Assembly: GCA_965227345.1 (NCBI GenBank) | Contig: OZ245755.1 | Span: forward strand, 286,527 to 350,526 | Direction of reading: 5' to 3' | DNA from: Sphingomonadales bacterium | GTDB taxonomy: Bacteria; Pseudomonadota; Alphaproteobacteria; Sphingomonadales; G965227345 | Length of the DNA stretch: 64,000 nucleotides | Made by a program: the position numbers and the translations under genes | In this document: positions 1 through 64,000 of the stretch, in pieces | Position numbering within the stretch: position 1 is the first letter of the stretch | How the letters are laid out: every line of letters starts with the position of its first letter | Notes under the pieces: model-generated | Told to the model about the DNA's origin: nothing | Seen by the model: the letters and a program-made list of their open reading frames with translations, nothing else | The model's database searches: none

Positions 1-240
1 ACCTTTGATAATATCGCTGACGGCAGCTATCCAGTTTCCCGTTCACTGTATTTCTATGTGAAAAATGCGCACGTCGGTTCAGTGCCCGGTATCAAGGAAT
101 TTCTGTCGGAATTCTCAAGCGACAAGGCATGGGGCGACTTCGGATATCTTGCATCCAAGGGTCTTATCCCAATGCCAAAGGCTGAAAGAACTCAATTTGC
201 AACCGATGCAAAAAATCTGACACCCTTGACACTGAAATAA
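1..240 (+). CDS. pstS: Phosphate ABC transporter substrate-binding protein PstS, C-terminal fragment (5' end lies outside the window)
   Basis: Frame 1 is open from nt 1 to the TAA at 238-240. It translates TFDNIADGSYPVSRSLYFYVKNAH..., a PstS-family C-terminal pattern. It sits directly upstream of pstCAB. Confidence 0.8.
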   Translation, partial: TFDNIADGSYPVSRSLYFYVKNAHVGSVPGIKEFLSEFSSDKAWGDFGYLASKGLIPMPKAERTQFATDAKNLTPLTLK

Positions 241-316
241 TTCGAAAAATGGACGGGGTGGCAAAGCTGGCTTTGTCACCCTCCTTTTCAATCCCTGTTG
301 AAATGGCTTGAAACCG

Positions 317-1699
317 ATGTCGCTTCCCTTAATGATCCTTGTTCTCACGCTTTTGACGATCGTCGGCTATTATCTGGGCCAGAAACGGTCACTGAGCCTC
401 GTCAACGGCAATATCAAAGATCTGCATTCCCTTCCTGGCCACTATGGCTGGTACGTGGCTTTAAGCTTCTTCTTGCCCGGCCTTCTTGTTCTGCTTTTGT
501 GGATTGCCTTTAACCCGGTCATTATCGACAGTGTTATCATCTCTGCCCTTAAAGACGCGGCACCCGAGCTGTCGAAGGATTCAATCAGCCTGCTGATGAA
601 CGACGTGCACAATATGGCAGCCGGTGACGCTTTAAGCCGTACAGCTGATCCTCTAATGGTGAGATTAACAGAACAGTATCAGCATCTGAGAACTCAAGGA
701 TTTATGGCCACCTGCATTCTGGCAGTGGGCGCTGGAATTCTGGTGTCACTTTTGCAGCTAAAGGCCATATCACCGGACTATCGTGCACGAAACGGTGTCG
801 AGAAAATTGTTATCGCACTGCTGATAATGTGTTCAGTCATTGCAATTTTCACAACAGCCGGAATTGTTTTCTCGCTGCTGTTCGAAACATTGCGCTTTTT
901 CCAGAAAGTTCCCGTTACAGAATTTCTGTTTTCCGCCAACTGGAGCCCGCAGACAGCGTTACGCGCTGATCAGGTGGGAAGTTCCGGTGCCTTTGGCGCG
1001 GTACCGCTTTTTACAGGCACCCTGCTCATCACGCTGATTGCGATGTTCGTGGCCGTGCCGGTAGGTCTGATGTCAGCCATATATCTAACGCAATATGCAA
1101 ACAAATCCTTTCGGGCATGGGCAAAACCGTTACTTGAAATTCTTGCGGGTATTCCCACCGTCGTTTACGGGTTTTTCGCTGCTCTGGTTGTGGCACCCTT
1201 TATACGGGAAACCGGTGGCATTCTGGGCCTGGACGTGGCGTCCGAAAGTGCTCTGGCTGCCGGTCTGGTCATGGGTATCATGATTATTCCTTTCATGTCT
1301 TCCCTTTCCGATGATGCGATTACATCAGTCCCTGCTGCCATGCGCGACGGTTCCTATGCCTTGGGGGCCACACCTTCGGAAACGATTGTAAAGGTGCTTC
1401 TTCCTGCCGCATTGCCCGGCATTGTCGGGGCATTCCTTCTGGCCGTTTCACGCGCAATCGGCGAAACCATGATTGTCGTTATGGCCGCAGGGCTTGCTGC
1501 CAATCTGACAGCAAATCCTCTGGACGCCGTTACAACCGTAACCGCCCAAATTGTATCGCTTCTTGTAGGTGATCAGGAATTCGACAGTGCCAAAACCCTG
1601 TCCGCCTTTGCGCTGGGACTGGTTCTTTTCACCATCACACTCATTCTCAATGTTGTCGCCTTGCGGGTCGTCAGAAAGTATCGGGAAACCTATGAGTAA
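317..1699 (+). CDS. pstC: Phosphate ABC transporter permease PstC (long form)
   Basis: Multi-TM protein with the permease EAA-like region (SRAIGETMIVVMAAG). Position in the pst operon supports the call. Start taken at ATG 317; the in-frame TTG at 308 is an alternative. Confidence 0.9.
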   Translation: MSLPLMILVLTLLTIVGYYLGQKRSLSLVNGNIKDLHSLPGHYGWYVALSFFLPGLLVLLLWIAFNPVIIDSVIISALKDAAPELSKDSISLLMNDVHNMAAGDALSRTADPLMVRLTEQYQHLRTQGFMATCILAVGAGILVSLLQLKAISPDYRARNGVEKIVIALLIMCSVIAIFTTAGIVFSLLFETLRFFQKVPVTEFLFSANWSPQTALRADQVGSSGAFGAVPLFTGTLLITLIAMFVAVPVGLMSAIYLTQYANKSFRAWAKPLLEILAGIPTVVYGFFAALVVAPFIRETGGILGLDVASESALAAGLVMGIMIIPFMSSLSDDAITSVPAAMRDGSYALGATPSETIVKVLLPAALPGIVGAFLLAVSRAIGETMIVVMAAGLAANLTANPLDAVTTVTAQIVSLLVGDQEFDSAKTLSAFALGLVLFTITLILNVVALRVVRKYRETYE

Positions 1700-3011
1700 T
1701 ACCTCAAACAACACGAAGTCCAATCGCTGGCATTCCGAAGAAATGAATGACAGAATCCGTCGGCGCTATGCGGCAGAAAGACGCTTCAAAATCTATGGCA
1801 TAACAGCCGTTCTGATTTCTCTCCTCGCCTTGCTCACATTGATGACGACAATTATTGCAACCGGTTACGGCGGCTTTATGCAATCGCAAATCAAGGTCGA
1901 GGTCTATTTTGACCCTGCCAAATTCGGTAATCTGGCGGAAATGTCTGAAGCTGACCGGGATCAGGCGATTGCTTCAGCTGATTATGCGGCCCTGATACGT
2001 GAATCGCTGATGGTCCGGTTCCCCGAAGTGTCATCAAGGCGCGAGGTTATGTCGCTTTCCCAGCTGATCAGCCCCGGGGCCAATCAGCAGCTTCGTGATA
2101 TTGTCACAAATGATCCCGACATGTTGGGACAGAGAAAATCCATATGGCTTATATCATCGGATGATGCTGATACTTTCATTAAGGGAAATGTGTCTCGTGA
2201 TGCTCCCGAAAGCCAGCGCCGGATAAAAGATAACGAAATTTCATGGCTTGATGCACTGGAAGCAGATGGCAATGTCAAGACAACATTCAACTGGCATTTT
2301 CTGACCTCTGGCGATTCCCGCGAACCGGAGATTGCCGGCATCTGGGGTGCGACCATGGGGTCCCTGTTCACCCTGATTGTTACCTTGTCTGTTGCTTTCC
2401 CGGTCGGTGTATGTGCTGCTGTTTATCTGGAAGAGTTCGCACCACAGAACCGATGGACTGACCTTATCGAGGTCAACATCAATAATCTGGCGGCTGTACC
2501 ATCAATTGTGTTTGGTCTTTTGGGGTTGGCATTGTTTCTTAATGTGATGCATTTACCAAGGTCGGCCCCGCTTGTAGGGGGTCTGACCCTGGCATTGATG
2601 ACCCTACCAACGATTATCATCTCGTCGCGTGCGGCTATTAAGGCGGTACCCAATTCCATTCGCCAGGCAGGGGTTGGTCTGGGAGCTTCCCCTGTGCAAG
2701 TGGTGGCACATCATGTACTGCCGCAGGCAATGCCCGGCATCCTGACCGGCACCATTATCGGCATGGCTCAGGCGCTTGGTGAAACGGCACCGCTCCTGAT
2801 GATTGGCATGGTTGCATTTGTGGTGGATGTGCCGGGTAGCATCTCGGATGCAGCAACAGTTTTACCCGTTCAGATATTTTTGTGGGCAGATAGTCCGGAA
2901 CGGGCCTTTGTAGAAAAGACTTCAGCAGCTATTATGGTTCTGTTGGCTTTTCTGGTCCTTATGAATGCGGCAGCTATCTGGTTGCGGCAAAAATTTGAAG
3001 GTCGCAGGTAG
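1692..3011 (+). CDS. pstA: Phosphate ABC transporter permease PstA
   Basis: ATG at 1692 overlaps the pstC stop (ATGAGTAA). The C-terminal permease core carries [14 protein letters not shown]. The ORF-track extension back to 1569 lies inside pstC and is unlikely to be coding. Confidence 0.9.
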
Positions 3012-3012
3012 T

Positions 3013-3828
3013 ATGGAAATGACTTATATGAATGCAGAAAAAGAAAGCGAAATCGTTGAGCAACCGGTTTCCCGCCCCAAAATGTCCGCATCCAATGTCG
3101 ACGTATTTTATGGCAGCACGCAGGCGATCAACAACGTAAACCTCGACATTTTCAAGGATGAGGTAACGGCGTTGATCGGCCCGTCAGGTTGCGGAAAGTC
3201 TACTTTCCTCCGCTGTCTGAACAGAATGAACGATACCATTCCTATCTGTCGTGTCGAAGGAATTATCGAGCTGGACGGCGAAGATATCTATAGCAAGAAA
3301 ATAGATCCAGTGAATCTTCGGGCCCGCGTCGGTATGGTCTTTCAGAAGCCAAACCCGTTTCCAAAGTCAATATATGACAATATTGCCTACGGCCCGCGCA
3401 TTCATGGTCTTGCGACGAAAGGCGATGATCTGGACGAGATTGTATTCACCAGTCTTCAGCGCGCCGGATTATGGACAGAGGTAAAGGATCGTCTGGATAC
3501 ACCGGGCACAGCGCTGTCCGGTGGCCAGCAGCAACGCCTGTGTATTGCACGCGCAATTGCCGTCAGCCCTGAAGTTATTCTGATGGATGAGCCCTGCTCT
3601 GCTCTTGATCCCATCGCCACTGCCAGGGTTGAAGAGCTTATCGACGAACTGCGGGGCAGTTACGCCATTGTGATTGTAACTCATTCGATGCAGCAGGCCG
3701 CCCGCGTTTCGCAAAAAACGGCATTCTTCCATATGGGCTTGTTGATTGAACACGGAGCAACGGCTCAGGTTTTCACCAACCCGGTCGAAGAAAAAACCAA
3801 AGATTATATTACCGGACGCTTCGGTTAG
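3013..3828 (+). CDS. pstB: Phosphate ABC transporter ATP-binding protein PstB
   Basis: Walker [13 protein letters not shown] signature LSGGQQQR and Walker B ILMDEP. Start ATG is 2 nt after the pstA stop. Confidence 0.95.
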
Positions 3829-3838
3829 GAAAATTGGC

Positions 3839-4558
3839 ATGACTCAAGAACATATCGTTAAATCATACGACGCCGAAATCAATCGCCTCCGTTCGATGAT
3901 ATCTGAAATGGGGGGGCTGGCCGAAGCGCAGATCACCGATGCGATCAAGGCTTTACAGCAACGCGACAGTGAACTGGCAGAAAAAGTCATTGCCGCCGAC
4001 AAGAAGCTGGACAAATTTGAAGCTGATGTCGAAAAAATGACTATTCAGATGATCGCCCTGCGCGCGCCCATTGCTAACGATTTGCGCGAGATATTTTCTG
4101 CACTCAAGATATCATCCATGCTGGAACGTATTGGTGACTATGCCAAGAATGTGGCGAAAAGATCTCTTGTTCTCGCAAAGTCAGAAGCGGTAAAACCGGC
4201 CGTAATCGTCCCGCAGATGACCCTGCTGATCCGGGAAATGCTTAAAGATGTTCTGGACGCCTATATTGACCGGGATAGTGAAAAGGCCCTTGCTGTCTGG
4301 CAAAGAGACAAGGCAGTAGATGACCTTTATAACAGCCTTTTCCGTGAATTGCTGACCTATATGATGGAAAATCCCAAGCTGATTACACCATCGGCGCATC
4401 TCTTGTTTATTGCCAAAAATATTGAACGGATTGGCGACCACACAACCAATATCGCGGAAATTGTCTATTTTCTGGTTGAAGGTGAAGTTCTGGAAGAAAG
4501 CCGCCCGAAAAGCGACAATACCAGCTACGCGGATATTGCTCATCCTAACGGAGCATAG
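3839..4558 (+). CDS. phoU: Phosphate signalling complex protein PhoU
   Basis: Two PhoU repeats with ERIGDYAKN and ERIGDHTTN motifs. Follows pstB. Confidence 0.95.
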   Translation: MTQEHIVKSYDAEINRLRSMISEMGGLAEAQITDAIKALQQRDSELAEKVIAADKKLDKFEADVEKMTIQMIALRAPIANDLREIFSALKISSMLERIGDYAKNVAKRSLVLAKSEAVKPAVIVPQMTLLIREMLKDVLDAYIDRDSEKALAVWQRDKAVDDLYNSLFRELLTYMMENPKLITPSAHLLFIAKNIERIGDHTTNIAEIVYFLVEGEVLEESRPKSDNTSYADIAHPNGA

Positions 4559-4645
4559 ATATACTGTCTCTGCACAGCTTAAGATTGTCGATGATGAATT
4601 AGCGTCACATCACAAACATGGTGTGGCGAGATCATGGAGAAGATC

Positions 4646-5356
4646 ATGAAACCCAGAATTCTGCTCGTTGAAGACGACCAGAGCCTGACCGAGCTGATAA
4701 AATACAACCTTCAAAGTGCCGGTTTTGAAACAAATTGCGTTGAAGATGGCGAAGAAGGTCTGATGCAGGCGCAGGAAATGCCGCCAGACCTTATTCTTCT
4801 CGACTGGATGCTGCCAAACCTCTCCGGCATTGAAATTTGTCGCCGTCTGCGGCGCATGCCTGAAACGTCACATGTCCCTATCATTATGCTGACCGCACGC
4901 GCAGAAGAATCCGATAGAATCCGCGGTTTGGATACAGGCGCTGACGATTATATTACCAAGCCCTTCTCACCGCGCGAACTGATTGCCAGAATTCACGCTA
5001 TCCTGCGCAGAATTCGCCCTGCACTGAGTGGCGAAGTTCTGACTTTTGGGGATGTAATACTGGATTGTACGTCACACAAGACAACACGGTGCGGCGAGAT
5101 GATTCATCTGGGGCCGACGGAATTCAGGTTGCTTCGGCATTTTATGGAAAATCCTGGTCGTGTTTTTTCTCGCGAACAGCTTCTTGATGCGGTTTGGGGG
5201 CATGATGTTTACGTGGAATTGCGTACTGTAGATGTCCATATCCGACGCCTGCGCAAGGCCCTGAACATTGAAGGCACAACAGATCTGATTCGCACGGTGA
5301 GAGCGGCGGGCTATTCACTCGACCAGATGCCGGCAAAGACTGCATCATCCGCTTGA
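4646..5356 (+). CDS. phoB: Phosphate regulon response regulator PhoB (OmpR family)
   Basis: Receiver domain (ILLVEDD ... DLILLDWMLP ... KPF) plus a winged-helix output domain (TVDVHIRRLRKAL). A GGAGA Shine-Dalgarno at 4636-4640 favours ATG 4646 over ATG 4634. Confidence 0.9.
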   Translation: MKPRILLVEDDQSLTELIKYNLQSAGFETNCVEDGEEGLMQAQEMPPDLILLDWMLPNLSGIEICRRLRRMPETSHVPIIMLTARAEESDRIRGLDTGADDYITKPFSPRELIARIHAILRRIRPALSGEVLTFGDVILDCTSHKTTRCGEMIHLGPTEFRLLRHFMENPGRVFSREQLLDAVWGHDVYVELRTVDVHIRRLRKALNIEGTTDLIRTVRAAGYSLDQMPAKTASSA

Positions 5357-5363
5357 TTCCACT

Positions 5364-5393
5364 CGACCGGGCCATCGGTCGTCGGAATTTTTT
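5364..5393 (+). terminator. Possible weak intrinsic terminator after phoB
   Basis: CGACCG (5364-5369) pairs with CGGTCG (5376-5381) across a 6-nt loop. A T6 run follows at 5388-5393. The stem is short, so support is weak. Confidence 0.35.
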
Positions 5394-5749
5394 ACACAAG
5401 TTCCGTTCTCCCGATGGCCCCCTTCCCGATATGCATTATCACATGGCGGTTTTCCGCCCGTTATCAATCTGGTCCCAATTTTGCATAACAAACAGGGAAA
5501 GTTGCTGGTATGAGGTCAAATCGCTTATTTTGACCTGTGAAAGCTTCTGGTATACGAACAGTGAATTATATTATTTTGACGATAGACAGGATCCAAAGCA
5601 TTAAGTTGATGACGACGTATATATCTTGTGCTTTAATCAGTGAGTGTCACAGTATGTAGTTGTTTGCATATCTTGAAGTCAGGGCGTGAAAATCGAATTT
5701 GCAGTTAAAGCTGTAGTTTTGGTTTTTTTGGGAAGGGAAGACTCGAGAC

Positions 5750-6049
5750 ATGTCGGAAGACAAAAACAAGGACAATAATACCCTCAGAAAGTCAGACCGG
5801 CTTTCTATCCGAACATCCGTCTTCGTCTGGTTAGGCGGCGCGGTGCTTGGATGGGTTGTCGCGGTAATTGCAATTTATACACTATTACGCGCCCCCGAAA
5901 GCACAATTGCTGAAGCGCCAAAAGCCAATCCTGCGATTGAAGAAGCGCTGTCACGGCCCGATATCACCGACCCTGAAGCACTGTCAGAGATAGCGCCTGC
6001 TGCAGGCGGCAATGAGGACAGCCCTGTCACAATGCAGCCGGCAGAATAA
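5750..6049 (+). CDS. Hypothetical single-pass membrane protein (99 aa)
   Basis: A purine-rich Shine-Dalgarno (GGGAAGGGAAG) precedes the ATG. The protein has a basic N-terminus, one TM helix (VFVWLGGAVLGWVVAVIAIYTLL) and an acidic Pro/Ala-rich tail. No family recognised. Confidence 0.45.
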   Translation: MSEDKNKDNNTLRKSDRLSIRTSVFVWLGGAVLGWVVAVIAIYTLLRAPESTIAEAPKANPAIEEALSRPDITDPEALSEIAPAAGGNEDSPVTMQPAE

Positions 6050-6067
6050 ATTACCCGGCTGGTATAT

Positions 6068-6841
6068 CTATTGGACCAAACCTGATTTTTTCATCAGCAT
6101 GTGGACATAAATAACGGGAATAGCAAAAGATATTCCCGTTGGCTCCGCCAATGCCCGTTCCTTTGTTTCCTTGACAAAGGTGCTGTTGAGAATGGCTTCC
6201 ACCTGGCCGGTCGCAACATCATATAAAGGACTTCCGCTGTTTCCCGGGAAAGCGGTCAGGTCCAGCTGGTAAACATCAAACGGCTTGCGCATAATCATGT
6301 TCGAGTTCAACAGGCGCGAATCTATCTGTGGAATTCTAACGGGCGTAATGGCCGCTATAATGCCCTGATGCGTGACCGGATATACACCGAGTATATTCCC
6401 AATCGGAAAACCTGTGACGGCGATATAGCTTCCTTCCGGCAGCAAAGACCCTCCACCAAGCTTCAAGGCAGGTAATGGATCGCCTTTCATCTTCAAAAGC
6501 GCCAGATCATGAACCGGGTCCAGGGCAACAACTTCAGCGTCACGATCGCTATACTTTGCCCCCCTGCCGGTAATCACGACAAGCTTCTCCAGATCTGATC
6601 CTTCCATTCTTTTCGACAGGACATGATAGTTGGTGATGACGTGCAGCCCGTCATGAATAACGAACCCTGTGCCCATGATCTCGACGGGCGGGCGTCTGAT
6701 GGCCTCAAATGTGCCAATGCCCACGATACTTTTTTTTACCACCGCTACAGTAGAGGAAAGCTTCGCCGATTTGGCCGGCTGGACGGCCAAACAACAAACC
6801 ACAATTGTCAGCCATATTATCCTGCCGAATGTTTCGGCCAT
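6068..6841 (-). CDS. Secreted trypsin-like (S1/chymotrypsin-fold) serine protease
   Basis: Signal peptide (IIWLTIVVCCLAVQPAKSA). Triad context: His in VITNYHV, Asp in HDLALLK, Ser in GNSGSPL. Its ATG overlaps the stop of the upstream amidotransferase by 1 nt at 6841. Confidence 0.75.
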   Translation of the reverse strand: MAETFGRIIWLTIVVCCLAVQPAKSAKLSSTVAVVKKSIVGIGTFEAIRRPPVEIMGTGFVIHDGLHVITNYHVLSKRMEGSDLEKLVVITGRGAKYSDRDAEVVALDPVHDLALLKMKGDPLPALKLGGGSLLPEGSYIAVTGFPIGNILGVYPVTHQGIIAAITPVRIPQIDSRLLNSNMIMRKPFDVYQLDLTAFPGNSGSPLYDVATGQVEAILNSTFVKETKERALAEPTGISFAIPVIYVHMLMKKSGLVQ

Positions 6842-8742
6842 TAGCCGGTTCCTTTCTGCATGTGACGAAGTGACGATTCAAACATTAACAAGGCCCAAAG
6901 GGCTGAACTGTGATTCCATGAACCTGACTGATGTTCATCAACCAGAGTTTCAAGATAATCCATATTGAACAACCCCGTATCCGCCAGGACAGAACTGCTC
7001 ATTGCTGTTTTTATCTTGTCTTTCAATGGCCCGCGGAACCAGTCTTCAATGGGAACGGCAAATCCCATTTTGTCACGATACAGAATATTATCAGATAAAT
7101 GGCCCTGAAGCGACTTCTTGAATATATGCTTGCCTTCCCGTCCCTGCAAGCGCAGCTCTGATGGAATTTTTGTCGCCCATTCCAGAAAATGATGATCAAG
7201 GATAGGCACGCGCACTTCCAGCGAATGCGCCATGCTCGCCCGATCTACCTTGGTCAGGATGTCACCGGGCAGATAGGTTTTCATATCCGCATACTGAATA
7301 CGCGACAACTCGTCGTCCACCGGTGCATTGTCCATAACATTGCGCAATACCTCAACAGCATTATAGCCCTGAAGGTCACTTTTCATGGACGAGCTGAACA
7401 TACATTGCCGAAATGCTGTTGGCAAAATTGACACGCTATGGAAATAGGCTTCAGCGGGGTCCATTGCCAGCGCCTGAAACGTGGTTTTTGCCCGAAGAAA
7501 TTTGGGGGCCCAGTCAAGCTTTGGATAATGTCTGCCCAGAAACCCGAACACCGGTCCGCGCAAGCCTTGCGGCAAAATATCGCGAATACGCTGCTCATAA
7601 GCGTGCCAGCGATGGCGCCGATATCCGGCAAATGCCTCGTCACCCCCGTCCCCCGACAGGGAAACAATGACCTGCTCTCTTGCAAGCTGGCAAACCCTGT
7701 AAGTTGGCATCGCCGAGCTGTCGGCAAAGGGTTCATCATACATGGCCGCCAATTGATCAATCAGGTCAAAATCATCCGGATCAACCTGGCGGGTGTGATG
7801 GTTTGTCTTGTACTGTTTGGCGACCTCTTCCGCATAGCTGGTCTCATCATAATTCGGACGATCAAATCCGATGGAATAGGTATTGATCGGATCCGGGGAC
7901 AGGCCTGCCATCAGCGCAACAATTGAACTTGAATCAACGCCACCTGACAGGAATGCCCCTAATGGCACATCGGCAACCATGCGGATACGCACCGCTTCGC
8001 GCAGCCGCTCGATCAGTTCTTCACAGATATCAGCCTCTGAAAGCCCGATATGATGACGGAAGGATATGTCCCAGTATTCATGAGGACTGGCCGGAGCCGC
8101 ACCATGTTTTTGTTCCAGTGCATGGCCGGGAGACAATTTGAATATGCCCTTGTAGATGCACTTGGGATCTGGAATATAGCCGTAGGCAAAATAGTCTTCG
8201 ACAGCCCGCGGGTCCAGCTCTCTCGGCAGATCAGGGTGCAACAGCAGCGTTTTCAGTTCCGACCCGAAGATCAGGGTGCCGTCCTTCAGAAAAGAATAAT
8301 AAAGCGGCTTGATACCCAGTCTGTCACGCGCCAGAAACAGGGTCTCCCGTTCTGTATCCCAAATAGCAAAAGCGAACATGCCACGGAACTGATGGACACA
8401 TTCCCTGCCCCATTCAGACCAGGCATTCACAATCACTTCCGTGTCACAATGAGTGTGAAATTTGTAACCGCGTTCGATCAGGTCCTGCCGCAAGCTCTGA
8501 AAATTATAAATTTCACCATTATAGACAACCACAACGGTTTTGCTCTCGTTGAACAGCGGCTGCTGGCCGCTCTTCAGATCGATAATGGACAGCCGCCGAT
8601 GCCCCAATCCAATACCCGGTGCGGTATACAGACCACTTTCATCCGGTCCCCGGTGCGTTTGCGCGTCATTCATCCGCCCCAGTAAATTACGGTCGATTTC
8701 CGCTTTGCCGTGAATATCAAAAATACCAACCAGTCCACACAT
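6841..8742 (-). CDS. Asparagine synthetase B-type, glutamine-hydrolysing amidotransferase (XrtA/PEP-CTERM-system type)
   Basis: N-terminal MCGLVGIF (Ntn nucleophile Cys2 present) and the PP-loop SGGVDSS. 633 aa. Lies next to xrtA. Confidence 0.9.
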   Translation of the reverse strand: MCGLVGIFDIHGKAEIDRNLLGRMNDAQTHRGPDESGLYTAPGIGLGHRRLSIIDLKSGQQPLFNESKTVVVVYNGEIYNFQSLRQDLIERGYKFHTHCDTEVIVNAWSEWGRECVHQFRGMFAFAIWDTERETLFLARDRLGIKPLYYSFLKDGTLIFGSELKTLLLHPDLPRELDPRAVEDYFAYGYIPDPKCIYKGIFKLSPGHALEQKHGAAPASPHEYWDISFRHHIGLSEADICEELIERLREAVRIRMVADVPLGAFLSGGVDSSSIVALMAGLSPDPINTYSIGFDRPNYDETSYAEEVAKQYKTNHHTRQVDPDDFDLIDQLAAMYDEPFADSSAMPTYRVCQLAREQVIVSLSGDGGDEAFAGYRRHRWHAYEQRIRDILPQGLRGPVFGFLGRHYPKLDWAPKFLRAKTTFQALAMDPAEAYFHSVSILPTAFRQCMFSSSMKSDLQGYNAVEVLRNVMDNAPVDDELSRIQYADMKTYLPGDILTKVDRASMAHSLEVRVPILDHHFLEWATKIPSELRLQGREGKHIFKKSLQGHLSDNILYRDKMGFAVPIEDWFRGPLKDKIKTAMSSSVLADTGLFNMDYLETLVDEHQSGSWNHSSALWALLMFESSLRHMQKGTG

Positions 8743-8792
8743 AGATACACACCTTTTTTCTGGCAGAAACCTCGTTCGACCAGAAGATTTAT

Positions 8793-10421
8793 TTAGTAAT
8801 TACGTTCCACCAGAAGGCTGGAAAGGCCCGGCTGAATGGGTTCAAGATGATTCAGAAAATCCTGCAGAACTGCATCCTTGTGGTCATTAAGGGCAATGTC
8901 TCCAACGGAAATGGCAATTACCGCACCGTCCTGCGGCCCCCCAAGCAATTTGGCCTGAGAAGTCAGGAGTTTTTCCTTAAACTTGTTGGCCGTAAACCTG
9001 TCATTGACCCAATACCAGTACCAGATACGTCGCTGATCATACCGGGCCACGGCCGTAACCGCCTGTACTTTCATTTTTTTGCCGTCAACATCCGCTTCAA
9101 CTTCAGCAGATGAAGACCAGTCCCAGGGATCTGGGGCAATAACGGAATTTCCAAATTGAACAAGTTCCGCTTGGGTACGCTGATATTTATAATATCCCAG
9201 ATACAAACTGATCGTTGCACCATCGTCACGGCTGTAATGCTGTACGATCTCTGCATCTACGCCCCTGAATTCAGGCTTCCATTCGTATCTGCTTATCACT
9301 TCGTCAACTTTGTGCCAGGGTCCGGAAACATCCGGGGCCGACAGTTGCGCCACGGGTCCAACTGGCACGCGTTGATCAATGTAGGCTGCGTAACTTGATC
9401 CGATATTGGCAGCCAGAACAGCCAGCGCTGCAATTGCGACCAGGGAAAATGTGGATGTACCGGAAGACCGGGTTGACAGCCGGTCAGGGTCGACAACCGA
9501 TGACCCAACAGGACGGTCCATAAATGACATGCCAATGGACAGGAACAGGAGGGTGACAAAGGCAAAGAATATCCAGCCGTAAATCAGATGATCAACACCC
9601 AAAGCATATTCATTATCTGTCAGATAGGCGATCATGATAATGCCATAGGCACGAAAACCGTTCGATACAATCGGAACAATAACCGAAAGCAGAATAACGA
9701 TGGCCCGGCGGCGCCAGCTAATAAATGCAATATTTGCAAACAGGACCCCCAGCGTAATCGACGCAATCAGGAACCGGACACCCGAACAGGCTTCAGCCAC
9801 ATGGAAGTCACCATTGGGTACAGAGATAAACACGCCGTCGCTATAAACGGCCAATCCGCTAACCTGTAACAACCAGACCGTCATAACGGCTGTAATATCC
9901 TGCATTTTCGGCACAAGAAAATCGCCAAAAGGCACGGCAAAAAGCAGAAAGAAGATCGGGAAAATCATCACCCGGGCAAAGGCCATGCCAAAGACCGTCA
10001 GAACACTGGCCTGCAACATGAACGCCAGACTGAACTGCTTGATCACCGACGCCTCGGCCACACTGCCAAAAAGCCAGAGAAGACTGGCCAGCCCCATACA
10101 CAACAGGCCCCAGTATGAAGGCGCAGGTAGCAATCGGGCAAAAACTTCCCGCCGTTCCCAGACCAGATATGCGATGATTGGCAGAATAAGAAAACAGTGA
10201 TTGAATGTCGCTGATTCCCACCATGTGACGACAATCGCCTCTACCGTGGGCCAGAAGGACATGACAAGGGCGGTAACAGTTAGCAACCAGATGGCACCGG
10301 CACGCAACCAGTATTCACGGTGATAGGCTGACATGGTTGCACCCTGGGAAGTTTTCACTTCAGTGTCCGTCTGTTCAGTACTGTTCTTGTCATTTATCAT
10401 GTTAGCAGACATTTCCGGCAT
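8793..10421 (-). CDS. xrtA: Exosortase A (XrtA) fused to a C-terminal EpsI-like domain
   Basis: Polytopic N-terminal part with exosortase motifs: Cys in AEACSGVRF (codon 9786-9788), NGFRAYG and a His in GVDHLIYGW. A roughly 200-aa soluble C-terminal domain follows a final TM helix. The exact start codon is uncertain. Confidence 0.85.
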   Translation of the reverse strand: MPEMSANMINDKNSTEQTDTEVKTSQGATMSAYHREYWLRAGAIWLLTVTALVMSFWPTVEAIVVTWWESATFNHCFLILPIIAYLVWERREVFARLLPAPSYWGLLCMGLASLLWLFGSVAEASVIKQFSLAFMLQASVLTVFGMAFARVMIFPIFFLLFAVPFGDFLVPKMQDITAVMTVWLLQVSGLAVYSDGVFISVPNGDFHVAEACSGVRFLIASITLGVLFANIAFISWRRRAIVILLSVIVPIVSNGFRAYGIIMIAYLTDNEYALGVDHLIYGWIFFAFVTLLFLSIGMSFMDRPVGSSVVDPDRLSTRSSGTSTFSLVAIAALAVLAANIGSSYAAYIDQRVPVGPVAQLSAPDVSGPWHKVDEVISRYEWKPEFRGVDAEIVQHYSRDDGATISLYLGYYKYQRTQAELVQFGNSVIAPDPWDWSSSAEVEADVDGKKMKVQAVTAVARYDQRRIWYWYWVNDRFTANKFKEKLLTSQAKLLGGPQDGAVIAISVGDIALNDHKDAVLQDFLNHLEPIQPGLSSLLVERNY

Positions 10422-10479
10422 ACATTCAACAGGTTTCAGGTGAACCGCAAGCCTTCGCTCGTTTCACGCTATTACTCTT

Positions 10480-11727
10480 TTAACTTATCTTCCGAATTGG
10501 TTGCGATCCGGTTACTTTTCCCGATGATTTTTTATGGAGCATATCTTCCAGTCTGGCCAAATTGCCTGACCACCCGTAATCCGAGAGGATTCGCGCCCTG
10601 GCCGCCTCGCCCATGGCACCCGCTCGGGCTCCATCCAAAAGGTCACATACAGACCTTGCAAAATCTTCCGGATCATCGGCAACCAGAAGCTCTTCACCCG
10701 GCCTTGCCGATATACCTTCAAATGCCTGACCTGTGGCCACAACGGCTTTCCCCATGGCCATGCCCTCCAGAACCTTGTTCTGGATGCCCCGGGCAATCCG
10801 CATGGGACATACCACAACATCTGCATGGCCCAGATAGGGCTGCACCTCGGGCACGCGGCCCGTTACCGATATGCCTTCAATATTTGAAAGCTCCTGGACA
10901 GCATTCGTGGGCTTGCCACCAACAATGTAAAATTGCGCCTGGCTATGTTTTTTGCGGATTTCAGGAAATATTTCACGCGCGAACCATTGAACAGCATCAA
11001 CATTCGCCCAATAGTCCATTGCCCCGGTGAAAACCAGAAATGGACCTTGTCCTGAATAGGGCGAGGATGCCGCACGGGCAGGCGCAAAGCTTTCAAAATC
11101 CACGCCATTGTTTAAATAGCCAATCCGGTCGGCTGCTTCCGGGACCAGCTGGCGAAACATATCCGCTTCACTTTGCGATACAAACAGTCCGGCATCGACC
11201 TTTTTTGCCAGCGCCCGCTCATATTCCAGCAATACCCGGCTTTCCCGCTGATATATCCAGCTCATTGGCCATTTGTGTATCTTGGCATATTGCGCCCATT
11301 TGTCGGAATCAACATCCACATAGTCCATGACAACAGGCTGATCACTTTTATACCGGCCTTCCATGAACTGACCTGTGGCCGAAGAAAACAAAAACACCGC
11401 CTCAATCGGGCGGGATTCCAGAATATGCCTCACCCAACTATCAAATTTTCGGTCCTGATAGCAGGCAATGGTTAAAGGCGCACCGGTCATCAGTCCCTTA
11501 AGACTGCGGAGCCTCGCACGCAGGTATCCCAGTGAAGAAAAGTGTGTTTCCGCACAAACCGACTTCAAATGCGAAACATATTGCCAATCCTGCGCATCAT
11601 CCACAAAACATCCCATATGAACCTTATGAGACCTGGACAGATGCTCGAGAATATGCCACGATCGTATCTTGTCGCCCTTATTGGGCGGATACGGAATTCG
11701 GTGCGCCAGAAACAAAATTTCACCCAT
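10480..11727 (-). CDS. GT-B glycosyltransferase, PEP-CTERM/XrtA-system-associated type
   Basis: N-terminus ILFLAHRIPYPPNKGDKIRSWH is typical of the XrtA-linked sugar transferase family. The C-terminal GT4-like region contains RIARGIQNKVLEGMAMGKAVV. ATG 11727 avoids overlap with the upstream gene. Confidence 0.8.
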   Translation of the reverse strand: MGEILFLAHRIPYPPNKGDKIRSWHILEHLSRSHKVHMGCFVDDAQDWQYVSHLKSVCAETHFSSLGYLRARLRSLKGLMTGAPLTIACYQDRKFDSWVRHILESRPIEAVFLFSSATGQFMEGRYKSDQPVVMDYVDVDSDKWAQYAKIHKWPMSWIYQRESRVLLEYERALAKKVDAGLFVSQSEADMFRQLVPEAADRIGYLNNGVDFESFAPARAASSPYSGQGPFLVFTGAMDYWANVDAVQWFAREIFPEIRKKHSQAQFYIVGGKPTNAVQELSNIEGISVTGRVPEVQPYLGHADVVVCPMRIARGIQNKVLEGMAMGKAVVATGQAFEGISARPGEELLVADDPEDFARSVCDLLDGARAGAMGEAARARILSDYGWSGNLARLEDMLHKKSSGKVTGSQPIRKIS

Positions 11728-11731
11728 GTTT

Positions 11732-12766
11732 CTAACCCAGGCTCCTGGAGACCATCGGACCAATAAAATTAGCCACAGGTAACGGGAGCCTTTTCCAGAC
11801 AGCGATCATCAACTGGTATTTGGGGTTAAGCGGGTTCACATCAGGCATCGACACACCGCTTTCCAGCAAATATTCATACATCAACGGTTTCGCCTCAAAG
11901 CCCCAGTTCTTTTTAAAAGAATAGGAGCCGGTGCCAATCTTGCTCCGACCAAAGTCAAACCACTTGCAGGACTTTTCGTCAACGGCCCGCGACATTACGG
12001 CCCAATACATAAAATCATTTGCCGCATAATTGCGGGCGTCAAGCGTTCCTCCGCCATAATAGGGCAGCACTTCATCCCGAAAGTAAAAATTCATCACCGA
12101 AGATACGGCTCTGCCCTCATGCTCAACCGTCAGGATATCACAGGCATTGTTTGGGCCGAATTCATTCAGCAGGTTGACAAAAAGTGACCTAGGGAACACC
12201 GGCGTACCCAAATTACGCACACTTTCTGCATACATCCGGTATAAACGGTCAACATTCTGATCAATGACAGCGGTGAGCCCGGCCTTGATCCCTTTTCTGA
12301 CCATAGCCCGCTGCTTGCGCGGGATCGCTTTCATATTGTTTTCATTATCAGGGTCAAGCTGTTTTCGAAAGGTCACATAAAGCTCATCCTTGGCGGGCCA
12401 ATCCGGCCGAATTCTTTCCTGATCTCGATATTCGACATATTCCACTTTCAGATCAACGGCCAGCTTTCGCGCCTGCTCGTCCAGGGCAGCGTGCACATCC
12501 GCGCGGTCAGCAACCGGCCCGCCGGTCACGGCAAAGGCATTCGAGATCAAGGCATCGCCAAACAGGCGGCTACGCATATGGATAAGGGGCAGAATTCCAA
12601 TTATTTTGCCATTTTCTTCGGCGTAATAATAACAGGGCTTGTGACCAAACGTTGCCTGTATGGCCCGCCCCCAGCCGGTGAGGTGAAAAAAGGTGGCCTG
12701 ATCATGGGCACGAACGAATGTATCCCAATCTTCACCCTGCATAATATCGAGCTGGCGGATATTCAC
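11732..12766 (-). CDS. FemAB-family (aminoacyl-tRNA-dependent transferase fold) protein, PEP-CTERM-system-associated
   Basis: Recognised by length and pattern (WDTFV ... ATFFHLTGW ... KQRAMVRKG ... FKKNWGF) and by its conserved position beside the XrtA-system deacetylase. Start is ambiguous: GTG 12766, ATG 12742, or the ORF-track start at 12817. Confidence 0.75.
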   Translation of the reverse strand: MNIRQLDIMQGEDWDTFVRAHDQATFFHLTGWGRAIQATFGHKPCYYYAEENGKIIGILPLIHMRSRLFGDALISNAFAVTGGPVADRADVHAALDEQARKLAVDLKVEYVEYRDQERIRPDWPAKDELYVTFRKQLDPDNENNMKAIPRKQRAMVRKGIKAGLTAVIDQNVDRLYRMYAESVRNLGTPVFPRSLFVNLLNEFGPNNACDILTVEHEGRAVSSVMNFYFRDEVLPYYGGGTLDARNYAANDFMYWAVMSRAVDEKSCKWFDFGRSKIGTGSYSFKKNWGFEAKPLMYEYLLESGVSMPDVNPLNPKYQLMIAVWKRLPLPVANFIGPMVSRSLG

Positions 12767-12776
12767 TATCTGGATC

Positions 12777-13637
12777 TCAGTTTTTGCTGGAAGGGGAAAG
12801 AAAAACCTGATCAACACGGCTCCAGCGAAAATCTCTTAACGCCGTCTTTAATTTGGACGCCATGACATCAAGGTTCGTGTAATGCCGAAATTTTGATTTG
12901 GCACTCGCATTGTTTTGCCGGGGTTGCCCCGGGTCTATTTCCCATGGATGAAAATAGAAAATACAGGGCTGTTGGTCCCGTTCATTGACCCGTCTCATCG
13001 CCCAGCGCGACAATGAATAGGGCAAAAGCCTGAAATACCCGCCGCCGCCGCACGGGATCCGCTTTCCCATCACCTCAACCGTTGTCACAGGTATCTCTGT
13101 GAAAGCCTTGTTTTTATCCGGCTGAAATGAGAAGCGCGGCGCGCCCGGCATGCCATAATGATCATGATGAATAGGATATACACTTGAACTGTACAGATAT
13201 CCCTCTTCGCCCAGTACATCAAGCGCCCAAAGATTACCGCTGCCGATTGAAAAACTGGCCGCCCGATACCCCTTAATTGCTTCACCCGATATATCTTCAA
13301 GCAAGGCCTTGCTTTGACGCACGTCTGCACGAAATTCCTCAGGTGTCTGGGCAAAGGCCCGCACGTGCTTCATGCCGTGACTGGCGATCTCGTGGCCCTC
13401 GGCGACAATGCGCTTGATGATTTGTGGATACCGCTCCGCAACCCAGCCCAATGTAAAGAATGTTGCCTTTACATCAGCTTCGGCAAAAATATCCAGTACC
13501 GCATTGGTATTCTGCTCAACGCGACAAGGCAATGTGTCCCAGTCTTTCGGATCAATGGTCTTTTCAAAGGCACCAACCTGAAAATAATCTTCCACATCGA
13601 CAGACATGGCGTTGATGATCTTGTTGTTATGCGCCAT
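12777..13637 (-). CDS. Polysaccharide deacetylase (NodB/CE4-like), XrtA-system type
   Basis: MSVDVEDYFQV N-terminus, plus the FFTLGW and EIASHG histidine motifs. Lies in the XrtA operon. Confidence 0.85.
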   Translation of the reverse strand: MAHNNKIINAMSVDVEDYFQVGAFEKTIDPKDWDTLPCRVEQNTNAVLDIFAEADVKATFFTLGWVAERYPQIIKRIVAEGHEIASHGMKHVRAFAQTPEEFRADVRQSKALLEDISGEAIKGYRAASFSIGSGNLWALDVLGEEGYLYSSSVYPIHHDHYGMPGAPRFSFQPDKNKAFTEIPVTTVEVMGKRIPCGGGGYFRLLPYSLSRWAMRRVNERDQQPCIFYFHPWEIDPGQPRQNNASAKSKFRHYTNLDVMASKLKTALRDFRWSRVDQVFLSPSSKN

Positions 13638-14700
13638 CTGTTTGATCCGACGCTTCCAGCCAATCCGTTACCATCTCAAGCGCCTGTTTTATGGTAAGAT
13701 CGTGCGCCTTGACATATTTTTCAAGCAGCTCAAGCCGGTGTGCCAGGGCATCCATATCTTGTGGCCCGGCTTTACCGTTTGTGCCATTCCCTTCCAGTTC
13801 GCCAGGTTCATCCGTATCTTTAGAAAGCTTTTTTCTTAAATTCCTTGTGGCATTTACAGCTTGCGCCGCCTGCTGGCGACCAGCTTCATTATCGCTTTCC
13901 ATATCAGCAACAACTGCGGTGATAACGTCTTCGTCTATTTCATGCACTTCTTCGATTGCGCCATAAAGCAAAACCCGCGAGCAAAGCGTATTAACGCGTC
14001 TTGGCACCCCGTCCGTTTGCTCAAAAAGCATGCGAAAAGCACCGTCTGTAAATTTGGGGTCGTCCTTCCAGCCGACAAGTTGCAGCCGGTGCAGAATATA
14101 ATTACGGGTCTCTTCTTCTGTCATGGCTTGCAGATGATGAATGGCAATTACACGCTGGCGAAGTTGTTCCAGGTTAGGGTCTGTTGCCCATTTTTCGCGA
14201 AATTCAGGCTGCCCAAGCAGAAAGCTTTGTAGCAGGGCACGCTCGCCGACCTGAAAATTTGACAGCATGCGCAATTCTTCCAGGGCGGCAGTTGGCAGAT
14301 TTTGGACTTCATCCACAATCAGCAATGCTCTCTTGCCCTGCTGATGCTGAATACGCAAAAAACGTTCAATACGCTGAAGCAACGTCGCCTTGTCAGCATT
14401 CTCGCTTTCAAGGCCAAAACCGGAAGCCACCATGCGCAGGATATCGTCTGCACTCAGCAGTGACGTCACAACCTTTGCCGCCACATACCGGTCGTTATCC
14501 AGCTCGTCGAACAAATGCCCGACAAGCGTCGTTTTACCGGCCCCGATATCACCTGTAATGATGATAAAGCCTTCGCCCTGATTAAGCCCGTACGTCAGAT
14601 AAGCCATCGCCTTTTTATGCGTGCTACTATCAAAATAGAAGCGTGGATCAGGCGTTAGCTGGAAGGGCTTGCCATTCAGCTTGTAAAACTCGGCATACAT
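13627..14700 (-). CDS. ExeA/GspA-like AAA ATPase, XrtA/PEP-CTERM-system-associated
   Basis: Starts MYAEFYKLNGKPFQLTPDPRFYF. Walker A is GDIGAGKTT and Walker B is LLIVDEVQNL. Its 3' end overlaps the deacetylase start by 11 nt. Confidence 0.85.
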   Translation of the reverse strand: MYAEFYKLNGKPFQLTPDPRFYFDSSTHKKAMAYLTYGLNQGEGFIIITGDIGAGKTTLVGHLFDELDNDRYVAAKVVTSLLSADDILRMVASGFGLESENADKATLLQRIERFLRIQHQQGKRALLIVDEVQNLPTAALEELRMLSNFQVGERALLQSFLLGQPEFREKWATDPNLEQLRQRVIAIHHLQAMTEEETRNYILHRLQLVGWKDDPKFTDGAFRMLFEQTDGVPRRVNTLCSRVLLYGAIEEVHEIDEDVITAVVADMESDNEAGRQQAAQAVNATRNLRKKLSKDTDEPGELEGNGTNGKAGPQDMDALAHRLELLEKYVKAHDLTIKQALEMVTDWLEASDQTDGA

Positions 14701-14711
14701 TTAAGTCGCCC

Positions 14712-16142
14712 CTAAAAGGTCGCTGAAAGATTAACCTTCACCGCATTTTCAACCAGATCAAAGTTCGGATTGGTCGATCGTCTGTCAGTGCGGATATATT
14801 CCACGCCCCCGCTCAGGCTCGTTGATATACGATAATTAAGCGAAGCACGGCCGCTGTACAAATCATCACGTCTGTTACCCTGTGACGCAAATTCCTGACG
14901 CCGGTAGTTACCACTGACTGTTCCGGAAAGGTGACGCCCGAACTGCCTGCTAAAACTGCCCTGACCACCATAATTGGTTTCCTGCTCCGCCGTCGCGTCA
15001 ATAAAGCGCTCTTCATGAAACGCAGTCAGGCTAAAAGTGTTCCGCCCGCGCTTGCCAGACAGCGTGATATTATAACGCTTGGTACGGAAAGCAGAGTCAA
15101 TGAGGCTGAACCCACCTGGATCCACAATGGGGTCTGCAGCCTGATCGCTGTTCAGAAGCTGGTTGGCCAATACATCCTGCGTGGTGGTAATGGTTTCGTT
15201 ATATCCAATGGATATCCGTGTTTCCGGCGAAATAATATACGAACCGTTAACCGAGAAATTCTCATCACCATAACGCTCGCCGCCGCGAAGCGACAATGAT
15301 GTTCTGGGGCCCGGTGTCAGGCGAACACCCACATCCCAAAGCAGCCCGTCTGGCTGGCTGCTGAGAGAGCCATCCTGAATTTCTTCATAGCCCACACTGC
15401 CCAGTAACGAAAGCCACCGGTTTACAGGATACGAAGCGTCTGCAATAGCTGTTGTCCGTTCAAAGTTTCCACCGGTCTCACGGCTTCTGATCTGATGCGA
15501 AACATTGGTTCCCCAACGCAATCGCGGGAATTTGCGGCCACTTGAAAAACCGGCCCCAAACTCGTGACTGTCGGAGTTTGTAATCACATTCGGATTCAAG
15601 GGATTAAAGGTGTTGTTGGCATTCGACCTGATATAATTAAAGCGATAATACAGGTTTGCCGTCCCCCAGCTGCCGTAATCACGGCGCAAATAGGGATTGA
15701 TAATATAATTCTGCACTGTCTTTCTGTTATCGGTCTGGTTATCGAAGTTATTCGACAGCGAGCCGCCACGATCAACAAACTGCTGATTAATCGAAGCCTT
15801 TAGATCCAGATAGAACAGATCACGGACCAGTTCGCTGTTGACCCTGCCCTGAAGTTCGTGCCGAAGGTCGGAACTGTCTTCCGAATTGGCGAAATAAAGA
15901 AAATTCGCCGTATAATCAATGTCAGCCGAAATTCGGGCACCCTGCCCGGTAATACCGATACCCGGAGAAACGCGGGTTACAAAGTCATCCTGTTTGTTCA
16001 CAGGAGAAACATTGACGTTGTCTGTATAAGTTTCCAGAACTTCCAGATGCGGTGTCGCACGCCAGGTACCTGCGAAAGCCTGTCCCCCTAGTGTTGAAAG
16101 CACAAGGACAGCAAGGCAAACGCCCGATCGGGTGTGCCGCAT
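14712..16142 (-). CDS. PEP-CTERM-locus outer-membrane beta-barrel protein
   Basis: Signal peptide MRHTRSGVCLAVLVLSTLGGQAFA (ATG 16142). Alternating beta-strand-like pattern rich in Y/G/N/S/R, ending in a terminal aromatic residue (LSATF). Position is conserved in XrtA loci. Confidence 0.65.
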   Translation of the reverse strand: MRHTRSGVCLAVLVLSTLGGQAFAGTWRATPHLEVLETYTDNVNVSPVNKQDDFVTRVSPGIGITGQGARISADIDYTANFLYFANSEDSSDLRHELQGRVNSELVRDLFYLDLKASINQQFVDRGGSLSNNFDNQTDNRKTVQNYIINPYLRRDYGSWGTANLYYRFNYIRSNANNTFNPLNPNVITNSDSHEFGAGFSSGRKFPRLRWGTNVSHQIRSRETGGNFERTTAIADASYPVNRWLSLLGSVGYEEIQDGSLSSQPDGLLWDVGVRLTPGPRTSLSLRGGERYGDENFSVNGSYIISPETRISIGYNETITTTQDVLANQLLNSDQAADPIVDPGGFSLIDSAFRTKRYNITLSGKRGRNTFSLTAFHEERFIDATAEQETNYGGQGSFSRQFGRHLSGTVSGNYRRQEFASQGNRRDDLYSGRASLNYRISTSLSGGVEYIRTDRRSTNPNFDLVENAVKVNLSATF

Positions 16143-16185
16143 ATGCTTGAGAGTGTTTTGCTGTTTCCCCCCGGAAACACAATTG

Positions 16186-17166
16186 TCAGGCGCCGTAACC
16201 GTAATATGTTCCAAATTTTTTATCCCTGCCCGTATATCTGGACTTGTTTAGCAAAAGACTAATGTTCTGGCACGAACTTACGAGTGACAAAGCTTCCTTG
16301 AGCTGTGGTTCACGTGTGCGCTCGGCCTCGACAACAAACAATATCTGCCCGACATGCAGCGCGAGAACTGATGCAGAACTGCTGGCCAAAACCGGTGGTG
16401 AATCAAATACAATCACCCGATCGGGATAGCGCATGACAAGTTCATTCACAATCTCGCCCATGCGATCACTCGCGAGCAACTCCGTTGTCATATTATGTCT
16501 GCGCCCTGCTGGCAACAAAACAAGGTTCTCGATATTCGTTCGGATCAGACAATCTGCCAGATCAATGGATGGATCCTCAATAACATCGACAAGACCCTTG
16601 CCCGGCTGCACACCCAATGTCGCCAGAACGTCAGGTTTGGCAAAATCGGCGTCAACCAGCAAAACAGTCAAATCCCGTTCTGAAGCGATGCTCATCGCCA
16701 GATTGATAGCGCAAAATGTCTTGCCTTCATTCGGCTGTGAACTTGTCACCAGGATCAGATTACCGTTCCTGATTTCGCCCGCACCTCTGGCAAAGGCATT
16801 CAACAGCAGACTTCTTTTGACGAGCCGAAATTCTTCCGCCTGAACTGTTGGGCTATTGTCCGGTGTAATATAATACCGATCACTCAGGCTTTTCAGATCA
16901 ATCTCGGCAAATCGACTCCGCTTGCGGCGAGCAAGCGTTTGCTCGTCCGGGCCTGCAGACGGTTTGTCTATGGATGCCTGACGAGCTGGCTGTGCTGGTG
17001 CGGGAGAAGCTTCCGATGCCGCCGTCAAAGGCGCCTTTTCTTCGCTGCCAGAAGAGGGTTGTGCAGTCTCTTTCGAAGCGCGGGCAAGCTTTTCTGCCGC
17101 CCGTTCAACCAGAGATCCGGATTCCTGCTTCTTCAGTTTTTGGGCCGCTTTTTCTATTAGGTCCAT
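16186..17166 (-). CDS. BY-kinase-type tyrosine autokinase (stand-alone cytoplasmic ATPase)
   Basis: Walker A SSQPNEGKT, Walker A' LLVDADF and Walker B VIVFDSPP. C-terminal Tyr cluster is SRYTGRDKKFGTYYGYGA. Confidence 0.8.
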   Translation of the reverse strand: MDLIEKAAQKLKKQESGSLVERAAEKLARASKETAQPSSGSEEKAPLTAASEASPAPAQPARQASIDKPSAGPDEQTLARRKRSRFAEIDLKSLSDRYYITPDNSPTVQAEEFRLVKRSLLLNAFARGAGEIRNGNLILVTSSQPNEGKTFCAINLAMSIASERDLTVLLVDADFAKPDVLATLGVQPGKGLVDVIEDPSIDLADCLIRTNIENLVLLPAGRRHNMTTELLASDRMGEIVNELVMRYPDRVIVFDSPPVLASSSASVLALHVGQILFVVEAERTREPQLKEALSLVSSCQNISLLLNKSRYTGRDKKFGTYYGYGA

Positions 17167-17189
17167 ATCGACTTTCCAGAGCTCTAAAA

Positions 17190-18770
17190 TTAAGAGGAGA
17201 TGGTTCCTCGCAAGACTTCAATAGCAACCACGCCACCATATGCGAAGAACAGTCCAGCCAGTCCTACCGAGAAAGCAATAAGATTCTTCACCTTGGCCCG
17301 CTTCTCGTTTTCCGTCAGGATCACCGTAATACTGCCCAGAACCGGTAGTGAAAAGGCATCGCGAAGACGTTGTGTCGTATTAAAGGTGGTGTGCAACTGG
17401 CTCAAGAGAAAGGCCACCGATACACCTGCACCCAAACCAACCAGCAGAACGCCTGACAGGAACAGCAACCTGTTCGGGCTGCTTGGCACCCGCGGCACGT
17501 CCGGTGGATCAATCACTTTAATCTGGACACCATCAGACTTTGTTTCCAGATCCTGGGCCAGGCGCGCAGATTCACGACGCTGGATCAGCTTCTGATAATT
17601 GGCATTGATCGTGCTGTAATCACGATTGAGGCGTGCAAGCTCTGCTTCCACCGCCGGCACGCGCTGCGCCATATCTTCATAGCGCTGAACGTCAGCCTTT
17701 TTCTGTTCCAGCCTGTCACGTAACGTCGCAAGTTGTGTCTCTGCCTCAATCAGACGGATCTTGATCTGTTCATAGATCGGGTTCGGCACCACATTTGCAC
17801 CTGACGGCACAAAGCTGCTGCCACCTTCCTCGATCTGCCCCTGAAGGACAGCCTGCTCATCAGCATATTCTTTTTTCAGTTCCTCTATGGTCTGACGCAT
17901 AATTTTTACGTCCGGGAACTCTTCGGTATAGCCACGTTCAAGCAATTCATCCAAACGACGCTGCTTTTGCGCAATGCGGCTGGCGACCCCGGACGATGAC
18001 ACGCCCCCGATAGGCGGCCCAAGGCCGCCTGTAGCCGTGATGAATGGCGGAATGCCAGCCAGTTGCCTGTCCAGCTCTGTGCGCTGCAGCTTGGCTTCAC
18101 GCAAGGCAGCATCAGCGGCAACCAGTTCGGCCCTGACCTGCTGCAAGCGGGAAAAATAAGATGAGTCACCCGGCAAAAAGCCCAAATTCTTCTGCTGGAA
18201 CTCGGCCATCCGACGTTCGGCGGCTTCAAGCTCCTGCTCGTGCTTGCGAACCTGCTCATCAATAAAACGACGGCTGCCAGCAAGGTCTTTACGATTGGCC
18301 CCGATATTCTCTTCCACAAAGAGCGTCAATAGCGACTGAACGACCTTTTTGGCAACCTGCGGGTCCTGATCTTCAAAACTCAGATTAAACAGGCTGGCAC
18401 CCTGCGCAGACAATCTGACATTTTCCTGAAGATTGCTTACAATATCTTCCAGTTCCTTGTCGTTCCTTGCGTTAAGGTCAAGGTCAGTCATGCGGACAAC
18501 TTTTTCCATGTTCGGTCGACTGATCAGGGTTTGCCGGATCATCATAATCTGTTGCATGCCGTCTGTATCGGCTGCAATGCCGCGCATCAGATTGCTCAGC
18601 ATTGTCTGCGTATCAACATAAATCCGGGCAGTTGCCTGATATTGGTTCGGTATCTGTGCGACAAAAAGCCAACCTGCGGTGCACACAACCCACGCTGCAA
18701 TCAATGCATACGCTTTGCGGCGCCAAATCTCGTGCAAGGCCGAGAGCAGTTGCTGGTATACTTCGTTCAT
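17190..18770 (-). CDS. Polysaccharide chain-length determinant (Wzz/PCP family), PEP-CTERM-locus type
   Basis: N-terminal and C-terminal TM helices flank a long coiled-coil periplasmic region. Immediately upstream of the autokinase. Confidence 0.8.
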   Translation of the reverse strand: MNEVYQQLLSALHEIWRRKAYALIAAWVVCTAGWLFVAQIPNQYQATARIYVDTQTMLSNLMRGIAADTDGMQQIMMIRQTLISRPNMEKVVRMTDLDLNARNDKELEDIVSNLQENVRLSAQGASLFNLSFEDQDPQVAKKVVQSLLTLFVEENIGANRKDLAGSRRFIDEQVRKHEQELEAAERRMAEFQQKNLGFLPGDSSYFSRLQQVRAELVAADAALREAKLQRTELDRQLAGIPPFITATGGLGPPIGGVSSSGVASRIAQKQRRLDELLERGYTEEFPDVKIMRQTIEELKKEYADEQAVLQGQIEEGGSSFVPSGANVVPNPIYEQIKIRLIEAETQLATLRDRLEQKKADVQRYEDMAQRVPAVEAELARLNRDYSTINANYQKLIQRRESARLAQDLETKSDGVQIKVIDPPDVPRVPSSPNRLLFLSGVLLVGLGAGVSVAFLLSQLHTTFNTTQRLRDAFSLPVLGSITVILTENEKRAKVKNLIAFSVGLAGLFFAYGGVVAIEVLRGTISS

Positions 18771-19072
18771 ACCCGTTGCCCCTTTTGACGCATTGTATTC
18801 ATTCTGAATTTTTTAAACATACCGTAACCTTGCCGCGAACATTGTCGTAAATATGACCATTGAAAGAGATCGGTGCTTTTATGCATTATCAGTTAACGAC
18901 GGTTAAAAAGCTTTTAAATACAAATAAATAAAAAATTTAACTGCCACCAATTATTTTCCTGAAGACAATCACATTCATTCAATTTCGGTGAATTCTTGTG
19001 AAAGCTGGCAACTTTGGGCCGCCAGCCTTCTTTTATATTCTGCGGAACAAGCCGCTGATCACCAAACGGTTA

Positions 19073-19717
19073 TCAAAAGAAGCTTTCCGGCACGACGATA
19101 ACATCACCAGGCATAATAGAGACGTTCGCTGATGTATCCCCGTCTTTCAACAGGTCATCAATGCGCACACCATACTCACGCTGCGTTCCACTTTGATGAC
19201 GGACAAGAACAGCACGGTTTCCTGACGCAAATTCCGTTAATCCGCCAACCGAGATCATCACATCAAGCAAGCTCATATTTGCGCGGTAAGGAATTGCCTG
19301 AGGCTGCGCAGCGGCACCAACCACACGTACCTGCTGACTGAATGGCCCCACAAACCCGGACACAATAACAGTCACAATCGGGCTTTGGATATATGTTGCA
19401 AGCTTTTCCTCTACATCACGAGCAAGCTTTGTAGGGGTTTTGCCAGTTGCAATCATATCATCAATGAGGGGAACGGAAAAACGACCGTCCGGACGAACCG
19501 TTACGGTGCTGGACAGCTCAGGATTACGCCAGACAAAAATCTGCAGCGAATCAAGAGGGCCAATAATGTATTCAGGCCCTGGGCCTTCATTCTCTGACAC
19601 AAAGTTAGCAGCCGGAAGGGAAGAGTTGCTTCCAGAGCAGGATGCCAGGAACAGCCCCACTGCACCAAGTACGAAAATTTTGAAAATCATACCACTTTTA
19701 TTAAATGCGGCTTTCAT
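19073..19717 (-). CDS. Wza-like polysaccharide export lipoprotein (Poly_export + SLBB)
   Basis: Lipobox GLFLASC after ATG 19717. Motifs YIIGPLDSLQIFVW, RPDGRFSVPLI and IMPGDVIVVPE. The ORF-track N-terminal extension to 19831 is probably not translated. Confidence 0.85.
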   Translation of the reverse strand: MKAAFNKSGMIFKIFVLGAVGLFLASCSGSNSSLPAANFVSENEGPGPEYIIGPLDSLQIFVWRNPELSSTVTVRPDGRFSVPLIDDMIATGKTPTKLARDVEEKLATYIQSPIVTVIVSGFVGPFSQQVRVVGAAAQPQAIPYRANMSLLDVMISVGGLTEFASGNRAVLVRHQSGTQREYGVRIDDLLKDGDTSANVSIMPGDVIVVPESFF

Positions 19718-20022
19718 ATCGAGCGACAGTTTCACGACTGCGTCCCCTTTGTTGTGTAAACGGACCATATTTTCCGTCAAGTTTCTCTCAAAATCCGGCA
19801 TCAGAACGATCAGAAGCACACGCCACGTCACCGAATAGCTTTTACTCTACTTTAACAAGAATATCTGACAATATTACCAATATCAGTCAATAGTTTAAGA
19901 AATATTGATATAGCAGCCCAATTTATGACATTTGTGACAGTCTGCATAGATTTTATTGTCAAAATAGTCTTGAGCATCTGTCTGGCTGACTATTTTTACA
20001 AGGTCGCCATATTAGCTCATAT

Positions 20023-21915
20023 TCAACCCTTTTGTCTATTTTTCAGCAAGTTTCCTTGCGATTTTTGTTCTGTGTGCTTTTCAATCCACATATCAAGCAT
20101 GGCAATGTCCCACGCCATGCCATCTGTTGGCGAAGCCGTTGATTTTTGGCAATCCGATATCAGGCGATCAAGAAAGTCATTGCGCAGATATCCATGGCGA
20201 CGAAAATCTGAAATCCGGTCCAGGATCAGGGACTGCAAATTAGCATCCTGCTTTATCCAGACGTTGAAGGGCAATCCAAATCCGTGCTTTTCTTTCTTCA
20301 GCACTTCATCCGGGAGAAAATCTTTCATGGATTGCTTGTAGAAATGCCGCAACTTCATACCTGGCAACAACAAACTGGAGGGAATGCTGGCCGCGAAGGC
20401 AACAAGTTCATCATCAAGCAACGGATAGCGAACCTTAACACCGGCCAGCTGGCACATCTTGTTGACCTTGCGCAAGTCATTGTCCGCCAGTGTGATTTTA
20501 AGGTCCAGATGCATCATACGCTGAAGCATGGTCACAGATTTGGGTCGCAGATAGGCCTCTCGCAGGATATCCATCGGTTCATTAACATTGATATCGTCCA
20601 GCACATCGGCGCTCAGCACATCACCCGGCGTGCCATCGGCCAGAAAATTATGGGCGTAAATCCTCTCCGGCATGGGTGTCGCGAACCGTTCCGCCAGCCT
20701 GCGGGCCTTGCGCACCGGTGGAACAACCCCAAGACCCGGCAGTTTGGTCAGTGGTTCCATAATTCCAGATCGTATCCAACCCGGAATATGCCCGTAGGAT
20801 TCAATCCGTTTCATATACGCATAACGTTCGTTTCCGGCGAATATTTCATCACCGCCGTCCCCGGCCAAAAGTGTGGAAACCCCGTTGTCCCGAGCGGCCC
20901 TGGCGCAATAGAAAGCGGGCACCGCCGACGTATTGCCATATGGTTCATCGTAAACTTCAGCAATTTTAGGCATAAGGGACACCACATCATCAGGTGTCAC
21001 AAAATATTCGTGGTGGTCGGTCCTGAAATGTTCCGCCACCAGCCGCGCATATGCGCTTTCGTCATATTCCGGTTCGCGAAATCCAATGGTAAATGTTTTG
21101 GCATGTTCTCTCTGGCGGGATAAAAGGCCAGCCACAGTACTGCTGTCCAGCCCTCCACTCAAAAAGGCGCCAACTTCATTCCCGGCATCGCAGCCTTCAA
21201 CATATTTACTGAAATTCTTGTCGAGACACCCCCAAAGACGCTCTTTCCATTCCTCCATGTCACCAGATCGGGCAAGCGAATATGGCATTTCCCAGTAAAA
21301 CCGGGTCGTGATCCGGCCGGCCTTGAAATGAACAAGTTGCGCCGGCAGCAGCTTGGACTGCTCCCGGTAAATGGTTCCCGGTGACGAGACAATGTAATTG
21401 AACAGATAATTGTATATTGCCTGGTTTGATATCGTCGATGCCATATCAGGGTGGCATTTTACAGCGTCAGTCGTCGTGCCAAAACAAAAGAGGCCATTCG
21501 GGCCCTGACCGTAAACCAGCCCGTGTATGCCCATTCTGTCAATGGCGATTGTCGCCTCGCCGCTTTCCCTGTTGATGATCGCGACAGAGAAGGCACCATG
21601 CAAACGTTCAAAAACAGCTTCGCCATAAAGCTTGTACCCGTCTGCAAAGGCTTTGGCGTGCCCCAGGCTGTTCGCCGTATCCTGCAAGGCAGCGTCATTC
21701 CAGATTGGTTCACCGTCAATTGAACACATGACAGGCCCGGCGCACCAGACGTTGCCGGCACTTTTCAACGCGACAATACCTGCCGACGACAATGCTTCAC
21801 CAAGACCTTCCGGATGTGGATTAACCAGATCAAGTCCGGTCGCCATATTTTTGAGAATTACTTCGGGCGGAACGTCATGTGTATGTCCACCAACCCAACC
21901 TGCAATACCCATCAT
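20023..21915 (-). CDS. Asparagine-synthetase-family paralogue lacking the N-terminal catalytic Cys
   Basis: PP-loop SGGLDSS and the AsnB C-terminal domain are present. The N-terminus reads M-M-G-I-A-G where AsnB enzymes have M-C-G-I-A-G. Confidence 0.85.
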   Translation of the reverse strand: MMGIAGWVGGHTHDVPPEVILKNMATGLDLVNPHPEGLGEALSSAGIVALKSAGNVWCAGPVMCSIDGEPIWNDAALQDTANSLGHAKAFADGYKLYGEAVFERLHGAFSVAIINRESGEATIAIDRMGIHGLVYGQGPNGLFCFGTTTDAVKCHPDMASTISNQAIYNYLFNYIVSSPGTIYREQSKLLPAQLVHFKAGRITTRFYWEMPYSLARSGDMEEWKERLWGCLDKNFSKYVEGCDAGNEVGAFLSGGLDSSTVAGLLSRQREHAKTFTIGFREPEYDESAYARLVAEHFRTDHHEYFVTPDDVVSLMPKIAEVYDEPYGNTSAVPAFYCARAARDNGVSTLLAGDGGDEIFAGNERYAYMKRIESYGHIPGWIRSGIMEPLTKLPGLGVVPPVRKARRLAERFATPMPERIYAHNFLADGTPGDVLSADVLDDINVNEPMDILREAYLRPKSVTMLQRMMHLDLKITLADNDLRKVNKMCQLAGVKVRYPLLDDELVAFAASIPSSLLLPGMKLRHFYKQSMKDFLPDEVLKKEKHGFGLPFNVWIKQDANLQSLILDRISDFRRHGYLRNDFLDRLISDCQKSTASPTDGMAWDIAMLDMWIEKHTEQKSQGNLLKNRQKG

Positions 21916-21960
21916 TCGCCGTACACCTGTATCCAAATTATCCGAGAGACCGTATTGTTT

Positions 21961-23196
21961 CTAAACCAGCACTTCGACGGGGGCAGGATGCCCCAAAAAG
22001 GCTGTCGGGCTTGATGTCAATCCATAGGCACCGGACTGGAAAACGGCAACCAGGTCGCCAACCTCACCTTTTGGCACCATTATTTTGTCACCCAGACGGT
22101 CAAGTGGCGTGCACAGACACCCCACAATGTCGGCCTGCTCTACGGGTTCAAGGCCCATCTTGTTTGCAATGGCCACCGGGTAATTTTTCCGGATGACCTG
22201 ACCAAAATTTCCGGATGCGGAAAGTTGGTGATGCAAACCGCCATCCGTGATCAAGAAGACCTGGCCACGCGATTCCTTGCGATCCACAATACGCGATATG
22301 TAGACCCCTGCCTCACCGACGATATATCGGCCCAGCTCAACAACAATTTCAGCACCTTCCAGTTTTTCCAGTGCCGGGGGTAAAAGCTCTGCCAGTCTGT
22401 CACCGACCATATGAAGGGGTAAATCCTTGTCACCCGGAAAATACGGGATGCCAAAGCCCCCGCCAATATTGACCATACGCGGCGCACGCGGCGCAGACTT
22501 GCTTAAAGCGGCCGCCAACTCAAGCGCCTTTTCCTGTGCTTCGGAAATTGCTTCGTGCCGTAAATTCTGTGATCCACTGAATATGTGAAAGCCCCAAAAA
22601 TCGAGCCCCAACTCACCCAGGCGACCAAGCATGGCTGGCACCTTTTCAGCATCCACACCAAACTGCTTTGCGCCACCGCTCATACGCATACCCGAAGCTT
22701 TAAGCTCGAAATCCGGATTAACCCTGACGGCCACCCTGGCATTTACGCCCTGACCTTCGCAAAGCTCCGCAATGATTTCCATCTCATTTTCAGATTCCAT
22801 ATTGATCACAATGCCCGCGCCAACAGCCTGTGACAATTCAGCACGTGTTTTGCCCGGGCCAGCAAAGCTGATCAGTTCGGGATTGATACCAGTGTCCAGC
22901 GCCACTTTCATTTCGCCTGCCGAAGCCACATCAAGACCATCTGTGATCCCGGACAAATGCTGGACGACCGCCGGCATGGGGTTGGCCTTCATGGCATAAT
23001 GGATCTGTATTTCCCGGGGTAGCGCCTTACGCAATTCTTCAATCCGACCGGTCAACAGCGCCCTGTCATAGGCAAAAAACGGGGTTGACCCCACACGATC
23101 GGCAAGACGATCGACGTCAACACCGCCTATGGTCAGCTTGTTATTCTCGACGCCAAACCCCTTCAGGGGCGCGTGAACGGGCATTTCCTTATTCAT
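21961..23196 (-). CDS. Fold-type III PLP-dependent decarboxylase (Orn/DAP/Arg decarboxylase family), exosortase-A-associated type
   Basis: PLP-lysine context YAMKANP, plus GGGFGIPY and the C-terminal beta-barrel region (VGCLCTPLD). Its start overlaps the ligase stop (ATGA). Confidence 0.85.
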   Translation of the reverse strand: MNKEMPVHAPLKGFGVENNKLTIGGVDVDRLADRVGSTPFFAYDRALLTGRIEELRKALPREIQIHYAMKANPMPAVVQHLSGITDGLDVASAGEMKVALDTGINPELISFAGPGKTRAELSQAVGAGIVINMESENEMEIIAELCEGQGVNARVAVRVNPDFELKASGMRMSGGAKQFGVDAEKVPAMLGRLGELGLDFWGFHIFSGSQNLRHEAISEAQEKALELAAALSKSAPRAPRMVNIGGGFGIPYFPGDKDLPLHMVGDRLAELLPPALEKLEGAEIVVELGRYIVGEAGVYISRIVDRKESRGQVFLITDGGLHHQLSASGNFGQVIRKNYPVAIANKMGLEPVEQADIVGCLCTPLDRLGDKIMVPKGEVGDLVAVFQSGAYGLTSSPTAFLGHPAPVEVLV

Positions 23197-24791
23197 GGGG
23201 CTTTTGCCTTTTCCATTTCACTGAGTAGTTCTTCTGAAACCAGTTTGCGATCAATCTTGCCATTCGGGTTTCGTGGCAGATTTTCCCGCAGGTGTATTTG
23301 ATGCGGCACCATATAAGTTGGCATTTCCTGCCGACAATAGGCCCGCAATGTATCCTCTTCAAATACCTTGCCATCTCGCGCAGTGACAACCACCACAATC
23401 GACTGACCCAGTTTGTCATCGGACACGCCCATCGCAATCACCTCGGCAACCAGTCCGCTGGCATAAATCACTTCTTCCAGCTCCGTCGGGCTCACCCTGA
23501 AACCGGAGGTTTTGATCATCTCGTCATTCCGGCCAACGAAGTACAGAAAGCCATCCTTGTCCATCCGCACCTTGTCACCTGACCAGACCGCAATTTCCGT
23601 CAGGGGAATACCGGAAGGCTGTGCAGGGGCCGGTTTAAAGCGTTCAGCCGTACGCGCCGGATCATTCCAGTAGCCCAAGGCCACCAGCGCCCCGCGATGA
23701 ACCAGTTCACCAACTTCGTCCGGATCGCATGGCTCGCCATTTTCCCGCACAACCATAATCTCGGCATTCGGGATGGCCTTGCCAATAGAATCAGGCCTGC
23801 GATCAATTTCTTCAGGCGGCAGATAGGTTGACCGGAAAGCTTCCGTCAACCCGTACATAAGATAAACCTTCGTTTTCGGCAAAACGCTGCGCAACCGATC
23901 GACAATCGGGCGCGGCATACGACCCCCGGTGGTGGCGACATAGCGCAAGGTTTGCGCTGTTTCTTCGGGCCAATCCAGATCAGCAAGCTGAATCCACAAC
24001 GGCGGCACACATGTCAAACCGGTGATTTTGTGCGTCACAATCTGTTTAATGACATCGCGTGGCAAAAGATAATTCATCAGGACCACTTCGGCACCGGCAC
24101 AAAAACCGGTTGTCAGCTGGCTCAGCCCTGCATCAAAACTGAGCGGCAACACCGACAGGATGCGGTCATCTGCACTATTTTCAAGATACTGCGCAACACT
24201 GCGGGCCCCTGCAACCATATTACGATGGGAAAGCGTTACCCCCTTGGGCATTCCTGTACTGCCTGACGTGTAAAGGATGGCGGTCATATCCGTATCGATT
24301 GTGCGATGTACAGGCAAACCATCTTCACGGCCCCTGCTCACAAGATCGGGCCATGTCATGAATTCAATGCCTTCAAGGGCAATATCCGGGACATTGTTGT
24401 CTGTTACCACGATGTAACGCAGATCAGGACATTCTGATAAGATCTCGGCCAGACCCGCAAGCCGGTTGTTGCTGATCACCAGCACACGAACATTACAATT
24501 GGCGAGGATATAGCCCACCTGACGCGGCTTTAACGCAGGATTAACTGGCACAAAGGTACAGCCCCCTGCACTGGCACCAAACATGGACGCCACTGTTTCC
24601 ATCTGCTTGGGCAAATAAACGGCAACACGGTCAAACCGGGCAAGTCCCAGCGACATCATGGCTTTGGCAAAGACCTCTACTTCATCTGCAAGTTGGGCAT
24701 AAGTCCATATTTGATCCCGGTACACAAGCGCTCTGGCATCCGGGTTGCGGGCGGCGGACGCCCTGATCAGGTCTGGTAAAAGTTCAGTCAT
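23193..24791 (-). CDS. AMP-forming adenylating enzyme (acyl-CoA/acyl-carrier ligase), exosortase-A-associated type
   Basis: ANL-superfamily motifs: ILYTSGSTGMPKG, YGLTE, SGDKVRMDKDGFLYFVGRNDEMIK and PRNPNGKIDR. Confidence 0.9.
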   Translation of the reverse strand: MTELLPDLIRASAARNPDARALVYRDQIWTYAQLADEVEVFAKAMMSLGLARFDRVAVYLPKQMETVASMFGASAGGCTFVPVNPALKPRQVGYILANCNVRVLVISNNRLAGLAEILSECPDLRYIVVTDNNVPDIALEGIEFMTWPDLVSRGREDGLPVHRTIDTDMTAILYTSGSTGMPKGVTLSHRNMVAGARSVAQYLENSADDRILSVLPLSFDAGLSQLTTGFCAGAEVVLMNYLLPRDVIKQIVTHKITGLTCVPPLWIQLADLDWPEETAQTLRYVATTGGRMPRPIVDRLRSVLPKTKVYLMYGLTEAFRSTYLPPEEIDRRPDSIGKAIPNAEIMVVRENGEPCDPDEVGELVHRGALVALGYWNDPARTAERFKPAPAQPSGIPLTEIAVWSGDKVRMDKDGFLYFVGRNDEMIKTSGFRVSPTELEEVIYASGLVAEVIAMGVSDDKLGQSIVVVVTARDGKVFEEDTLRAYCRQEMPTYMVPHQIHLRENLPRNPNGKIDRKLVSEELLSEMEKAKAP

Positions 24792-25129
24792 GGTTATCAG
24801 TTACTATTATAGTTTCCGGGGCATTGTGATGTTATGTAATTGATTTACGGTCATTACGCTGATTGTCATATCGGCCAATCTAGTATTTGAATATTAGGAA
24901 AGTATGAATTTCCGGATGTTTTCATCAATATCATGCCTCTGGTGTTAACCACGTCCATTAACCATAATAACCTAATTGAAACGCGTCAGGATTGAAACAT
25001 CTCTGAACAGTGAAAATGGAAAGAATATGACGATCTTTTGTCAAGATCCGATTCGTAAACTGGATTTTAAGATTGAATGTGGGTATATGCCCCTGAAGGA
25101 CAGCACCAATCAAGGAACGGGATTCAGAG

Positions 25130-25378
25130 ATGAGCACACAGGGAAAAGTCAGAGAAATTCTTCGCAGCACGCTGCAACTGGGCGCAACAGCGGATACGCT
25201 TGAGCCTTCAACACCGCTACTGGGTAATCTGCCCGAGCTTGATTCGATGGCCGTTGCAACACTTGTGGCTGCGCTTGAAGAAAATTTTGATATTTACATT
25301 GATGACGATGAAATCAGTGCTGAAACATTCGAAACTTTTGGCAGCCTCTGTGAATTTGTCGACGAAAAAACAAGCTGA
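25130..25378 (+). CDS. Acyl/peptidyl carrier protein 1 (82 aa)
   Basis: Phosphopantetheine-attachment context LGNLPELDSMAVATLVAALEE. Four-helix carrier-protein size. Confidence 0.8.
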   Translation: MSTQGKVREILRSTLQLGATADTLEPSTPLLGNLPELDSMAVATLVAALEENFDIYIDDDEISAETFETFGSLCEFVDEKTS

Positions 25379-25406
25379 TTCTGGTCCCGCCAAAAGGTAG
25401 TCTGTT

Positions 25407-26114
25407 GTGCCCATGCCGTTTTACAGGTCGATAAGCAATACATTGCGTGAACTGGGCTGGCGCACGACGATGGTTCATGCAACCGACCGTATTTTGCGGG
25501 CATTAAATATCGGTCATATGTTCCGTTACGTGTTTTATCACCAGCCGGTTGCAGAACCGGTTGATCGCCGGTTTTTGTCGAGAACACTTCAATGTCGTGA
25601 GCTTGAAGCCGCTGACCTGGCGCTGTTACCCGAAGGCCCGGACGTTATTAACTACCGTCTTTCCGAAGGCGGAATCGCTGTCGGGGCCTTTAAGGATGGC
25701 GAATGCATTGCAACCCTTTGGTATACCATGGATATCTATAACGAAGACGAAGTCAGGGCCCGCTATCAGCCCCTGCCTCATGGCTCTTCCGCATGGGACT
25801 TTGGTGTCGGCGTCGCGCCCCAATACCGGATTGGCCGGACTTTTGTAACCTTGTGGGATGCCGGTATGGCATCAATGCGATCACACGGTTGCACAGCAAG
25901 CTTCAGCCGTATCAATGCAACCAATGCGGCTTCCATTACATCACACGCAAAACTTGGTGCCCGACCGCTGGGTTGCGCCACCTTCCTCACGTTGGGACCG
26001 GTACAGGTCGCCTGGTCATCACACACACCACGTTTTCATATTTCGCTCTCAAAAAATGCCATCCCGCTCTACCAGCTGCAGGCACCCGTTTCCCAATCCG
26101 GTCCCCAGGCCTGA
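25407..26114 (+). CDS. GNAT-like acyltransferase (divergent)
   Basis: The segment GVGVAPQYRIGRTFVTLWDAGMASMRSHGCTASFSRINATNAASITSHAKLG resembles GNAT motif A plus the following helix and strand. The match is weak and made by eye only. Start is GTG 25407 or ATG 25413. Confidence 0.45.
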   Translation: MPMPFYRSISNTLRELGWRTTMVHATDRILRALNIGHMFRYVFYHQPVAEPVDRRFLSRTLQCRELEAADLALLPEGPDVINYRLSEGGIAVGAFKDGECIATLWYTMDIYNEDEVRARYQPLPHGSSAWDFGVGVAPQYRIGRTFVTLWDAGMASMRSHGCTASFSRINATNAASITSHAKLGARPLGCATFLTLGPVQVAWSSHTPRFHISLSKNAIPLYQLQAPVSQSGPQA

Positions 26115-26190
26115 GCAAGCTGGATTTTTACACCAGAGGTGACTATAAATCAGTCAATACAATACATAGCGAGCATAAAGTGAGGCGCAA

Positions 26191-26451
26191 ATGACAATAG
26201 ACGACAGGGTGCGAGACGTGTTGCGCAATACCCTTCAGCTGGGAGAACAGGCAGATTCCTTTACCGAATCCACGCCCCTGCTCGGCAACCTTCCGGAACT
26301 GGACTCCATGGCTGTTGCAACATTGGTGGCGTCGCTGGAAGAGACATTTGATATTTATATCGAAGACGATGAAATCAGCGCGGAAACCTTTGAAACCTTT
26401 GGCAGCCTTTGCGCCTTTGTTGACGAAAAAGCCGACGTTCAGACAATATAA
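26191..26451 (+). CDS. Acyl/peptidyl carrier protein 2 (86 aa), paralogue of carrier protein 1
   Basis: Same LGNLPELDSMAVATLVASLEE motif. By hand alignment, 62 of 82 positions are identical to carrier protein 1. Confidence 0.8.
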   Translation: MTIDDRVRDVLRNTLQLGEQADSFTESTPLLGNLPELDSMAVATLVASLEETFDIYIEDDEISAETFETFGSLCAFVDEKADVQTI

Positions 26452-26493
26452 AGTCAGGTTTATTTTGACCACCAGACAGATTCGGATTGTGTT

Positions 26494-27306
26494 TTGAAGC
26501 CCTTGTTTCTGGAAACGCCTGCAGGTCGCATATTCGGGGTTTATCATGCCCCCGCTTCTGATATGCCGGATCATGGCGATATCATTTTCCTGCCGCCTTT
26601 TGCCGAAGAGCTGAACCGCGCGCGTCATATGATTAATCGTCAGGCCGCGAGTTTAAGCGCCGGGGGATATGGCGTTTTTATTCCTGACCTTTATGGCACC
26701 GGGGATAGCGAAGGTCGCTTTGATGAAAGTGGCTGGACGGAATGGGTCCAATCAATCGAAGCAGCACAATCCTGGCTTCAGGGTCAGGGGCGATCACGCA
26801 TATCCTTCTGGGCGATGCGCACAGGGGCGCTCCTGCTGGAAGATATTCAACTACAGGCCGGTACACCTTTCATTCTCTTGTGGAATCCGGTCTCCAACGG
26901 CGACACTTTTCTTAACCAGTTCCTGAGAATTCGAGTGTCTGGCGAGATGAGCGGCCAGCACAAGGAAACAACCAAAGAGCTAAGAGCCAGACTGACTGAT
27001 GGCGAGATTATTGAAGTGGGTGGCTATGGCCTGAATGGCCAGCTGGCGCATGATATATCCGGGAAGCGCCTGAAAAATTTTGCTGTTCCCCCTGCCTCCC
27101 GCATCATCTGGCTTGAAGTCGCGGCTACCAGTCCGGCCAGCCTGTCGCCTGCGGGTGAAAAACATATATCCCACTGGCAGGACAGCGGAGCGAATGTTCT
27201 GGGCACCTCCGTTACCGGCCCCATGTTCTGGGTTCTTCAGGAACCGGAATGGGCGGACGAGTTGCTGACGACGACCACCCGCCTTGTGCAGGATGTAAAA
27301 CAATGA
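26494..27306 (+). CDS. Alpha/beta-hydrolase-fold protein (exosortase-A-associated hydrolase 2 type)
   Basis: Topology pattern IIFLPPF ... DLYGTGDS ... ISFWAMRTGA. TTG start. Its stop overlaps the next gene's ATG. Confidence 0.6.
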   Translation: MKPLFLETPAGRIFGVYHAPASDMPDHGDIIFLPPFAEELNRARHMINRQAASLSAGGYGVFIPDLYGTGDSEGRFDESGWTEWVQSIEAAQSWLQGQGRSRISFWAMRTGALLLEDIQLQAGTPFILLWNPVSNGDTFLNQFLRIRVSGEMSGQHKETTKELRARLTDGEIIEVGGYGLNGQLAHDISGKRLKNFAVPPASRIIWLEVAATSPASLSPAGEKHISHWQDSGANVLGTSVTGPMFWVLQEPEWADELLTTTTRLVQDVKQ

Positions 27307-28166
27307 CGGCAGGCCGCGAAACCACCTTTACGTTTCAGGTTGATGATACCGAGTGTATCGGCATTGTGCATATGCCTGCGCAGATAAACAAAAGCGGTGT
27401 CGGCGTGATTATTCTGGTAGGTGGCCCACAATATCGGGTTGGCCCTCATCGCCAGTATGTTCATCTTGCCCGCCATCTGGCGCGCAACGGCATCCCGGCC
27501 ATGCGTTTTGATTTTCGGGGCGTAGGTGACAGCGATGGTCCCTACCCCGGCTTTGAAAATGTCGGCGATGACCTGAATGCAGCGGTGGCTGCCTTCAGGG
27601 AACACGTGCCCGCCGTGGAAAAAATCATCCCCTGGGGCCTGTGCGAAGGCGCATCTTCCATTCTCCTGACACTTTCAGATCACCCGGATATTGCAGGCGC
27701 CATACTTGCCAACCCCTGGGTGCGCACCCGGTCGGGGCTGGCAAAGGCCCACCTGAAGCATTATTACGGCAAACGATTTCTGGATATTGACTTCTGGAAA
27801 CGACTTTTTACCGGCAAGGCAAACCCTTTCAAAATCATCAAGTCATTGTCCTCCACCGTTCAAAACCTCTTCCGTCCAAAAGAAAAGGCCACGGGAGAGA
27901 TGCTGCCCTTCCCGGACAGGATGGCAAAAGGCCTCAACCAGTTTAACAAGCCTGTGTTGCTTGTTCAAAGCGGCAACGATCTGGTTGCGCGCGAGTTTGA
28001 TGATCTCACCCGGAACAACCCGAGCTGGGACGCGCTGAACAATGAGAATGTGACCCGATATGACCTGACCGGATCAGACCATACCTTTTCGGCCGAAAAA
28101 TGGCGCAGGGAAGTTGCAGAGCAATCAGAAACCTGGATCAGGCAGCTTTACGATACAGATCCCTGA
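27303..28166 (+). CDS. Alpha/beta-hydrolase-fold protein with a G-x-C-x-G nucleophile elbow (exosortase-A-associated hydrolase 1 type)
   Basis: VIILVGGPQYRVG ... FDFRGVGDS ... WGLCEGAS (Cys codon 27642-27644) ... SGNDLV ... GSDHTF. Confidence 0.7.
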   Translation: MTAGRETTFTFQVDDTECIGIVHMPAQINKSGVGVIILVGGPQYRVGPHRQYVHLARHLARNGIPAMRFDFRGVGDSDGPYPGFENVGDDLNAAVAAFREHVPAVEKIIPWGLCEGASSILLTLSDHPDIAGAILANPWVRTRSGLAKAHLKHYYGKRFLDIDFWKRLFTGKANPFKIIKSLSSTVQNLFRPKEKATGEMLPFPDRMAKGLNQFNKPVLLVQSGNDLVAREFDDLTRNNPSWDALNNENVTRYDLTGSDHTFSAEKWRREVAEQSETWIRQLYDTDP

Positions 28167-29142
28167 CTTTAATTGGTGAAGAAGCTTCGCCCCCGATCTC
28201 ATTGATAAAAAATGAGAAATACTGATCCATCTTTTCCAGAAATGCATCCCGATCTTCTGCCGATTTTACATAGGGTGAGCCGCCGGGCAGAAGCGATGAA
28301 CTGTGATATGTGTAACTGAATATCCTGTTGCCGCGCGCAAGCAACGCGCGGGTAAGGCGCTTGTGCTCCGTCAGGGAAATCCCCTCCGGGGTCAAATTGA
28401 TCCGCTCACACAGGCCAAGGCGCGACAATATACCCGGCAGATGCAGCTTGATACCGGCCGGGCGGGCGATCACGGGGTGAATATGATGCCCCCAACGACC
28501 CAGCACACCCGAAAACCCGCTTGTTAACGGCACTTCCAATAATTCTGCCTTGCTGCCAAACCAGTAAGGTTGATCAGGCAATCCCCTGAAATTGGGGCCC
28601 AGTTCCTTGCTAAAATCTGTATGTGGCACCACACTCGCGTCAATTTCATACCCCAGCTTTTCCAGTATTGCCGTCGTTGCCGGGCCATAACCATAACGAC
28701 CCGCTTTATATATGACCGGTCGTTTTCCAATATTTTCGGTGATCAGGTCTGTCAGGTTCACAAGCTTTTTCTCTTCAAGCCCGGCCGGCAAATTTCCCGG
28801 ATAGGAATTGTGCTCGTTCACCTTTTCATCATACGGCGGATTGACCCAGGGGTGCAAATGCGTCCCGACAATACAGCGGGATTCGCGTTGTAGATTGCGG
28901 AAGATTTCTGCCGATACATCCGTAGATGCCACGGGATGATCAATGACATAGGTGGGCACAATGCCATGTCGTTCAAAGACGTCCTGGGCGCGCAACTGTT
29001 CCGGAATACATTTCACGGATCTGTTTTCACGAGCAAACCTTGCCGACCAGTCGAATTCCTCTTCCGTATCAATAACAACGACCAGCTGCGGCCTGATATC
29101 TTTCGGCGCAAGCGGTGTCTCGGACGGTTCAGGATGGATCAT
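28138..29142 (-). CDS. WalW-like / polysaccharide-deacetylase-like protein
   Basis: N-terminal LVVVIDTEEEFDWS pattern. A 334-aa soluble protein, convergent with hydrolase 1 (29-nt 3' overlap). Confidence 0.55.
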   Translation of the reverse strand: MIHPEPSETPLAPKDIRPQLVVVIDTEEEFDWSARFARENRSVKCIPEQLRAQDVFERHGIVPTYVIDHPVASTDVSAEIFRNLQRESRCIVGTHLHPWVNPPYDEKVNEHNSYPGNLPAGLEEKKLVNLTDLITENIGKRPVIYKAGRYGYGPATTAILEKLGYEIDASVVPHTDFSKELGPNFRGLPDQPYWFGSKAELLEVPLTSGFSGVLGRWGHHIHPVIARPAGIKLHLPGILSRLGLCERINLTPEGISLTEHKRLTRALLARGNRIFSYTYHSSSLLPGGSPYVKSAEDRDAFLEKMDQYFSFFINEIGGEASSPIKVRDLYRKAA

Positions 29143-29588
29143 CAGTCTTCACGCCCTTTTCCCTGCCCGGCATCACGAAGGTCTTTTTTACCTGTGGTGC
29201 GTCAGGATCATTCACGGTTGACCATTTAATCACATACAAAACGGCACAGACAAAAAGCAAAAAGGCGAGTGGCTCTATCAGCCCCATAACTAAATTCCTA
29301 ACGATCGGCTCAAAATACGATATATCGCATTCTAAAGGCTATTTGCCAAAATTTCCCTAACATTTGGCATCAGGAAACGGTAATCTGCGAGATATCCACT
29401 GGCGCGTAAAGTCATTTAACCGGAAGTCTGATGAGCGCATCGTTTTATTTTGGAAAAAATCGGGGTATTCTCTGGACTTATGCACTGAATTTTAACATGC
29501 ACGGGTTAGATTTGTCACAATACCTGAATTGGGCCCCTGAATATTGCCAGAATGTAAATGGCATACCAAATGTGAAGCGCCTCGAAAT

Positions 29589-30935
29589 ATGCTAAGAAGT
29601 TTATTCGTCTTTTTGACTATTTTTGCCTCCATTCCCTTCATCATCATGAAGCCACATGTCGGGATTTTGGTATGGTCGTGGATTTCCTACATGAATCCTC
29701 ACCGGCTGACCTATGGCATAGCCTTTCACTTTAACTTTCTTGACTATGTAGCCGTAGCAGCCCTGTTTTCAGCACTCATCACCCGCGAACCCAAGAAGCT
29801 GCCCAAGCACCCACTGGTTTATCTTCTGGCCATCTACCTGTCCTGGGTCACGCTGACGACCGTCTTTGCGGCCCTGCCGGACATGGCGTGGGAAAAGTGG
29901 ATGAATATCTTCAAGATCATGCTTTTCACATTTATGACCCTGATGTTCATCAACACCAAAATGCGACTACAGGCGCTGATGTGGGTCATTGTTCTGTCGA
30001 TCGGCTTCTTTTCCACCAAGGGTGGGCTGTTTACCATTATGACGGCCGGGGCAAACCGGGTCTGGGGCCCTGTCGGCACATTTTTTGGTGATAACAACCA
30101 CTTTGGCCTTGTGTGCGTGATGATGGTGCCGATGTTCTTTTACATGTACCTTCAGGCCCGGAACAAGTTCCTGAAATGGGGCCTGTTCTTTATGGGTTTT
30201 TGTACCCTGGTATCGATTTTTGGTACCCAGTCGCGCGGGGCGTTTGTGGCACTTGGCGCTATGCTTTTCTTCCTTGTGTGGAAATCCAAGCGCCGTATGG
30301 TCGGCATCATATTCATGGTCTTTGCTCTGGGGCTGGGTCTGGTATTCATGCCGCAGGGCTGGCGTGACCGAATGGAAAGTATTGAAAACTATCAGGATGA
30401 CGCTTCCGCTCAAGGCCGGTTGACAATGTGGAAATTTGCTATTGACGTGGCAAACGACAATCCCGTTCTTGGCGGCGGCTTCAACGTTTTCTACCACGAA
30501 GGTTATCGCGCCTATTATCTGGCCCCCGGGGCAGAAGGCCGCGCCGTACACAGTATCTATTTTGAGGCCCTGGGCGAACATGGATATATAGGCCTTATCC
30601 TGTTCCTGATGCTGGGCATTACGACCTATCTGACCAGTAATGCCATTGTCAAACGAACAAAGGAATATCCAGACCTGAAATGGGCACAGGATCTGGCCTC
30701 CATGATGCAGGTCAGTCTTGTTGGCTATGCCGCTGCCGGTGCCTTTCTTAATCTTGCAACATTTGACCTGTTTTATCATGTCATTGCCATTACAGCGATT
30801 ACTGCGATATTAAGTAACAAGGAAATCAATAAGAAAATTGAAAGTGCGGCAGCGCAGAACCCCGCCCCCAAACAGCCAGTACGAAATTTACACACCCCCG
30901 TTCCAGCGGTGTCCAGACAACCACGAAACAAGTAA
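29589..30935 (+). CDS. O-antigen-ligase/polymerase-like (Wzy_C) membrane protein, exosortase-A-associated type
   Basis: Polytopic membrane protein starting MLRSLFVFLTIFASIPFIIMKPHVGILVWSWISYMNPHRL. A large periplasmic loop carries GTQSRGAF and the H-containing VHSIYFEALGEHG. Confidence 0.8.
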   Translation: MLRSLFVFLTIFASIPFIIMKPHVGILVWSWISYMNPHRLTYGIAFHFNFLDYVAVAALFSALITREPKKLPKHPLVYLLAIYLSWVTLTTVFAALPDMAWEKWMNIFKIMLFTFMTLMFINTKMRLQALMWVIVLSIGFFSTKGGLFTIMTAGANRVWGPVGTFFGDNNHFGLVCVMMVPMFFYMYLQARNKFLKWGLFFMGFCTLVSIFGTQSRGAFVALGAMLFFLVWKSKRRMVGIIFMVFALGLGLVFMPQGWRDRMESIENYQDDASAQGRLTMWKFAIDVANDNPVLGGGFNVFYHEGYRAYYLAPGAEGRAVHSIYFEALGEHGYIGLILFLMLGITTYLTSNAIVKRTKEYPDLKWAQDLASMMQVSLVGYAAAGAFLNLATFDLFYHVIAITAITAILSNKEINKKIESAAAQNPAPKQPVRNLHTPVPAVSRQPRNK

Positions 30936-30947
30936 ACGGAATATTCA

Positions 30948-32048
30948 ATGACAAAGAAAATTGTTCATCTTATCGCTGCCGCACGTCCTAACTTTATGAA
31001 GGTGGCGCCTCTTTACCATGCACTGAACAAGGAAGACTGGTGCGATGTAAAGTTGATCCATACCGGTCAGCATTATGATGCCAACATGTCCGACGCTTTC
31101 TTCCGCGACCTAAGCCTTCCCAAGCCGGATTTCCATCTGGGCGTTGGCAGCGGGACCCATGCCGAGCAAACGGGCGGCGTGATGATCGCCTATGAAAAGA
31201 TTTGTTTTGAGCATCGTCCGGACTGGATTGTTGTGGTTGGCGATGTGAATTCGACGGCGGCATGCGCAATGGTCGCGACCAAGCTCCTGATCCCGATTGC
31301 CCATCTGGAGGCCGGCCTGCGCAGCGGTGACAGGACCATGCCTGAAGAAATCAACAGACTGGTCACAGATGCGATTGCTGACATTCTGTGGACTCCCTCA
31401 CCTGATGGTGATGAAAACCTGACACGTGAGGGTGTACCGGCCCACAGGATTGAACGGGTCGGAAATATCATGATGGATTCTTACGAGTTACTCCGTGACA
31501 GGATTGAAACTGAAAACGCGCCCGCCAAATATAATCTGACGCCCGGCACATATGGTGTTGTTACCCTTCATCGCCCCTCGAATGTGGACCATGAAAAGGT
31601 ACTGTCAACGCTCGTCCAGCAACTTGTCGCCGTCTCTCGTCAGGTGCCATTAATTTTCGCCGTACACCCGCGCACACGTGCAAACCTGACAAAGTTTGGT
31701 TTATTTGATACCCTTAACGACTGTGAGGGCATCACGCTTGTGGAACCGGTGAGTTACATTCCCTTTATGAGTCTGGTTGGGCAGGCAAAACTGATTATCA
31801 CGGATTCTGGCGGCGTCCAGGAGGAAAGCACGTATCTGGATATTCCGTGCCTGACCCTCAGAGAGAATACAGAACGGCCGGTTACCGTTACGGAAGGTAC
31901 CAACCGTCTGGTCAAGCCCGATATGCTGGCTGAAAATGTACAACTGGTGCTGGATGGCAAGTGGCCAAAGGGGCGCAAGCCGGAAAAATGGGATGGCGGT
32001 ACGGCCCAAAGAATAGTCAATAGTTTGAAGAGACATCTGTCTGTTTAG
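30948..32048 (+). CDS. wecB: UDP-N-acetylglucosamine 2-epimerase (non-hydrolysing)
   Basis: Motifs RPNFMK, HTGQHYD, GDVNST, HLEAGLRS, PEEINR, TDSGGVQEE and ERPVTV. Confidence 0.9.
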   Translation: MTKKIVHLIAAARPNFMKVAPLYHALNKEDWCDVKLIHTGQHYDANMSDAFFRDLSLPKPDFHLGVGSGTHAEQTGGVMIAYEKICFEHRPDWIVVVGDVNSTAACAMVATKLLIPIAHLEAGLRSGDRTMPEEINRLVTDAIADILWTPSPDGDENLTREGVPAHRIERVGNIMMDSYELLRDRIETENAPAKYNLTPGTYGVVTLHRPSNVDHEKVLSTLVQQLVAVSRQVPLIFAVHPRTRANLTKFGLFDTLNDCEGITLVEPVSYIPFMSLVGQAKLIITDSGGVQEESTYLDIPCLTLRENTERPVTVTEGTNRLVKPDMLAENVQLVLDGKWPKGRKPEKWDGGTAQRIVNSLKRHLSV

Positions 32049-32098
32049 CATTTATTCAGATAAAACAGCCATGATGTCTGCTTGTTTGAATAAGGTGC

Positions 32099-33382
32099 AT
32101 GAATTTTCAAATGAGTATGAAAGAGAGATTAACCCGATTCTTTCGCGATCTGGATGCAAGGGTGGCCGATCACGTCGGCCCCATACGTGTGTTATTTGTC
32201 GTTCGCAATGAAATCGGCTTTGCCAATCAGGCGCCTGTCATCCGGGAGATGCTCAACAGTCGCGAGATTTCCATACGCACCATGCCTGACACCGAAACGG
32301 GATCTGTTTTATTTACTGACCCGGAATTGAAATCCCTGTACCAAAGCCTTGAAATCGCCCCGATAACAGCTGTCTTCAGGAAATGGCATTATCGAATTTG
32401 TACCGACATGTTAAATACCTATTTCAAGCGGGATTCAATTCATATCACGATCGGACACGGCGCCTCGTTTGGTAATCTGGCAGCGGGTAAGGACTGGATC
32501 ACCCAGCAGGCACTGCAACCCTCGCTGAGTATGCTTTTTGGCACCAGCCCCTGGTTAAAAAAGCATATAGAATCAGGGCATCCCGGCCTCTTCAATCCGG
32601 AAAAGAAACTGTTTATTGCAACAGGGTTCCCCAAGCTTGATGCGCTGGTGAATAATACATTCTCACGAGAGGAAACACTGGCGGCACTTGGCTTGCCAAC
32701 TGACCGGAAAACCGTTCTGGTCACCTCGCACTGGACACCATCATCCATCCTTGCCACGTGGAAGGAAAACATTATTGACAATCTGGCACCATTGGATGAT
32801 GAATTGAATGTCATTGTAACTGCGCACCCCAATCTCTGGAATGAAGTTGAGGAAAACGGTCTGGATGGCCAAAAACTGTGGCAACAACTAAAAGTCAGGG
32901 AACAGGAACATACGAATATTCGTGTTATAAAGTCTGGCAATTCCCTGAAATTGTTACACGCAGCTGACCTGCTGATTTTTGATAACAGTTCAATTCGGGT
33001 AGAATATTCAGCTCTGGATCGCCCCGCCCTGTTTTTCAAGAACCCCGATCATCATTTTTTTTCGCCCGTCACACAAAAACTGTATGAAGAAAGTGCTGAC
33101 TGTTTTTCGTCTCTGGATAATTTTGCCGAACTGGTTCTCGCCGCTTTGGAAAACCCGGAACGGAATATGCAGGGGCGCAGGGCCTTGCAGGATTATTTTC
33201 TTTGCAATGTCGGTAAAAGTTCAAAAACAATCACTGACATCATATTGAAGGTTGGCAGGATATCAAATCAAAGGTCTGCGAACTGGTCAAAGGCGGCGTC
33301 GCTGTATACCCGAAGCGGTCAGGAAAATGCAAAATCTGACACCCGGATAGAAAGTTCTGCCGTCTATCCATCTACACAGTAA
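32099..33382 (+). CDS. TagB/TagF-like (CDP-glycerol glycerophosphotransferase fold) protein, paralogue 1
   Basis: Colinear with the TagF catalytic-domain landmarks: IGHGASFG, GFPKLD, VLVTSHWT, VTAHPNLW and ADLLIFDNSSIRVEYSALDRPALFF (compare D-x-LITDYSS ... FD ... L-x-KP-x-IFF). Confidence 0.55.
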   Translation: MNFQMSMKERLTRFFRDLDARVADHVGPIRVLFVVRNEIGFANQAPVIREMLNSREISIRTMPDTETGSVLFTDPELKSLYQSLEIAPITAVFRKWHYRICTDMLNTYFKRDSIHITIGHGASFGNLAAGKDWITQQALQPSLSMLFGTSPWLKKHIESGHPGLFNPEKKLFIATGFPKLDALVNNTFSREETLAALGLPTDRKTVLVTSHWTPSSILATWKENIIDNLAPLDDELNVIVTAHPNLWNEVEENGLDGQKLWQQLKVREQEHTNIRVIKSGNSLKLLHAADLLIFDNSSIRVEYSALDRPALFFKNPDHHFFSPVTQKLYEESADCFSSLDNFAELVLAALENPERNMQGRRALQDYFLCNVGKSSKTITDIILKVGRISNQRSANWSKAASLYTRSGQENAKSDTRIESSAVYPSTQ

Positions 33383-33451
33383 TTTGTCCTCTCTTTCCCG
33401 CCGAATTAGTGTAACCTTGCAGACCGGTTTACACTCGAACACAAGTCTGCA

Positions 33452-34666
33452 ATGAACATTAAAACCAGGGTTCTTTCAGGAATACGGCTGCTTGACGACA
33501 TGATCACGGAGCATTTTGGTCCGATCAGGGTGATTTTTGTTGTCCGAAACGAAATGGGTTTTGCAAATCAGGCCCCCGTTATCCATGAGCTGGAGAAAAA
33601 CCCGGAAATAATGATCGCCACAACCTCTGACGGTGAGGAGAATGATTTTCACTTCGAGGATGATGCCCTTCGCATTTTATATGAAAAATATAAAATCTCG
33701 CCGATTACCGCAGTTTACAAGAAATGGCATTATCTTGTTTGTACCGATATCCTGAATCTATATTTCCGTCGGGATGCTGTTCATGTTGCCATCTCACACG
33801 GATGTTGCTTCGGCAATGGCAACGAACGAACAAACTGGATTGTAAACGAAGCATTACAGCCTTCCGTGAAAATGGTATTCGGCCATAGTCCCTGGCTCAA
33901 GCACTATATCGAGGAAACAGCCCCGAAGGCATTTGAAACCGGTGACAAGCTGTTCTTTGCCACGGGCTTTCCAAAGCTGGACTCTCTGTACAACGGCAAA
34001 TATTCGCGTGATCAAACGCTTGGGTCTTTTAACCTGTCTCCGGCGCGGAAAACAATCCTGATCAGCTCACACTGGACCCCCACATCGCTTCTGGCAACAT
34101 GGCAGGAAAAGATTGTTCAAAGTCTTGTGAACATCGCAGCAGACTATAATATTATTGTCACCGCCCATCCAAAATTATGGAAGATCAACAGTTCGGATGG
34201 ATTCAATGGGAAAATACTGTGGAAAAAGCTGAAAGAAATTGAAGAATCAAATGCAAATATCAGAGTAACACAGTCCAGCAATTCCCTCAGTCTGCTAAAT
34301 GCCACCGATTTACTGATATGTGACAACAGCTCCATACGTGTTGAATATGGTATTCTGGACCGCCCGGCACTGTTGTTCAAACACCCCGATTTTCAGTTCT
34401 TCTCACCGGTTACACAAAATTTGTATGAAGACAGCTCGTCCTGCTTCTCGTCACTGGAGAATTTCCAAAATCTGGTGCAACATACGCTGGAGCATCCGAT
34501 GGAGAAAACGTCGGGCCAGTTGGCACTCAGAGATCATTTCCTGCATAATCCTGGGAATGCCGCCAAATGCATATCTACAATTATCGAAAAAACAGGGCGC
34601 ATATCAAGCCCTAATTCTCCAGCCTGGAAAAAAGCCGTCAAATTAAGCAAACAAATGTCAGGTTAG
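33452..34666 (+). CDS. TagB/TagF-like protein, paralogue 2
   Basis: Similar over its full length to the preceding gene: ISHGCCFG, GFPKLD, ILISSHWT, VTAHPKLW and TDLLICDNSSIRVEYGILDRPALLF. Confidence 0.55.
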   Translation: MNIKTRVLSGIRLLDDMITEHFGPIRVIFVVRNEMGFANQAPVIHELEKNPEIMIATTSDGEENDFHFEDDALRILYEKYKISPITAVYKKWHYLVCTDILNLYFRRDAVHVAISHGCCFGNGNERTNWIVNEALQPSVKMVFGHSPWLKHYIEETAPKAFETGDKLFFATGFPKLDSLYNGKYSRDQTLGSFNLSPARKTILISSHWTPTSLLATWQEKIVQSLVNIAADYNIIVTAHPKLWKINSSDGFNGKILWKKLKEIEESNANIRVTQSSNSLSLLNATDLLICDNSSIRVEYGILDRPALLFKHPDFQFFSPVTQNLYEDSSSCFSSLENFQNLVQHTLEHPMEKTSGQLALRDHFLHNPGNAAKCISTIIEKTGRISSPNSPAWKKAVKLSKQMSG

Positions 34667-36082
34667 GGCATCGGAGCGAACACTGCCGCCTGCAGGGCCA
34701 AACCCGTCCTGTGACACTAATACTGCATCAGTCACAACCGGTTGGTTCGCCATCAGCTGATCAAGCCTGTTGAAAAGTTCCTGTGCGAGGATCTCGCGAC
34801 TATTCAACTTTACCCATGCCTGCCGCTGTTGACCAGACCAATGACTGCTGAATTCAGGGGTCGATAACATGTCCAGCAACCTTGAAAGGGCAAAGTCGAG
34901 GCCCTGGCTGTTTCCGGCCTCGACAAATATACCCGCGCCCAATCTGGTCACAAGATCACTTGTATCGCCAGCTTCTCCATAAACCAGAACAGGACGGTCT
35001 GTTGCTATATATTCAATAACCTTGCCCGGCCTGTAGCGTTCCAGATCCCGCGTGCTCAAGGCGAGCAGCGCGTCACTATTGTGTGTTGCCGCAGAAGCCT
35101 CAGGCTTTGGCAGAAAACCTTTCACTTCTATGCTCTCCGGGAAGGGAAACCTGTTAATCATCTCCAGCACCGACGGGGACTGCTTGCCGATAAATCGCAA
35201 GCCAATATGCTTTTTCAACTCTGGCCGCTTGCCCAGCACACCTGCAAGATCGTGCAAAAACCTGTCAGGAGAAACGTATTCCGTCAGATTTCCGATAAAA
35301 TTCAAATAAAAGCGTGACAAATTCTGGCCCAGCTGGCCCTTATGTTGCGGCTGTATATCCTGGGCGTCAGATGCCAATGCATCCCACCCGTTTGGCATAA
35401 CCGAACATTTTTCAGGCGCCAATGCCGGGAAAACCTTTAACTGATGCTCCTGCATACGATCTGTTGTGAAGAAAACATGATCAGCCCGTGCCAGACAACG
35501 CCGCTCCCAAAACCGGTCCATTGGCGATCTGGAGACAAAATCAAACGGACATTCCGTCCACTCATCCCGGTAATCAAGCACCAGTTTGGAACCAAATTTC
35601 CCGGCGATCCACATGGCAGCAACAAAGCTGGCAAAACAGGGACCTGTCGCCACAATCATCCCCGGCGGGTCATCAGAGAACTTTTCAAGCGCCCGCCTGT
35701 ATAACACCAATGCTGTGGTAAAACCGCCATCAAGCCGCGGGGACAAGGACCAGCTGGGTGTTAAGCAGGATTCTTCGGCATATTCGATATGTACATTATC
35801 CGGCACCAGGCTTTTTAGATACTCGCCAGCCTCGTCAATCTTGTTGGAAAGTTTTAACCCAAGACCCGAAACCTTCCAGCCATGTTCCTGACCGTATCTC
35901 ATCCAGGAAGTAGGTCTGTAAACACCTGCCCCTACATATGGCGGCAATAATTGGGCAACAATCAGAATTGATTTCTCCGACGGGTTTTTATGAAACCTTT
36001 TCTGACGCCCCGGGAAACTCGCTGAACACTCAGCCAGCAGCCATTGATAATAAACCGATAAAGTGGAACGAATATCTGCCAT
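34658..36082 (-). CDS. GT-B-fold glycosyltransferase
   Basis: The C-terminal half carries a GT4-like nucleotide-sugar-binding pattern (RYRPGKVIEYIATDRPVLVYG ... GAGIFVEAGN). Convergent with the TagF-like paralogue 2. Confidence 0.6.
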   Translation of the reverse strand: MADIRSTLSVYYQWLLAECSASFPGRQKRFHKNPSEKSILIVAQLLPPYVGAGVYRPTSWMRYGQEHGWKVSGLGLKLSNKIDEAGEYLKSLVPDNVHIEYAEESCLTPSWSLSPRLDGGFTTALVLYRRALEKFSDDPPGMIVATGPCFASFVAAMWIAGKFGSKLVLDYRDEWTECPFDFVSRSPMDRFWERRCLARADHVFFTTDRMQEHQLKVFPALAPEKCSVMPNGWDALASDAQDIQPQHKGQLGQNLSRFYLNFIGNLTEYVSPDRFLHDLAGVLGKRPELKKHIGLRFIGKQSPSVLEMINRFPFPESIEVKGFLPKPEASAATHNSDALLALSTRDLERYRPGKVIEYIATDRPVLVYGEAGDTSDLVTRLGAGIFVEAGNSQGLDFALSRLLDMLSTPEFSSHWSGQQRQAWVKLNSREILAQELFNRLDQLMANQPVVTDAVLVSQDGFGPAGGSVRSDALT

Positions 36083-36167
36083 GAGTAATTATTTACGTTA
36101 TGGAATTAAAGTTACGCATTTAGATACATAGTAGAAAGCTACGCAGCCCACAAACTATTTTTAATAG

Positions 36168-37558
36168 TTAAGACAGATTTTCCTGCCGGCGCCCCGGAAA
36201 CCCTGATTCTGATCCCTGTTTTTTCAGAGTTTCTGTCAGGAACGATTTCAACTTCTCAAATTGCTCAATGCGTGAGTAAGGCTGAATCAGCGTCTTGTCC
36301 GTACCCGAAACCATGCCACTGCCCTTCTGGTCCAGCCATTTCCTTAGTTGACCGGCGATTTCCTCGACGTCATTCGAGACCAGACCAAAACCGTTCCTGT
36401 TTATAACATCAGCCGCTTCACCCGTTGTACTTCCGACAGAAAGCACAGGCCGACCTGCACCGATATATTCAAAAAGCTTCCAGCCAGAACACCATTTTCT
36501 TCCGGGCTGTCCCACCTCAACAACAGAAGGATATCGGAGCGCTGTTGCAGTTTTAAGACATCCTCACGAGATACCAGCCCCCCTACGTCAACAAGATGCT
36601 CTACATGATGAGTGCGCGCCATCTGCTGAACAGGCTCAATATATTCGTCCGGCATATAGAAATGAACACGTATATCATTGGCATCAGCGCCCATTTTCTC
36701 CATAGCCTCAAAAAGCGCCGACGGGTCGCGGCGCCCCGGATAGATGCCCCCGGCATACAATATGGTCAGCTTGTCGCTGCTCATTGGTTCAATACGGGCG
36801 GTATCTTCATAGTCATCCGGATCAAAGCCATTCATTACAAATGCCACGGGCTTTTCATATATTTTCTGCAGATGGTCAGCCCATGTTTGAGTCACAGTAA
36901 CCAGACCGGAACAACTTGCCAGTGTGCGACGTTCCAGCGGTCGTTCAATCAGGTGACGCAACCAGCTGCCATCATAATAAGGATGATCGACCCACAGATC
37001 CCTGTACTCGCAAAACCACGGAATGTTAAATTCACGCGACAATTTGCTCGCGACCAGCAAGGATGTATGGGGTGGCGCGCTGGCATAGATCAGGTCAGGT
37101 TTCCAGTCAGCCAGCATCCGCCGCCCTTCGCGTATGGCGTGCGGATACCATCCAATCCGTCCGTCCGGAACACTGACCATGCCGGTATAAAGCTCCCTGC
37201 CCCGGTTCTTTATTCGCCTGAAACAGGGGCCAAGGCGTCCGGGCTGGACATTCTTCGGTTTTGGCATTGCCTCTCTGGCCGGCCCTGTCTGGTCTTGCTC
37301 ACCCTTGCCAGACCGGAACATTCCTTTCACACGGCCCATCACATTTGAAGGCATGTCTGCAACCTCAAAAACAGGCGTGAAATGCACCAGTTCTTCCGGC
37401 ACTTCCAGTTTCATAACCGGCGGATAATGGGTGTTATGTGCTGCCAGCACACGTATATCGTCGCCACGACCATGAAAGAATTTTGCGAATTTATTGACCC
37501 GCGTTGCGGCGATAGGCGCGAAGGGAGGAAAAAATCCCGCAACCAGTAATATTTTCAT
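36168..37558 (-). pseudogene. GT-B-fold glycosyltransferase interrupted by a single frameshift (or a sequencing error)
   Basis: The N-terminal frame (MKILLVAGFFPP ... LLLLRWDSPEENGVL) runs into a stop at 36401. The C-terminal continuation (SGWKLFEYIGAGRPVLSVG ...) is in another frame, ending at 36168. The frames overlap around 36480-36500, next to a T4 run at 36495-36498. Confidence 0.6.
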
Positions 37559-37878
37559 GTTCCGACTTTCAATATAGATCCACTGTGCCCGCACAGGTAT
37601 TCCATACCTGATATTCAGTCTTTAGACAAAAGATGACTTGAAAACATCTGTAACATTCTCAAGTTAATAGCAACTTACAGGTATCGGCTTAATTTGAACA
37701 AAAACTCATGTCAGTATATTTCCGGCATAATTTTAACAGTCTGTTATACTGGGAATAATATCATCGTTGAGTTCGATGGCGCAGCGTGCCATTTTATCAA
37801 CCGACAGGGAACCGACGATTGCAGCAGCACGAAAGTCATCGGTATCAAGACGTTGTGAATTACAGGACAGTGGGAAAT

Positions 37879-38652
37879 ATGATCAAATACAGCTTTTGGA
37901 ATGCCCCCTTGAAATATTGCACGGGAACACTCTTCGTTCTTGCCGTAATTATGTCCTCTCCTTCAGACACGGTCGCCAAACCCGTTCTGGACAAGCCAAT
38001 CATGGACCCTGTCAGCAAAAGTTATTTTGAACTGGTGGAAGACCAGACAATCTCCACTCAGGGGCCGGTATGGAGCCAGGCTGTGGAGCTTGCCCAAACA
38101 CATTATCACAATGGCATTCAGGGCAGGCTTGCCGTCATCAAATCCCCTCAGACCGAACTTTTCATAAGAACTGAATTACGCCCGGATGAACATGCGTGGT
38201 TTGGTCTTTCCTATGATTGTGCATCGCGCAAGCTGGTGTGGGTGACAGGCGAAGACCTGAGGCAGGGTCAATATGCCAATTGGGACCCGATTAAATGGAA
38301 TCGTGCGCACGCAGGTCTTTTTTGCCCGGCAGGCACAAGCCATATGCCAGCCTTCATTACAGCGGGTGACCAGACAAAATACTGGGCTGTCCAGCTGCAC
38401 GGCAAGCGCTATTACCAGTATATTGTTGAATATCCGGCCAATGGCAAAAAGGGTGCCCCTGAGAAAGCAAAGGCGGCCCCTGCTCCGGAAGGTCAATCTT
38501 CAAAAGCACCGGATGCAGCGACAACGGCTACATCTGCAACCGGTGCAGGAACGGAGGTCCGGGAAGACACGACAGCCCCGGTTGACCAGACAGGTTCCGA
38601 AGCACCTGATAACGACCAAAAATATACGCATGATGGCCGCAACGAGGAATAA
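37879..38652 (+). CDS. Secreted C-type-lectin-like domain protein with an Ala/Pro/Thr-rich acidic tail
   Basis: Signal-like N-terminus (TGTLFVLAVIMSSPSDTVA). CTLD-like landmarks: VWSQAVELAQ ... GRLAVIKSPQTELFI ... AWFGLSYD ... LVWVTGEDL ... YANW ... YWAVQL ... YIVEY. Assigned by eye only. Confidence 0.45.
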   Translation: MIKYSFWNAPLKYCTGTLFVLAVIMSSPSDTVAKPVLDKPIMDPVSKSYFELVEDQTISTQGPVWSQAVELAQTHYHNGIQGRLAVIKSPQTELFIRTELRPDEHAWFGLSYDCASRKLVWVTGEDLRQGQYANWDPIKWNRAHAGLFCPAGTSHMPAFITAGDQTKYWAVQLHGKRYYQYIVEYPANGKKGAPEKAKAAPAPEGQSSKAPDAATTATSATGAGTEVREDTTAPVDQTGSEAPDNDQKYTHDGRNEE

Positions 38653-38707
38653 GGCGGCATACAAAGCCCCGAACCAGACGTATGCAAGGACATGATAGTC
38701 CGGCCTC

Positions 38708-39046
38708 TTATATCTTTTTGACAAACCCGGATTTAAGGCTCATGGAGCCAACGCCGTCAATCTTGCAATCAATGTCATGATCGCCTTCCACCAGGCGGAT
38801 ATTTTTGACCTTGGTGCCCACCTTGACAATGTATGACGAGCCCTTGACCTTCAGATCCTTGATAACCGTGATGGTATCCCCGTCAGCAAGGGGGGTGCCG
38901 TTGGCGTCTACAATTTGCCGGGCCGCCTCTCCGGCGGCTTCATCGCCCGATGTCCATTCATGTGCACATTCCGGGCATATCAGTAATCCTCTGTCTTCGT
39001 AGGTGTAGGAAGACTGGCATTGCGGGCAAGCCGGTAATTCGCTCAT
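38708..39046 (-). CDS. phnA: PhnA/YjdM zinc-ribbon protein
   Basis: N-terminal CPQC ... CPEC zinc ribbon. The C-terminal domain has [25 protein letters not shown] ... DCKIDG ... LKSGFVKK. Confidence 0.85.
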
Positions 39047-39123
39047 AACGGATCCTGAATACTGGATTTGATGTCCATCCCTGCAATGCCCTCAGGCACC
39101 GTTTGCATGGATGAACAGAATAA

Positions 39124-39200
39124 TTGGTCCGCCCTGCAGGATTCGAACCTGCGACCTACGGCTTAGAAGGCCGTTGCTCTATCCAGCTGAGCTAAGGGCG
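39124..39200 (-). tRNA. tRNA-Arg (anticodon TCT), 77 nt with an encoded CCA
   Basis: Hand-folded cloverleaf: acceptor CCGCCCT/AGGGCGG; D arm GCTC-AGCTGGATA-GAGC; anticodon arm ACGGC-CTTCTAA-GCCGT; variable loop AGGTC; T arm GCAGG-TTCGAAT-CCTGC; then A and CCA. Confidence 0.9.
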
Positions 39201-39213
39201 GATCGGGAAAAAC

Positions 39214-39492
39214 TCATTTAAAATTTTCAGCGTATGACTTTATCTTCAGCCGTCGTTCATGCGGCTGTAAAACCGTATAAGGGATATGATGACGGGTTGC
39301 AAACCCAACGGCATCGTCAAGCTCGGTAAATTTCAGCCTGACCTGTCCCTTGGTATCCGTCGATCCGGTCCATCCCATTAAAGGATCAATTTTTCGCACG
39401 GCATCAGGTTCAAACTCAAGCAACCACTTGTCAATATTGGCCCGGCCCGACTGCATGGCGGATTTTGAAGGCTTGTATATTCTGGCCCGCAT
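39214..39492 (-). CDS. NDUFS4-like 'ETC complex I subunit conserved region' protein
   Basis: MRARIYKPSKSAMQSGRA ... WLLEFEP ... DPLMGWTGS.D ... L.F ... A..FA..H.I.Y is the characteristic alphaproteobacterial NDUFS4-homologue pattern. Start taken at ATG 39492. Confidence 0.8.
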   Translation of the reverse strand: MRARIYKPSKSAMQSGRANIDKWLLEFEPDAVRKIDPLMGWTGSTDTKGQVRLKFTELDDAVGFATRHHIPYTVLQPHERRLKIKSYAENFK

Positions 39493-39779
39493 GACGTTTA
39501 CCCCAAAAACATCCTGAACAAATTTGACGTTCTTGTACCCCAAAGAAACCTCTTGAACAAGCATATGTCGTCGCTTTTGTCTGCAAATACATATGAAACG
39601 TCCCTGCCACGCCTGATCGATTGATATGCCGGGGACCGCTCACCAAAAGCACCACTTTGTTTCTAACTAATCCTTTATAAGTGATCTGCAGGCATCCAGT
39701 GTCGATAAATTTTACAAATTTTTAATTCACTTTCATACGTTAACCATAAGAATCCCGAAAATACGGGCGTCTGGAATGT

Positions 39780-39795
39780 TGGCATCAGGTTTGCA
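39780..39795 (+). promoter_or_regulatory. Candidate sigma-54 (-24/-12) promoter for the PEP-CTERM protein gene
   Basis: TGGCAT-caggt-TTGCA matches the consensus TGGCAC-N5-TTGCW with exact spacing and one mismatch. It lies about 100 nt upstream of ATG 39897 on the same strand. Confidence 0.6.
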
Positions 39796-39896
39796 TTAAT
39801 CCGGACAGCACATGAAAACGGGCAACAGTGTATCAATCTGTTTTTTATGTCGTAAACCGTACCTCGGTACATGCATTTTGGGAATAGGATCAAGTT

Positions 39897-40574
39897 ATGA
39901 ACAAAATCTCCAAATTTATTTCTGCTGCTGCCATCAGCCTTACAGCTGTTGCCGGTACTGCTTCAGCTGCAGAGCTGATTTCTAACGGTGACTTCGAAGC
40001 CGGTCTTTCTGGCTGGAACACATTCGGTAACACTGCATCAGTCATCAACATCGGTGGCACACACCAGAATGTTGCATATCTGAATGACAACAACAGCACG
40101 GGCCTCGTAGGCATTTATCAGGATATTTATATTCCTGTTGCAGCAGACAGCCTGAGTGTTTCTTTCGATTATTACTTCGGCGAAAATGATCGTTCAATTC
40201 TGTTAACTGACAGCTTCACAGCTGCTCTGACCCAGATTTTCGCTCTCTGCTTCGGTATTTGCGTACCTGCGCCAGACATTAGTGATGTTACGTGGACAGA
40301 AGATTCAAATGGCTGGGTTTCATTCGCCGCTGACGTTGACGTTGTAGACAATCTGATTGATTACAATCCAAATGGCGTTCTGAAGTTCGCCCTGAATGAA
40401 GTTTGGGCTGGCCTGTTCCATGACAAGACTGACTCATTCGCGAAGATCGACAACGTTTCGATCACAACCAATGGTGGTCCTGGCGGTAACGAAGTTCCTG
40501 AGCCTGGTACACTTGCTCTGTTGGGCGCTGGCCTGCTGGGTCTGGGTCTGGCACGTCGTCGCAAAGCTGCATAA
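39897..40574 (+). CDS. PEP-CTERM sorting-domain protein (exosortase substrate) with a CBM-like jelly-roll N-terminal domain
   Basis: Signal peptide ends AGTASA. The C-terminus VPEPGTLALLGAGLLGLGLARRRKAA (40494-40571) has the PEP motif, a TM helix and a basic tail. The mature N-terminus ELISNGDFEAGLSGWNTFGN is typical of CBM4/9-like modules. Confidence 0.9.
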   Translation: MNKISKFISAAAISLTAVAGTASAAELISNGDFEAGLSGWNTFGNTASVINIGGTHQNVAYLNDNNSTGLVGIYQDIYIPVAADSLSVSFDYYFGENDRSILLTDSFTAALTQIFALCFGICVPAPDISDVTWTEDSNGWVSFAADVDVVDNLIDYNPNGVLKFALNEVWAGLFHDKTDSFAKIDNVSITTNGGPGGNEVPEPGTLALLGAGLLGLGLARRRKAA

Positions 40575-40607
40575 GCCACTTTGCACTGACAAGACAGAAC
40601 TTTCGGG

Positions 40608-40640
40608 AATGGCGGCTCTACGGGGCCGCCATTTTCTTTT
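40608..40640 (+). terminator. Intrinsic terminator after the PEP-CTERM gene
   Basis: Perfect 9-bp stem AATGGCGGC/GCCGCCATT with an 8-nt loop, followed by TTCTTTT. Confidence 0.7.
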
Positions 40641-40862
40641 GCTGTATCCCGCTCCCCCTGCCCCGCGCCTCCCTTGCTTCTCTTCAAGACCATCTTGCAG
40701 CCACACCGGCTCTTCCCTAATAGACATGTCTGCCATATCTTGATTAAGATCAGAGCGGAACCACATAAAACAGGTAAGATCAAAACGCAGGAGCGTAGCT
40801 TACATTGGCGGTAATTCCGACTAAGTATTTATAAAACATCGCTTTTTTACAAAGGCAAACGG

Positions 40863-41792
40863 ATGCGAGACCCTTATGAAATTCTGAATGTTGCAAAAAC
40901 TGCCGATCAGAAAGAAATCAAAAAAGCCTATCATACTATGGCCAAGTCACTACACCCTGACCTGAATCCGGATAAAAAGGGCGTTGAAGAGAAATTTAAG
41001 GAAGTATCATCTGCCTATGCCCTGCTCTCGGACCCCGAGCAGAGACGACGCTTTGATGCTGGAGAAATTGATGCCAGCGGTCAGGAATCAGCCCCTCGCG
41101 GGTTTTATCGAGACTATGCAGACCAGGCCGCGGGCCAGGGCTATGCCCGTCAGGAAGGGTTTTCATCCGAAGAAGATCTGGAAGAATTTCTATCCGGCAT
41201 GTTTGGGAATCGCGGCGCGCGAAGTGCGGGCGGCCAGCAATTTAAAATGCGCGGGAGCGATGTAAGCTATTCACTGCAAATCGACTTCCTTGACGCAGCC
41301 CAGGGCGCAAGCAAAACAATTACGATGCCCGATGGCAAGTCATTAAGCGTTAAAATACCGGAAGGTGTGACCGATCGCCAGACCCTGCGACTGGGCGGCA
41401 AGGGGAACCCCGGTATTGGCGGCGGCCCGCCGGGGGACGCCTATATAGAGGTGCACATCCGGCCACACGCCTATTTCTCCCGCAAGGATAACAACATCCA
41501 TGTTGATGTACCTGTTACCCTGAAGGAAGCCGTGCTCGGCGGACAGATAGAGGTGCCAACAGTTAACGGGAAGGTCAAAATGAATGTACCCAAAGGATCC
41601 AACACCGGCACCAGTCTAAGGTTGAAGGAAAAGGGCATCCTGGACCGCCGTAGCGGACAACGGGGCCACCAGTATGTGAACCTGAAGGTCGTACTCCCCG
41701 AAAAGCCGGACGCTGAACTGGAGAAATTTGCTGCAGACTGGACGCCCTCGTCTGACGATAACCCCAGAGACCACATGGGGGGCAGCTCATGA
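40863..41792 (+). CDS. cbpA: Curved-DNA-binding DnaJ homologue CbpA (J domain + DnaJ_C, no zinc finger)
   Basis: J domain with the HPD motif (KSLHPDLNP), a Gly-rich linker and C-terminal DnaJ substrate-binding repeats. No CxxCxGxG repeats. Confidence 0.85.
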   Translation: MRDPYEILNVAKTADQKEIKKAYHTMAKSLHPDLNPDKKGVEEKFKEVSSAYALLSDPEQRRRFDAGEIDASGQESAPRGFYRDYADQAAGQGYARQEGFSSEEDLEEFLSGMFGNRGARSAGGQQFKMRGSDVSYSLQIDFLDAAQGASKTITMPDGKSLSVKIPEGVTDRQTLRLGGKGNPGIGGGPPGDAYIEVHIRPHAYFSRKDNNIHVDVPVTLKEAVLGGQIEVPTVNGKVKMNVPKGSNTGTSLRLKEKGILDRRSGQRGHQYVNLKVVLPEKPDAELEKFAADWTPSSDDNPRDHMGGSS

Positions 41793-42148
41793 TTGTCTTT
41801 GAAGAAGTTATCACCCGGATAGAGTGCCTTAAGGCCGAAGACCTGGAATACTGGATCAGGGAACGCTGGGTGTTGCCGATACGTGAACAGGACGTCTTTC
41901 ATTTCTCGGAAGCTGATTTTGCCCGCATCCAGTTTCTGTGCGATATGCACTATGATCTGGAGGTTGAAACGGAGACACTGCCCATCATATTATCGCTGAT
42001 GGATCAGGTGTATGACCTGCGTCGACAAATAAAACATTTCACACAGGCCATACATGATCAGCCTGCGGATGTACGTCAGAATATACTCGAAACCATGCAA
42101 CTGTTGCAAAAACCGCAATCGGACACCCCGGAACCGGACGATATGTAA
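41789..42148 (+). CDS. cbpM: Chaperone modulatory protein CbpM (MerR-like)
   Basis: 4-nt overlap with cbpA. Size and pattern (W..ERWV.P ... F.F.E.D.AR...L) match CbpM. Confidence 0.7.
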   Translation: MIVFEEVITRIECLKAEDLEYWIRERWVLPIREQDVFHFSEADFARIQFLCDMHYDLEVETETLPIILSLMDQVYDLRRQIKHFTQAIHDQPADVRQNILETMQLLQKPQSDTPEPDDM

Positions 42149-42174
42149 CCCTCGCGTCATATGGAGATCATTTA

Positions 42175-43404
42175 ATGTTACGCCTCCGCACAAGAAATTG
42201 TTCTGCTTTTAACTGCCTTGCGCTGGCCGTATTGATATTAACATCCGCTTCAACGGGCACCGCACAGCCCGTGCCCACACCCCCGCCAAACGTACCGTCT
42301 TTCTCTCCGGCTTTCCCGGGCCAGACACGTGCCGGGCAAGTTATTTCAAATGTCAATATCCATCAGGAAACTGTTGCGCGGGGTCTAAATCACCCCTGGG
42401 CTATAAAAGTATTACCTGACGAGCGCTTCCTGGTGACGGAACGCGTCGGAAATCTGCGGGTTATTTCAAAAGACGGGACAGTATCGCCCCCGATCAGCGG
42501 GTTGCCCAAAGTCGAGGTGCGCGGCCAGGGCGGGCTGCTGGATGTCGTTCCTGGGCCCAATTTCAAGGACGACCGCATGATCTACTGGAGTTATGCCGAA
42601 GCCCGGGACGGCGATAAAAACACGACAAGCGTCGCGCGGGGTCACCTCTCCGAAGATATGACGCAAGTAACTGACATCGAGGTCATATTCCGTCAACAAC
42701 CAGCCTGGGATTCCCGCCTGCACTTTGGATCGCGGCTGGTCTGGGACCGGGATGGTCTGCTTTATATCACGTTGGGAGAACGGTCCCTGCGCGAAATACG
42801 GGGTCAGGCCCAACTGTTGAATGGCCATATCGGGAAGGTTGTCCGCATCCACCCCGACGGCTCTGTACCCGACAGCAATCCATTCACAAACCGCAAGGAC
42901 GCCCAACCCGAGATCTGGTCTTATGGCCACCGCAACATTCAGGGAGCAGCGCTTCATCCGGAAACCGGAGCCTTGTGGACGATTGAACATGGTCCGCAAG
43001 GGGGCGACGAACTCAATATCCCGGAAGCAGGCAAAAACTACGGCTGGCCCGTCATTACTTACGGCGAGAATTATAACGGCACACCGATTGGTGACAGCAT
43101 AGCCCAAAAAGAAGGGATGGAGCAGCCGATATACTATTGGGACCCGGTCATAGCGCCGGGTGGCATGGTTTTTTACACGGGCGACATGTTCCCTGAATGG
43201 CGGGGCAACCTGCTGGTCTCGTCGCTAAGCCCCGGCGCGCTGGTCAGGCTTGAGCTGGACAGCAATCGTGTGACGGGGGAAGAGCGCTTGCTCAAGGATA
43301 TCGGGCGGGTACGTGACGTGGCAATTGCACAAGATAGCTCAATACTGGTTATCACAGATCATAAAGCTGGAAAGCTGATAAGGTTGACCAGGAAAGCCGA
43401 ATAA
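42175..43404 (+). CDS. PQQ-dependent soluble sugar (aldose/sorbosone) dehydrogenase, YliI-like beta-propeller
   Basis: Signal peptide. Motifs: GLNHPWA, GQGGLLDV, HFGSRL, GHRNIQG, EHGPQGGDELN and NYGWP. Confidence 0.85.
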   Translation: MLRLRTRNCSAFNCLALAVLILTSASTGTAQPVPTPPPNVPSFSPAFPGQTRAGQVISNVNIHQETVARGLNHPWAIKVLPDERFLVTERVGNLRVISKDGTVSPPISGLPKVEVRGQGGLLDVVPGPNFKDDRMIYWSYAEARDGDKNTTSVARGHLSEDMTQVTDIEVIFRQQPAWDSRLHFGSRLVWDRDGLLYITLGERSLREIRGQAQLLNGHIGKVVRIHPDGSVPDSNPFTNRKDAQPEIWSYGHRNIQGAALHPETGALWTIEHGPQGGDELNIPEAGKNYGWPVITYGENYNGTPIGDSIAQKEGMEQPIYYWDPVIAPGGMVFYTGDMFPEWRGNLLVSSLSPGALVRLELDSNRVTGEERLLKDIGRVRDVAIAQDSSILVITDHKAGKLIRLTRKAE

Positions 43405-43427
43405 ATCGTCTCTTTTGCCTGAACCCC

Positions 43428-43931
43428 TTATTTTGCCTTGCCATATAATGCCTTGTGCTCGACAGAGATACGCAGCCACAGCACAAGGGCATTCAGCAGC
43501 GTAAATATTATGGCAACCCACACCAGCCCCAGCACCACAGGTGCCACAAAAATTTCAGCTACCACCAGCACATAATTGGGGTGGTTCATAAAACGATAGG
43601 GCCCGCGGCGGACCAGAGGTTCATCAATAAGAATGATGCGCGTGGTCCAGCGCGCCCCAAGACTGACCAGAATCCAGACCCTGAACAATTGAAGGACTGC
43701 ATAAATCACCAGCCAGAAAAGTGAAACAGGTGCTTGCCAGCCAAACCAGATCAGGGCCAAAATCCACGCCGTGTGCAAGGCGACAATCAAAGGGTAATGG
43801 CTGGCCCCTGCTTCAACAGCCCCTCGCGCCAGCAATCGGGCGGTATTGCGCCGGGCAATAGCCAGTTCAACCAGCCGCTGCAACACAATAAAAGACAGAA
43901 ACAATATGGCGGGCGTTAAATAGCTGTTCAT
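43428..43931 (-). CDS. Isoprenylcysteine carboxyl methyltransferase (ICMT)-family membrane methyltransferase
   Basis: A 167-aa polytopic protein with RRGPYRFMNHPNYVLVVAEI (the ICMT/PEMT C-terminal signature). 4-nt overlap with the upstream PKS gene. Confidence 0.7.
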   Translation of the reverse strand: MNSYLTPAILFLSFIVLQRLVELAIARRNTARLLARGAVEAGASHYPLIVALHTAWILALIWFGWQAPVSLFWLVIYAVLQLFRVWILVSLGARWTTRIILIDEPLVRRGPYRFMNHPNYVLVVAEIFVAPVVLGLVWVAIIFTLLNALVLWLRISVEHKALYGKAK

Positions 43932-45016
43932 GCGGTGCCTTCACAACTTATATGCACCATGGAGGCCGTAAACCCCGGCCCCAGGGCCACAAGCAATGCG
44001 CTCCCCGTTGGCGTGGTCGCCAGATGGCGTTCCAGCACAAACAATGCCGTAGGTGCTGACATATTGCCGTAATCGCGCAGAATATCACGTTCATGGTCCA
44101 GCTTGCCGGGGGCAAGCGTCATTGACGTTTCAATGGCCTCAATCACCTTGGCACCTCCGGGATGGCATACCAGCCGGTTAATATCCGGCCACGCAAGACC
44201 CATTTGTTCTAAGCCACCGTGAACAGCTTCGGCAAAATGTTTATGTGCAAAACCGGGAATTGAGCGATCAAATATCACGCCAAAACCGGTCTCATCCACA
44301 TCCCAGCCCATGATTGGCATGGTGGCGTGCCAGGTATGTTCAACGCCCTGCCCGATTACCGGACCCGTCGGGATGTCTGTCGTCACACAAGCTGCCGCCG
44401 CGCCATCTCCAAATAACACGGTAGCAATAATATCGGCGTTCCGGAAGCGGTCTGACCTGAAACACAGGGTGCAGGTTTCCACCACGACCAGCAGTACCTT
44501 TGCGCCCGGTGCCCCGGCAGCAAGTCGCGCCGCAAGGGCCAGTCCCGTAACGCCACCGGCACAACCAAGCCCAAATACAGGGACCCGTTGAACATCTGTC
44601 CGGAATTTCATAGTTTGCATGGCCCGCACTTCCAGCGTAGGTGTAGCAATGCCGGTTGATGAAACAGTGACAATCGTATCCACATCCGACGCCGCCCACC
44701 CGGCCCGGCTTAATGCGCCTTTGGCAGCCGCCATGAACAACTTTGTCGCACCCGCCAGATATTCAGCCGTTCGATCCGGCCAGCCTCTCGGCTCTTCAAA
44801 CCATGTGATGGGGGCAACTGAATAGCGTGTTTTAACACCGGACGTTTCAAAAGTGAGCGCAAGGCGTTCAAAATCCCCGTAACGGCCACCCATGATACGC
44901 GCGGCAAAATCCCGCACCAGCGTTTGTGGCAACTCGTACTTTGGTACGACAGTATGCAGACTGGCCAAACGCGGACCCGCGAGCTGCGAACCTGCATCTG
45001 ATAAATTTGAAGCCAA
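43928..45016 (-). CDS. Type III polyketide synthase (chalcone-synthase superfamily)
   Basis: Catalytic triad contexts: GLGCAGG (Cys), CHPGGAKV (His) and YGNMSAPT (Asn). The start appears to be TTG. Confidence 0.85.
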   Translation of the reverse strand: MASNLSDAGSQLAGPRLASLHTVVPKYELPQTLVRDFAARIMGGRYGDFERLALTFETSGVKTRYSVAPITWFEEPRGWPDRTAEYLAGATKLFMAAAKGALSRAGWAASDVDTIVTVSSTGIATPTLEVRAMQTMKFRTDVQRVPVFGLGCAGGVTGLALAARLAAGAPGAKVLLVVVETCTLCFRSDRFRNADIIATVLFGDGAAAACVTTDIPTGPVIGQGVEHTWHATMPIMGWDVDETGFGVIFDRSIPGFAHKHFAEAVHGGLEQMGLAWPDINRLVCHPGGAKVIEAIETSMTLAPGKLDHERDILRDYGNMSAPTALFVLERHLATTPTGSALLVALGPGFTASMVHISCEGTA

Positions 45017-45154
45017 ATTAACCGTCCTTCACGCGTGAATCGCTTTAAATATCAAAGCCTATCCCTGCAAGACGATTACGGCAACGCGCAATCCGGTGAG
45101 TTTCCCGATAATGACGCAATAGTGATCAGAACAGGATCGAAGCCAGAACTTAAT

Positions 45155-45361
45155 CTATGTCAACAAGGCAGCAGCCATACGCGCAGAATCGCCAAGGCCT
45201 GCCCCGCTGCTTTTCACATATTCTATGTATTGGGCACGCATGCGCGGGTCCCAAAAGCTGCGAATATGATCAGCAATACCCGCGACGGCCTTTTCCCGGG
45301 GGTAGGAATCAAAGAAACCGGCGATCTGGTTTGCCATGCGCACAAGATCCTGATCTTTCAT
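45155..45361 (-). CDS. fdsD: Formate dehydrogenase delta subunit (FdsD)
   Basis: A 68-aa protein with MANQIAGFF..YP...A...IA.HI..FWDPRMR, the FdsD signature. Last gene of the fds operon. Confidence 0.8.
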   Translation of the reverse strand: MKDQDLVRMANQIAGFFDSYPREKAVAGIADHIRSFWDPRMRAQYIEYVKSSGAGLGDSARMAAALLT

Positions 45362-46188
45362 AACGGCGGTTCCTCATCAAACAGCAATATTCCATCCGGT
45401 GACAAGGACGCAAGCCGCATTCCGGCAGCGGCCGCCATTGAAAGTGCCAGCGACGTCGGCGCAGAAATTGTTGCCAGACAGGCTATCCCGGATATGGCGC
45501 ATTTCTGCACAAGTTCAAAGCTGCAACGACTGGACATTACCACAAAGCCCTCCGCCGGGTGGCGCCCCGCCCGCAGCAGCGCACCAATGAGCTTGTCCAG
45601 CGCATTGTGGCGCCCAACGTCTTCCCGGGTTTCAATAATTGTACCATCCGGCAAACACCAGGCTGCTGCGTGAACCGAATGATTCATCCGGTTCATCGGC
45701 TGATGTGCTTTCAAGGCCTTAAAAGCGCGGTCTATAGCCTCTACATCTATTTCAAAGGCAGGTGAAATTTTATGGCGCATCCGCATCGCGTCCGCCAGTG
45801 ATTCCACACCACACAACCCGCATCCCGACCGTCCCTCTATCGCCCGCTTGCGCAAGGCACGCCGGGCAAGTTTTCTGGGGTCAACGTCAATTTTTACTTC
45901 AAAACCATTGGGTTGTGGCTCAATCTTTATAGACTGGATATCATTTATGTCGCCAAGCATATCTTCTGACAAGGTAAAGCCGATGGCAAAGTCTTCCAGA
46001 TCGGCAGGGGTTGCCATCATCACCACGGTTGAGCCACCGTTATATGACAGTGCCACCGGCACCTCTTCGGCAATCATCCAGTCCTTCGGCGTCGTTTTGC
46101 CATCACGATGCAAAATACCGCGCCCCAGAGTTGAACCGGTCTTTACCGATTTGGGCAGCGGCGCATATATGGCTTCCCCGGCGGGCAT
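45358..46188 (-). CDS. fdhD: Formate dehydrogenase accessory sulfurtransferase FdhD (FdsC)
   Basis: FdhD pattern with the GCGLCG cysteine motif and SGRCSFELVQK-like SSRCSFELVQK. Confidence 0.9.
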   Translation of the reverse strand: MPAGEAIYAPLPKSVKTGSTLGRGILHRDGKTTPKDWMIAEEVPVALSYNGGSTVVMMATPADLEDFAIGFTLSEDMLGDINDIQSIKIEPQPNGFEVKIDVDPRKLARRALRKRAIEGRSGCGLCGVESLADAMRMRHKISPAFEIDVEAIDRAFKALKAHQPMNRMNHSVHAAAWCLPDGTIIETREDVGRHNALDKLIGALLRAGRHPAEGFVVMSSRCSFELVQKCAISGIACLATISAPTSLALSMAAAAGMRLASLSPDGILLFDEEPPL

Positions 46189-49040
46189 TATTCTGCAGCC
46201 TGAACAGGTGCTGCCACACGCTTGCGTTCTGTATTCCGGGCTTCAAACTCTACCTGCCAGTCCGAAGGCCGATTGCTGCGGGTAACCTGCACCGCCGTTA
46301 CCTTGTATTCCGGGCAATTGGTCGCCCAGTCTGAATTTTCAGTGGTCACCACATTGGCGCCGGATTCGGGGTGATGGAATGTGGTGTAGACCACACCCTG
46401 CGGCATGCGATCCGATATTTGTGCCCGCAACGTCGTTGCCCCGACGCGACTGGCCAGCGAAACCATATCACCTTCTGCTATGCCGCGTTCCTCGGCGTCA
46501 AAGGGATGAAGTTCGAGCATATCTTCCTGATGCCACAATACGTTAGGGGTGCGCCTGGTCTGAGCGCCGACATTATACTGGCTCAATATCCGGCCCGTGG
46601 TCAGTACAAGCGGGTAAAACCGTGAGGTGCGTTCATCGGTCGGGATAAAGCGCGTAATCATGAACTGCCCCTTGCCGCGCACAAAACCACCTTCATGCAT
46701 GGTCGGCGTGCCATCCGGCACAGCATCGTTGCAGGGCCACTGGATGCTGCCCAGTCTGTCAAGCTTTTCAAAACTGACCCCCTTGAAGGTGGGTGTCAGG
46801 GCCGCAATTTCGTCCATGATCTGCGACGCATTGTCATAGGCCATATCATAGCCCATGGCTCTTGATAATCTGCACGCGGCCTCCCATTCCGGTATGCCGC
46901 ATTTGGGCGACATCACAGGTCGCACCCTGTTAATCCGCCGCTCGGCATTGGTAAAGGTGCCATCCTTTTCCAGAAATGACGTACCCGGCAGAAACACATG
47001 GGCAAAGGCTGCGGTTTCGTTCAGGAATAGATCCTGCACCACCAGACAATCAAGCGCCTCCAGCGCGGCTGTGACATGATTGGTATTGGGATCTGACTGG
47101 GCAATATCCTCACCCTGAACAAAAAGCCCCCGAAAACTGCCATCAATTGCGGCATCAAACATGTTCGGGATACGCAAGCCGGGCTCAGAGTCCAGCGGGC
47201 GACCCCAGAAATTTTCGAATAATTGCCGGGTGGGTACGTCACCGACATGACGATACCCCGGATATTCATGGGGGAAAGACCCCATATCGCAAGAGCCCTG
47301 AACATTATTCTGACCGCGCAAAGGGTTAATCCCCACACCTTCCCGTCCGATATTGCCTGTCAACATGGCAAGGTTTGCAAGCCCCATCACCATGGTTGAC
47401 CCCTGGCTATGCTCGGTGACACCAAGGCCATAATAAATAGCCGCATTATCAGCACCGGCATAAAGCCTTGCAGCGGCACGAATGTCTTCAGCCGGGGCCC
47501 CAATCACCTCCGCCAGTGCTTCAGGTGAGTTTTCCGGCTCGCGAATAAAGGCTTCCCATTGCCCAAAAGCGTCCCCGTCGCACCGCTCAGCCACAAAGTC
47601 ACAATCAGCCAGTCCCTCGGACACAATGGTATGGGCCAGTGCATTGACAATGGCGACATTGGTGCCCGGCCGTATGGGCAAATGATGCTGCGCCGATATA
47701 TGCGGACTGCGCACCAGATCTATCCGGCGCGGATCCATGACAATCAGACCCGCCCCTTCGCGAAGGCGCTTTTTCATTCGGGACGCAAACACAGGGTGAG
47801 CATCCGTTGGATTTGCCCCGATCACCAGAATAACGTCCGCTTTCTCAACGCTTTTGAAATCCTGCGTGCCCGCAGAGGTACCAAAGGTCTGCTTCAGGCC
47901 GTAGCCGGTTGGCGAATGGCAAACACGCGCACAGGTATCAACATTATTGTTGCCGAATGCCGTCCTGATCATCTTCTGGATGACATAAACCTCTTCATTG
48001 GTGCAGCGTGACGATGTTATCCCGCCAATAGCCCCGGTCCCGTGCTTTTTCTGGATTTCTGCAAAACGGGCCGCGGTAAAGCTGATGGCTTCATCCCACG
48101 TCACCTCACGCCAGGGGTCGGTGATTTTATCCCGAACCATCGGCTTCGTGATCCGCTCCTTATGGGTTGCATAGCCCCAGGCAAACCTGCCTTTGACGCA
48201 CGAATGCCCCTCGTTGGCCCCACCATCCTTCCAGGGTACCATGCGGACAACCTGATCGCCCTGCATTTCCGCCTTGAAAGAACAGCCCACACCGCAATAG
48301 GCGCACGTGGTAATAACACTATGTTCCGGCTGGCCATGATCAATAATCGACTTTTCCATCAGGGTGGCCGTCGGACACGCCTGTACACAGGCTCCGCAAG
48401 ACACACATTCGGATTCAATAAAATCTTCACTGGCCCCAGCAGAAACTTTCGAGCCGAAGCCCATGCCTTCAATGGTCAGCGCGAAGGTGCCCTGCACCTC
48501 TTCACACGCCCGTACACAGCGCGAACATACGATACATTTGGCCGGATCAAAGCTGAAATAGGGATTGCTTTCATCCTTTTCTGCTGACAGGTGGTTATCG
48601 CCCGCATAGCCATATCGCACATCACGCAGGCCCACCACACCCGCCATATCCTGCAACTCGCAGTCCCCGTTGGCTGAACAGGTCAGGCAATCCAGTGGAT
48701 GATCCGAGATATAAAGCTCCATCACGCCCCGGCGAATTTTGGCCAGCCGCGGGCTTTGGGTTGCCACCTGCATGCCTTCTTCAACAGGAGTCGTGCACGA
48801 TGCCGGGGTGCCGCGGCGCCCATCAATTTCGACCAGACACAAGCGGCAAGACCCAAAGGGGTCAACGCTATCAGTTGCACAAAGCTTGGGAATGGCAACG
48901 CCCGCTTCCATCGCCGCCCGCATGACCGATGTGCCTGCAGGCACAGAGACAGGCTTGCCGTCAATCTGAACGGTGACCGGTTGCCCCTCCCGTTCTGCGC
49001 TGGCGGGGGTTCCGAAATCCTTTTCCTTGATCAATGTCAT
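46188..49040 (-). CDS. fdsA: NAD-dependent formate dehydrogenase alpha subunit (Mo-bisPGD, multiple Fe-S)
   Basis: An N-terminal 2Fe-2S domain, 4Fe-4S clusters (CIVCSRCVRAC, CVSCGACVQAC), then the molybdopterin oxidoreductase domain (TCAYCGVGC ...). 950 aa with no in-frame stop. Confidence 0.95.
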   Translation of the reverse strand: MTLIKEKDFGTPASAEREGQPVTVQIDGKPVSVPAGTSVMRAAMEAGVAIPKLCATDSVDPFGSCRLCLVEIDGRRGTPASCTTPVEEGMQVATQSPRLAKIRRGVMELYISDHPLDCLTCSANGDCELQDMAGVVGLRDVRYGYAGDNHLSAEKDESNPYFSFDPAKCIVCSRCVRACEEVQGTFALTIEGMGFGSKVSAGASEDFIESECVSCGACVQACPTATLMEKSIIDHGQPEHSVITTCAYCGVGCSFKAEMQGDQVVRMVPWKDGGANEGHSCVKGRFAWGYATHKERITKPMVRDKITDPWREVTWDEAISFTAARFAEIQKKHGTGAIGGITSSRCTNEEVYVIQKMIRTAFGNNNVDTCARVCHSPTGYGLKQTFGTSAGTQDFKSVEKADVILVIGANPTDAHPVFASRMKKRLREGAGLIVMDPRRIDLVRSPHISAQHHLPIRPGTNVAIVNALAHTIVSEGLADCDFVAERCDGDAFGQWEAFIREPENSPEALAEVIGAPAEDIRAAARLYAGADNAAIYYGLGVTEHSQGSTMVMGLANLAMLTGNIGREGVGINPLRGQNNVQGSCDMGSFPHEYPGYRHVGDVPTRQLFENFWGRPLDSEPGLRIPNMFDAAIDGSFRGLFVQGEDIAQSDPNTNHVTAALEALDCLVVQDLFLNETAAFAHVFLPGTSFLEKDGTFTNAERRINRVRPVMSPKCGIPEWEAACRLSRAMGYDMAYDNASQIMDEIAALTPTFKGVSFEKLDRLGSIQWPCNDAVPDGTPTMHEGGFVRGKGQFMITRFIPTDERTSRFYPLVLTTGRILSQYNVGAQTRRTPNVLWHQEDMLELHPFDAEERGIAEGDMVSLASRVGATTLRAQISDRMPQGVVYTTFHHPESGANVVTTENSDWATNCPEYKVTAVQVTRSNRPSDWQVEFEARNTERKRVAAPVQAAE

Positions 49041-49071
49041 ATCAGGCCTTTCTCAAACCTTGTCTGTCCCG

Positions 49072-50637
49072 CTATTCAGCCGCTGCGTTTTGTTGTGGCG
49101 TATTAAAATCTTCGGGGAACTTGTTCAGGGCACTCATCACAGGCATGGGCGTCAGTCCTCCCATGGCACACAATGACCCGTCCACCATTAACTCGCACAG
49201 GTCTTCAATCAGCTGCCGGTTTTTCTCGGGCTCCACACCGGCGACCATTCTGTCAATTACTTCCACGCCCCGGACCGAACCAATGCGACAGGGCGTGCAT
49301 TTGCCGCATGATTCATGGGTGCAGAACTCCATGGCAAACCGGGCCTGCTGCGCCATATCAACGGCATCATCAAACACCACGATCCCGCCATGACCCAGCA
49401 TGGCCCTGGCCCCCGCCAGCGTTTCATAATCGCAGGCCAGATCAAGCTCGTTTGCCTTAAGATATGCCCCCAAAGGTCCGCCAACCTGAACAGCCTTAAT
49501 CGGCCTGCCCGACCGTGTGCCGCCGCCGAAATCATGGATCAGTTCAGAAAGCGTAATACCGAAGGCTTTCTCGACCAGACCACCATACCTGATATTTCCA
49601 GCCAGTTGAAACGGCTGCGTGCCGCGCGACCGGCCCATGCCGAAATCTTTGTAATAGTCAGCCCCTTTTGCCAGTACGGTCGGTACGGCCGCCAGAGTGA
49701 GAACATTGTTAACTACGGTCGGTTTGCCAAACAGGCCTTCAAGTGCAGGCAGCGGGGGCTTGGCCCGCACCATACCGCGTTTGCCTTCCAGACTTTCCAG
49801 CATGGATGTTTCTTCGCCGCAAATATAAGCCCCGGCCCCAACCCGGACCTGTAGCCTAAATGTGTAATCACTGCCGCCCACATTCTCGCCCAGCCACCCG
49901 CTCTTTTCCGCCGCCTCAATGGCATTGCGGAAACTTGCTACGGCATGTGGGTATTCAGAACGGATATAGATAAAGCCATGTTCGGCCCCAACGGCCAACC
50001 CGGCAATAATCATGCCTTCAATCAGCAGAAGCGGATCACCTTCCATCAGCATCCGGTCCGCAAAAGTGCCACTATCGCCTTCGTCCGCATTACAGCAGAT
50101 GTATTTTACATCACTGTCGGCATTCGCAACCGTACGCCATTTGATACCCGCAGGGAACCCGGCACCACCGCGACCGCGCAGACCGGATTCGGTCACAGCA
50201 TCAACAATGGCGTCGCTGTTCATCTTCAGGGCATTTTTCAGGCCTTCAAAACCGCCGTGCCGCACATAATCCTCAACCGACTGCGGATCGATCACCCCAC
50301 ACCGGGCAAAGGTCAGGCGCTCCTGTTTTACCATAAATGGCATTTCATCAATCAGCCCCAGTGCCAACGGATGGTCACCGGCGTTCAGGAAATTTGCCTT
50401 AAACAGTTCGCTAACATCGCCTGCCGCGACAGGGCCATATCCAACCCGCCCCTTGTCAGTCATCACTTCAACCAACGGCTCCAGCCAGTAAAGCCCCCGA
50501 CTACCGGTGCGAACGATACGGACGTTTTTCCCGTTTTCCTGCGCCTGTACAATAATTTCCCGCGCCACGCCTTCAGCCCCAACAGACAGCGCCCCGGAAT
50601 CTTTTGAAATAAAAATAACAGTCTGATCCGGCACCAT
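49072..50637 (-). CDS. fdsB: Formate dehydrogenase beta subunit (NuoF-like, FMN/NAD binding)
   Basis: GLRGRGGAGFP, the CNADEGDSGTF-type FMN site and the C-terminal ESCGKCTPCR 4Fe-4S motif. Confidence 0.9.
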   Translation of the reverse strand: MVPDQTVIFISKDSGALSVGAEGVAREIIVQAQENGKNVRIVRTGSRGLYWLEPLVEVMTDKGRVGYGPVAAGDVSELFKANFLNAGDHPLALGLIDEMPFMVKQERLTFARCGVIDPQSVEDYVRHGGFEGLKNALKMNSDAIVDAVTESGLRGRGGAGFPAGIKWRTVANADSDVKYICCNADEGDSGTFADRMLMEGDPLLLIEGMIIAGLAVGAEHGFIYIRSEYPHAVASFRNAIEAAEKSGWLGENVGGSDYTFRLQVRVGAGAYICGEETSMLESLEGKRGMVRAKPPLPALEGLFGKPTVVNNVLTLAAVPTVLAKGADYYKDFGMGRSRGTQPFQLAGNIRYGGLVEKAFGITLSELIHDFGGGTRSGRPIKAVQVGGPLGAYLKANELDLACDYETLAGARAMLGHGGIVVFDDAVDMAQQARFAMEFCTHESCGKCTPCRIGSVRGVEVIDRMVAGVEPEKNRQLIEDLCELMVDGSLCAMGGLTPMPVMSALNKFPEDFNTPQQNAAAE

Positions 50638-51116
50638 TATGCAGCTCCCGCAGCCAGTTCATCAAGGCGCGCCTCTATCGCCTCTGTACTGGTCTGCCCC
50701 AGGGTTTCGCCGTCAATCATCGCAGCCGGTGACAATGCACAATTGCCCAGACAAAACACCGGTTGCAGGGTAACACGGCCATCTGTCGTGGTTTCGCCCA
50801 AGGCGATGCCAAATTTCTGCTCAATTGATTTCAATAACTCCCGACCGCCAACAGCCTGACAGGATTCCGCACAGCAAATTTGCACGATGTGGCGCCCCGG
50901 CGGCTGGTCGCGGAAATCCTTGTAAAACGACTTCACACCATGAACTTCTGCCCGGGACAGATTCAACGCATCGGCAATCATCTGAATGGCTTCTGCCGGG
51001 ATAAACCCGAATTCCTCCTGAACTGCATGCAAAACGGGCAGGCAAGCCCCGTCCAGCTCGCTCAAATCCTTAATGATCAAGCTCAGGCGCCCGGAAGCGT
51101 CGCGGTCCAGTGACAT
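50637..51116 (-). CDS. fdsG: Formate dehydrogenase gamma subunit (NuoE-like 2Fe-2S)
   Basis: NuoE-type thioredoxin-like ferredoxin with C..SC ... CLGNC cysteines. 1-nt overlap with fdsB. Confidence 0.9.
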   Translation of the reverse strand: MSLDRDASGRLSLIIKDLSELDGACLPVLHAVQEEFGFIPAEAIQMIADALNLSRAEVHGVKSFYKDFRDQPPGRHIVQICCAESCQAVGGRELLKSIEQKFGIALGETTTDGRVTLQPVFCLGNCALSPAAMIDGETLGQTSTEAIEARLDELAAGAA

Positions 51117-51231
51117 AACTCTATTTTCCTGTCGTCATCCCAAGTAGGTGACAGCATAATGAATAGTATATATTTATGGCAAACAAATATTTCCCATAGC
51201 TTAATAGAAATATCCTATGATAGATCAGATA

Positions 51232-52137
51232 TCAAACCAGCGCGAGCAACCGTTCCATGTCCTGTTGGCCTGCCACTTCAACAAAGGCTTTTGTCATGGG
51301 CTGCTGAGGTTCCCGATCAGGATAAACGAGCCCGATTTGCCGACTGATATTGGGCTCCACCAATGGCAATGCCCGCATCCATGTCTGCTTGCCCAGCAAA
51401 TGCAGAGATGTTTGCCCCAGTATGGTTGAAACCGAGCTGTTCCTGACATGGCTGTATAGTGCCAGTATTGAATTGGCTTCCACCACCGGATCGGGCTGAA
51501 TGCCGTTTTCTTCAAACGCCGTTGCGATAATCCGCCTGTTCTGCATATCAGGGGTAAGCAGGCATAGCGGCACTTGCGCGGCCTCAGCCCACGTTACCTG
51601 TCGCCTGCGCCGGAATAGCTCCGGGTCACGCGTGACCAGAAAATATTTTTCCATATACAAGGCCTGTGAGCGAACATGCTGCAAGGGCTCGTTATCAAGA
51701 TATGTGACACCGACTTCAATTTCAAAACTGTCCAGGGCGCGCTGGATATCCACAGACGTCATGGATAGGACCGTTATCCGTACCTCGGGAAAGGCCTGAC
51801 GAAAGGCAGAGGTCAGCACACCCAGCGTTGCTATGGCAGTGGGGATGACACCGATCACCAGCCGGCCGGTCAGCAGCTGCTGCGCATCGCTGACGTCCTG
51901 TCGAAGGGCCGCACAATCCGCCAGAATACGTCGTGCCCATGCAAGGGTTCGCTCGCCTTCCGGGGTCAGGCCCAGGAACCGCTGGCCACGCTCAACAATC
52001 AGCACGTCCAGCTCGTTCTCAAGATCCCGGATAGCCGCCGACAGTGTCGGCTGTGTGACACCACAAGCGGCGGCGGCACGCCCGAAATGCTGCTCCCGTG
52101 CAAGTGCGACCAAATATTCAAGATGCCTGAAAATCAT
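51232..52137 (-). CDS. LysR-family transcriptional regulator
   Basis: N-terminal HTH (LEYLVALAREQHFGRAAAACGVTQPTLSAAIRDLE) plus a LysR substrate-binding domain. Directly upstream of the fds operon. Confidence 0.9.
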   Translation of the reverse strand: MIFRHLEYLVALAREQHFGRAAAACGVTQPTLSAAIRDLENELDVLIVERGQRFLGLTPEGERTLAWARRILADCAALRQDVSDAQQLLTGRLVIGVIPTAIATLGVLTSAFRQAFPEVRITVLSMTSVDIQRALDSFEIEVGVTYLDNEPLQHVRSQALYMEKYFLVTRDPELFRRRRQVTWAEAAQVPLCLLTPDMQNRRIIATAFEENGIQPDPVVEANSILALYSHVRNSSVSTILGQTSLHLLGKQTWMRALPLVEPNISRQIGLVYPDREPQQPMTKAFVEVAGQQDMERLLALV

Positions 52138-52622
52138 GATCCGAGCCGTGTAAATGCCGGGGCATATTCAATGTCGCCGGATAATGCAGGCAGCGAGCCT
52201 GTCAAGGCCAGTGCCATCAGATAAGACCCCGCATAAGGTGAGGCAAATCCCGCTGCCAACGACGCGTCAAATCCGAAGCGGCGATAATAATCCGGCTCAC
52301 CCAATACAAACACCCCTTGCCATCCTTCTTCCCGTGCACAACGCAACCCGGCAGCAATCAAATCGGCTCCAATGCCGGTCCGCTGTCTCTCCGGCATCAC
52401 AGACACCGGCGCCAGCCCCAGTGCCTTAAACGGGGCTTTCATTCTGGAAAACATGACATGTCCCAAAATCGTATCATCTTCACAGGCCACCAGCGAAAAC
52501 ACATTGTCACCGTCTGCCCTGATGAAATCCACGATATCGGCCTCATCTGATCTGCCGAACGCAGCTGTGATGACTTTACGTATAGATGACAGGTCCGATT
52601 GACTTTCTTTTCGAATAAGCAA
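52134..52622 (-). CDS. GNAT-family N-acetyltransferase
   Basis: Motif A RQRTGIGADLI and the C-terminal YYRRFGF. TTG start. 4-nt overlap with the lysR-family gene. Confidence 0.75.
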   Translation of the reverse strand: MLIRKESQSDLSSIRKVITAAFGRSDEADIVDFIRADGDNVFSLVACEDDTILGHVMFSRMKAPFKALGLAPVSVMPERQRTGIGADLIAAGLRCAREEGWQGVFVLGEPDYYRRFGFDASLAAGFASPYAGSYLMALALTGSLPALSGDIEYAPAFTRLGS

Positions 52623-52745
52623 TCACTGCCCCTTACCCATGATGATGTGTGTTATTTAGTCCCAAATCAGGAAGGTAAGTCAAGCATCTGCGGAGAATTA
52701 TAATATCACAATTGTTTTAACGGTCCCGCGCCAGGGTGTTCTCGC

Positions 52746-53150
52746 CTATTCACCTGCAGAGTTATTAGCGCTGCGCGCCATCAGCCGCGGGTTGATCTCG
52801 AGGCCAAGTTTCAAACTTTCCGCAATCCGTGCTGCTTTTTCCTGAAACCGGTTAGCGACAGCTGCATCAAAGTTTTCATGCGTGACTTCCGCCCATAACG
52901 CCAGCCAGCGATCAAACATTTCGGGTTTGATAAAAGCGTGATGCTTCATGTGAGCAGCCATGGGATTGCCTTTATACCGGCCGGTCCCCAACATGATTGA
53001 CGACCAGAATGCCGTAAGCTTCGTGAGATGCTCATCCCAGTCGTCAACAGCCTGGTTAAAAACCGGACCAATGACAGGATCACGGCGTACCCTGGCATAA
53101 AACTGTGCCACAAGCTTTCCGAGCTGTTCTTCGGTAATTTGCGACACCAT
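52746..53150 (-). CDS. Group III truncated haemoglobin
   Basis: FY..V..DP.IGPVF ... W..HL.KLT.FWSS..LG.G.YKG.P...H is characteristic of trHb group III (Ctb-like). Confidence 0.75.
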   Translation of the reverse strand: MVSQITEEQLGKLVAQFYARVRRDPVIGPVFNQAVDDWDEHLTKLTAFWSSIMLGTGRYKGNPMAAHMKHHAFIKPEMFDRWLALWAEVTHENFDAAVANRFQEKAARIAESLKLGLEINPRLMARSANNSAGE

Positions 53151-53223
53151 AATACATCCACCAGGTTATAATGTGCATTAATTATACATATTATAACCAT
53201 ATATCCAAAAAGAATCGTTACCC

Positions 53224-56200
53224 TTATGCCGTTGCCGCCTCAATCACGACCATCAGATCCTTGGCATCCACTTGTGTTCCGGCTGGCGTCACAATCTCGG
53301 CCACCGTACCATCATGTTCAGCCCGGATAGCAGTTTCCATCTTCATCGCCTCAATGGTCAATAACGTGTCTCCGCGCTCGACTTTCTGGCCAGGTTTCAC
53401 AGAAATAGAGGCCACAAGACCGGGCATAGGCGCCCCCACGTGAGATGTATTCCCCGCTTCTGCCTTGCGATGCGCCGGCCGCGTCGCAACCAGACTACGG
53501 TCATGCATCTTGACCGACCGGGGCTGTCCGTTCAGTTCAAAGAAAACCGACCGTGTGCCATCTTCATCGGCATCGCTCACCGCCAGATAACGGATGACAA
53601 TTTCCTGCCCCTTGTCGAGCGTGATGGTCACCTCGTCTGCAGGCTCCATACCATAGAAAAACATGGTAGAGGGCAGCACGCTGACATCACCAAAGGCCTT
53701 CTCAAAATTGGCATATTCCAGAAAAACCTTGGGGTACATATTATAGGATGCCAGTTCCTTCGAACTGATCTCCCGCTCCAGTTTTTCAGCAAGTTCAGCC
53801 TTGACCGCGTCCAGGTCGACATCGTCCAAAACCTCACCCGGGCGAACCGTCAATGGCACTTCGCCGTTCAAGACCTTTTTCTGCAACGCTTTGGGGAACC
53901 CGTTGGGGGGCTGCCCGATATCCCCCCGAAAGAAGGAAATAACCGAATCCGGAAAGGCAATGTCTATCTCCGGGTCCAGCACATCGGCCTCACTCAGACC
54001 CGAGGTCACCATCATCAGGGCCATATCCCCCACCACTTTTGACGATGGTGTCACCTTGACGATATCGCCAAACATGCGATTGACTGCAGCATATGACTTG
54101 GCCACATCATGCCAGCGGCTTTCCAGCCCCAAAGACCGCGCCTGCTCGCGCAAATTGGTGTATTGCCCGCCGGGCATCTCGTGCAGATAAACTTCTGATG
54201 CCCCGGAACGAATATCGCTTTCAAAGGCAGAATACTGTGCCCTCACCTGTTCCCAATAGATCGAAAGTTCGCGGATGGCATTCGGGTCAAGGCCCGAATC
54301 CTTGGGCGTGTGCCGCAGGGCCTCGACAATCGAGCCCAGATTAGGCTGGGATGTCAGGCCGCTCATGGAATCAATAGCGGCATCCACAGCGTCAACGCCC
54401 GCTTCAATCGCTGCCAGCACGCTTGCCGCTGAGATGCCGCTGGTATCGTGCGTATGGAAATGTATTGGCAGGTCCGTTTCCTGCTTTAGGGCACTGACCA
54501 GCTGTCTGGCAGCTTCGGGCTTGCACAGGCCCGCCATATCCTTAATCCCCAGAATATGGGCCCCCATACCTTCCAGTTCCCTGGCCAGATTAATATAATA
54601 TTTCAGGTCATAAGTGGAGCGATCAGGGTCCAGAATATCGCCCGTATAGCAAATGGCGGCTTCAGCCAGTTTCCCCGTCTCGCGTACAGCCTCAATCGCA
54701 ACCCGCATGTTGGGGGTCCAGTTCAGGCTATCGAATACCCGGAAAATATCCACACCGCCCGTAGCGGCTTCCCCCACAAAATGCCGCACAACATTATCAG
54801 GGTAATTGGTATAGCCCACACCATTGGATGCGCGCAGCAGCATCTGGGTCAGCACATTGGGCATGGCCTCCCGGATGTTTGCAAGCCGCTCCCACGGGTC
54901 TTCACGCAAGAAGCGCATGGCCACATCAAACGTTGCACCACCCCAGCATTCAACAGAAAAGAGCTGGGGTAGCATTTGGGCATAAGCGGGCGCAATCCGC
55001 TCCATATCGAATGACCGCATACGTGTCGCAATCAATGACTGGTGCGCATCTCGAAAAGTAGTATCCGTTATGAGTACCCGCGGTTCGTCGCGCATCCATT
55101 GGGCAAACTTTTCGGGCCCCAGTTCTTCAAGCTTCTGACGGGTACCCGGAACCGGCGTTTCATAGTTATATTCGGGGACGTCCGGAATTTTCAGCCGCGC
55201 GGGCTTCACCCGCCCCTTGGTTTCAGGGTGACCATTAACAATGACATCCCCCAGAAAACGCAACAATCTGGTGGCCCTGTCCCGGCGCTTGGGAAAATGG
55301 AACAGCTCGGGCGTATCATCAACGAATCGGGTGGTATAATTGCCTGACGCAAAATTCTCGTGGGCGATAAGCGCTTCCAGAAACAGCAGGTTTGTCTCAA
55401 CTCCCCGCACACGAAATTCACGCAAGGCCCGGTTCATGCGGCTCAGCGCTTCTGTTTGAGTACTGCCCCATGCTGTTACCTTCACCAGCAAACTGTCAAA
55501 GTGCCGGGTGATCAGGGCACCAGAATAGGCCGTACCGCCATCCAGACGAATACCAGGTCCCGACGGGCTGCGATACGCCACGATATGACCGTAATCGGGA
55601 ATGAAGTTATTACGGGGATCTTCTGTTGTTACCCGGCATTGCAGGGCATGACCGCGAAGTTCGATTTTTTCCTGAACGGGTATGCCGGTTGTTTCATCGC
55701 CAATATGCCCACCTTGCGCCACCAGTATCTGGGCGCGAACAATATCAAGCCCTGTGACTGTTTCAGTAACCGTATGCTCAACCTGAATGCGCGGATTGAC
55801 CTCAATGAAGTAGAACTCGCCTGTTGACGAATCCTGTAAAAACTCAACCGTACCGGCATTGATATAGCCAGCATATTTGGCCAGCCTCAGCGCGGCATTA
55901 CAAACAGCACTTTGCTGCTCGGCGCTCAGGTATGGTGCAGGCGCACGCTCGACAACCTTTTGGTGGCGACGCTGAACCGAACAATCACGTTCGAACAGGT
56001 GAACAACGTTACCATGCGTATCGCCCAAAATCTGAACTTCAACATGACGTGCCCTGGTGACCAGTTTTTCCAGATAAACCTCATCATTGCCGAATGCCGA
56101 TTTCGATTCACGACGTGCAGCAGCAACATTCTCCAGCAATTCCTTTTCATTCTGGATCACACGCATGCCACGACCGCCGCCGCCCCAACTCGCCTTAAGC

Positions 56201-56673
56201 ATCACGGGGTAGCCGACTTCCAACGCCTGTTTTTTAACTTCCCCATCGTCCAGAGGCAGAGGATCAGTGGCCGGCATCACAGGCACATCCGCCGCTATCG
56301 CCAGATTCCGGGCAGCAACCTTGTTTCCCAGCTTCCGCATAATATCGGAAGTTGGGCCGATAAAGGTTATTCCCGCTGCCTTGCAGGCATCGGCAAAGTC
56401 AGGATTTTCCGACAGGAAACCATATCCCGGATGGATCGCATCAACACCGGCCTGACGGGCAATGCGGATGATGTCCTTAATGTTCAGATAGGCATCAATA
56501 GGCTTGTTGCCTTTACCCACAATATATGATTCATCTGCCTTGAACCGGTGCAGCGACAGCCTGTCTTCATCGGCATAAATAGCAACAGTTCTTATCCTTA
56601 GCTCCGCCGCCGCACGAAAAACACGGATCGCGATTTCCCCACGATTTGCTACCAGAATTTTATTGAATTTCAT
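53224..56673 (-). CDS. pyc: Pyruvate carboxylase (single-chain)
   Basis: Biotin carboxylase domain (MKFNKILVANRGEIAIR ...), carboxyltransferase domain (DTTFRDAHQS) and C-terminal biotinyl domain (EAMKME). 1149 aa. Confidence 0.95.
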   Translation of the reverse strand: MKFNKILVANRGEIAIRVFRAAAELRIRTVAIYADEDRLSLHRFKADESYIVGKGNKPIDAYLNIKDIIRIARQAGVDAIHPGYGFLSENPDFADACKAAGITFIGPTSDIMRKLGNKVAARNLAIAADVPVMPATDPLPLDDGEVKKQALEVGYPVMLKASWGGGGRGMRVIQNEKELLENVAAARRESKSAFGNDEVYLEKLVTRARHVEVQILGDTHGNVVHLFERDCSVQRRHQKVVERAPAPYLSAEQQSAVCNAALRLAKYAGYINAGTVEFLQDSSTGEFYFIEVNPRIQVEHTVTETVTGLDIVRAQILVAQGGHIGDETTGIPVQEKIELRGHALQCRVTTEDPRNNFIPDYGHIVAYRSPSGPGIRLDGGTAYSGALITRHFDSLLVKVTAWGSTQTEALSRMNRALREFRVRGVETNLLFLEALIAHENFASGNYTTRFVDDTPELFHFPKRRDRATRLLRFLGDVIVNGHPETKGRVKPARLKIPDVPEYNYETPVPGTRQKLEELGPEKFAQWMRDEPRVLITDTTFRDAHQSLIATRMRSFDMERIAPAYAQMLPQLFSVECWGGATFDVAMRFLREDPWERLANIREAMPNVLTQMLLRASNGVGYTNYPDNVVRHFVGEAATGGVDIFRVFDSLNWTPNMRVAIEAVRETGKLAEAAICYTGDILDPDRSTYDLKYYINLARELEGMGAHILGIKDMAGLCKPEAARQLVSALKQETDLPIHFHTHDTSGISAASVLAAIEAGVDAVDAAIDSMSGLTSQPNLGSIVEALRHTPKDSGLDPNAIRELSIYWEQVRAQYSAFESDIRSGASEVYLHEMPGGQYTNLREQARSLGLESRWHDVAKSYAAVNRMFGDIVKVTPSSKVVGDMALMMVTSGLSEADVLDPEIDIAFPDSVISFFRGDIGQPPNGFPKALQKKVLNGEVPLTVRPGEVLDDVDLDAVKAELAEKLEREISSKELASYNMYPKVFLEYANFEKAFGDVSVLPSTMFFYGMEPADEVTITLDKGQEIVIRYLAVSDADEDGTRSVFFELNGQPRSVKMHDRSLVATRPAHRKAEAGNTSHVGAPMPGLVASISVKPGQKVERGDTLLTIEAMKMETAIRAEHDGTVAEIVTPAGTQVDAKDLMVVIEAATA

Positions 56674-56875
56674 GCACTTTTCCCTCAGGCAGACGATAGT
56701 CGCCGCATTCCTTCATCAAAATGCGGCCGCAAATATTCCTGACGCTGAATTTGTTTCCCATGTAACTGAAAACAGCCCAGCAAACCATTACGGGGTATAG
56801 CAATTCAGACACCAAACATGGAGTCCTGATTTCATAATTTTTTAGAAGATAACGCTAAAAGGATATTGTTTTCAC

Positions 56876-58708
56876 TTACAGTCCTGCGTAGGTGGCAATC
56901 CAGTATGTCGCACCGGCTGCCAAATACGCCGCAACGAATAAATAAACCACCATAAATGTGGTCCAGGCCCAGGAGTTTGTCTCGCGACGCGCTGTGGCAA
57001 TTGTTGCAAAACACTGGGGGGCAAAGACATACCATGCCAGAAACGCCAGGGCCGTTGGCATTGACCAGGCCGATTGAAGCACGGCTGCCAGCCCGTCAAT
57101 ATTTTCTTCGGCAGAATCAATCGCATAAACAGTTCCCAAGGCACCAACAGCCACTTCGCGTGCGGCCATACCAGGAATAAGTGCGATGGCAATTTCCAGA
57201 TTGAACCCTATGGGGGCCAGAACAGGCTCAAGCAAACTGCCGATGCGCCCGGCAAAGCTCTCGCGCAATGATGTTGCTGACCGGGGATAACTGGCAAGGA
57301 ACCATAATATAACGGATGTTGCAAAAATGATGGTACCGGCGCGCTTTAAAAATGCCGCTGCCCGCGCCCAAAGACCCAGGAAAAAATCACGGGCACGAGG
57401 CAGTTTATAGGTTGGAAGTTCCATGGTCAGGAACTGGGCGCGCCCCTTGGTCAAGGTCCGTTTTAAAAGAGATGCCATGGCAATGGCACTGACGACCCCT
57501 GCCAAATACAACCCGAACAGAACCAGCCCCTGCTGATTGAAGGGCCCGACGTTGTCCGGACGGATAAAGGCACCGATAATCAGTGTATATACCGGCAGGC
57601 GCGCAGAACAGGTCATCAATGGCGCAACCAGAATTGTGGTCAGCCGGTCCCGTTCATTTTCGATGGTACGTGCCGCCATAATACCCGGAATCGCACAGGC
57701 AAAACTGGACAGCAGCGGAATAAATGCCCGACCGTTTAATCCAACGCGCAACATCAGTTCGTCCATCAGAAAGGCGGCGCGCGCCATATAACCCGACGCT
57801 TCAAGCGCCAGTATAAAGGCAAACAGAATGATAATCTGCGGCAAGAACACAATGACGCTGCCCACGCCGGCAATCACGCCATCAATGAGCAGGCTGCGTA
57901 ACCAGATATCGGGAAGCATGGCCCCGATATAATCCCCCAGCGCCCCGGCCCCGCCTTCGATCATCTCCATAGGCCATGCCGACCAGGCATAAACGGCCTG
58001 AAACATGAAGAAAAGAATACCTGCAAGGACCAGCGGGCCCATAACATGGTTCAGCACCACACCATCAATGGCCCGGGTCAGCCTGTTCATCGGCGCGTCG
58101 CTCAAAACAACCCGTTTAATGATGTTGCGCGCCTCACGTTGCAGCGAAGATAACTCACCCGCAATCTCTTGAATCGGCGAGCTCGACCGGGCAAAGTCCG
58201 CCAGCTCGGCGTCAAGACGCGACAGTAGTGCTTCCCGGCCCCTGGCACGTGGTGCACATGTGGCAACAACAGGCACACCAAGCGCATCCTCCAGCGCGGG
58301 CACATCAAGTACAAGCCCGTCACGTTCCGCCAGATCAATCATGTTCAGTGCAACAATCATCGGCAGACCAAGTGATTTGAGCTGCAATACAGAATGCAGA
58401 TGTGTTCTCAAATTGGCGGCATCGATCACAACAATCATCATGTCAGGTCGAGACTGGTTTGCTATTTTCCCGGCCAACACATCATGCGTGACGCGCTCAT
58501 CCATCGACCTAGCCGACAAGCCGTAAACACCCGGCAGGTCAATCAGCTGAATTGACTGGCCATCCGGTGTCGTAAATTTCCCGATTTTGGATTCAACCGT
58601 TACCCCGGGATAGTTGGCAACTTTAGCCCGCCCGCCAGTCAACCCGTTAAAAAGTGTCGTCTTGCCCGCATTTGGGGCACCAACAAGTGCGATCCGAAAA
58701 TTTGTCAT
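56876..58708 (-). CDS. feoB: Ferrous iron transporter FeoB
   Basis: N-terminal G domain (GAPNAGKTTLFN, DLPG) followed by the polytopic nucleoside-recognition/gate domains. Confidence 0.95.
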   Translation of the reverse strand: MTNFRIALVGAPNAGKTTLFNGLTGGRAKVANYPGVTVESKIGKFTTPDGQSIQLIDLPGVYGLSARSMDERVTHDVLAGKIANQSRPDMMIVVIDAANLRTHLHSVLQLKSLGLPMIVALNMIDLAERDGLVLDVPALEDALGVPVVATCAPRARGREALLSRLDAELADFARSSSPIQEIAGELSSLQREARNIIKRVVLSDAPMNRLTRAIDGVVLNHVMGPLVLAGILFFMFQAVYAWSAWPMEMIEGGAGALGDYIGAMLPDIWLRSLLIDGVIAGVGSVIVFLPQIIILFAFILALEASGYMARAAFLMDELMLRVGLNGRAFIPLLSSFACAIPGIMAARTIENERDRLTTILVAPLMTCSARLPVYTLIIGAFIRPDNVGPFNQQGLVLFGLYLAGVVSAIAMASLLKRTLTKGRAQFLTMELPTYKLPRARDFFLGLWARAAAFLKRAGTIIFATSVILWFLASYPRSATSLRESFAGRIGSLLEPVLAPIGFNLEIAIALIPGMAAREVAVGALGTVYAIDSAEENIDGLAAVLQSAWSMPTALAFLAWYVFAPQCFATIATARRETNSWAWTTFMVVYLFVAAYLAAGATYWIATYAGL

Positions 58709-58947
58709 GATACAATCTGAACATCTATACTGGCAGCTTCATCGCGCCGCAGGGCAACCATCATACGATTAAGGCGAACTGAAATGGGCGACTTCCCCAG
58801 GGGCCCATGGTGCAGCACTTCGACCTCATCCTGTTCCGCAAAGCCGATTTCCCGCAAAACAGACTGAAGGCGCTCATCCCCTGTAATTCGGATAATGGTC
58901 CCCACCTGACCCGGCTGTAGTTCGTCTAATGTCAATTTAATCTCCAT
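58705..58947 (-). CDS. feoA: Ferrous iron transport protein FeoA
   Basis: Small SH3-like protein (LDELQPGQ ... I..I ... L.E.GF..G.EV). 4-nt overlap with feoB. ATG 58947 preferred over TTG 58959. Confidence 0.85.
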   Translation of the reverse strand: MEIKLTLDELQPGQVGTIIRITGDERLQSVLREIGFAEQDEVEVLHHGPLGKSPISVRLNRMMVALRRDEAASIDVQIVS

Positions 58948-59042
58948 GAAGCCCCGCAAATTGTGCGAATGCTTCTCAGTTTCACTGTATGCGTATCACT
59001 AAACTGGCTGTTTACAAAACGAAAACTGCTTAAAGAATTATA

Positions 59043-59456
59043 TTAATGGGCTCTGGTCCTAAGCTTCTTGATCGTGCTCCGGCGCTTTTTGGTTTCAAGA
59101 CGACGTTGTTTGGACCCCAGCGTCGGACGGGTCGGTCGGCGTTTACGTTGCGGGGTGGCAGCGGTCCGGATCAAATCAATCAGGCGGTCAAGCGCATCTG
59201 CCCTGTTGCGTTCCTGACTGCGATAGCGATTGGCTTCGATAATGAGCACACCATCTTTGGTCATCCGGCGGCCTGCCAGTACGCCCAATCTGTGACGCAC
59301 ATTTTCAGTTAAAGCCTCGCAATGGGCGGCATCAAACCGCAACTGGACCGCGGTTTCAACCTTGTTGACATTCTGACCTCCCGGCCCGGGAGCTCTTGTA
59401 AATTGCTCGTCGAGATCAGAATCAGACAGGAAAATTGTAGGCGTTACCCGGATCAT
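59043..59456 (-). CDS. arfB: Alternative ribosome-rescue factor ArfB (YaeJ; peptidyl-tRNA hydrolase)
   Basis: GGQ motif in GPGGQNVNKVETAV and a basic C-terminal tail (KRRPTRPT ... KKRRSTIKKLR). 137 aa. Confidence 0.9.
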   Translation of the reverse strand: MIRVTPTIFLSDSDLDEQFTRAPGPGGQNVNKVETAVQLRFDAAHCEALTENVRHRLGVLAGRRMTKDGVLIIEANRYRSQERNRADALDRLIDLIRTAATPQRKRRPTRPTLGSKQRRLETKKRRSTIKKLRTRAH

Positions 59457-59488
59457 GGAAACAAAAAGTCCAGCAAGAATTCAGGCAA

Positions 59489-60595
59489 TCATCTGTGATT
59501 TGGCCTGCAAGCTATTATGTTAACCAGCCAGCCGCAAAAATACCAGATCCCAATTGTCAGGATTGCAGCCAGATAGCCATCAACGGCATAATGCCAGCCC
59601 AGGTGCACCGATCCGATCTGAATGACAATTGCATATATCACCATAACCCAGCCAAACCAGCGCGCAATGCGAAAACCGCCCAGCGCCATGAGAACAGCGA
59701 CCGAGACATGCATGCTGGGCATGGCAGAAATGCCGCTGCCCAAGACAACGGACTCGTCAGAATAATTGACCCAAAGCCTTTGTTGAATCTCGATGGACCA
59801 GATTTTCCAGTATGATCCGGCTTCTACAAAAGGTGCGTTCAGGGCATCCAGCCTGTTCATAAGCGCAGAATAGGGGTTTGCCTCGCCGGGCAGCACAGCG
59901 TCATAATAGCAAGGACCAGCCGACGACAGGAGAAGGGCAAAAAGCGACCCGATAACGGCCCAGCACAGAATGAACGAGGTCAGATACCGGGCGCGCTCAA
60001 TCGGGGCATTAACCCTGAGCATCTGCCAGTAGACAAAGCCCCACATGATAAAAAACCACGCATTATAAGCAAAATTAATTGCCATTGTCGCAGTACTTGA
60101 CCCAAACAGGGCATGTGTTATGCGCCAGGGGTCGACGCCACCGTGCAACACCCGATCCAGTTGCCAGAACATCACGTCAAACGAAAACGGGTGAACCGCC
60201 GGGATCATGCTTTTAAAAGACGTAAACATGGACATGAAAACGGGCAAGGCCAAAAACGGGACGATGATGGTTAAAATCACCACCGGGTTCATCAGGTAGG
60301 TTCTAATATCCTGAACAATCAGAGTCAGCGGCCGGGCCGGGCGCCGAATAAACAGCAGATGAAAGGTATATCCAACGAGGAACACTGTCCCGGCAAGACC
60401 TGCCGTTAACCGGGCCAATTCACTATACAGGCGAAACCGAAGATGTTGTTCCAGACCCCAGACCATGGCCACGACATTCACAGCCAATGCATACAGGACA
60501 ACAATGGCAACAATCGCCAGATTCAGGCGGAAGCCCGGACGCTTCAGAAATCCACTGAGCTCAAAGCGGCGCAAGGCCATTTGCAACGCGGTCAT
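59489..60595 (-). CDS. PAP2-superfamily (PAP2_3 / lipid phosphotransferase-like) integral membrane protein
   Basis: Polytopic membrane protein with PSMH (C2-like) and HYAVDG (C3-like H-x3-D) motifs near the C-terminus. Confidence 0.5.
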   Translation of the reverse strand: MTALQMALRRFELSGFLKRPGFRLNLAIVAIVVLYALAVNVVAMVWGLEQHLRFRLYSELARLTAGLAGTVFLVGYTFHLLFIRRPARPLTLIVQDIRTYLMNPVVILTIIVPFLALPVFMSMFTSFKSMIPAVHPFSFDVMFWQLDRVLHGGVDPWRITHALFGSSTATMAINFAYNAWFFIMWGFVYWQMLRVNAPIERARYLTSFILCWAVIGSLFALLLSSAGPCYYDAVLPGEANPYSALMNRLDALNAPFVEAGSYWKIWSIEIQQRLWVNYSDESVVLGSGISAMPSMHVSVAVLMALGGFRIARWFGWVMVIYAIVIQIGSVHLGWHYAVDGYLAAILTIGIWYFCGWLVNIIACRPNHR

Positions 60596-60771
60596 ACTTT
60601 TTCCGGTATTCTATATCTACAGATTGCCGGTTAATATAACGGAAAATTTGTTAACATATTCTTGTCGCAATCCCCCGCCCATACCCTGCATCGTTCAAAC
60701 AAGCTGTAGGCACGATGATCCTGATTTGGTATGACTTCATGATCCAGGATGACCTTCAGTCAGGAGAAACC

Positions 60772-62502
60772 ATGCGTCCCCAAAAATTAGTCTGCACCAT
60801 TCTTGCGCTCGTATTTTTCGCCGTGGCGACCATATCGGCACAGGCGCAGGAAGCCGCAATCATCGATCTGGATGCCATTCACCATCCCGCGATTGCACGT
60901 CATGGGATGGTGGTGTCACAAGAGGCACTCGCAAGCCGGGTCGGCGTTGACATCCTGAAGGCGGGGGGCAATGCCGTTGATGCAGCAGTTGCGGCAGGAT
61001 TTGCCCTGAGTGCAACCCTGCCCCGCGCCGGCAATATTGGCGGCGGCGGCTTTATGCTTGTGCATCTGCAAGAGCAGAACAAGACAATCGCCATAGACTA
61101 TCGGGAAACGGCCCCTGCGGCAGCACACGAAAAACTTTTTCAGGATGAACAGGGAAATGTCATACCCGGGAAATCGCGCTTCAGCCATGCCTCATCCGGT
61201 GTCCCGGGGACTGTAGCCGGGCTCACCATGGTTCTGGAAAAATATGGCACGATGTCTTTAAAAGATGTTATGGCACCGGCAATAAGCCTTGCAGAAAAAG
61301 GATTTGTCGTTACGGACGACTTTTACAACGTGGTCACAAAACGGGGCGAACGACTGAAAGGCAATCCGGCATCACGCGCAAAATTTTTTCATAAGGATGG
61401 CTCCCGCTATCAGGTCGGCGACATATTCAGACAAAAAGACCTGGCCAGATCGCTAAAACTTGTCGCGAGGCATGGGGCAAAAGCGTTTTACGAAGGTGAA
61501 ATTGCCGAAAGAATAGCCGCTGACATGGCAAGGAACGGCGGCCTCATTACCCTGGCTGACCTCAAAAACTATCGGGCCATCGAACGTGAACCGCTGCAGG
61601 GCGAATACCATGGCTATCGCATTGCAACGATGCCTCCTCCCAGCTCGGGAGGCGTCCATATTTTACAAATGTTGAATATTCTGGATCATTTTCCCCTAAA
61701 GGACTGGGGCTTTGGCAGTGCGAATACAATTCACATTATGGCAGAAACCATGAAGCTCGCCTATGCGGACCGTAGTAAATACCTCGGCGATCCGGATTAT
61801 TTCAAAGTCCCGGTCAAGGGCCTTGTATCACCCGATTATGCCGCCATACTGGCAAAATCTATCGACCTTAAACACGCCCGCCCGTCGTCGGAAATAGCAC
61901 CCGGTACCCCGCATCGTTATGAAAGCCCGAACACGACCCATTTTTCCGTAATGGATTCGCACGGCAATGCGGTCGCCAACACCTATACCCTGAATTTCAG
62001 CTTTGGATCCGGCATAACAATACCCGGCACGGGCATCCTCATGAATAACGAGATGGACGATTTCTCTTCCAAGCCCGGTGTTGCCAATGCGTTTGGATTA
62101 CTGGGCGGGGAAGCCAACAAGATCGAAGGAGGGAAACGCCCCTTAAGTTCCATGACTCCAACCATTGCGTTTCACAATGACAAGCCATTTCTGGTCACGG
62201 GCAGCCCCGGTGGCAGCACCATTATAACAATCGTGCTGCAGACCCTGATCAACGTGATTGATCACAACATGAATATTGCAGACGCCGCAGCGGCACCGCG
62301 TATACATCATCAATGGTACCCGGATCAGATATACATGGAGCCGGGCTTCAGCCCTGATACCATCAATATTTTGAAATCGAGGGGGCACCATATCGGAACA
62401 GGCCGTGTTATGGGCGCTACCCAGTCTGTCATGTGGATGGATGGCATATATTACGGTGCAGCCGACCCGCGCCGTCCCGCATCAGAAGCGGCAGGCTATT
62501 GA
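60772..62502 (+). CDS. ggt: Gamma-glutamyltransferase
   Basis: AGGAGA Shine-Dalgarno before ATG 60772 and a signal peptide. GGGGFM, the autoprocessing Thr context (ESPNTTHFSV) and GSPGGS are present. Confidence 0.95.
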   Translation: MRPQKLVCTILALVFFAVATISAQAQEAAIIDLDAIHHPAIARHGMVVSQEALASRVGVDILKAGGNAVDAAVAAGFALSATLPRAGNIGGGGFMLVHLQEQNKTIAIDYRETAPAAAHEKLFQDEQGNVIPGKSRFSHASSGVPGTVAGLTMVLEKYGTMSLKDVMAPAISLAEKGFVVTDDFYNVVTKRGERLKGNPASRAKFFHKDGSRYQVGDIFRQKDLARSLKLVARHGAKAFYEGEIAERIAADMARNGGLITLADLKNYRAIEREPLQGEYHGYRIATMPPPSSGGVHILQMLNILDHFPLKDWGFGSANTIHIMAETMKLAYADRSKYLGDPDYFKVPVKGLVSPDYAAILAKSIDLKHARPSSEIAPGTPHRYESPNTTHFSVMDSHGNAVANTYTLNFSFGSGITIPGTGILMNNEMDDFSSKPGVANAFGLLGGEANKIEGGKRPLSSMTPTIAFHNDKPFLVTGSPGGSTIITIVLQTLINVIDHNMNIADAAAAPRIHHQWYPDQIYMEPGFSPDTINILKSRGHHIGTGRVMGATQSVMWMDGIYYGAADPRRPASEAAGY

Positions 62503-62523
62503 AAATGTTTTTTCGGCACCAGA

Positions 62524-62745
62524 TCAGGCCAGACGTCCAACTTTGGGCCAGATCGTAATCATATAGGAAATCGCACCGCCAAGAATGGCCCCAATCATGC
62601 CATATACCGGCAATGAGGAGCCGGGTGCTCCCATGAGTGCAGCCGTGGTACCGACCCACGTCGTCCCGATAAAGGCTGCAATAAATGAAAGACAAAGCAT
62701 CTTGAGCAATGCTTTCGTCCTTTCTGAAATAATATATTTAGGCAT
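62524..62745 (-). CDS. Small Gly-rich hydrophobic membrane protein (family uncertain)
   Basis: Two predicted TM segments with Gly-zipper-like sequence (GMIGAILGGAISYMI). The internal Met at 62700 is a possible start. No confident family assignment. Confidence 0.3.
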   Translation of the reverse strand: MPKYIISERTKALLKMLCLSFIAAFIGTTWVGTTAALMGAPGSSLPVYGMIGAILGGAISYMITIWPKVGRLA

Positions 62746-63062
62746 CGCCGTACCCCCGTGCTTAATGTGACTGTTAACATGTTACTGTTTAACGCAGGAC
62801 GCATTGTGACTGATGAGTGTGACGCTTTATTGGCTCGAATATGGCCATCATGTGTTTGTTTTGTGTCATCCGACCGCAGGCAGATGTAAAGCGTAAAAAT
62901 TCTAGCATTAATCGAGGGTGCACAGCCAGTATTTTAACCATTTATTGGCGTGTTGATGCTAAACCGGAAACAGGGAATATTTGGGAATCCGACACGCACC
63001 ACAATACTTGTACGTTGCCGTAACCGAATGACATAAATCTGGTATCTGTCAAGGCATCGCCC

Positions 63063-63638
63063 ATGAACGCATCTTCAGAAAAAACTGTCGGATCCACCAA
63101 ATCCGGGTCCCTTTACGAGAGCCTTCAGCCCGAATTTTTGAAAAACCTCCAAACGACTCGGGTGCGCCTGAATATTCTTTTTGGGGCCGTCACAATCTGC
63201 GGCATCATTCCTCTGGTCATGTTTGGCGACCGAATACTGGCAGGTTTTATCGCCTGCCTTGCCCTGTTGATGATGCTACTCTCGCAAAAGGCATTTCTGG
63301 CCGCAGATCTGGCCAAAACGCATATAGATACTGTAGTAGACGCTGTTTCAGACGCAATGATCGTTTTTGATGAGAACGGTCAAATCCTGTCGGCAAACCG
63401 GGCTGCCGCGCGTCTTTTCGCGCTGAAGAGATCCGGGATGCAGGGAGAAAAAATATCAAAAATTCTTGATCTGGACGCGAATAAAATCACTGCGTCCGGC
63501 AGGATAACCACAACATTGAAACACCAGGGAGGCGGCCCCGTTACCATCACACTTTCCACTTACCCGTTCAAAGACGATTATTCAGAACGGATCCTTGCCG
63601 TTGTCCAAAAAGTGCCGAACGCCGCGATATTGGAATAA
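63063..63638 (+). CDS. Membrane-anchored PAS-domain protein without a recognisable output domain
   Basis: Two N-terminal TM helices, then a PAS-like core (AVSDAMIVFDENGQILSANRAAARLF ... G ... I). Confidence 0.55.
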   Translation: MNASSEKTVGSTKSGSLYESLQPEFLKNLQTTRVRLNILFGAVTICGIIPLVMFGDRILAGFIACLALLMMLLSQKAFLAADLAKTHIDTVVDAVSDAMIVFDENGQILSANRAAARLFALKRSGMQGEKISKILDLDANKITASGRITTTLKHQGGGPVTITLSTYPFKDDYSERILAVVQKVPNAAILE

Positions 63639-63680
63639 ATAATCCCCTGCCATTAAACAACAGGGCCAGACCGATGTTCT

Positions 63681-64000
63681 TTACATCGCCTGAAACCCGG
63701 CAGCACTGAACGTCACCAGACGGTCAATAACGGCATCGGCATTGTCACACGCAAGACTTTGATTGCTCAGCACCCTTAACCGCTCAAGATGGTTTATGGT
63801 GAAATGCATGGTCCCCAGGGTAAAATGCAATCGCCATGCCACATCTTCTTCTGACAAGTCAGGCAAGGCTTCACACAAAGCCGACACGAATCGCTTCAGG
63901 TGCCCGATTTCCTGATTGAAAATTTCCTTCAGTTCAGGGTTATCTTCCTGTTCTGCACGTGCCAGAAACTGTATAAATACAGAAAAGCCCTGTTCCTTGT
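63681..64000 (-). CDS. Probable TetR/AcrR-family regulator, C-terminal ligand-binding part (5' end lies outside the window)
   Basis: The frame stays open from 63681 to the window edge (... KEQGFSVFIQFLARAEQEDNPELKEIF ...). It is an all-helical, TetR_C-like sequence, and the HTH is not visible here. Confidence 0.4.
   Translation of the reverse strand, partial: KEQGFSVFIQFLARAEQEDNPELKEIFNQEIGHLKRFVSALCEALPDLSEEDVAWRLHFTLGTMHFTINHLERLRVLSNQSLACDNADAVIDRLVTFSAAGFQAM

Follow-up and report, generated by a model that had tools for sequence, protein, structure and literature searches.

Within the window, by which we mean the whole 64,000-nucleotide stretch of Sphingomonadales DNA analysed here, a cassette of eight open reading frames lies in a canonical XrtA/PEP-CTERM setting, at the head of the core array of exopolysaccharide (EPS) genes, a position that it also occupies in Emcibacter relatives. 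All eight frames of a preliminary description of this DNA are present at the coordinates then assigned, and the two divergent operons which it placed around a 338-bp spacer (24792-25129) are borne out, the spacer separating the ATG of an adenylate-forming ligase (24791, minus strand) from that of the carrier protein ACP1 (25130). Within this divergent intergenic region a sigma-70-like ATAACA-18-TATAAT is found on the minus strand at 24835-24806, though such matches are no more numerous here than in shuffled sequence, and no sigma-54 site was found in the spacer. The minus operon encodes the ligase, a PLP decarboxylase and a paralogue of AsnB; the plus operon encodes ACP1, a GNAT-like protein, a second carrier protein (ACP2) and two alpha/beta-fold proteins. 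Both ATGA stop/start overlaps claimed for these operons are as described: one joins the ligase stop to the decarboxylase start (23196-23193, minus strand) and the other joins the two alpha/beta-fold genes (27303-27306, plus strand). Hydrophobic segments are absent from all eight proteins.

The ligase, the decarboxylase and both alpha/beta-fold 'hydrolases' had been described as exosortase-A-associated families, and a search with the NCBIfam models agrees, all four exceeding the curated cut-offs: the ligase matches TIGR03098 (791.6 bits; cut-off 592), the decarboxylase TIGR03099 (598.9 bits; cut-off 478), 'hydrolase 2' TIGR03101 (246.4 bits; cut-off 203) and 'hydrolase 1' TIGR03100 (286.3 bits; cut-off 168). 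In gene order hydrolase 2 comes first, followed by hydrolase 1.

VinN (3wvn) is the best single-domain PDB match of the ligase (23193..24791, minus strand) at 201.5 bits, the 286 bits scored by LgrA being the sum of several matched stretches across the two A domains of that protein. VinN is also the closest match to the A4-A5 specificity region. D220, T288 and R320 of the ligase align with D230, S299 and R331 of VinN; the Asp and the Arg are shared by 75 of 75 homologues, each of which has either Ser or Thr at position 288. The A4 motif is the NRPS-type SFDAG and not the PLFH of acyl-CoA ligases. Over the full length of the protein the margin of VinN over the best acyl-CoA ligase in the PDB is only about 28 bits, and the next-best NCBIfam matches after the ligase's own family model are fatty-acid-CoA ligases (329 bits). 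We predict a VinN-like enzyme that loads Asp or Glu on an ACP through the side-chain carboxyl. L-aspartate is the most likely substrate, with L-glutamate as the alternative, and sequence alone does not separate the two; a diamino acid, which the preliminary description had also entertained, is less likely.

The adjacent fold-type-III PLP decarboxylase (21961..23196, minus strand) has the BtrK structures 7ru7 and 2j66 as its top PDB matches (257 bits, E 3e-75, 37% identity over 387 residues), a lead of 86 bits over the best DAP decarboxylase (171 bits). Every catalytic PLP motif is retained, and residues K70 (the PLP lysine, in YAMKANP), GGG245-247, E287, C362 and Y391 are conserved among 81 sequences. 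The enzyme is predicted to be an aminoacyl-ACP alpha-decarboxylase of the BtrK/VinO type, translationally coupled to the ligase. The earlier suggestion that a carrier is loaded with an acidic amino acid, which is decarboxylated while tethered, in the manner of BtrI/BtrJ/BtrK, is supported by the homology of both enzymes.

The joining of Asp or Glu to an ACP via its side chain, with subsequent PLP decarboxylation, is described for butirosin, closthioamide, fluvirucin, vicenistatin and bolagladin (PMC11350588, PMC11284099, PMC7756342), so that the 'unknown chemistry' first ascribed to the cassette was overstated for these two steps, whose paradigm is set in at least five natural-product pathways. 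In the VinN/VinL/VinO (vicenistatin), FlvN/FlvL/FlvO (fluvirucin) and BolO/BolC/BolN (bolagladin) systems, a stand-alone ANL ligase charges a free-standing ACP with (methyl)aspartate through its beta-carboxyl, and a PLP decarboxylase then yields the beta-aminoacyl-ACP (PMC11284099, PMC7756342). Of the solved structures VinN is the most similar to the window ligase, which retains counterparts of VinN Asp230, Ser299 and Arg331. Those systems, however, supply PKS or NRPS assembly lines of actinomycetes and Burkholderia. The cassette includes neither PKS nor NRPS and lacks a second ligase of the VinM type and an acyltransferase of the VinK type; it belongs to an XrtA exopolysaccharide locus and is accompanied by a GNAT, a Cys/Arg pair of alpha/beta-fold proteins and an AsnB paralogue. 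CtaD/CtaE/CtaF of closthioamide, which we liken to the cassette by their described chemistry, also turn aspartate on a carrier protein into beta-alanyl-S-carrier by decarboxylation, but the product is a thiotemplated polythioamide antibiotic and the source an anaerobe (PMC11350588). For the decarboxylase the nearest solved relative is BtrK, from the pathway to the butirosin side chain, which acts on the ACP-tethered gamma-L-Glu-S-BtrI, although the two enzymes are only 37% identical. BtrJ is an ATP-grasp ligase and not an ANL enzyme, and the butirosin product ends on the amino group of a sugar-type acceptor, its transfer proceeding via BtrH and BtrG, neither of which is related to the GNAT or the alpha/beta-fold proteins of the window.

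Both small frames of the plus operon encode PP-binding carriers with a DSM serine: ACP1 (25130..25378; 82 aa; PF00550, 30.2 bits) and ACP2 (26191..26451; 86 aa; PF00550, 25.7 bits), which are 76% identical. Ser39 of ACP1 (ELDSMAV) is invariant across 38 homologues and is conserved in ACP2 too; most other genomes have a single ACP copy where there are two here. Between them lies the GNAT-like frame (25413..26114), first called at 235 aa but probably starting at ATG 25413 to give 233 aa. Pfam and NCBIfam searches returned no match for it, the family being modelled in neither, and the 'GNAT-like' label is upheld by fold: an AF2 model built with 60 sequences as input has a pLDDT of 92.8, and Foldseek found 121 PDB matches at E<=1e-3, the best 50 of the 121 being GNAT-type acetyltransferases or uncharacterised proteins. 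Representative homologues number 519, and certain homologues of the domain are fusions with Acetyltransf_6 domains. In five further genomes this gene adjoins ACP and alpha/beta-hydrolase genes in every case, and ligase-decarboxylase-AsnB in four.

In hydrolase 1 (27303..28166, plus strand) Cys114, Asp226 and His260 form a triad, each residue of which is at least 95% conserved among 30 homologues; its G-L-C-E-G aligns with the G-L-S-M-G of esterase 7q4h, as does the DHTF histidine motif. The triad suggests an acyl-S-enzyme transferase, and transfer is favoured over hydrolysis because the nucleophile elbow carries Cys. In hydrolase 2 (26494..27306, plus strand) an invariant Arg109 lies opposite this Cys114 (hhalign, probability 97.8%), and no conserved His is present. 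With Arg at the nucleophile position, hydrolase 2 is probably a non-catalytic partner.

The AsnB paralogue ('asnB2'; 20023..21915, minus strand), whose start is probably ATG 21915 and not TTG 21936, reaches only 288.8 bits against TIGR03108 (cut-off 816.9), in a match starting at residue 98; the true TIGR03108 gene of the window is a separate one at 6841-8742. The paralogue begins MMGIAGW (MSGLCGW in beta-proteobacterial homologues) where the true amidotransferase has MCGLVG, and hence lacks the N-terminal nucleophile cysteine of the glutaminase, while the ATP PP-loop SGGLDS is kept at residue 260. It is 27% identical to asnB1, and its top PDB match is the hydroxyamidotransferase 7ylz. Beyond the cassette a WalW-type gene (28138..29142, minus strand) is convergent with hydrolase 1, which it overlaps by 29 nt. 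Its protein has no Pfam or NCBIfam match but more than 6000 homologues, which in Kordiimonas and Emcibacter are annotated by NCBI as 'WalW protein' or 'polysaccharide deacetylase family protein'; an unrelated PdaB/PgaB-like deacetylase holds a comparable position in 12 other loci.

Gene neighbourhoods were counted in the 80 closest genomic loci: 77 have the ligase next to the decarboxylase, 54 have the AsnB paralogue after the decarboxylase, and about 31-34 have a triplet of ACP, hydrolase 2 and hydrolase 1 no more than 10 kb away. The arrangement of the cassette is not chance. About half of the loci, mainly from Nitrosomonas and Nitrosospira, have no ACP or hydrolase gene within 10 kb of the ligase-decarboxylase pair, and in those the carrier is encoded at another site or is not used. 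A DegT sugar aminotransferase is a recurrent neighbour (24 loci), FemAB-like Acetyltransf_6 GNATs stand immediately upstream of the ACP (14 and 9 loci), and deacetylases and a GT4 glycosyltransferase also recur. Two of these amino-sugar clues from other genomes, the DegT aminotransferase and the Acetyltransf_6 gene, are absent from this window.

We propose, with a probability of about 0.55, that the cassette encodes a cytoplasmic carrier-protein-dependent route in which an omega-aminoacyl thioester is made and delivered to the exopolysaccharide pathway. Homology speaks strongly for the first two steps: the ligase would adenylate the side-chain carboxyl of L-aspartate and thioesterify it to holo-ACP1 or ACP2, and the PLP decarboxylase would strip the tethered amino acid of its free alpha-carboxyl, leaving beta-alanyl-S-ACP (or GABA-S-ACP). 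The roles of the GNAT, the two alpha/beta-fold proteins and asnB2 are read from gene context, which argues moderately for a third step in which a sugar of the EPS repeat unit, linked to a nucleotide or a lipid, would receive the aminoacyl group on an amine or possibly on a hydroxyl. One candidate for the N-acyltransferase is the GNAT-fold protein; hydrolase 1, which could carry the acyl group as a thioester on Cys114, is also a candidate, with hydrolase 2, which has no nucleophile, as its non-catalytic partner. The acceptor amine may be exposed by the neighbouring WalW-type protein, a candidate deacetylase for this purpose. More speculatively, the glutaminase-dead AsnB paralogue, its ATP site intact, might form an amide from a carboxylate, of which a uronic acid is one possibility, and an amine other than glutamine-derived ammonia. 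The recurrence of aminotransferases, deacetylases and FemAB-like GNATs nearby points to N-acylation of a cytoplasmic amino sugar. We know of no EPS from an XrtA organism in which beta-alanine or GABA has been reported. Transfer to the EPS or to PEP-CTERM cargo had been envisaged at first, but direct transfer to the exported form of either is unlikely for eight proteins that have no hydrophobic segment, and a sugar precursor in the cytoplasm is the more probable acceptor.

An unlikely alternative is a lipid or lipo-amino-acid pathway, in which the ligase would activate a fatty acid, as a FAAL or an acyl-ACP synthetase does, and a GNAT would N-acylate an amino acid or amine supplied by the decarboxylase. 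The curated name of the ligase family, 'acyl-CoA ligase', and the long-chain fatty-acid-CoA ligases next in rank fit this view, as do 13 Nitrosomonas-type loci where ligase-decarboxylase(-AsnB) is followed by a TIGR03694 PEP-CTERM-associated acyltransferase. The beta-alanyl-ACP of bolagladin receives an N-linked fatty acyl group (PMC7756342), and a hybrid route to N-acyl-beta-alanyl-ACP is therefore conceivable. However, invariant Asp220 and Arg320 with the SFDAG motif indicate an A domain that binds an amino dicarboxylate and not a fatty-acid pocket, the decarboxylase resembles BtrK, an enzyme with an ACP substrate, and no TIGR03694 gene lies near the cassette in the window.

It is rather improbable that the aminoacyl-ACP is made as we propose but serves a small diffusible metabolite or oligo-amide, for example by the thiotemplated oligomerisation of beta-alanine known from closthioamide, the Cys-hydrolase here serving for condensation or chain release. 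All pathways known to load and decarboxylate in this way make secondary metabolites (PMC11350588, PMC11284099), and the two ACP copies, the AsnB-type amide synthetase and an alpha/beta-fold Cys nucleophile suited to thioester-to-thioester transfer would accord with such a product; against it, the cassette and its conserved neighbours contain no PKS, NRPS condensation or KAS gene, the cassette heads the core EPS array, and in other genomes it is interleaved with sugar aminotransferase, glycosyltransferase and deacetylase genes. That the substrates are free, the decarboxylase being a DAP-, ornithine- or lysine-decarboxylase paralogue that releases a free amine, the ligase forming a CoA thioester and the ACPs and hydrolases standing apart, is very improbable: the decarboxylase reaches 241 bits against the lysA model, and about half of the loci have no ACP gene within 10 kb, but that score is under the cut-off of 298, every DAP decarboxylase ranks below BtrK, ligase and decarboxylase are strictly adjacent and translationally coupled, and ACP and alpha/beta-hydrolase genes accompany the GNAT family in every examined context (ligase-decarboxylase in 4/5).

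As to the proposed delivery to the EPS pathway, the Dlt system of D-alanylation (DltA/DltC/DltB/DltD) and the Alm system, which adds glycine to lipid A (AlmE/AlmF/AlmG), resemble the cassette in that an ANL ligase charges a small carrier with an amino acid bound for an envelope polymer. Unlike the cassette, their ligases act on Ala or Gly through the alpha-carboxyl, no decarboxylation occurs, and they need a DltB MBOAT and DltD, or the AlmG lipid A acyltransferase; no DltB-type MBOAT, DltD or AlmG-type acyltransferase is found among the annotated ORFs of the locus, which makes this previously drawn analogy the weaker one.

A comparison on the acceptor side is the Wbp/Vim linking-sugar pathway of type IX secretion (VimA, VimE, WbpS), in which a FemAB-like GNAT N-aminoacylates an N-acetyl sugar once its acetyl group has been removed, the uronic acid is modified by an AsnB-type amidotransferase, and the free amine of the aminoacyl group takes the C-terminus of sortase-processed cargo (PMC7468200). 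VimA has been linked to TIGR03019, and an amino-acid-modified sugar in exosortase systems has been speculated upon (PMC7468200). The window has the matching trio of TIGR03019 FemAB, TIGR03006 deacetylase and TIGR03108 amidotransferase, whereas the Wbp/Vim pathway uses no ACP, ligase or decarboxylase. The cassette would be an additional or alternative supply of aminoacyl groups, the XrtA linking sugar itself being putative. What is new is that a predicted chemistry of loading and decarboxylation, familiar from antibiotic pathways, is assigned for the first time to these widespread 'function unknown' genes.

The preliminary description had proposed that an acidic amino acid is loaded onto a carrier protein and decarboxylated while tethered, in the manner of the butirosin side-chain set BtrI/BtrJ/BtrK, and homology now lends this prediction support. 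The genes concerned form two divergent sets around a 338-bp spacer (24792-25129), as first drawn. By ORF scan, the minus strand carries the ligase (23193-24791, 532 aa), the decarboxylase (21961-23196, 411 aa) and an AsnB paralogue (20023-21936, 637 aa), and the plus strand carries ACP1 (25130-25378, 82 aa), a GNAT-fold protein (25407-26114, 235 aa, or 233 aa from the alternative start at 25413), ACP2 (26191-26451, 86 aa) and two alpha/beta-fold proteins (26494-27306, 270 aa; 27249-28166, with 287 aa from the ATG at 27303). The ATGA stop/start overlaps expected between ligase and decarboxylase (23196-23193, minus strand) and between the two alpha/beta-fold genes (27303-27306, plus strand) are both present. 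An HMM search against the exosortase-A-associated models, which had been called for, placed four cassette proteins above the curated whole-protein cut-offs of their NCBIfam models: the ligase in TIGR03098 (791.6 bits, cut-off 592), the decarboxylase in TIGR03099 (598.9 bits, cut-off 478), hydrolase 1 in TIGR03100 (286.3 bits, cut-off 168) and hydrolase 2 in TIGR03101 (246.4 bits, cut-off 203). By these assignments of 26494-27306 and 27303-28166, hydrolase 2 precedes hydrolase 1. The four models are classed as 'hypothetical equivalogs' and take their names solely from an association with exosortase A, in agreement with the earlier statement on how the proteins are catalogued. A literature search of partial coverage returned no functional study for TIGR03098-03101, for 'exosortase A system-associated' or for BtrK/VinO together with exosortase, and within that coverage we found no paper assigning the chemistry discussed here to these families.

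The cassette, in which ligase adjoins decarboxylase and hydrolase 1 adjoins hydrolase 2, belongs to an XrtA/PEP-CTERM type-1 EPS locus, and the window contains XrtA-EpsI, a PEP-CTERM protein and proteins of TIGR03007, 03018, 03016, 03015, 03006, 03019, 03087, 03108 and 03097. The minus operon is the head of a co-directional array whose members include a TIGR03027 export protein, a chain-length determinant, a tyrosine kinase, a TIGR03016 outer-membrane protein, a TIGR03015 ATPase, a TIGR03006 deacetylase, a TIGR03019 protein of the FemAB family, the glycosyltransferase stp1, an XrtA-EpsI fusion, a serine protease and the true TIGR03108 amidotransferase, which scores 1057 bits. Beyond the other end of the cassette lie a WalW-type deacetylase-family gene, a TIGR03097 O-antigen-ligase-like protein, wecB, several glycosyltransferases and the PEP-CTERM protein. 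Housekeeping genes bound the whole EPS locus: pstCAB-phoU-phoB at one end, and at the other formate dehydrogenase, pyruvate carboxylase and feoB. GC content and skew around the cassette gave no island signature. No sigma-54 promoter was found in the 338-bp spacer, window-wide sigma-54 matches being at shuffle expectation, and the sigma-70 and terminator scans gave counts no higher than in shuffles. Hydrolase 1 and the WalW-type gene on the opposite, minus strand overlap convergently at their 3' ends by 29 nt (28138-28166).

The decarboxylase, a fold-type-III PLP enzyme by its matches to PF02784 and PF00278, has BtrK as its top two matches among all PDB sequences (257 bits, E 3e-75, 37% identity over 387 aligned residues), and the deposition bears the title 'L-glutamyl-[BtrI acyl-carrier protein] decarboxylase'. 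The best diaminopimelate decarboxylase in the PDB scored 171 bits and the ornithine decarboxylases about 65 or less; by PDB bit scores, the cassette protein is nearer BtrK than the free-substrate decarboxylases. On sequence, then, its nearest neighbour is the one structurally characterised member of the fold that acts on a carrier-tethered amino acid. K70 (the PLP lysine, in YAMK70ANP), H204, GGG245-247, E287, C362 and Y391 are conserved in 81 members of the family, and with this full catalytic set the protein looks catalytically competent. It is a putative aminoacyl-ACP decarboxylase of the BtrK/VinO class, VinO being the corresponding enzyme of vicenistatin biosynthesis.

For the ligase, the best single-domain PDB match is VinN, the vicenistatin ligase (3wvn, 201.5 bits), with FadD5 the best of the acyl-CoA ligases at 173 bits, and across the full length of the protein the lead of VinN over the acyl-CoA ligases is modest. 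LgrA was rejected as the closest structure: its 286 bits are a sum over several stretches of two A domains, and no single stretch scores above 161 bits. The identification of 3wvn as CmiS6 was likewise wrong, the entry being identical, within the aligned A4-A5 region, to 3wv4, which we take to be VinN. When this substrate-determining A4-A5 stretch alone was searched against the PDB, VinN again came first, scoring 49 bits where the family in second place reached 34. The alignment pairs SFD220AG of the ligase with SWD230FG of VinN, T288 (in ATTGG) with Ser299 (in TNSAA) and R320 (in TEAFR) with Arg331 (in TECKR), so that equivalents of VinN Asp230, Ser299 and Arg331 are all found within the ANL fold; all 75 homologues keep Asp220 and Arg320, and position 288 is Ser in 50 of them and Thr in 25. 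In the acyl-CoA ligases recovered in the same search, the Asp is replaced by His or another residue and the Arg by Gly, Ser or Pro. In VinN, Asp230 binds the amino group and Ser299 and Arg331 bind the free alpha-carboxylate, and these residues also served to predict aspartate loading by the bolagladin ligase BolO (PMC7756342). The conserved VinN-like residues of the ligase therefore predict a substrate with a free alpha-amino acid head group that is activated at its side-chain carboxyl. We predict aspartate as the most economical substrate, because the residue geometry is identical to that of VinN, with glutamate as the alternative, a pair that the sequence does not separate.

The two alpha/beta-fold proteins depart from the serine hydrolases, neither having the full set of a G-x-S-x-G serine, an aspartate and a histidine. 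At the site where esterases from its Pfam family show G-L-S-M-G, hydrolase 1 reads G-L-C114-E-G; the catalytic Asp and His of those esterases are matched by its Asp226 and His260 (motif DHTF), and C114, D226 and H260 are each conserved at 95% or more in 30 homologues. A profile-profile alignment of the two families (97.8% probability) pairs Cys114 with an invariant residue of hydrolase 2, Arg109, and hydrolase 2 has no conserved histidine. The arrangement Cys114-Asp226-His260 points to hydrolase 1 as a putative Cys-Asp-His enzyme suited to thioester-to-thioester acyl uptake; its translationally coupled paralogue, hydrolase 2, most likely has no catalytic activity. The solved relatives of both are generic esterases and uninformative on substrate. 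With a Cys nucleophile in 'hydrolase 1' and none in 'hydrolase 2', we suggest that the present names look misleading.

Two stand-alone ACP genes sit across the spacer from the ligase. About half of the related loci have no ACP gene within 10 kb, and most related genomes have a single copy. ACP1 and ACP2 are both PP-binding proteins by Pfam, the serine of their PELDSMAV motif is conserved in 38 homologues, and the two share 76% protein identity and about 70% DNA identity. The protein between them had been labelled GNAT-like, and its fold bears this out: the AF2 model (pLDDT 92.8 with a 60-sequence alignment, 32 from the single sequence) has 121 Foldseek matches in the PDB at E<=1e-3, and the 50 listed of these are GNAT-type acetyltransferases (VipF, MshD, tandem-GNAT proteins) or uncharacterised proteins. 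No Pfam or NCBIfam model (NCBIfam at E<=1e-3) matches the 233-aa protein itself, which at the same NCBIfam threshold belongs neither to TIGR03694, the PEP-CTERM-associated N-acyl amino acid synthases, nor to TIGR03019 (FemAB). A word-indexed homology search with the single sequence returned only the query, and homologues were gathered by a profile seeded with seven genomic homologues derived from tblastn. This profile found more than 500 relatives and an exhaustive search gave 519 representative clusters, a separate family, some members of which pass the PF00583 cut-off. Some homologues are joined to tandem FemAB-like Acetyltransf_6 domains, to an ATP-grasp (D-Ala-D-Ala-ligase-like) domain in one case, or to a membrane VTT domain (P0130, P0151, P0144, P0128); these may be genuine fusions or may stem from errors in gene calling. 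The neighbour family 'c16' (237 aa) is a TPR protein and was rejected as a distant GNAT homologue (hhalign probability 0.1%).

In the gene-call tables of five further genomes, ACP and alpha/beta-hydrolase genes stand beside the GNAT gene in all five, and in four ligase-decarboxylase-AsnB is no more than a few kilobases away from it, the GNAT gene coming directly ahead of them in three. The commonest layout elsewhere has ACP, then hydrolase 2, then hydrolase 1 running leftwards and, divergent from them, GNAT, ligase, decarboxylase and AsnB running rightwards. Compared with those genomes, the GNAT gene of the window sits in the opposite operon and is bracketed by the two ACP copies (25130-26451), and there seems therefore to have been, in this lineage, a duplication of the ACP and a relocation or inversion of the GNAT gene.

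The cassette was compared with its 80 closest loci in a collection of species-level genomes, where the highest identities, in Emcibacter and other Alphaproteobacteria, are 64-69%. Ligase adjoins decarboxylase in 77 of these, the AsnB paralogue is next in line in 54, and the triplet ACP-hydrolase 2-hydrolase 1 is found within 10 kb in about 31-34. All ORFs of the 80 loci were clustered and the frequent clusters annotated, and the recurrent neighbours include a DegT-type sugar aminotransferase (24 loci), FemAB-like Acetyltransf_6 proteins (single in 14 loci, tandem in 9, mostly directly upstream of the ACP), a PdaB/PgaB-like deacetylase (12 loci) and, after hydrolase 1, a GT4 glycosyltransferase and a small TPR protein. 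The window lacks the DegT-type aminotransferase and has instead the WalW-type gene convergent with hydrolase 1; homology between this gene (orf334) and the PdaB-like deacetylase seen at other loci was rejected (hhalign probability 0.3%), and orf334 belongs to a separate WalW-type family. In nitrosomonads PrsK-PrsR lies upstream of the cassette and a TIGR03694 PEP-CTERM-associated acyltransferase downstream (13 loci). The order in Nitrosomonas (L011, L026, L028, L029, L031, L035 and others) is PrsK-PrsR-ligase-decarboxylase-(AsnB)-TIGR03694, then a 420-aa protein of unknown function and a dCache/PAS/GGDEF/EAL protein, and the cassette there thus adjoins the two-component regulator of the system and a c-di-GMP enzyme. 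In Candidatus Accumulibacter proximus (L071), a second, divergent ligase (35% identity, 12584-14179) and decarboxylase (39%, 17267-18556) are found downstream of the canonical pair at a distance of a few kilobases, with a homologue of the 233-aa GNAT protein between the two sets; the second set may represent a paralogous cassette that acts on a different substrate. In a metagenomic relative (L084), a 770-aa protein with fatty-acid-hydroxylase, exosortase and EpsI domains is encoded beside the cassette (1946-4258, minus strand), and a CapK-type AMP-binding protein is also close by.

The AsnB paralogue is 27% identical to the true amidotransferase of the locus and keeps the PP-loop SGGLDS; its score against TIGR03108 (288.8 bits) is below the cut-off of 816.9. 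Its N-terminus reads MMGIAGW against MCGLVG in the true amidotransferase and so lacks the Cys2 nucleophile; relatives in Emcibacter have Ser at this position, and those of beta-proteobacteria read MSGLCGW, where a Cys is present, yet away from position 2. This clade thus has no glutaminase nucleophile. The best solved relative is the hydroxyamidotransferase 7ylz, which we take to be an AsnB homologue amidating a carboxylic acid other than aspartate. Floc formation in Zoogloea is reported to require two asparagine-synthase paralogues (work summarised in PMC7662799).

Taken together, the first half of the cassette would work like the vicenistatin ligase/ACP/decarboxylase set VinN/VinL/VinO and like BtrI/BtrJ/BtrK: the ligase would load Asp or Glu onto an ACP through the side-chain carboxyl, and the PLP decarboxylase would remove the alpha-carboxyl of the amino acid on the carrier. 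These two steps rest on specific sequence evidence and, by analogy, on a well-documented enzymological paradigm in natural products (PMC11350588, PMC11284099, PMC7756342). The cassette is not a Dlt or Alm envelope system, to which a likeness was also suggested, since the defining membrane partners are missing, neither a DltB MBOAT protein nor DltD nor the AlmG lipid A acyltransferase being among the ORFs of 6-43 kb scanned against NCBIfam or Pfam. In a third step of the carrier-tethered pathway, an amino sugar precursor would receive the resulting beta-alanyl or 4-aminobutyryl group, an acceptor that we infer because sugar-modifying neighbours recur and because hydrolase 1 is Cys-type and transferase-like. 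As none of the eight cassette proteins has a hydrophobic segment and there is no MBOAT-type transporter, this transfer is more probably cytoplasmic. A fourth step would, speculatively, involve the AsnB paralogue. The first half of the pathway is known as chemistry; what is new is its EPS/exosortase setting and the Cys/Arg alpha/beta-fold pair.

The FemAB protein, deacetylase and amidotransferase of the surrounding locus have been related to VimA, VimE and WbpS of the type IX secretion pathway that makes a 'linking sugar' (PMC7468200), and the authors of that work speculate that exosortase systems may likewise join cargo to an amino-acid-modified sugar. By this analogy, the cassette could be the source of a second, non-proteinogenic aminoacyl group for the linking-sugar role. 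In its fullest form the proposal is that a sugar in the XrtA-associated polysaccharide acquires a beta-alanyl or 4-aminobutyryl group from the cassette, that the free primary amine of this group is the nucleophile, long sought, to which exosortase A joins the new C-termini of cleaved PEP-CTERM proteins, and that the Cys-type enzyme and its dead paralogue are an ACP-to-sugar aminoacyl transferase of a new kind; we give this about one chance in seven. Such a carrier-protein-made linking sugar would parallel that of type IX secretion, which carries a seryl or glycyl group.

Several other features of the EPS locus were recorded. A sigma-54-type site with one mismatch, TGGCATCAGGTTTGCA (39780-39795, plus strand), precedes the PEP-CTERM gene (39897-40574) by about 100 nt, although such sites are no more frequent across the window than in shuffles; PEP-CTERM genes are reported to be RpoN/PrsR-dependent, with which the site agrees. 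Also just upstream of this gene, at the edge of the locus, is a tRNA-Arg (anticodon TCT; 39125-39201, minus strand). Within the locus, a 288-aa protein (37786-38652, plus strand) has a C-type lectin domain (PF00059, 26 bits) and no NCBIfam match, and next to wecB two paralogous neighbours (32099-33382 and 33452-34666, plus strand) match the CDP-glycerol glycerophosphotransferase family (PF04464), a hint that the polymer may contain phosphodiester-linked units. Just outside it lies a type III PKS/KAS III-like gene (43928-45016, minus strand; DpgA model, 138 bits, below cut-off).

Four TIGRFAM families that have so far been 'exosortase A system-associated' by name, without a function, thereby acquire a concrete chemical prediction: Asp or Glu would be loaded onto an ACP and 44 Da then lost, giving beta-alanyl- or GABA-ACP. 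Many bacteria of environmental and technical importance carry these families, and among the relatives recovered are Nitrosomonas, Nitrosospira, Accumulibacter, Propionivibrio, Massilia and Emcibacter. If the product reaches the polysaccharide, it would provide a cationic or nucleophilic handle on floc and biofilm EPS, and may bear on what the cleaved PEP-CTERM protein is joined to.

Follow-up and report, generated by a model that had tools for sequence, protein, structure and literature searches.

A Cys-less branch of the AsnB family in exosortase A polysaccharide loci, probably forming amides independently of glutamine

AsnB-fold relatives and the locus

Exosortase A (XrtA)/PEP-CTERM systems drive the formation of flocs and biofilms by many bacteria of natural environments and wastewater. 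Among the XrtA/PEP-CTERM amidotransferases (TIGR03108), WbqG and PGN_1234 have proved necessary for making uronamides, and the same role has been proposed for WbpS (PMC7468200). In other AsnB-fold enzymes, i.e. beta-lactam synthetase, carbapenam synthetase and the lasso-peptide cyclases, the glutaminase domain is dead and adenylation of a carboxylate leads to an intramolecular amide. A non-Cys N-terminus in asparagine synthetase homologues such as PdmN, which joins D-Ala or D-Ser, has been tied to ligation of amino acids with carboxylates instead of amide-nitrogen transfer, and these homologues are proposed to be ligases (bioRxiv 10.1101/2025.10.30.685158).

The gene analyzed here, termed AsnB2, resides in a 64-kb stretch of DNA (the window) that also encodes a canonical TIGR03108 paralogue. 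The relevant features are as follows:

6841-8742, minus strand: canonical paralogue, XrtA/PEP-CTERM amidotransferase with N-terminus MCGLVGIF (TIGR03108, 1057 bits)
8793-10421, minus strand: exosortase A fused to EpsI (TIGR03109, 326.7 bits)
20023-21915, minus strand: Cys-less AsnB-family gene AsnB2, 630 amino acids plus stop (open reading frame and translation)
20026-21270, minus strand: Asn_synthase (ATP pyrophosphatase) domain, about residues 216-630 (PF00733 on residues 244-612; invariant residues)
21139-21159, minus strand: PP-loop SGGLDSS (sequence)
21271-21915, minus strand: degenerate Ntn (glutaminase-like) domain, about residues 1-215 (alignments, model)
21895-21915, minus strand: N-terminal codons M-M-G-I-A-G-W, with Met2 at the position of the AsnB nucleophilic Cys (translation, alignments)
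21916-21963, minus strand: in-frame stretch 5' of the ATG up to TAG 21961-21963, with Shine-Dalgarno-like AGGTG at 21924-21928 (sequence)
21961-23196, minus strand: exosortase A-associated PLP decarboxylase, directly upstream of AsnB2 (TIGR03099, 598.9 bits)
23193-24791, minus strand: exosortase A-associated acyl-CoA/ACP ligase, its stop overlapping the decarboxylase start (TIGR03098, 791.6 bits)
25130-28166, plus strand: divergent operon of ACP1, a 235-aa protein without known family, ACP2, hydrolase 2 (TIGR03101) and hydrolase 1 (TIGR03100)

AsnB2 resembles the TIGR03108 paralogue in two-domain architecture, length, ATP-site residues and its niche in XrtA polysaccharide loci, with 27% identity over 597 residues. 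It nevertheless reaches only 288.9 bits against the TIGR03108 model (cut-off 816.9), aligning to profile positions 105-627 only, and while TIGR03108 proteins keep Cys1, Arg49, Asn74, Glu76 and Asp98 (E. coli AsnB numbering throughout), the Cys-less clade has lost them. With E. coli AsnB and human ASNS it shares the fold (TMq 0.58) as well as the equivalents of the PP-loop, Gly347, Asp351, Glu352 and Lys449, but identity in structural alignments is about 14-16%, the glutaminase site is absent and the score against TIGR01536 stays below the cut-off (227.1 versus 267.1 bits). The best match among solved structures, both in sequence (E 3.4e-27) and in structure (TMq 0.73, TMt 0.80), is the hydroxyamidotransferase TsnB9 (PDB 7ylz), which ranked above AsnB, human ASNS, carbapenam synthetase and beta-lactam synthetase in Foldseek; TsnB9, AsnB and ASNS all match the AsnB2 model over its full length. 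The N-terminal strand G-[VI]-A-G-W-V pairs residue for residue between AsnB2 and TsnB9. Residue 2 of the TsnB9 chain, facing Met2 of AsnB2, is the N-terminal Cys of that enzyme, which uses a glutamine-like donor. The PdmN-type ligases of pradimicin and related pathways have the non-Cys N-terminus in common with AsnB2 and are likened to it on that feature, not on sequence relatedness; they belong to actinomycete polyketide clusters, whereas the Cys-less clade belongs to XrtA polysaccharide loci and is variable at position 2. Beta-lactam synthetase, carbapenam synthetase and the lasso-peptide cyclases are further from AsnB2 in sequence, structure and genomic context.

Translation start and the nucleophile position

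The AsnB2 frame is bounded upstream by TAG 21961-21963, which is at the same time the stop codon of the decarboxylase gene. The in-frame stretch between this codon and the ATG (KQYGLSDNLDTGVRR) does not contain a Cys codon, so an upstream start furnishing a Cys-Gly N-terminus, which the first-pass annotation had looked for in vain, is ruled out. TTG 21936 is the sole alternative earlier start. AGGTG is located 8 nt 5' of the ATG, and in the alignment 101 of 114 homologues have Met in the column of the first ATG with G3, I4, G6 and W7 in register. Because homologues start at the same column and the ATG is preceded by AGGTG, translation likely begins at this first ATG. Promoter and terminator scans of 19700-25200 yielded counts within about 1.5 standard deviations of shuffled sequences.

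In the HMMER alignment residue 2 of AsnB2 pairs with residue 2 of TsnB9, and in the MAFFT alignment with the Cys that E. coli AsnB and the TIGR03108 paralogue have there. Met2 is therefore the residue at the Cys position, and of the two residues originally considered for it, Met or Gly, only Met applies; Gly3 corresponds to the conserved Gly that follows the Cys. The sequence MMGIAGW (21895-21915, minus strand) thus bears out that AsnB2 lacks the canonical Cys, just as the start MCGLVGIF confirms that the paralogue at 6841-8742 is of the Cys type. A sequencing artefact had been judged unlikely on the grounds that at least two substitutions would be needed; the judgement stands but the count is three, as no position of ATG agrees with TGT or TGC. 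Chance or artefact can also be dismissed because Cys is absent from position 2 in all of the 120 best-matching database homologues, which have T, S, A, I, K, G, M and others there. A further 145 representatives included a single sequence starting with MCG, P0234, which proved not to be a Cys-bearing clade member but a duplicated chimeric Cys-type protein with RRLSIIDL, NGEVYN and DTDTEV intact. About two thirds of the clade members have Thr or Ser at position 2. A function of these residues as replacement Ntn nucleophile was rejected, since A, I, K, G, M, N and D are also found and the other pocket residues are gone; we read their frequency as the common preference for a small second residue.

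The two active sites and the distribution of the clade

Position 2 is occupied by a residue other than Cys in all 55 clade members aligned and by Cys in all 44 Cys-type proteins. The equivalents of Cys1 and of the established glutamine-site residues Arg49, Asn74, Glu76 and Asp98 are lost in 55/55 clade members, whereas 43-44 of the 44 Cys-type paralogues encoded in these loci keep them. The loops carrying Arg49 and Asp98 are deleted in the clade and the N-G-E motif is converted to G-x-P-x-W, with D, E, V or T in the Asn74 column and R, Q or Y in the Glu76 column. The alignment that had been proposed as a check thus revealed loss of the other glutaminase residues tested across the clade, though the window protein itself retains Glu in the Glu76 column. 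The Pfam model GATase_7 reaches only 33.8 bits on AsnB2 (residues 92-152). The N-domain of the AsnB2 model is still a beta-sandwich that matches the glutaminase domains of GlmS and PurF in Foldseek, and it has invariant residues particular to the clade (G6, W7, G68, W72). Judged from these sequence features, the natural reading is that AsnB2 is glutaminase-dead.

The ATP pyrophosphatase domain presents the opposite picture. Pfam Asn_synthase scores 263 bits, and the PP-loop SGGLDSS is intact as previously noted: S-G-G-x-D-S is invariant in 55/55 clade members and its last Ser is present in 54/55. The equivalents of Gly347, Asp351, Glu352 and Lys449 are likewise invariant in all 55. The AF2 model (pLDDT 93.1, pTM 0.92) has the two-domain AsnB fold consisting of Ntn sandwich and ATP pyrophosphatase. 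The earlier proposal that AsnB2 may still adenylate a carboxylate and yet be unable to hydrolyze glutamine agrees with the conserved ATP site and the loss of the tested glutamine-site residues in the clade.

In the phylogenetic tree, a single branch with support of 100 separates the Cys-less from the Cys-type proteins. The clade comprises about 479 representative clusters (N-domain profile, E <= 1e-30). Mid-scoring matches (115-134 bits) from 301 genomes of the phylum were considered as possible members and discarded, the six that were read all being MCG proteins with glutaminase motifs; the profile also recognizes the second half of the Ntn domain, which is conserved. NCBIfam holds no model for the Cys-less clade and no curated model that splits it from true amidotransferases, and our literature search found no paper describing a Cys-less clade at XrtA loci. 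The occurrence in exosortase A genomes only, a trait of TIGR03108, is repeated by the strong form of the Cys-less gene in the same 301 genomes: it was present in four of 17 XrtA genomes and in none of the 284 others. One metagenome-assembled genome, G002, which may be incomplete, has the gene without an XrtA hit. As the gene is found in only about a quarter of the sampled XrtA genomes, it does not encode a core step.

Cassette parts or XrtA markers accompany the gene in 28 of 40 well-flanked loci. GT4 glycosyltransferases are encoded in 43 of 62 loci, and Wzx-like, Wzy-like and FemAB-like genes are also among the neighbours; these assignments use only neighbour clusters with real Pfam hits, as clusters 0 and 3 consist in part of antisense reading frames in GC-rich loci.

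Proposed function and competing readings

We consider it likely that AsnB2 is a glutaminase-dead, carboxylate-adenylating and amide-forming enzyme of the AsnB fold that tailors the XrtA polysaccharide independently of glutamine. The Ntn domain would be retained as a structural or binding module without hydrolyzing glutamine; the C-terminal domain would use ATP to adenylate a carboxylate with release of PPi, and the acyl-adenylate would be taken by an amine other than ammonia produced in cis from glutamine. The family is found next to genes for glycosyltransferases, to Wzx- and Wzy-like genes and to the cassette of ACP, ligase, decarboxylase and hydrolases. The most likely role would therefore be cytoplasmic tailoring of a polysaccharide precursor or of a precursor of the unit that links it to protein. 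The amide-forming catalysis, both substrates and the target polymer are what we infer. By analogy with WbpS/WbqG-type paralogues the carboxylate may be that of a uronic acid, while the PdmN-type homologues suggest an amino acid or some other primary amine as a possible nucleophile. The 64-kb window has no gene for a UDP-sugar dehydrogenase, the two present in the genome being about 2.8 and 3.3 Mb away, so that a uronic acid is suggested by analogy only.

The first-pass annotation had put forward that the amine stems from the adjacent TIGR03099 decarboxylase. In that case AsnB2 would join an adenylated carboxylate to the decarboxylation product, either free or ACP-tethered, the latter being modelled by the BtrI/BtrK step in butirosin biosynthesis. 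The window itself is consistent with this: ligase, decarboxylase and AsnB2 form one same-strand string with a 4-nt overlap followed by a 45-nt gap, and in this Sphingomonadales genome a decarboxylase-derived amine is possible. The order decarboxylase-AsnB2 recurs elsewhere (L001, L008, L023, L033, L047, L048, G188, G282), the ACP-hydrolase 2-hydrolase 1 unit adjoins the gene in L012, L014, L018, L025 and L060, and TIGR03099 is also present in all three other genomes of the phylum sample with a strong hit. However, the decarboxylase is directly upstream in only five of the 40 well-flanked loci; any part of the exosortase A accessory cassette (ACP, TIGR03098, TIGR03099, TIGR03100, TIGR03101) lies within 10 kb in 19 and none does in 21, and loci with and without linkage are interspersed in the family tree, with nine changes observed versus 12.9 expected. 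Nor do gene and cassette constantly co-occur: the complete 3.3-Mb chromosome of G001 encodes XrtA and the gene but nothing above cut-off for TIGR03098, TIGR03099 or TIGR03100. The same three are missing from G002, an incomplete assembly. As G001 has the gene and XrtA without ligase, decarboxylase and hydrolase 1, the adjacent decarboxylase is not required as amine donor, and as a general rule the proposal does not hold; we regard this coupling as unlikely.

Somewhat less probable is an ammonia-dependent amidotransferase that would form a primary amide on a second carboxylate with free NH3/NH4+ or with ammonia delivered by another protein. AsnB mutated in Cys1 retains ammonia-dependent activity, and free ammonia is therefore still a candidate nucleophile for AsnB2. 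In type, the synthetase site hardly differs from that of the TIGR03108 paralogue, and both have Asp in place of Glu348. In 17 of 62 loci a TIGR03108 gene is found no more than 10 kb away; in L031 and L034, both acidobacterial, it is the immediate upstream neighbour, with a 22-nt overlap in L031. On the other hand, a full-size N-domain with its own invariants maintained across hundreds of lineages would not be expected if it had no role, and the characterized non-Cys homologues are ligases or cyclases rather than amidases that depend on ammonia (bioRxiv 10.1101/2025.10.30.685158). Ring closure within a single substrate, i.e. formation of a lactam or isopeptide after adenylation, appears very improbable despite clear structural matches to CarA and beta-lactam synthetase (TMq 0.51-0.57) and weak matches to lasso cyclase and macrolactam cyclase models. 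TsnB9 and AsnB are closer to AsnB2 than the cyclases are, AsnB2 scores far below the cyclase cut-offs (NF033535, 115.9 versus 525 bits; NF033561, 49.4 versus 300 bits), and polysaccharide genes surround it where a precursor-peptide or beta-lactam context was not seen. Least credible of all is an inert pseudoenzyme that would scaffold the active TIGR03108 amidotransferase or take part in its regulation: one of the two active centres is dead and both paralogues co-occur in XrtA genomes, sometimes side by side, but every ATP/PPi-site residue tested is invariant across the clade, which favours retained adenylation chemistry.

A far-reaching reading is conceivable to which we assign very little probability: AsnB2 could make the acceptor that has long been sought for exosortase A by ligating an amino acid or diamine to a sugar carboxylate of the repeat or linking unit, and the resulting free amine would attack the XrtA acyl-enzyme, thereby joining PEP-CTERM proteins to the slime. 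A parallel exists in the type IX secretion system, whose linking sugar bears an amino acid (PMC7468200).

Glutaminase-dead AsnB relatives are already familiar as a general phenomenon; the Cys-less clade adds to them a lineage from polysaccharide loci. The label 'asparagine synthase (glutamine-hydrolysing)', automatically attached to many clade members, is wrong. The Cys-less clade provides a handle on the decoration of XrtA polysaccharides, with one gene for one predicted ATP-dependent amide-forming step. The psc1 cluster of Rubrivivax contains three 'wbpS' genes, two of which were struck by biofilm-abolishing transposons.

Start and active sites of the Cys-less protein

The AsnB-family gene without an N-terminal cysteine in the exosortase A (XrtA) locus and the features needed to follow its analysis are:

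6841-8742, minus strand, XrtA/PEP-CTERM amidotransferase (TIGR03108), the Cys-type paralogue
20023-21915, minus strand, Cys-less gene
21139-21159, minus strand, PP-loop SGGLDSS of the Cys-less gene
21961-23196, same strand as the Cys-less gene, TIGR03099 PLP decarboxylase, overlapping the ligase gene by 4 nt
23193-24791, same strand as the Cys-less gene, TIGR03098 ligase

The Cys-less reading frame is translated into 630 residues beginning M-M-G-I-A-G-W. The in-frame sequence 5' of its ATG, KQYGLSDNLDTGVRR, extends back to TAG 21961-21963, the stop codon of the preceding decarboxylase gene. TTG 21936 is the sole earlier start codon in frame and, as the first-pass annotation had stated, no upstream start in this interval provides a Cys-Gly N-terminus. 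AGGTG is found 8 nt 5' of the ATG, and the first-ATG column contains methionine in 101 of 114 aligned homologues, with G3, I4, G6 and W7 in register. Residue 2 pairs with residue 2 of TsnB9 when solved structures are searched with HMMER, and with the cysteines of E. coli AsnB and the window paralogue in the MAFFT alignment. The nucleophile position is therefore occupied by Met2, and the conserved glycine after it is Gly3, in agreement with the original reading that Met or Gly replaces the cysteine. The accompanying judgement that an artefact is unlikely also holds, but its count of at least two substitutions was too low: no base of ATG matches the corresponding base of either Cys codon, and a sequencing slip is therefore even less likely than first assumed. 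The intact PP-loop and the MCGLVGIF N-terminus of the paralogue, a full TIGR03108 member (1057 bits), were likewise recovered.

In Pfam searches the Asn_synthase domain of the Cys-less protein is complete (263 bits) and GATase_7 is present as a fragment only (33.8 bits, residues 92-152). Its TIGR03108 score of 288.9 bits is below the 816.9 needed for membership, and the match begins at profile position 105. We aligned 55 Cys-less proteins with 44 Cys-type paralogues from the same loci, the window paralogue and E. coli AsnB (NC_000913.3). The roles of the residues compared are those established for AsnB.

Active-site residues in Cys-less (n=55) and Cys-type (n=44) proteins
Residue; Cys-less; Cys-type
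Cys1 (E. coli AsnB); Cys in 0/55; kept in 44/44
Arg49 (E. coli AsnB); Arg in 0/55, loop deleted; kept in 44/44
Asn74 (E. coli AsnB); D, E, V or T; kept in 44/44
Glu76 (E. coli AsnB); mostly R, Q or Y; kept in 44/44
Asp98 (E. coli AsnB); gap in 51/55; kept in 43/44
PP-loop S-G-G-x-D-S; invariant; invariant
Gly347, Asp351, Glu352, Lys449; invariant; invariant

Whether other glutaminase residues are lost along with the nucleophile, a point raised in the first-pass annotation, can be answered in the affirmative: Arg49, Asn74 and Asp98 are gone and Glu76 is mostly replaced. The alignment shows a glutaminase half that is predicted to be incapable of working and an ATP half that is evidently under strong constraint.

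A confident AlphaFold2 model, for which 44 family members were used (mean pLDDT 93.1, pTM 0.92), was compared with solved structures by Foldseek. The best match was TsnB9 (7ylz; TMq 0.73, TMt 0.80). Scores were about 0.58 for E. coli AsnB and human ASNS and 0.51-0.57 for carbapenam and beta-lactam synthetases; GlmS and PurF matched more weakly, through their Ntn glutaminase domains. Based on the model and these matches, the N-domain is predicted to keep its Ntn-type sandwich, with the active site dismantled. In the Cys-less family this domain has invariant residues of its own (G6, W7, G68, W72).

Extent and distribution of the Cys-less clade

Not one of the 120 best database homologues carries Cys at position 2 (T 42, S 32, A 9, I 6, K 5, G 5, others). 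A profile of the N-domain alone, searched against 1.84 billion representatives, retrieved 479 representative clusters at E <= 1e-30; the sole MCG sequence among its best 150 matches proved to be a duplicated Cys-type chimera and not a Cys-bearing member. In a tree of 99 sequences, one branch with a support of 100 splits Cys-less from Cys-type proteins, and one change of state accounts for the pattern. Despite sharing the adenylating fold of AsnB, the Cys-less protein fails the AsnB membership tests, and no NCBIfam model covers it. Its homologues bear public names from 'asparagine synthetase B family protein' to 'asparagine synthase (glutamine-hydrolysing)', the latter being incorrect. Literature searches returned no description of the clade; glutaminase-dead AsnB relatives are already known, and it is the XrtA-restricted, full-length form that is new here.

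Of 301 genomes sampled evenly from the phylum, 17 have an XrtA match above cut-off. The strong Cys-less form, defined by more than 200 bits with the N-domain profile, occurs in four of these and in none of the 284 others; weaker matches (115-134 bits) were rejected, all those read being MCG types. TIGR03099 is present in all three other positive genomes, in two of them directly upstream as in the window. All five relatives sampled from the same order (G037, G049, G145, G193, G217) possess XrtA and none has the strong form. Even close relatives thus differ in whether they carry the gene, which fits a tailoring function that is accessory and exchangeable.

The window's genome contains a third AsnB-fold gene outside the window (G000:C1:2179800-2181530, locus L090). 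It lacks an N-terminal Cys motif and scores 74.6 bits with Pfam Asn_synthase. Its best family match, to the albusnodin/ikarugamycin macrolactam cyclase model, reaches 89.7 bits, far short of the 300 required; it may encode a peptide or macrolactam cyclase.

Proposed reaction and gene neighbourhood

We propose that the Cys-less enzyme would adenylate a carboxylate and that an amine would capture the adenylate. By class of chemistry it is probably a ligase-type amide synthetase, and two published precedents, TIGR03108 and PdmN-type ligases, bear on what its substrates may be. [quoted passage not shown] Among asparagine synthetase (AS) homologues of polyketide pathways, those with N-terminal Cys (FdmV) transfer amide nitrogen and those with N-terminal Ser or Ala (PdmN and others) ligate an amino acid (bioRxiv 10.1101/2025.10.30.685158); peptide C-termini are another target of AS-like enzymes (PMC13622209). 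Tailoring of an XrtA polysaccharide precursor is the favoured role, and any particular substrate would be named with much lower confidence than the class. Use of free ammonia is unlikely. An intramolecular cyclase is considerably more doubtful, and the protein fails the membership tests of the cyclase models. An inert scaffold, in a family with an invariant PP-loop, is the least credible reading.

The first-pass annotation had offered the product of the adjacent decarboxylase as an example of the amine. Such coupling to the decarboxylase/ACP cassette is possible in the window, where ligase, decarboxylase and, after a gap of 45 nt, Cys-less gene form a same-strand string ending with the latter. 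The genes for ACP1, a 235-aa protein, ACP2, hydrolase 2 (TIGR03101) and hydrolase 1 (TIGR03100) are transcribed divergently from this string. The proposal lacks support as a general rule. Among 80 loci fetched from species-representative genomes, the centre gene was Cys-less in 62 and of MCG type in 18; 40 of the 62 were flanked on each side by 7 kb or more. The decarboxylase lies directly upstream in 5 of these 40, some cassette part within 10 kb in 19, and a cassette part or other XrtA marker in 28. Cassette linkage is scattered on the family tree (9 changes versus 12.9 under shuffling), and three of five genomes whose Cys-less locus had no cassette encode one elsewhere. XrtA and the Cys-less gene are both present in genome G001, a complete chromosome of 3.3 Mb, but TIGR03098, TIGR03099 and TIGR03100 are all absent above cut-off. 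In this genome (L003:10001-14825) sulfotransferase, GT2 and GT4 genes precede the Cys-less gene, which is followed on the same strand by an AlgI/DltB-like MBOAT acyltransferase and a 475-aa protein without family match.

GT4 glycosyltransferases occur near the Cys-less gene in 43/62 loci, the other commonest neighbours being Wzx-like flippases, Wzy-like proteins and FemAB-like GNATs. In the window, the core XrtA genes 3' of it include exporter, chain-length determinant, tyrosine kinase, outer-membrane protein, ATPase, deacetylase, FemAB-like protein, glycosyltransferase stp1, XrtA-EpsI and the TIGR03108 amidotransferase. The 64 kb contain no gene for a UDP-sugar dehydrogenase; the two in the genome are both far away.

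In two acidobacterial loci an MCG amidotransferase gene directly precedes the Cys-less paralogue (N-terminus MSGICGIC...), overlapping it by 22 nt (L031:7740-11554) or lying 3 nt apart (L034:7808-11767), which suggests a shared pathway or a paired function. Halioglobus and Haliea MAGs carry two tandem hydrolase 2-hydrolase 1 pairs beside the Cys-less gene (L009:11752-16791, L060:984-6038). The 235-aa protein between the ACP genes (25407-26114, plus strand) has no Pfam or NCBIfam match; eight or more other loci have homologues of 33-40% identity beside the cassette. A 334-aa reading frame without family match (28138-29142, minus strand) has a 52%-identical homologue directly after the Cys-less gene of a Kiloniellaceae MAG (L001). 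Two adjacent TagF-like CDP-glycerol glycerophosphotransferase-family genes (32099-34666, plus strand; Glyphos_transf about 49 bits each) reside inside the XrtA locus beside a UDP-GlcNAc 2-epimerase and a Wzy-like gene.
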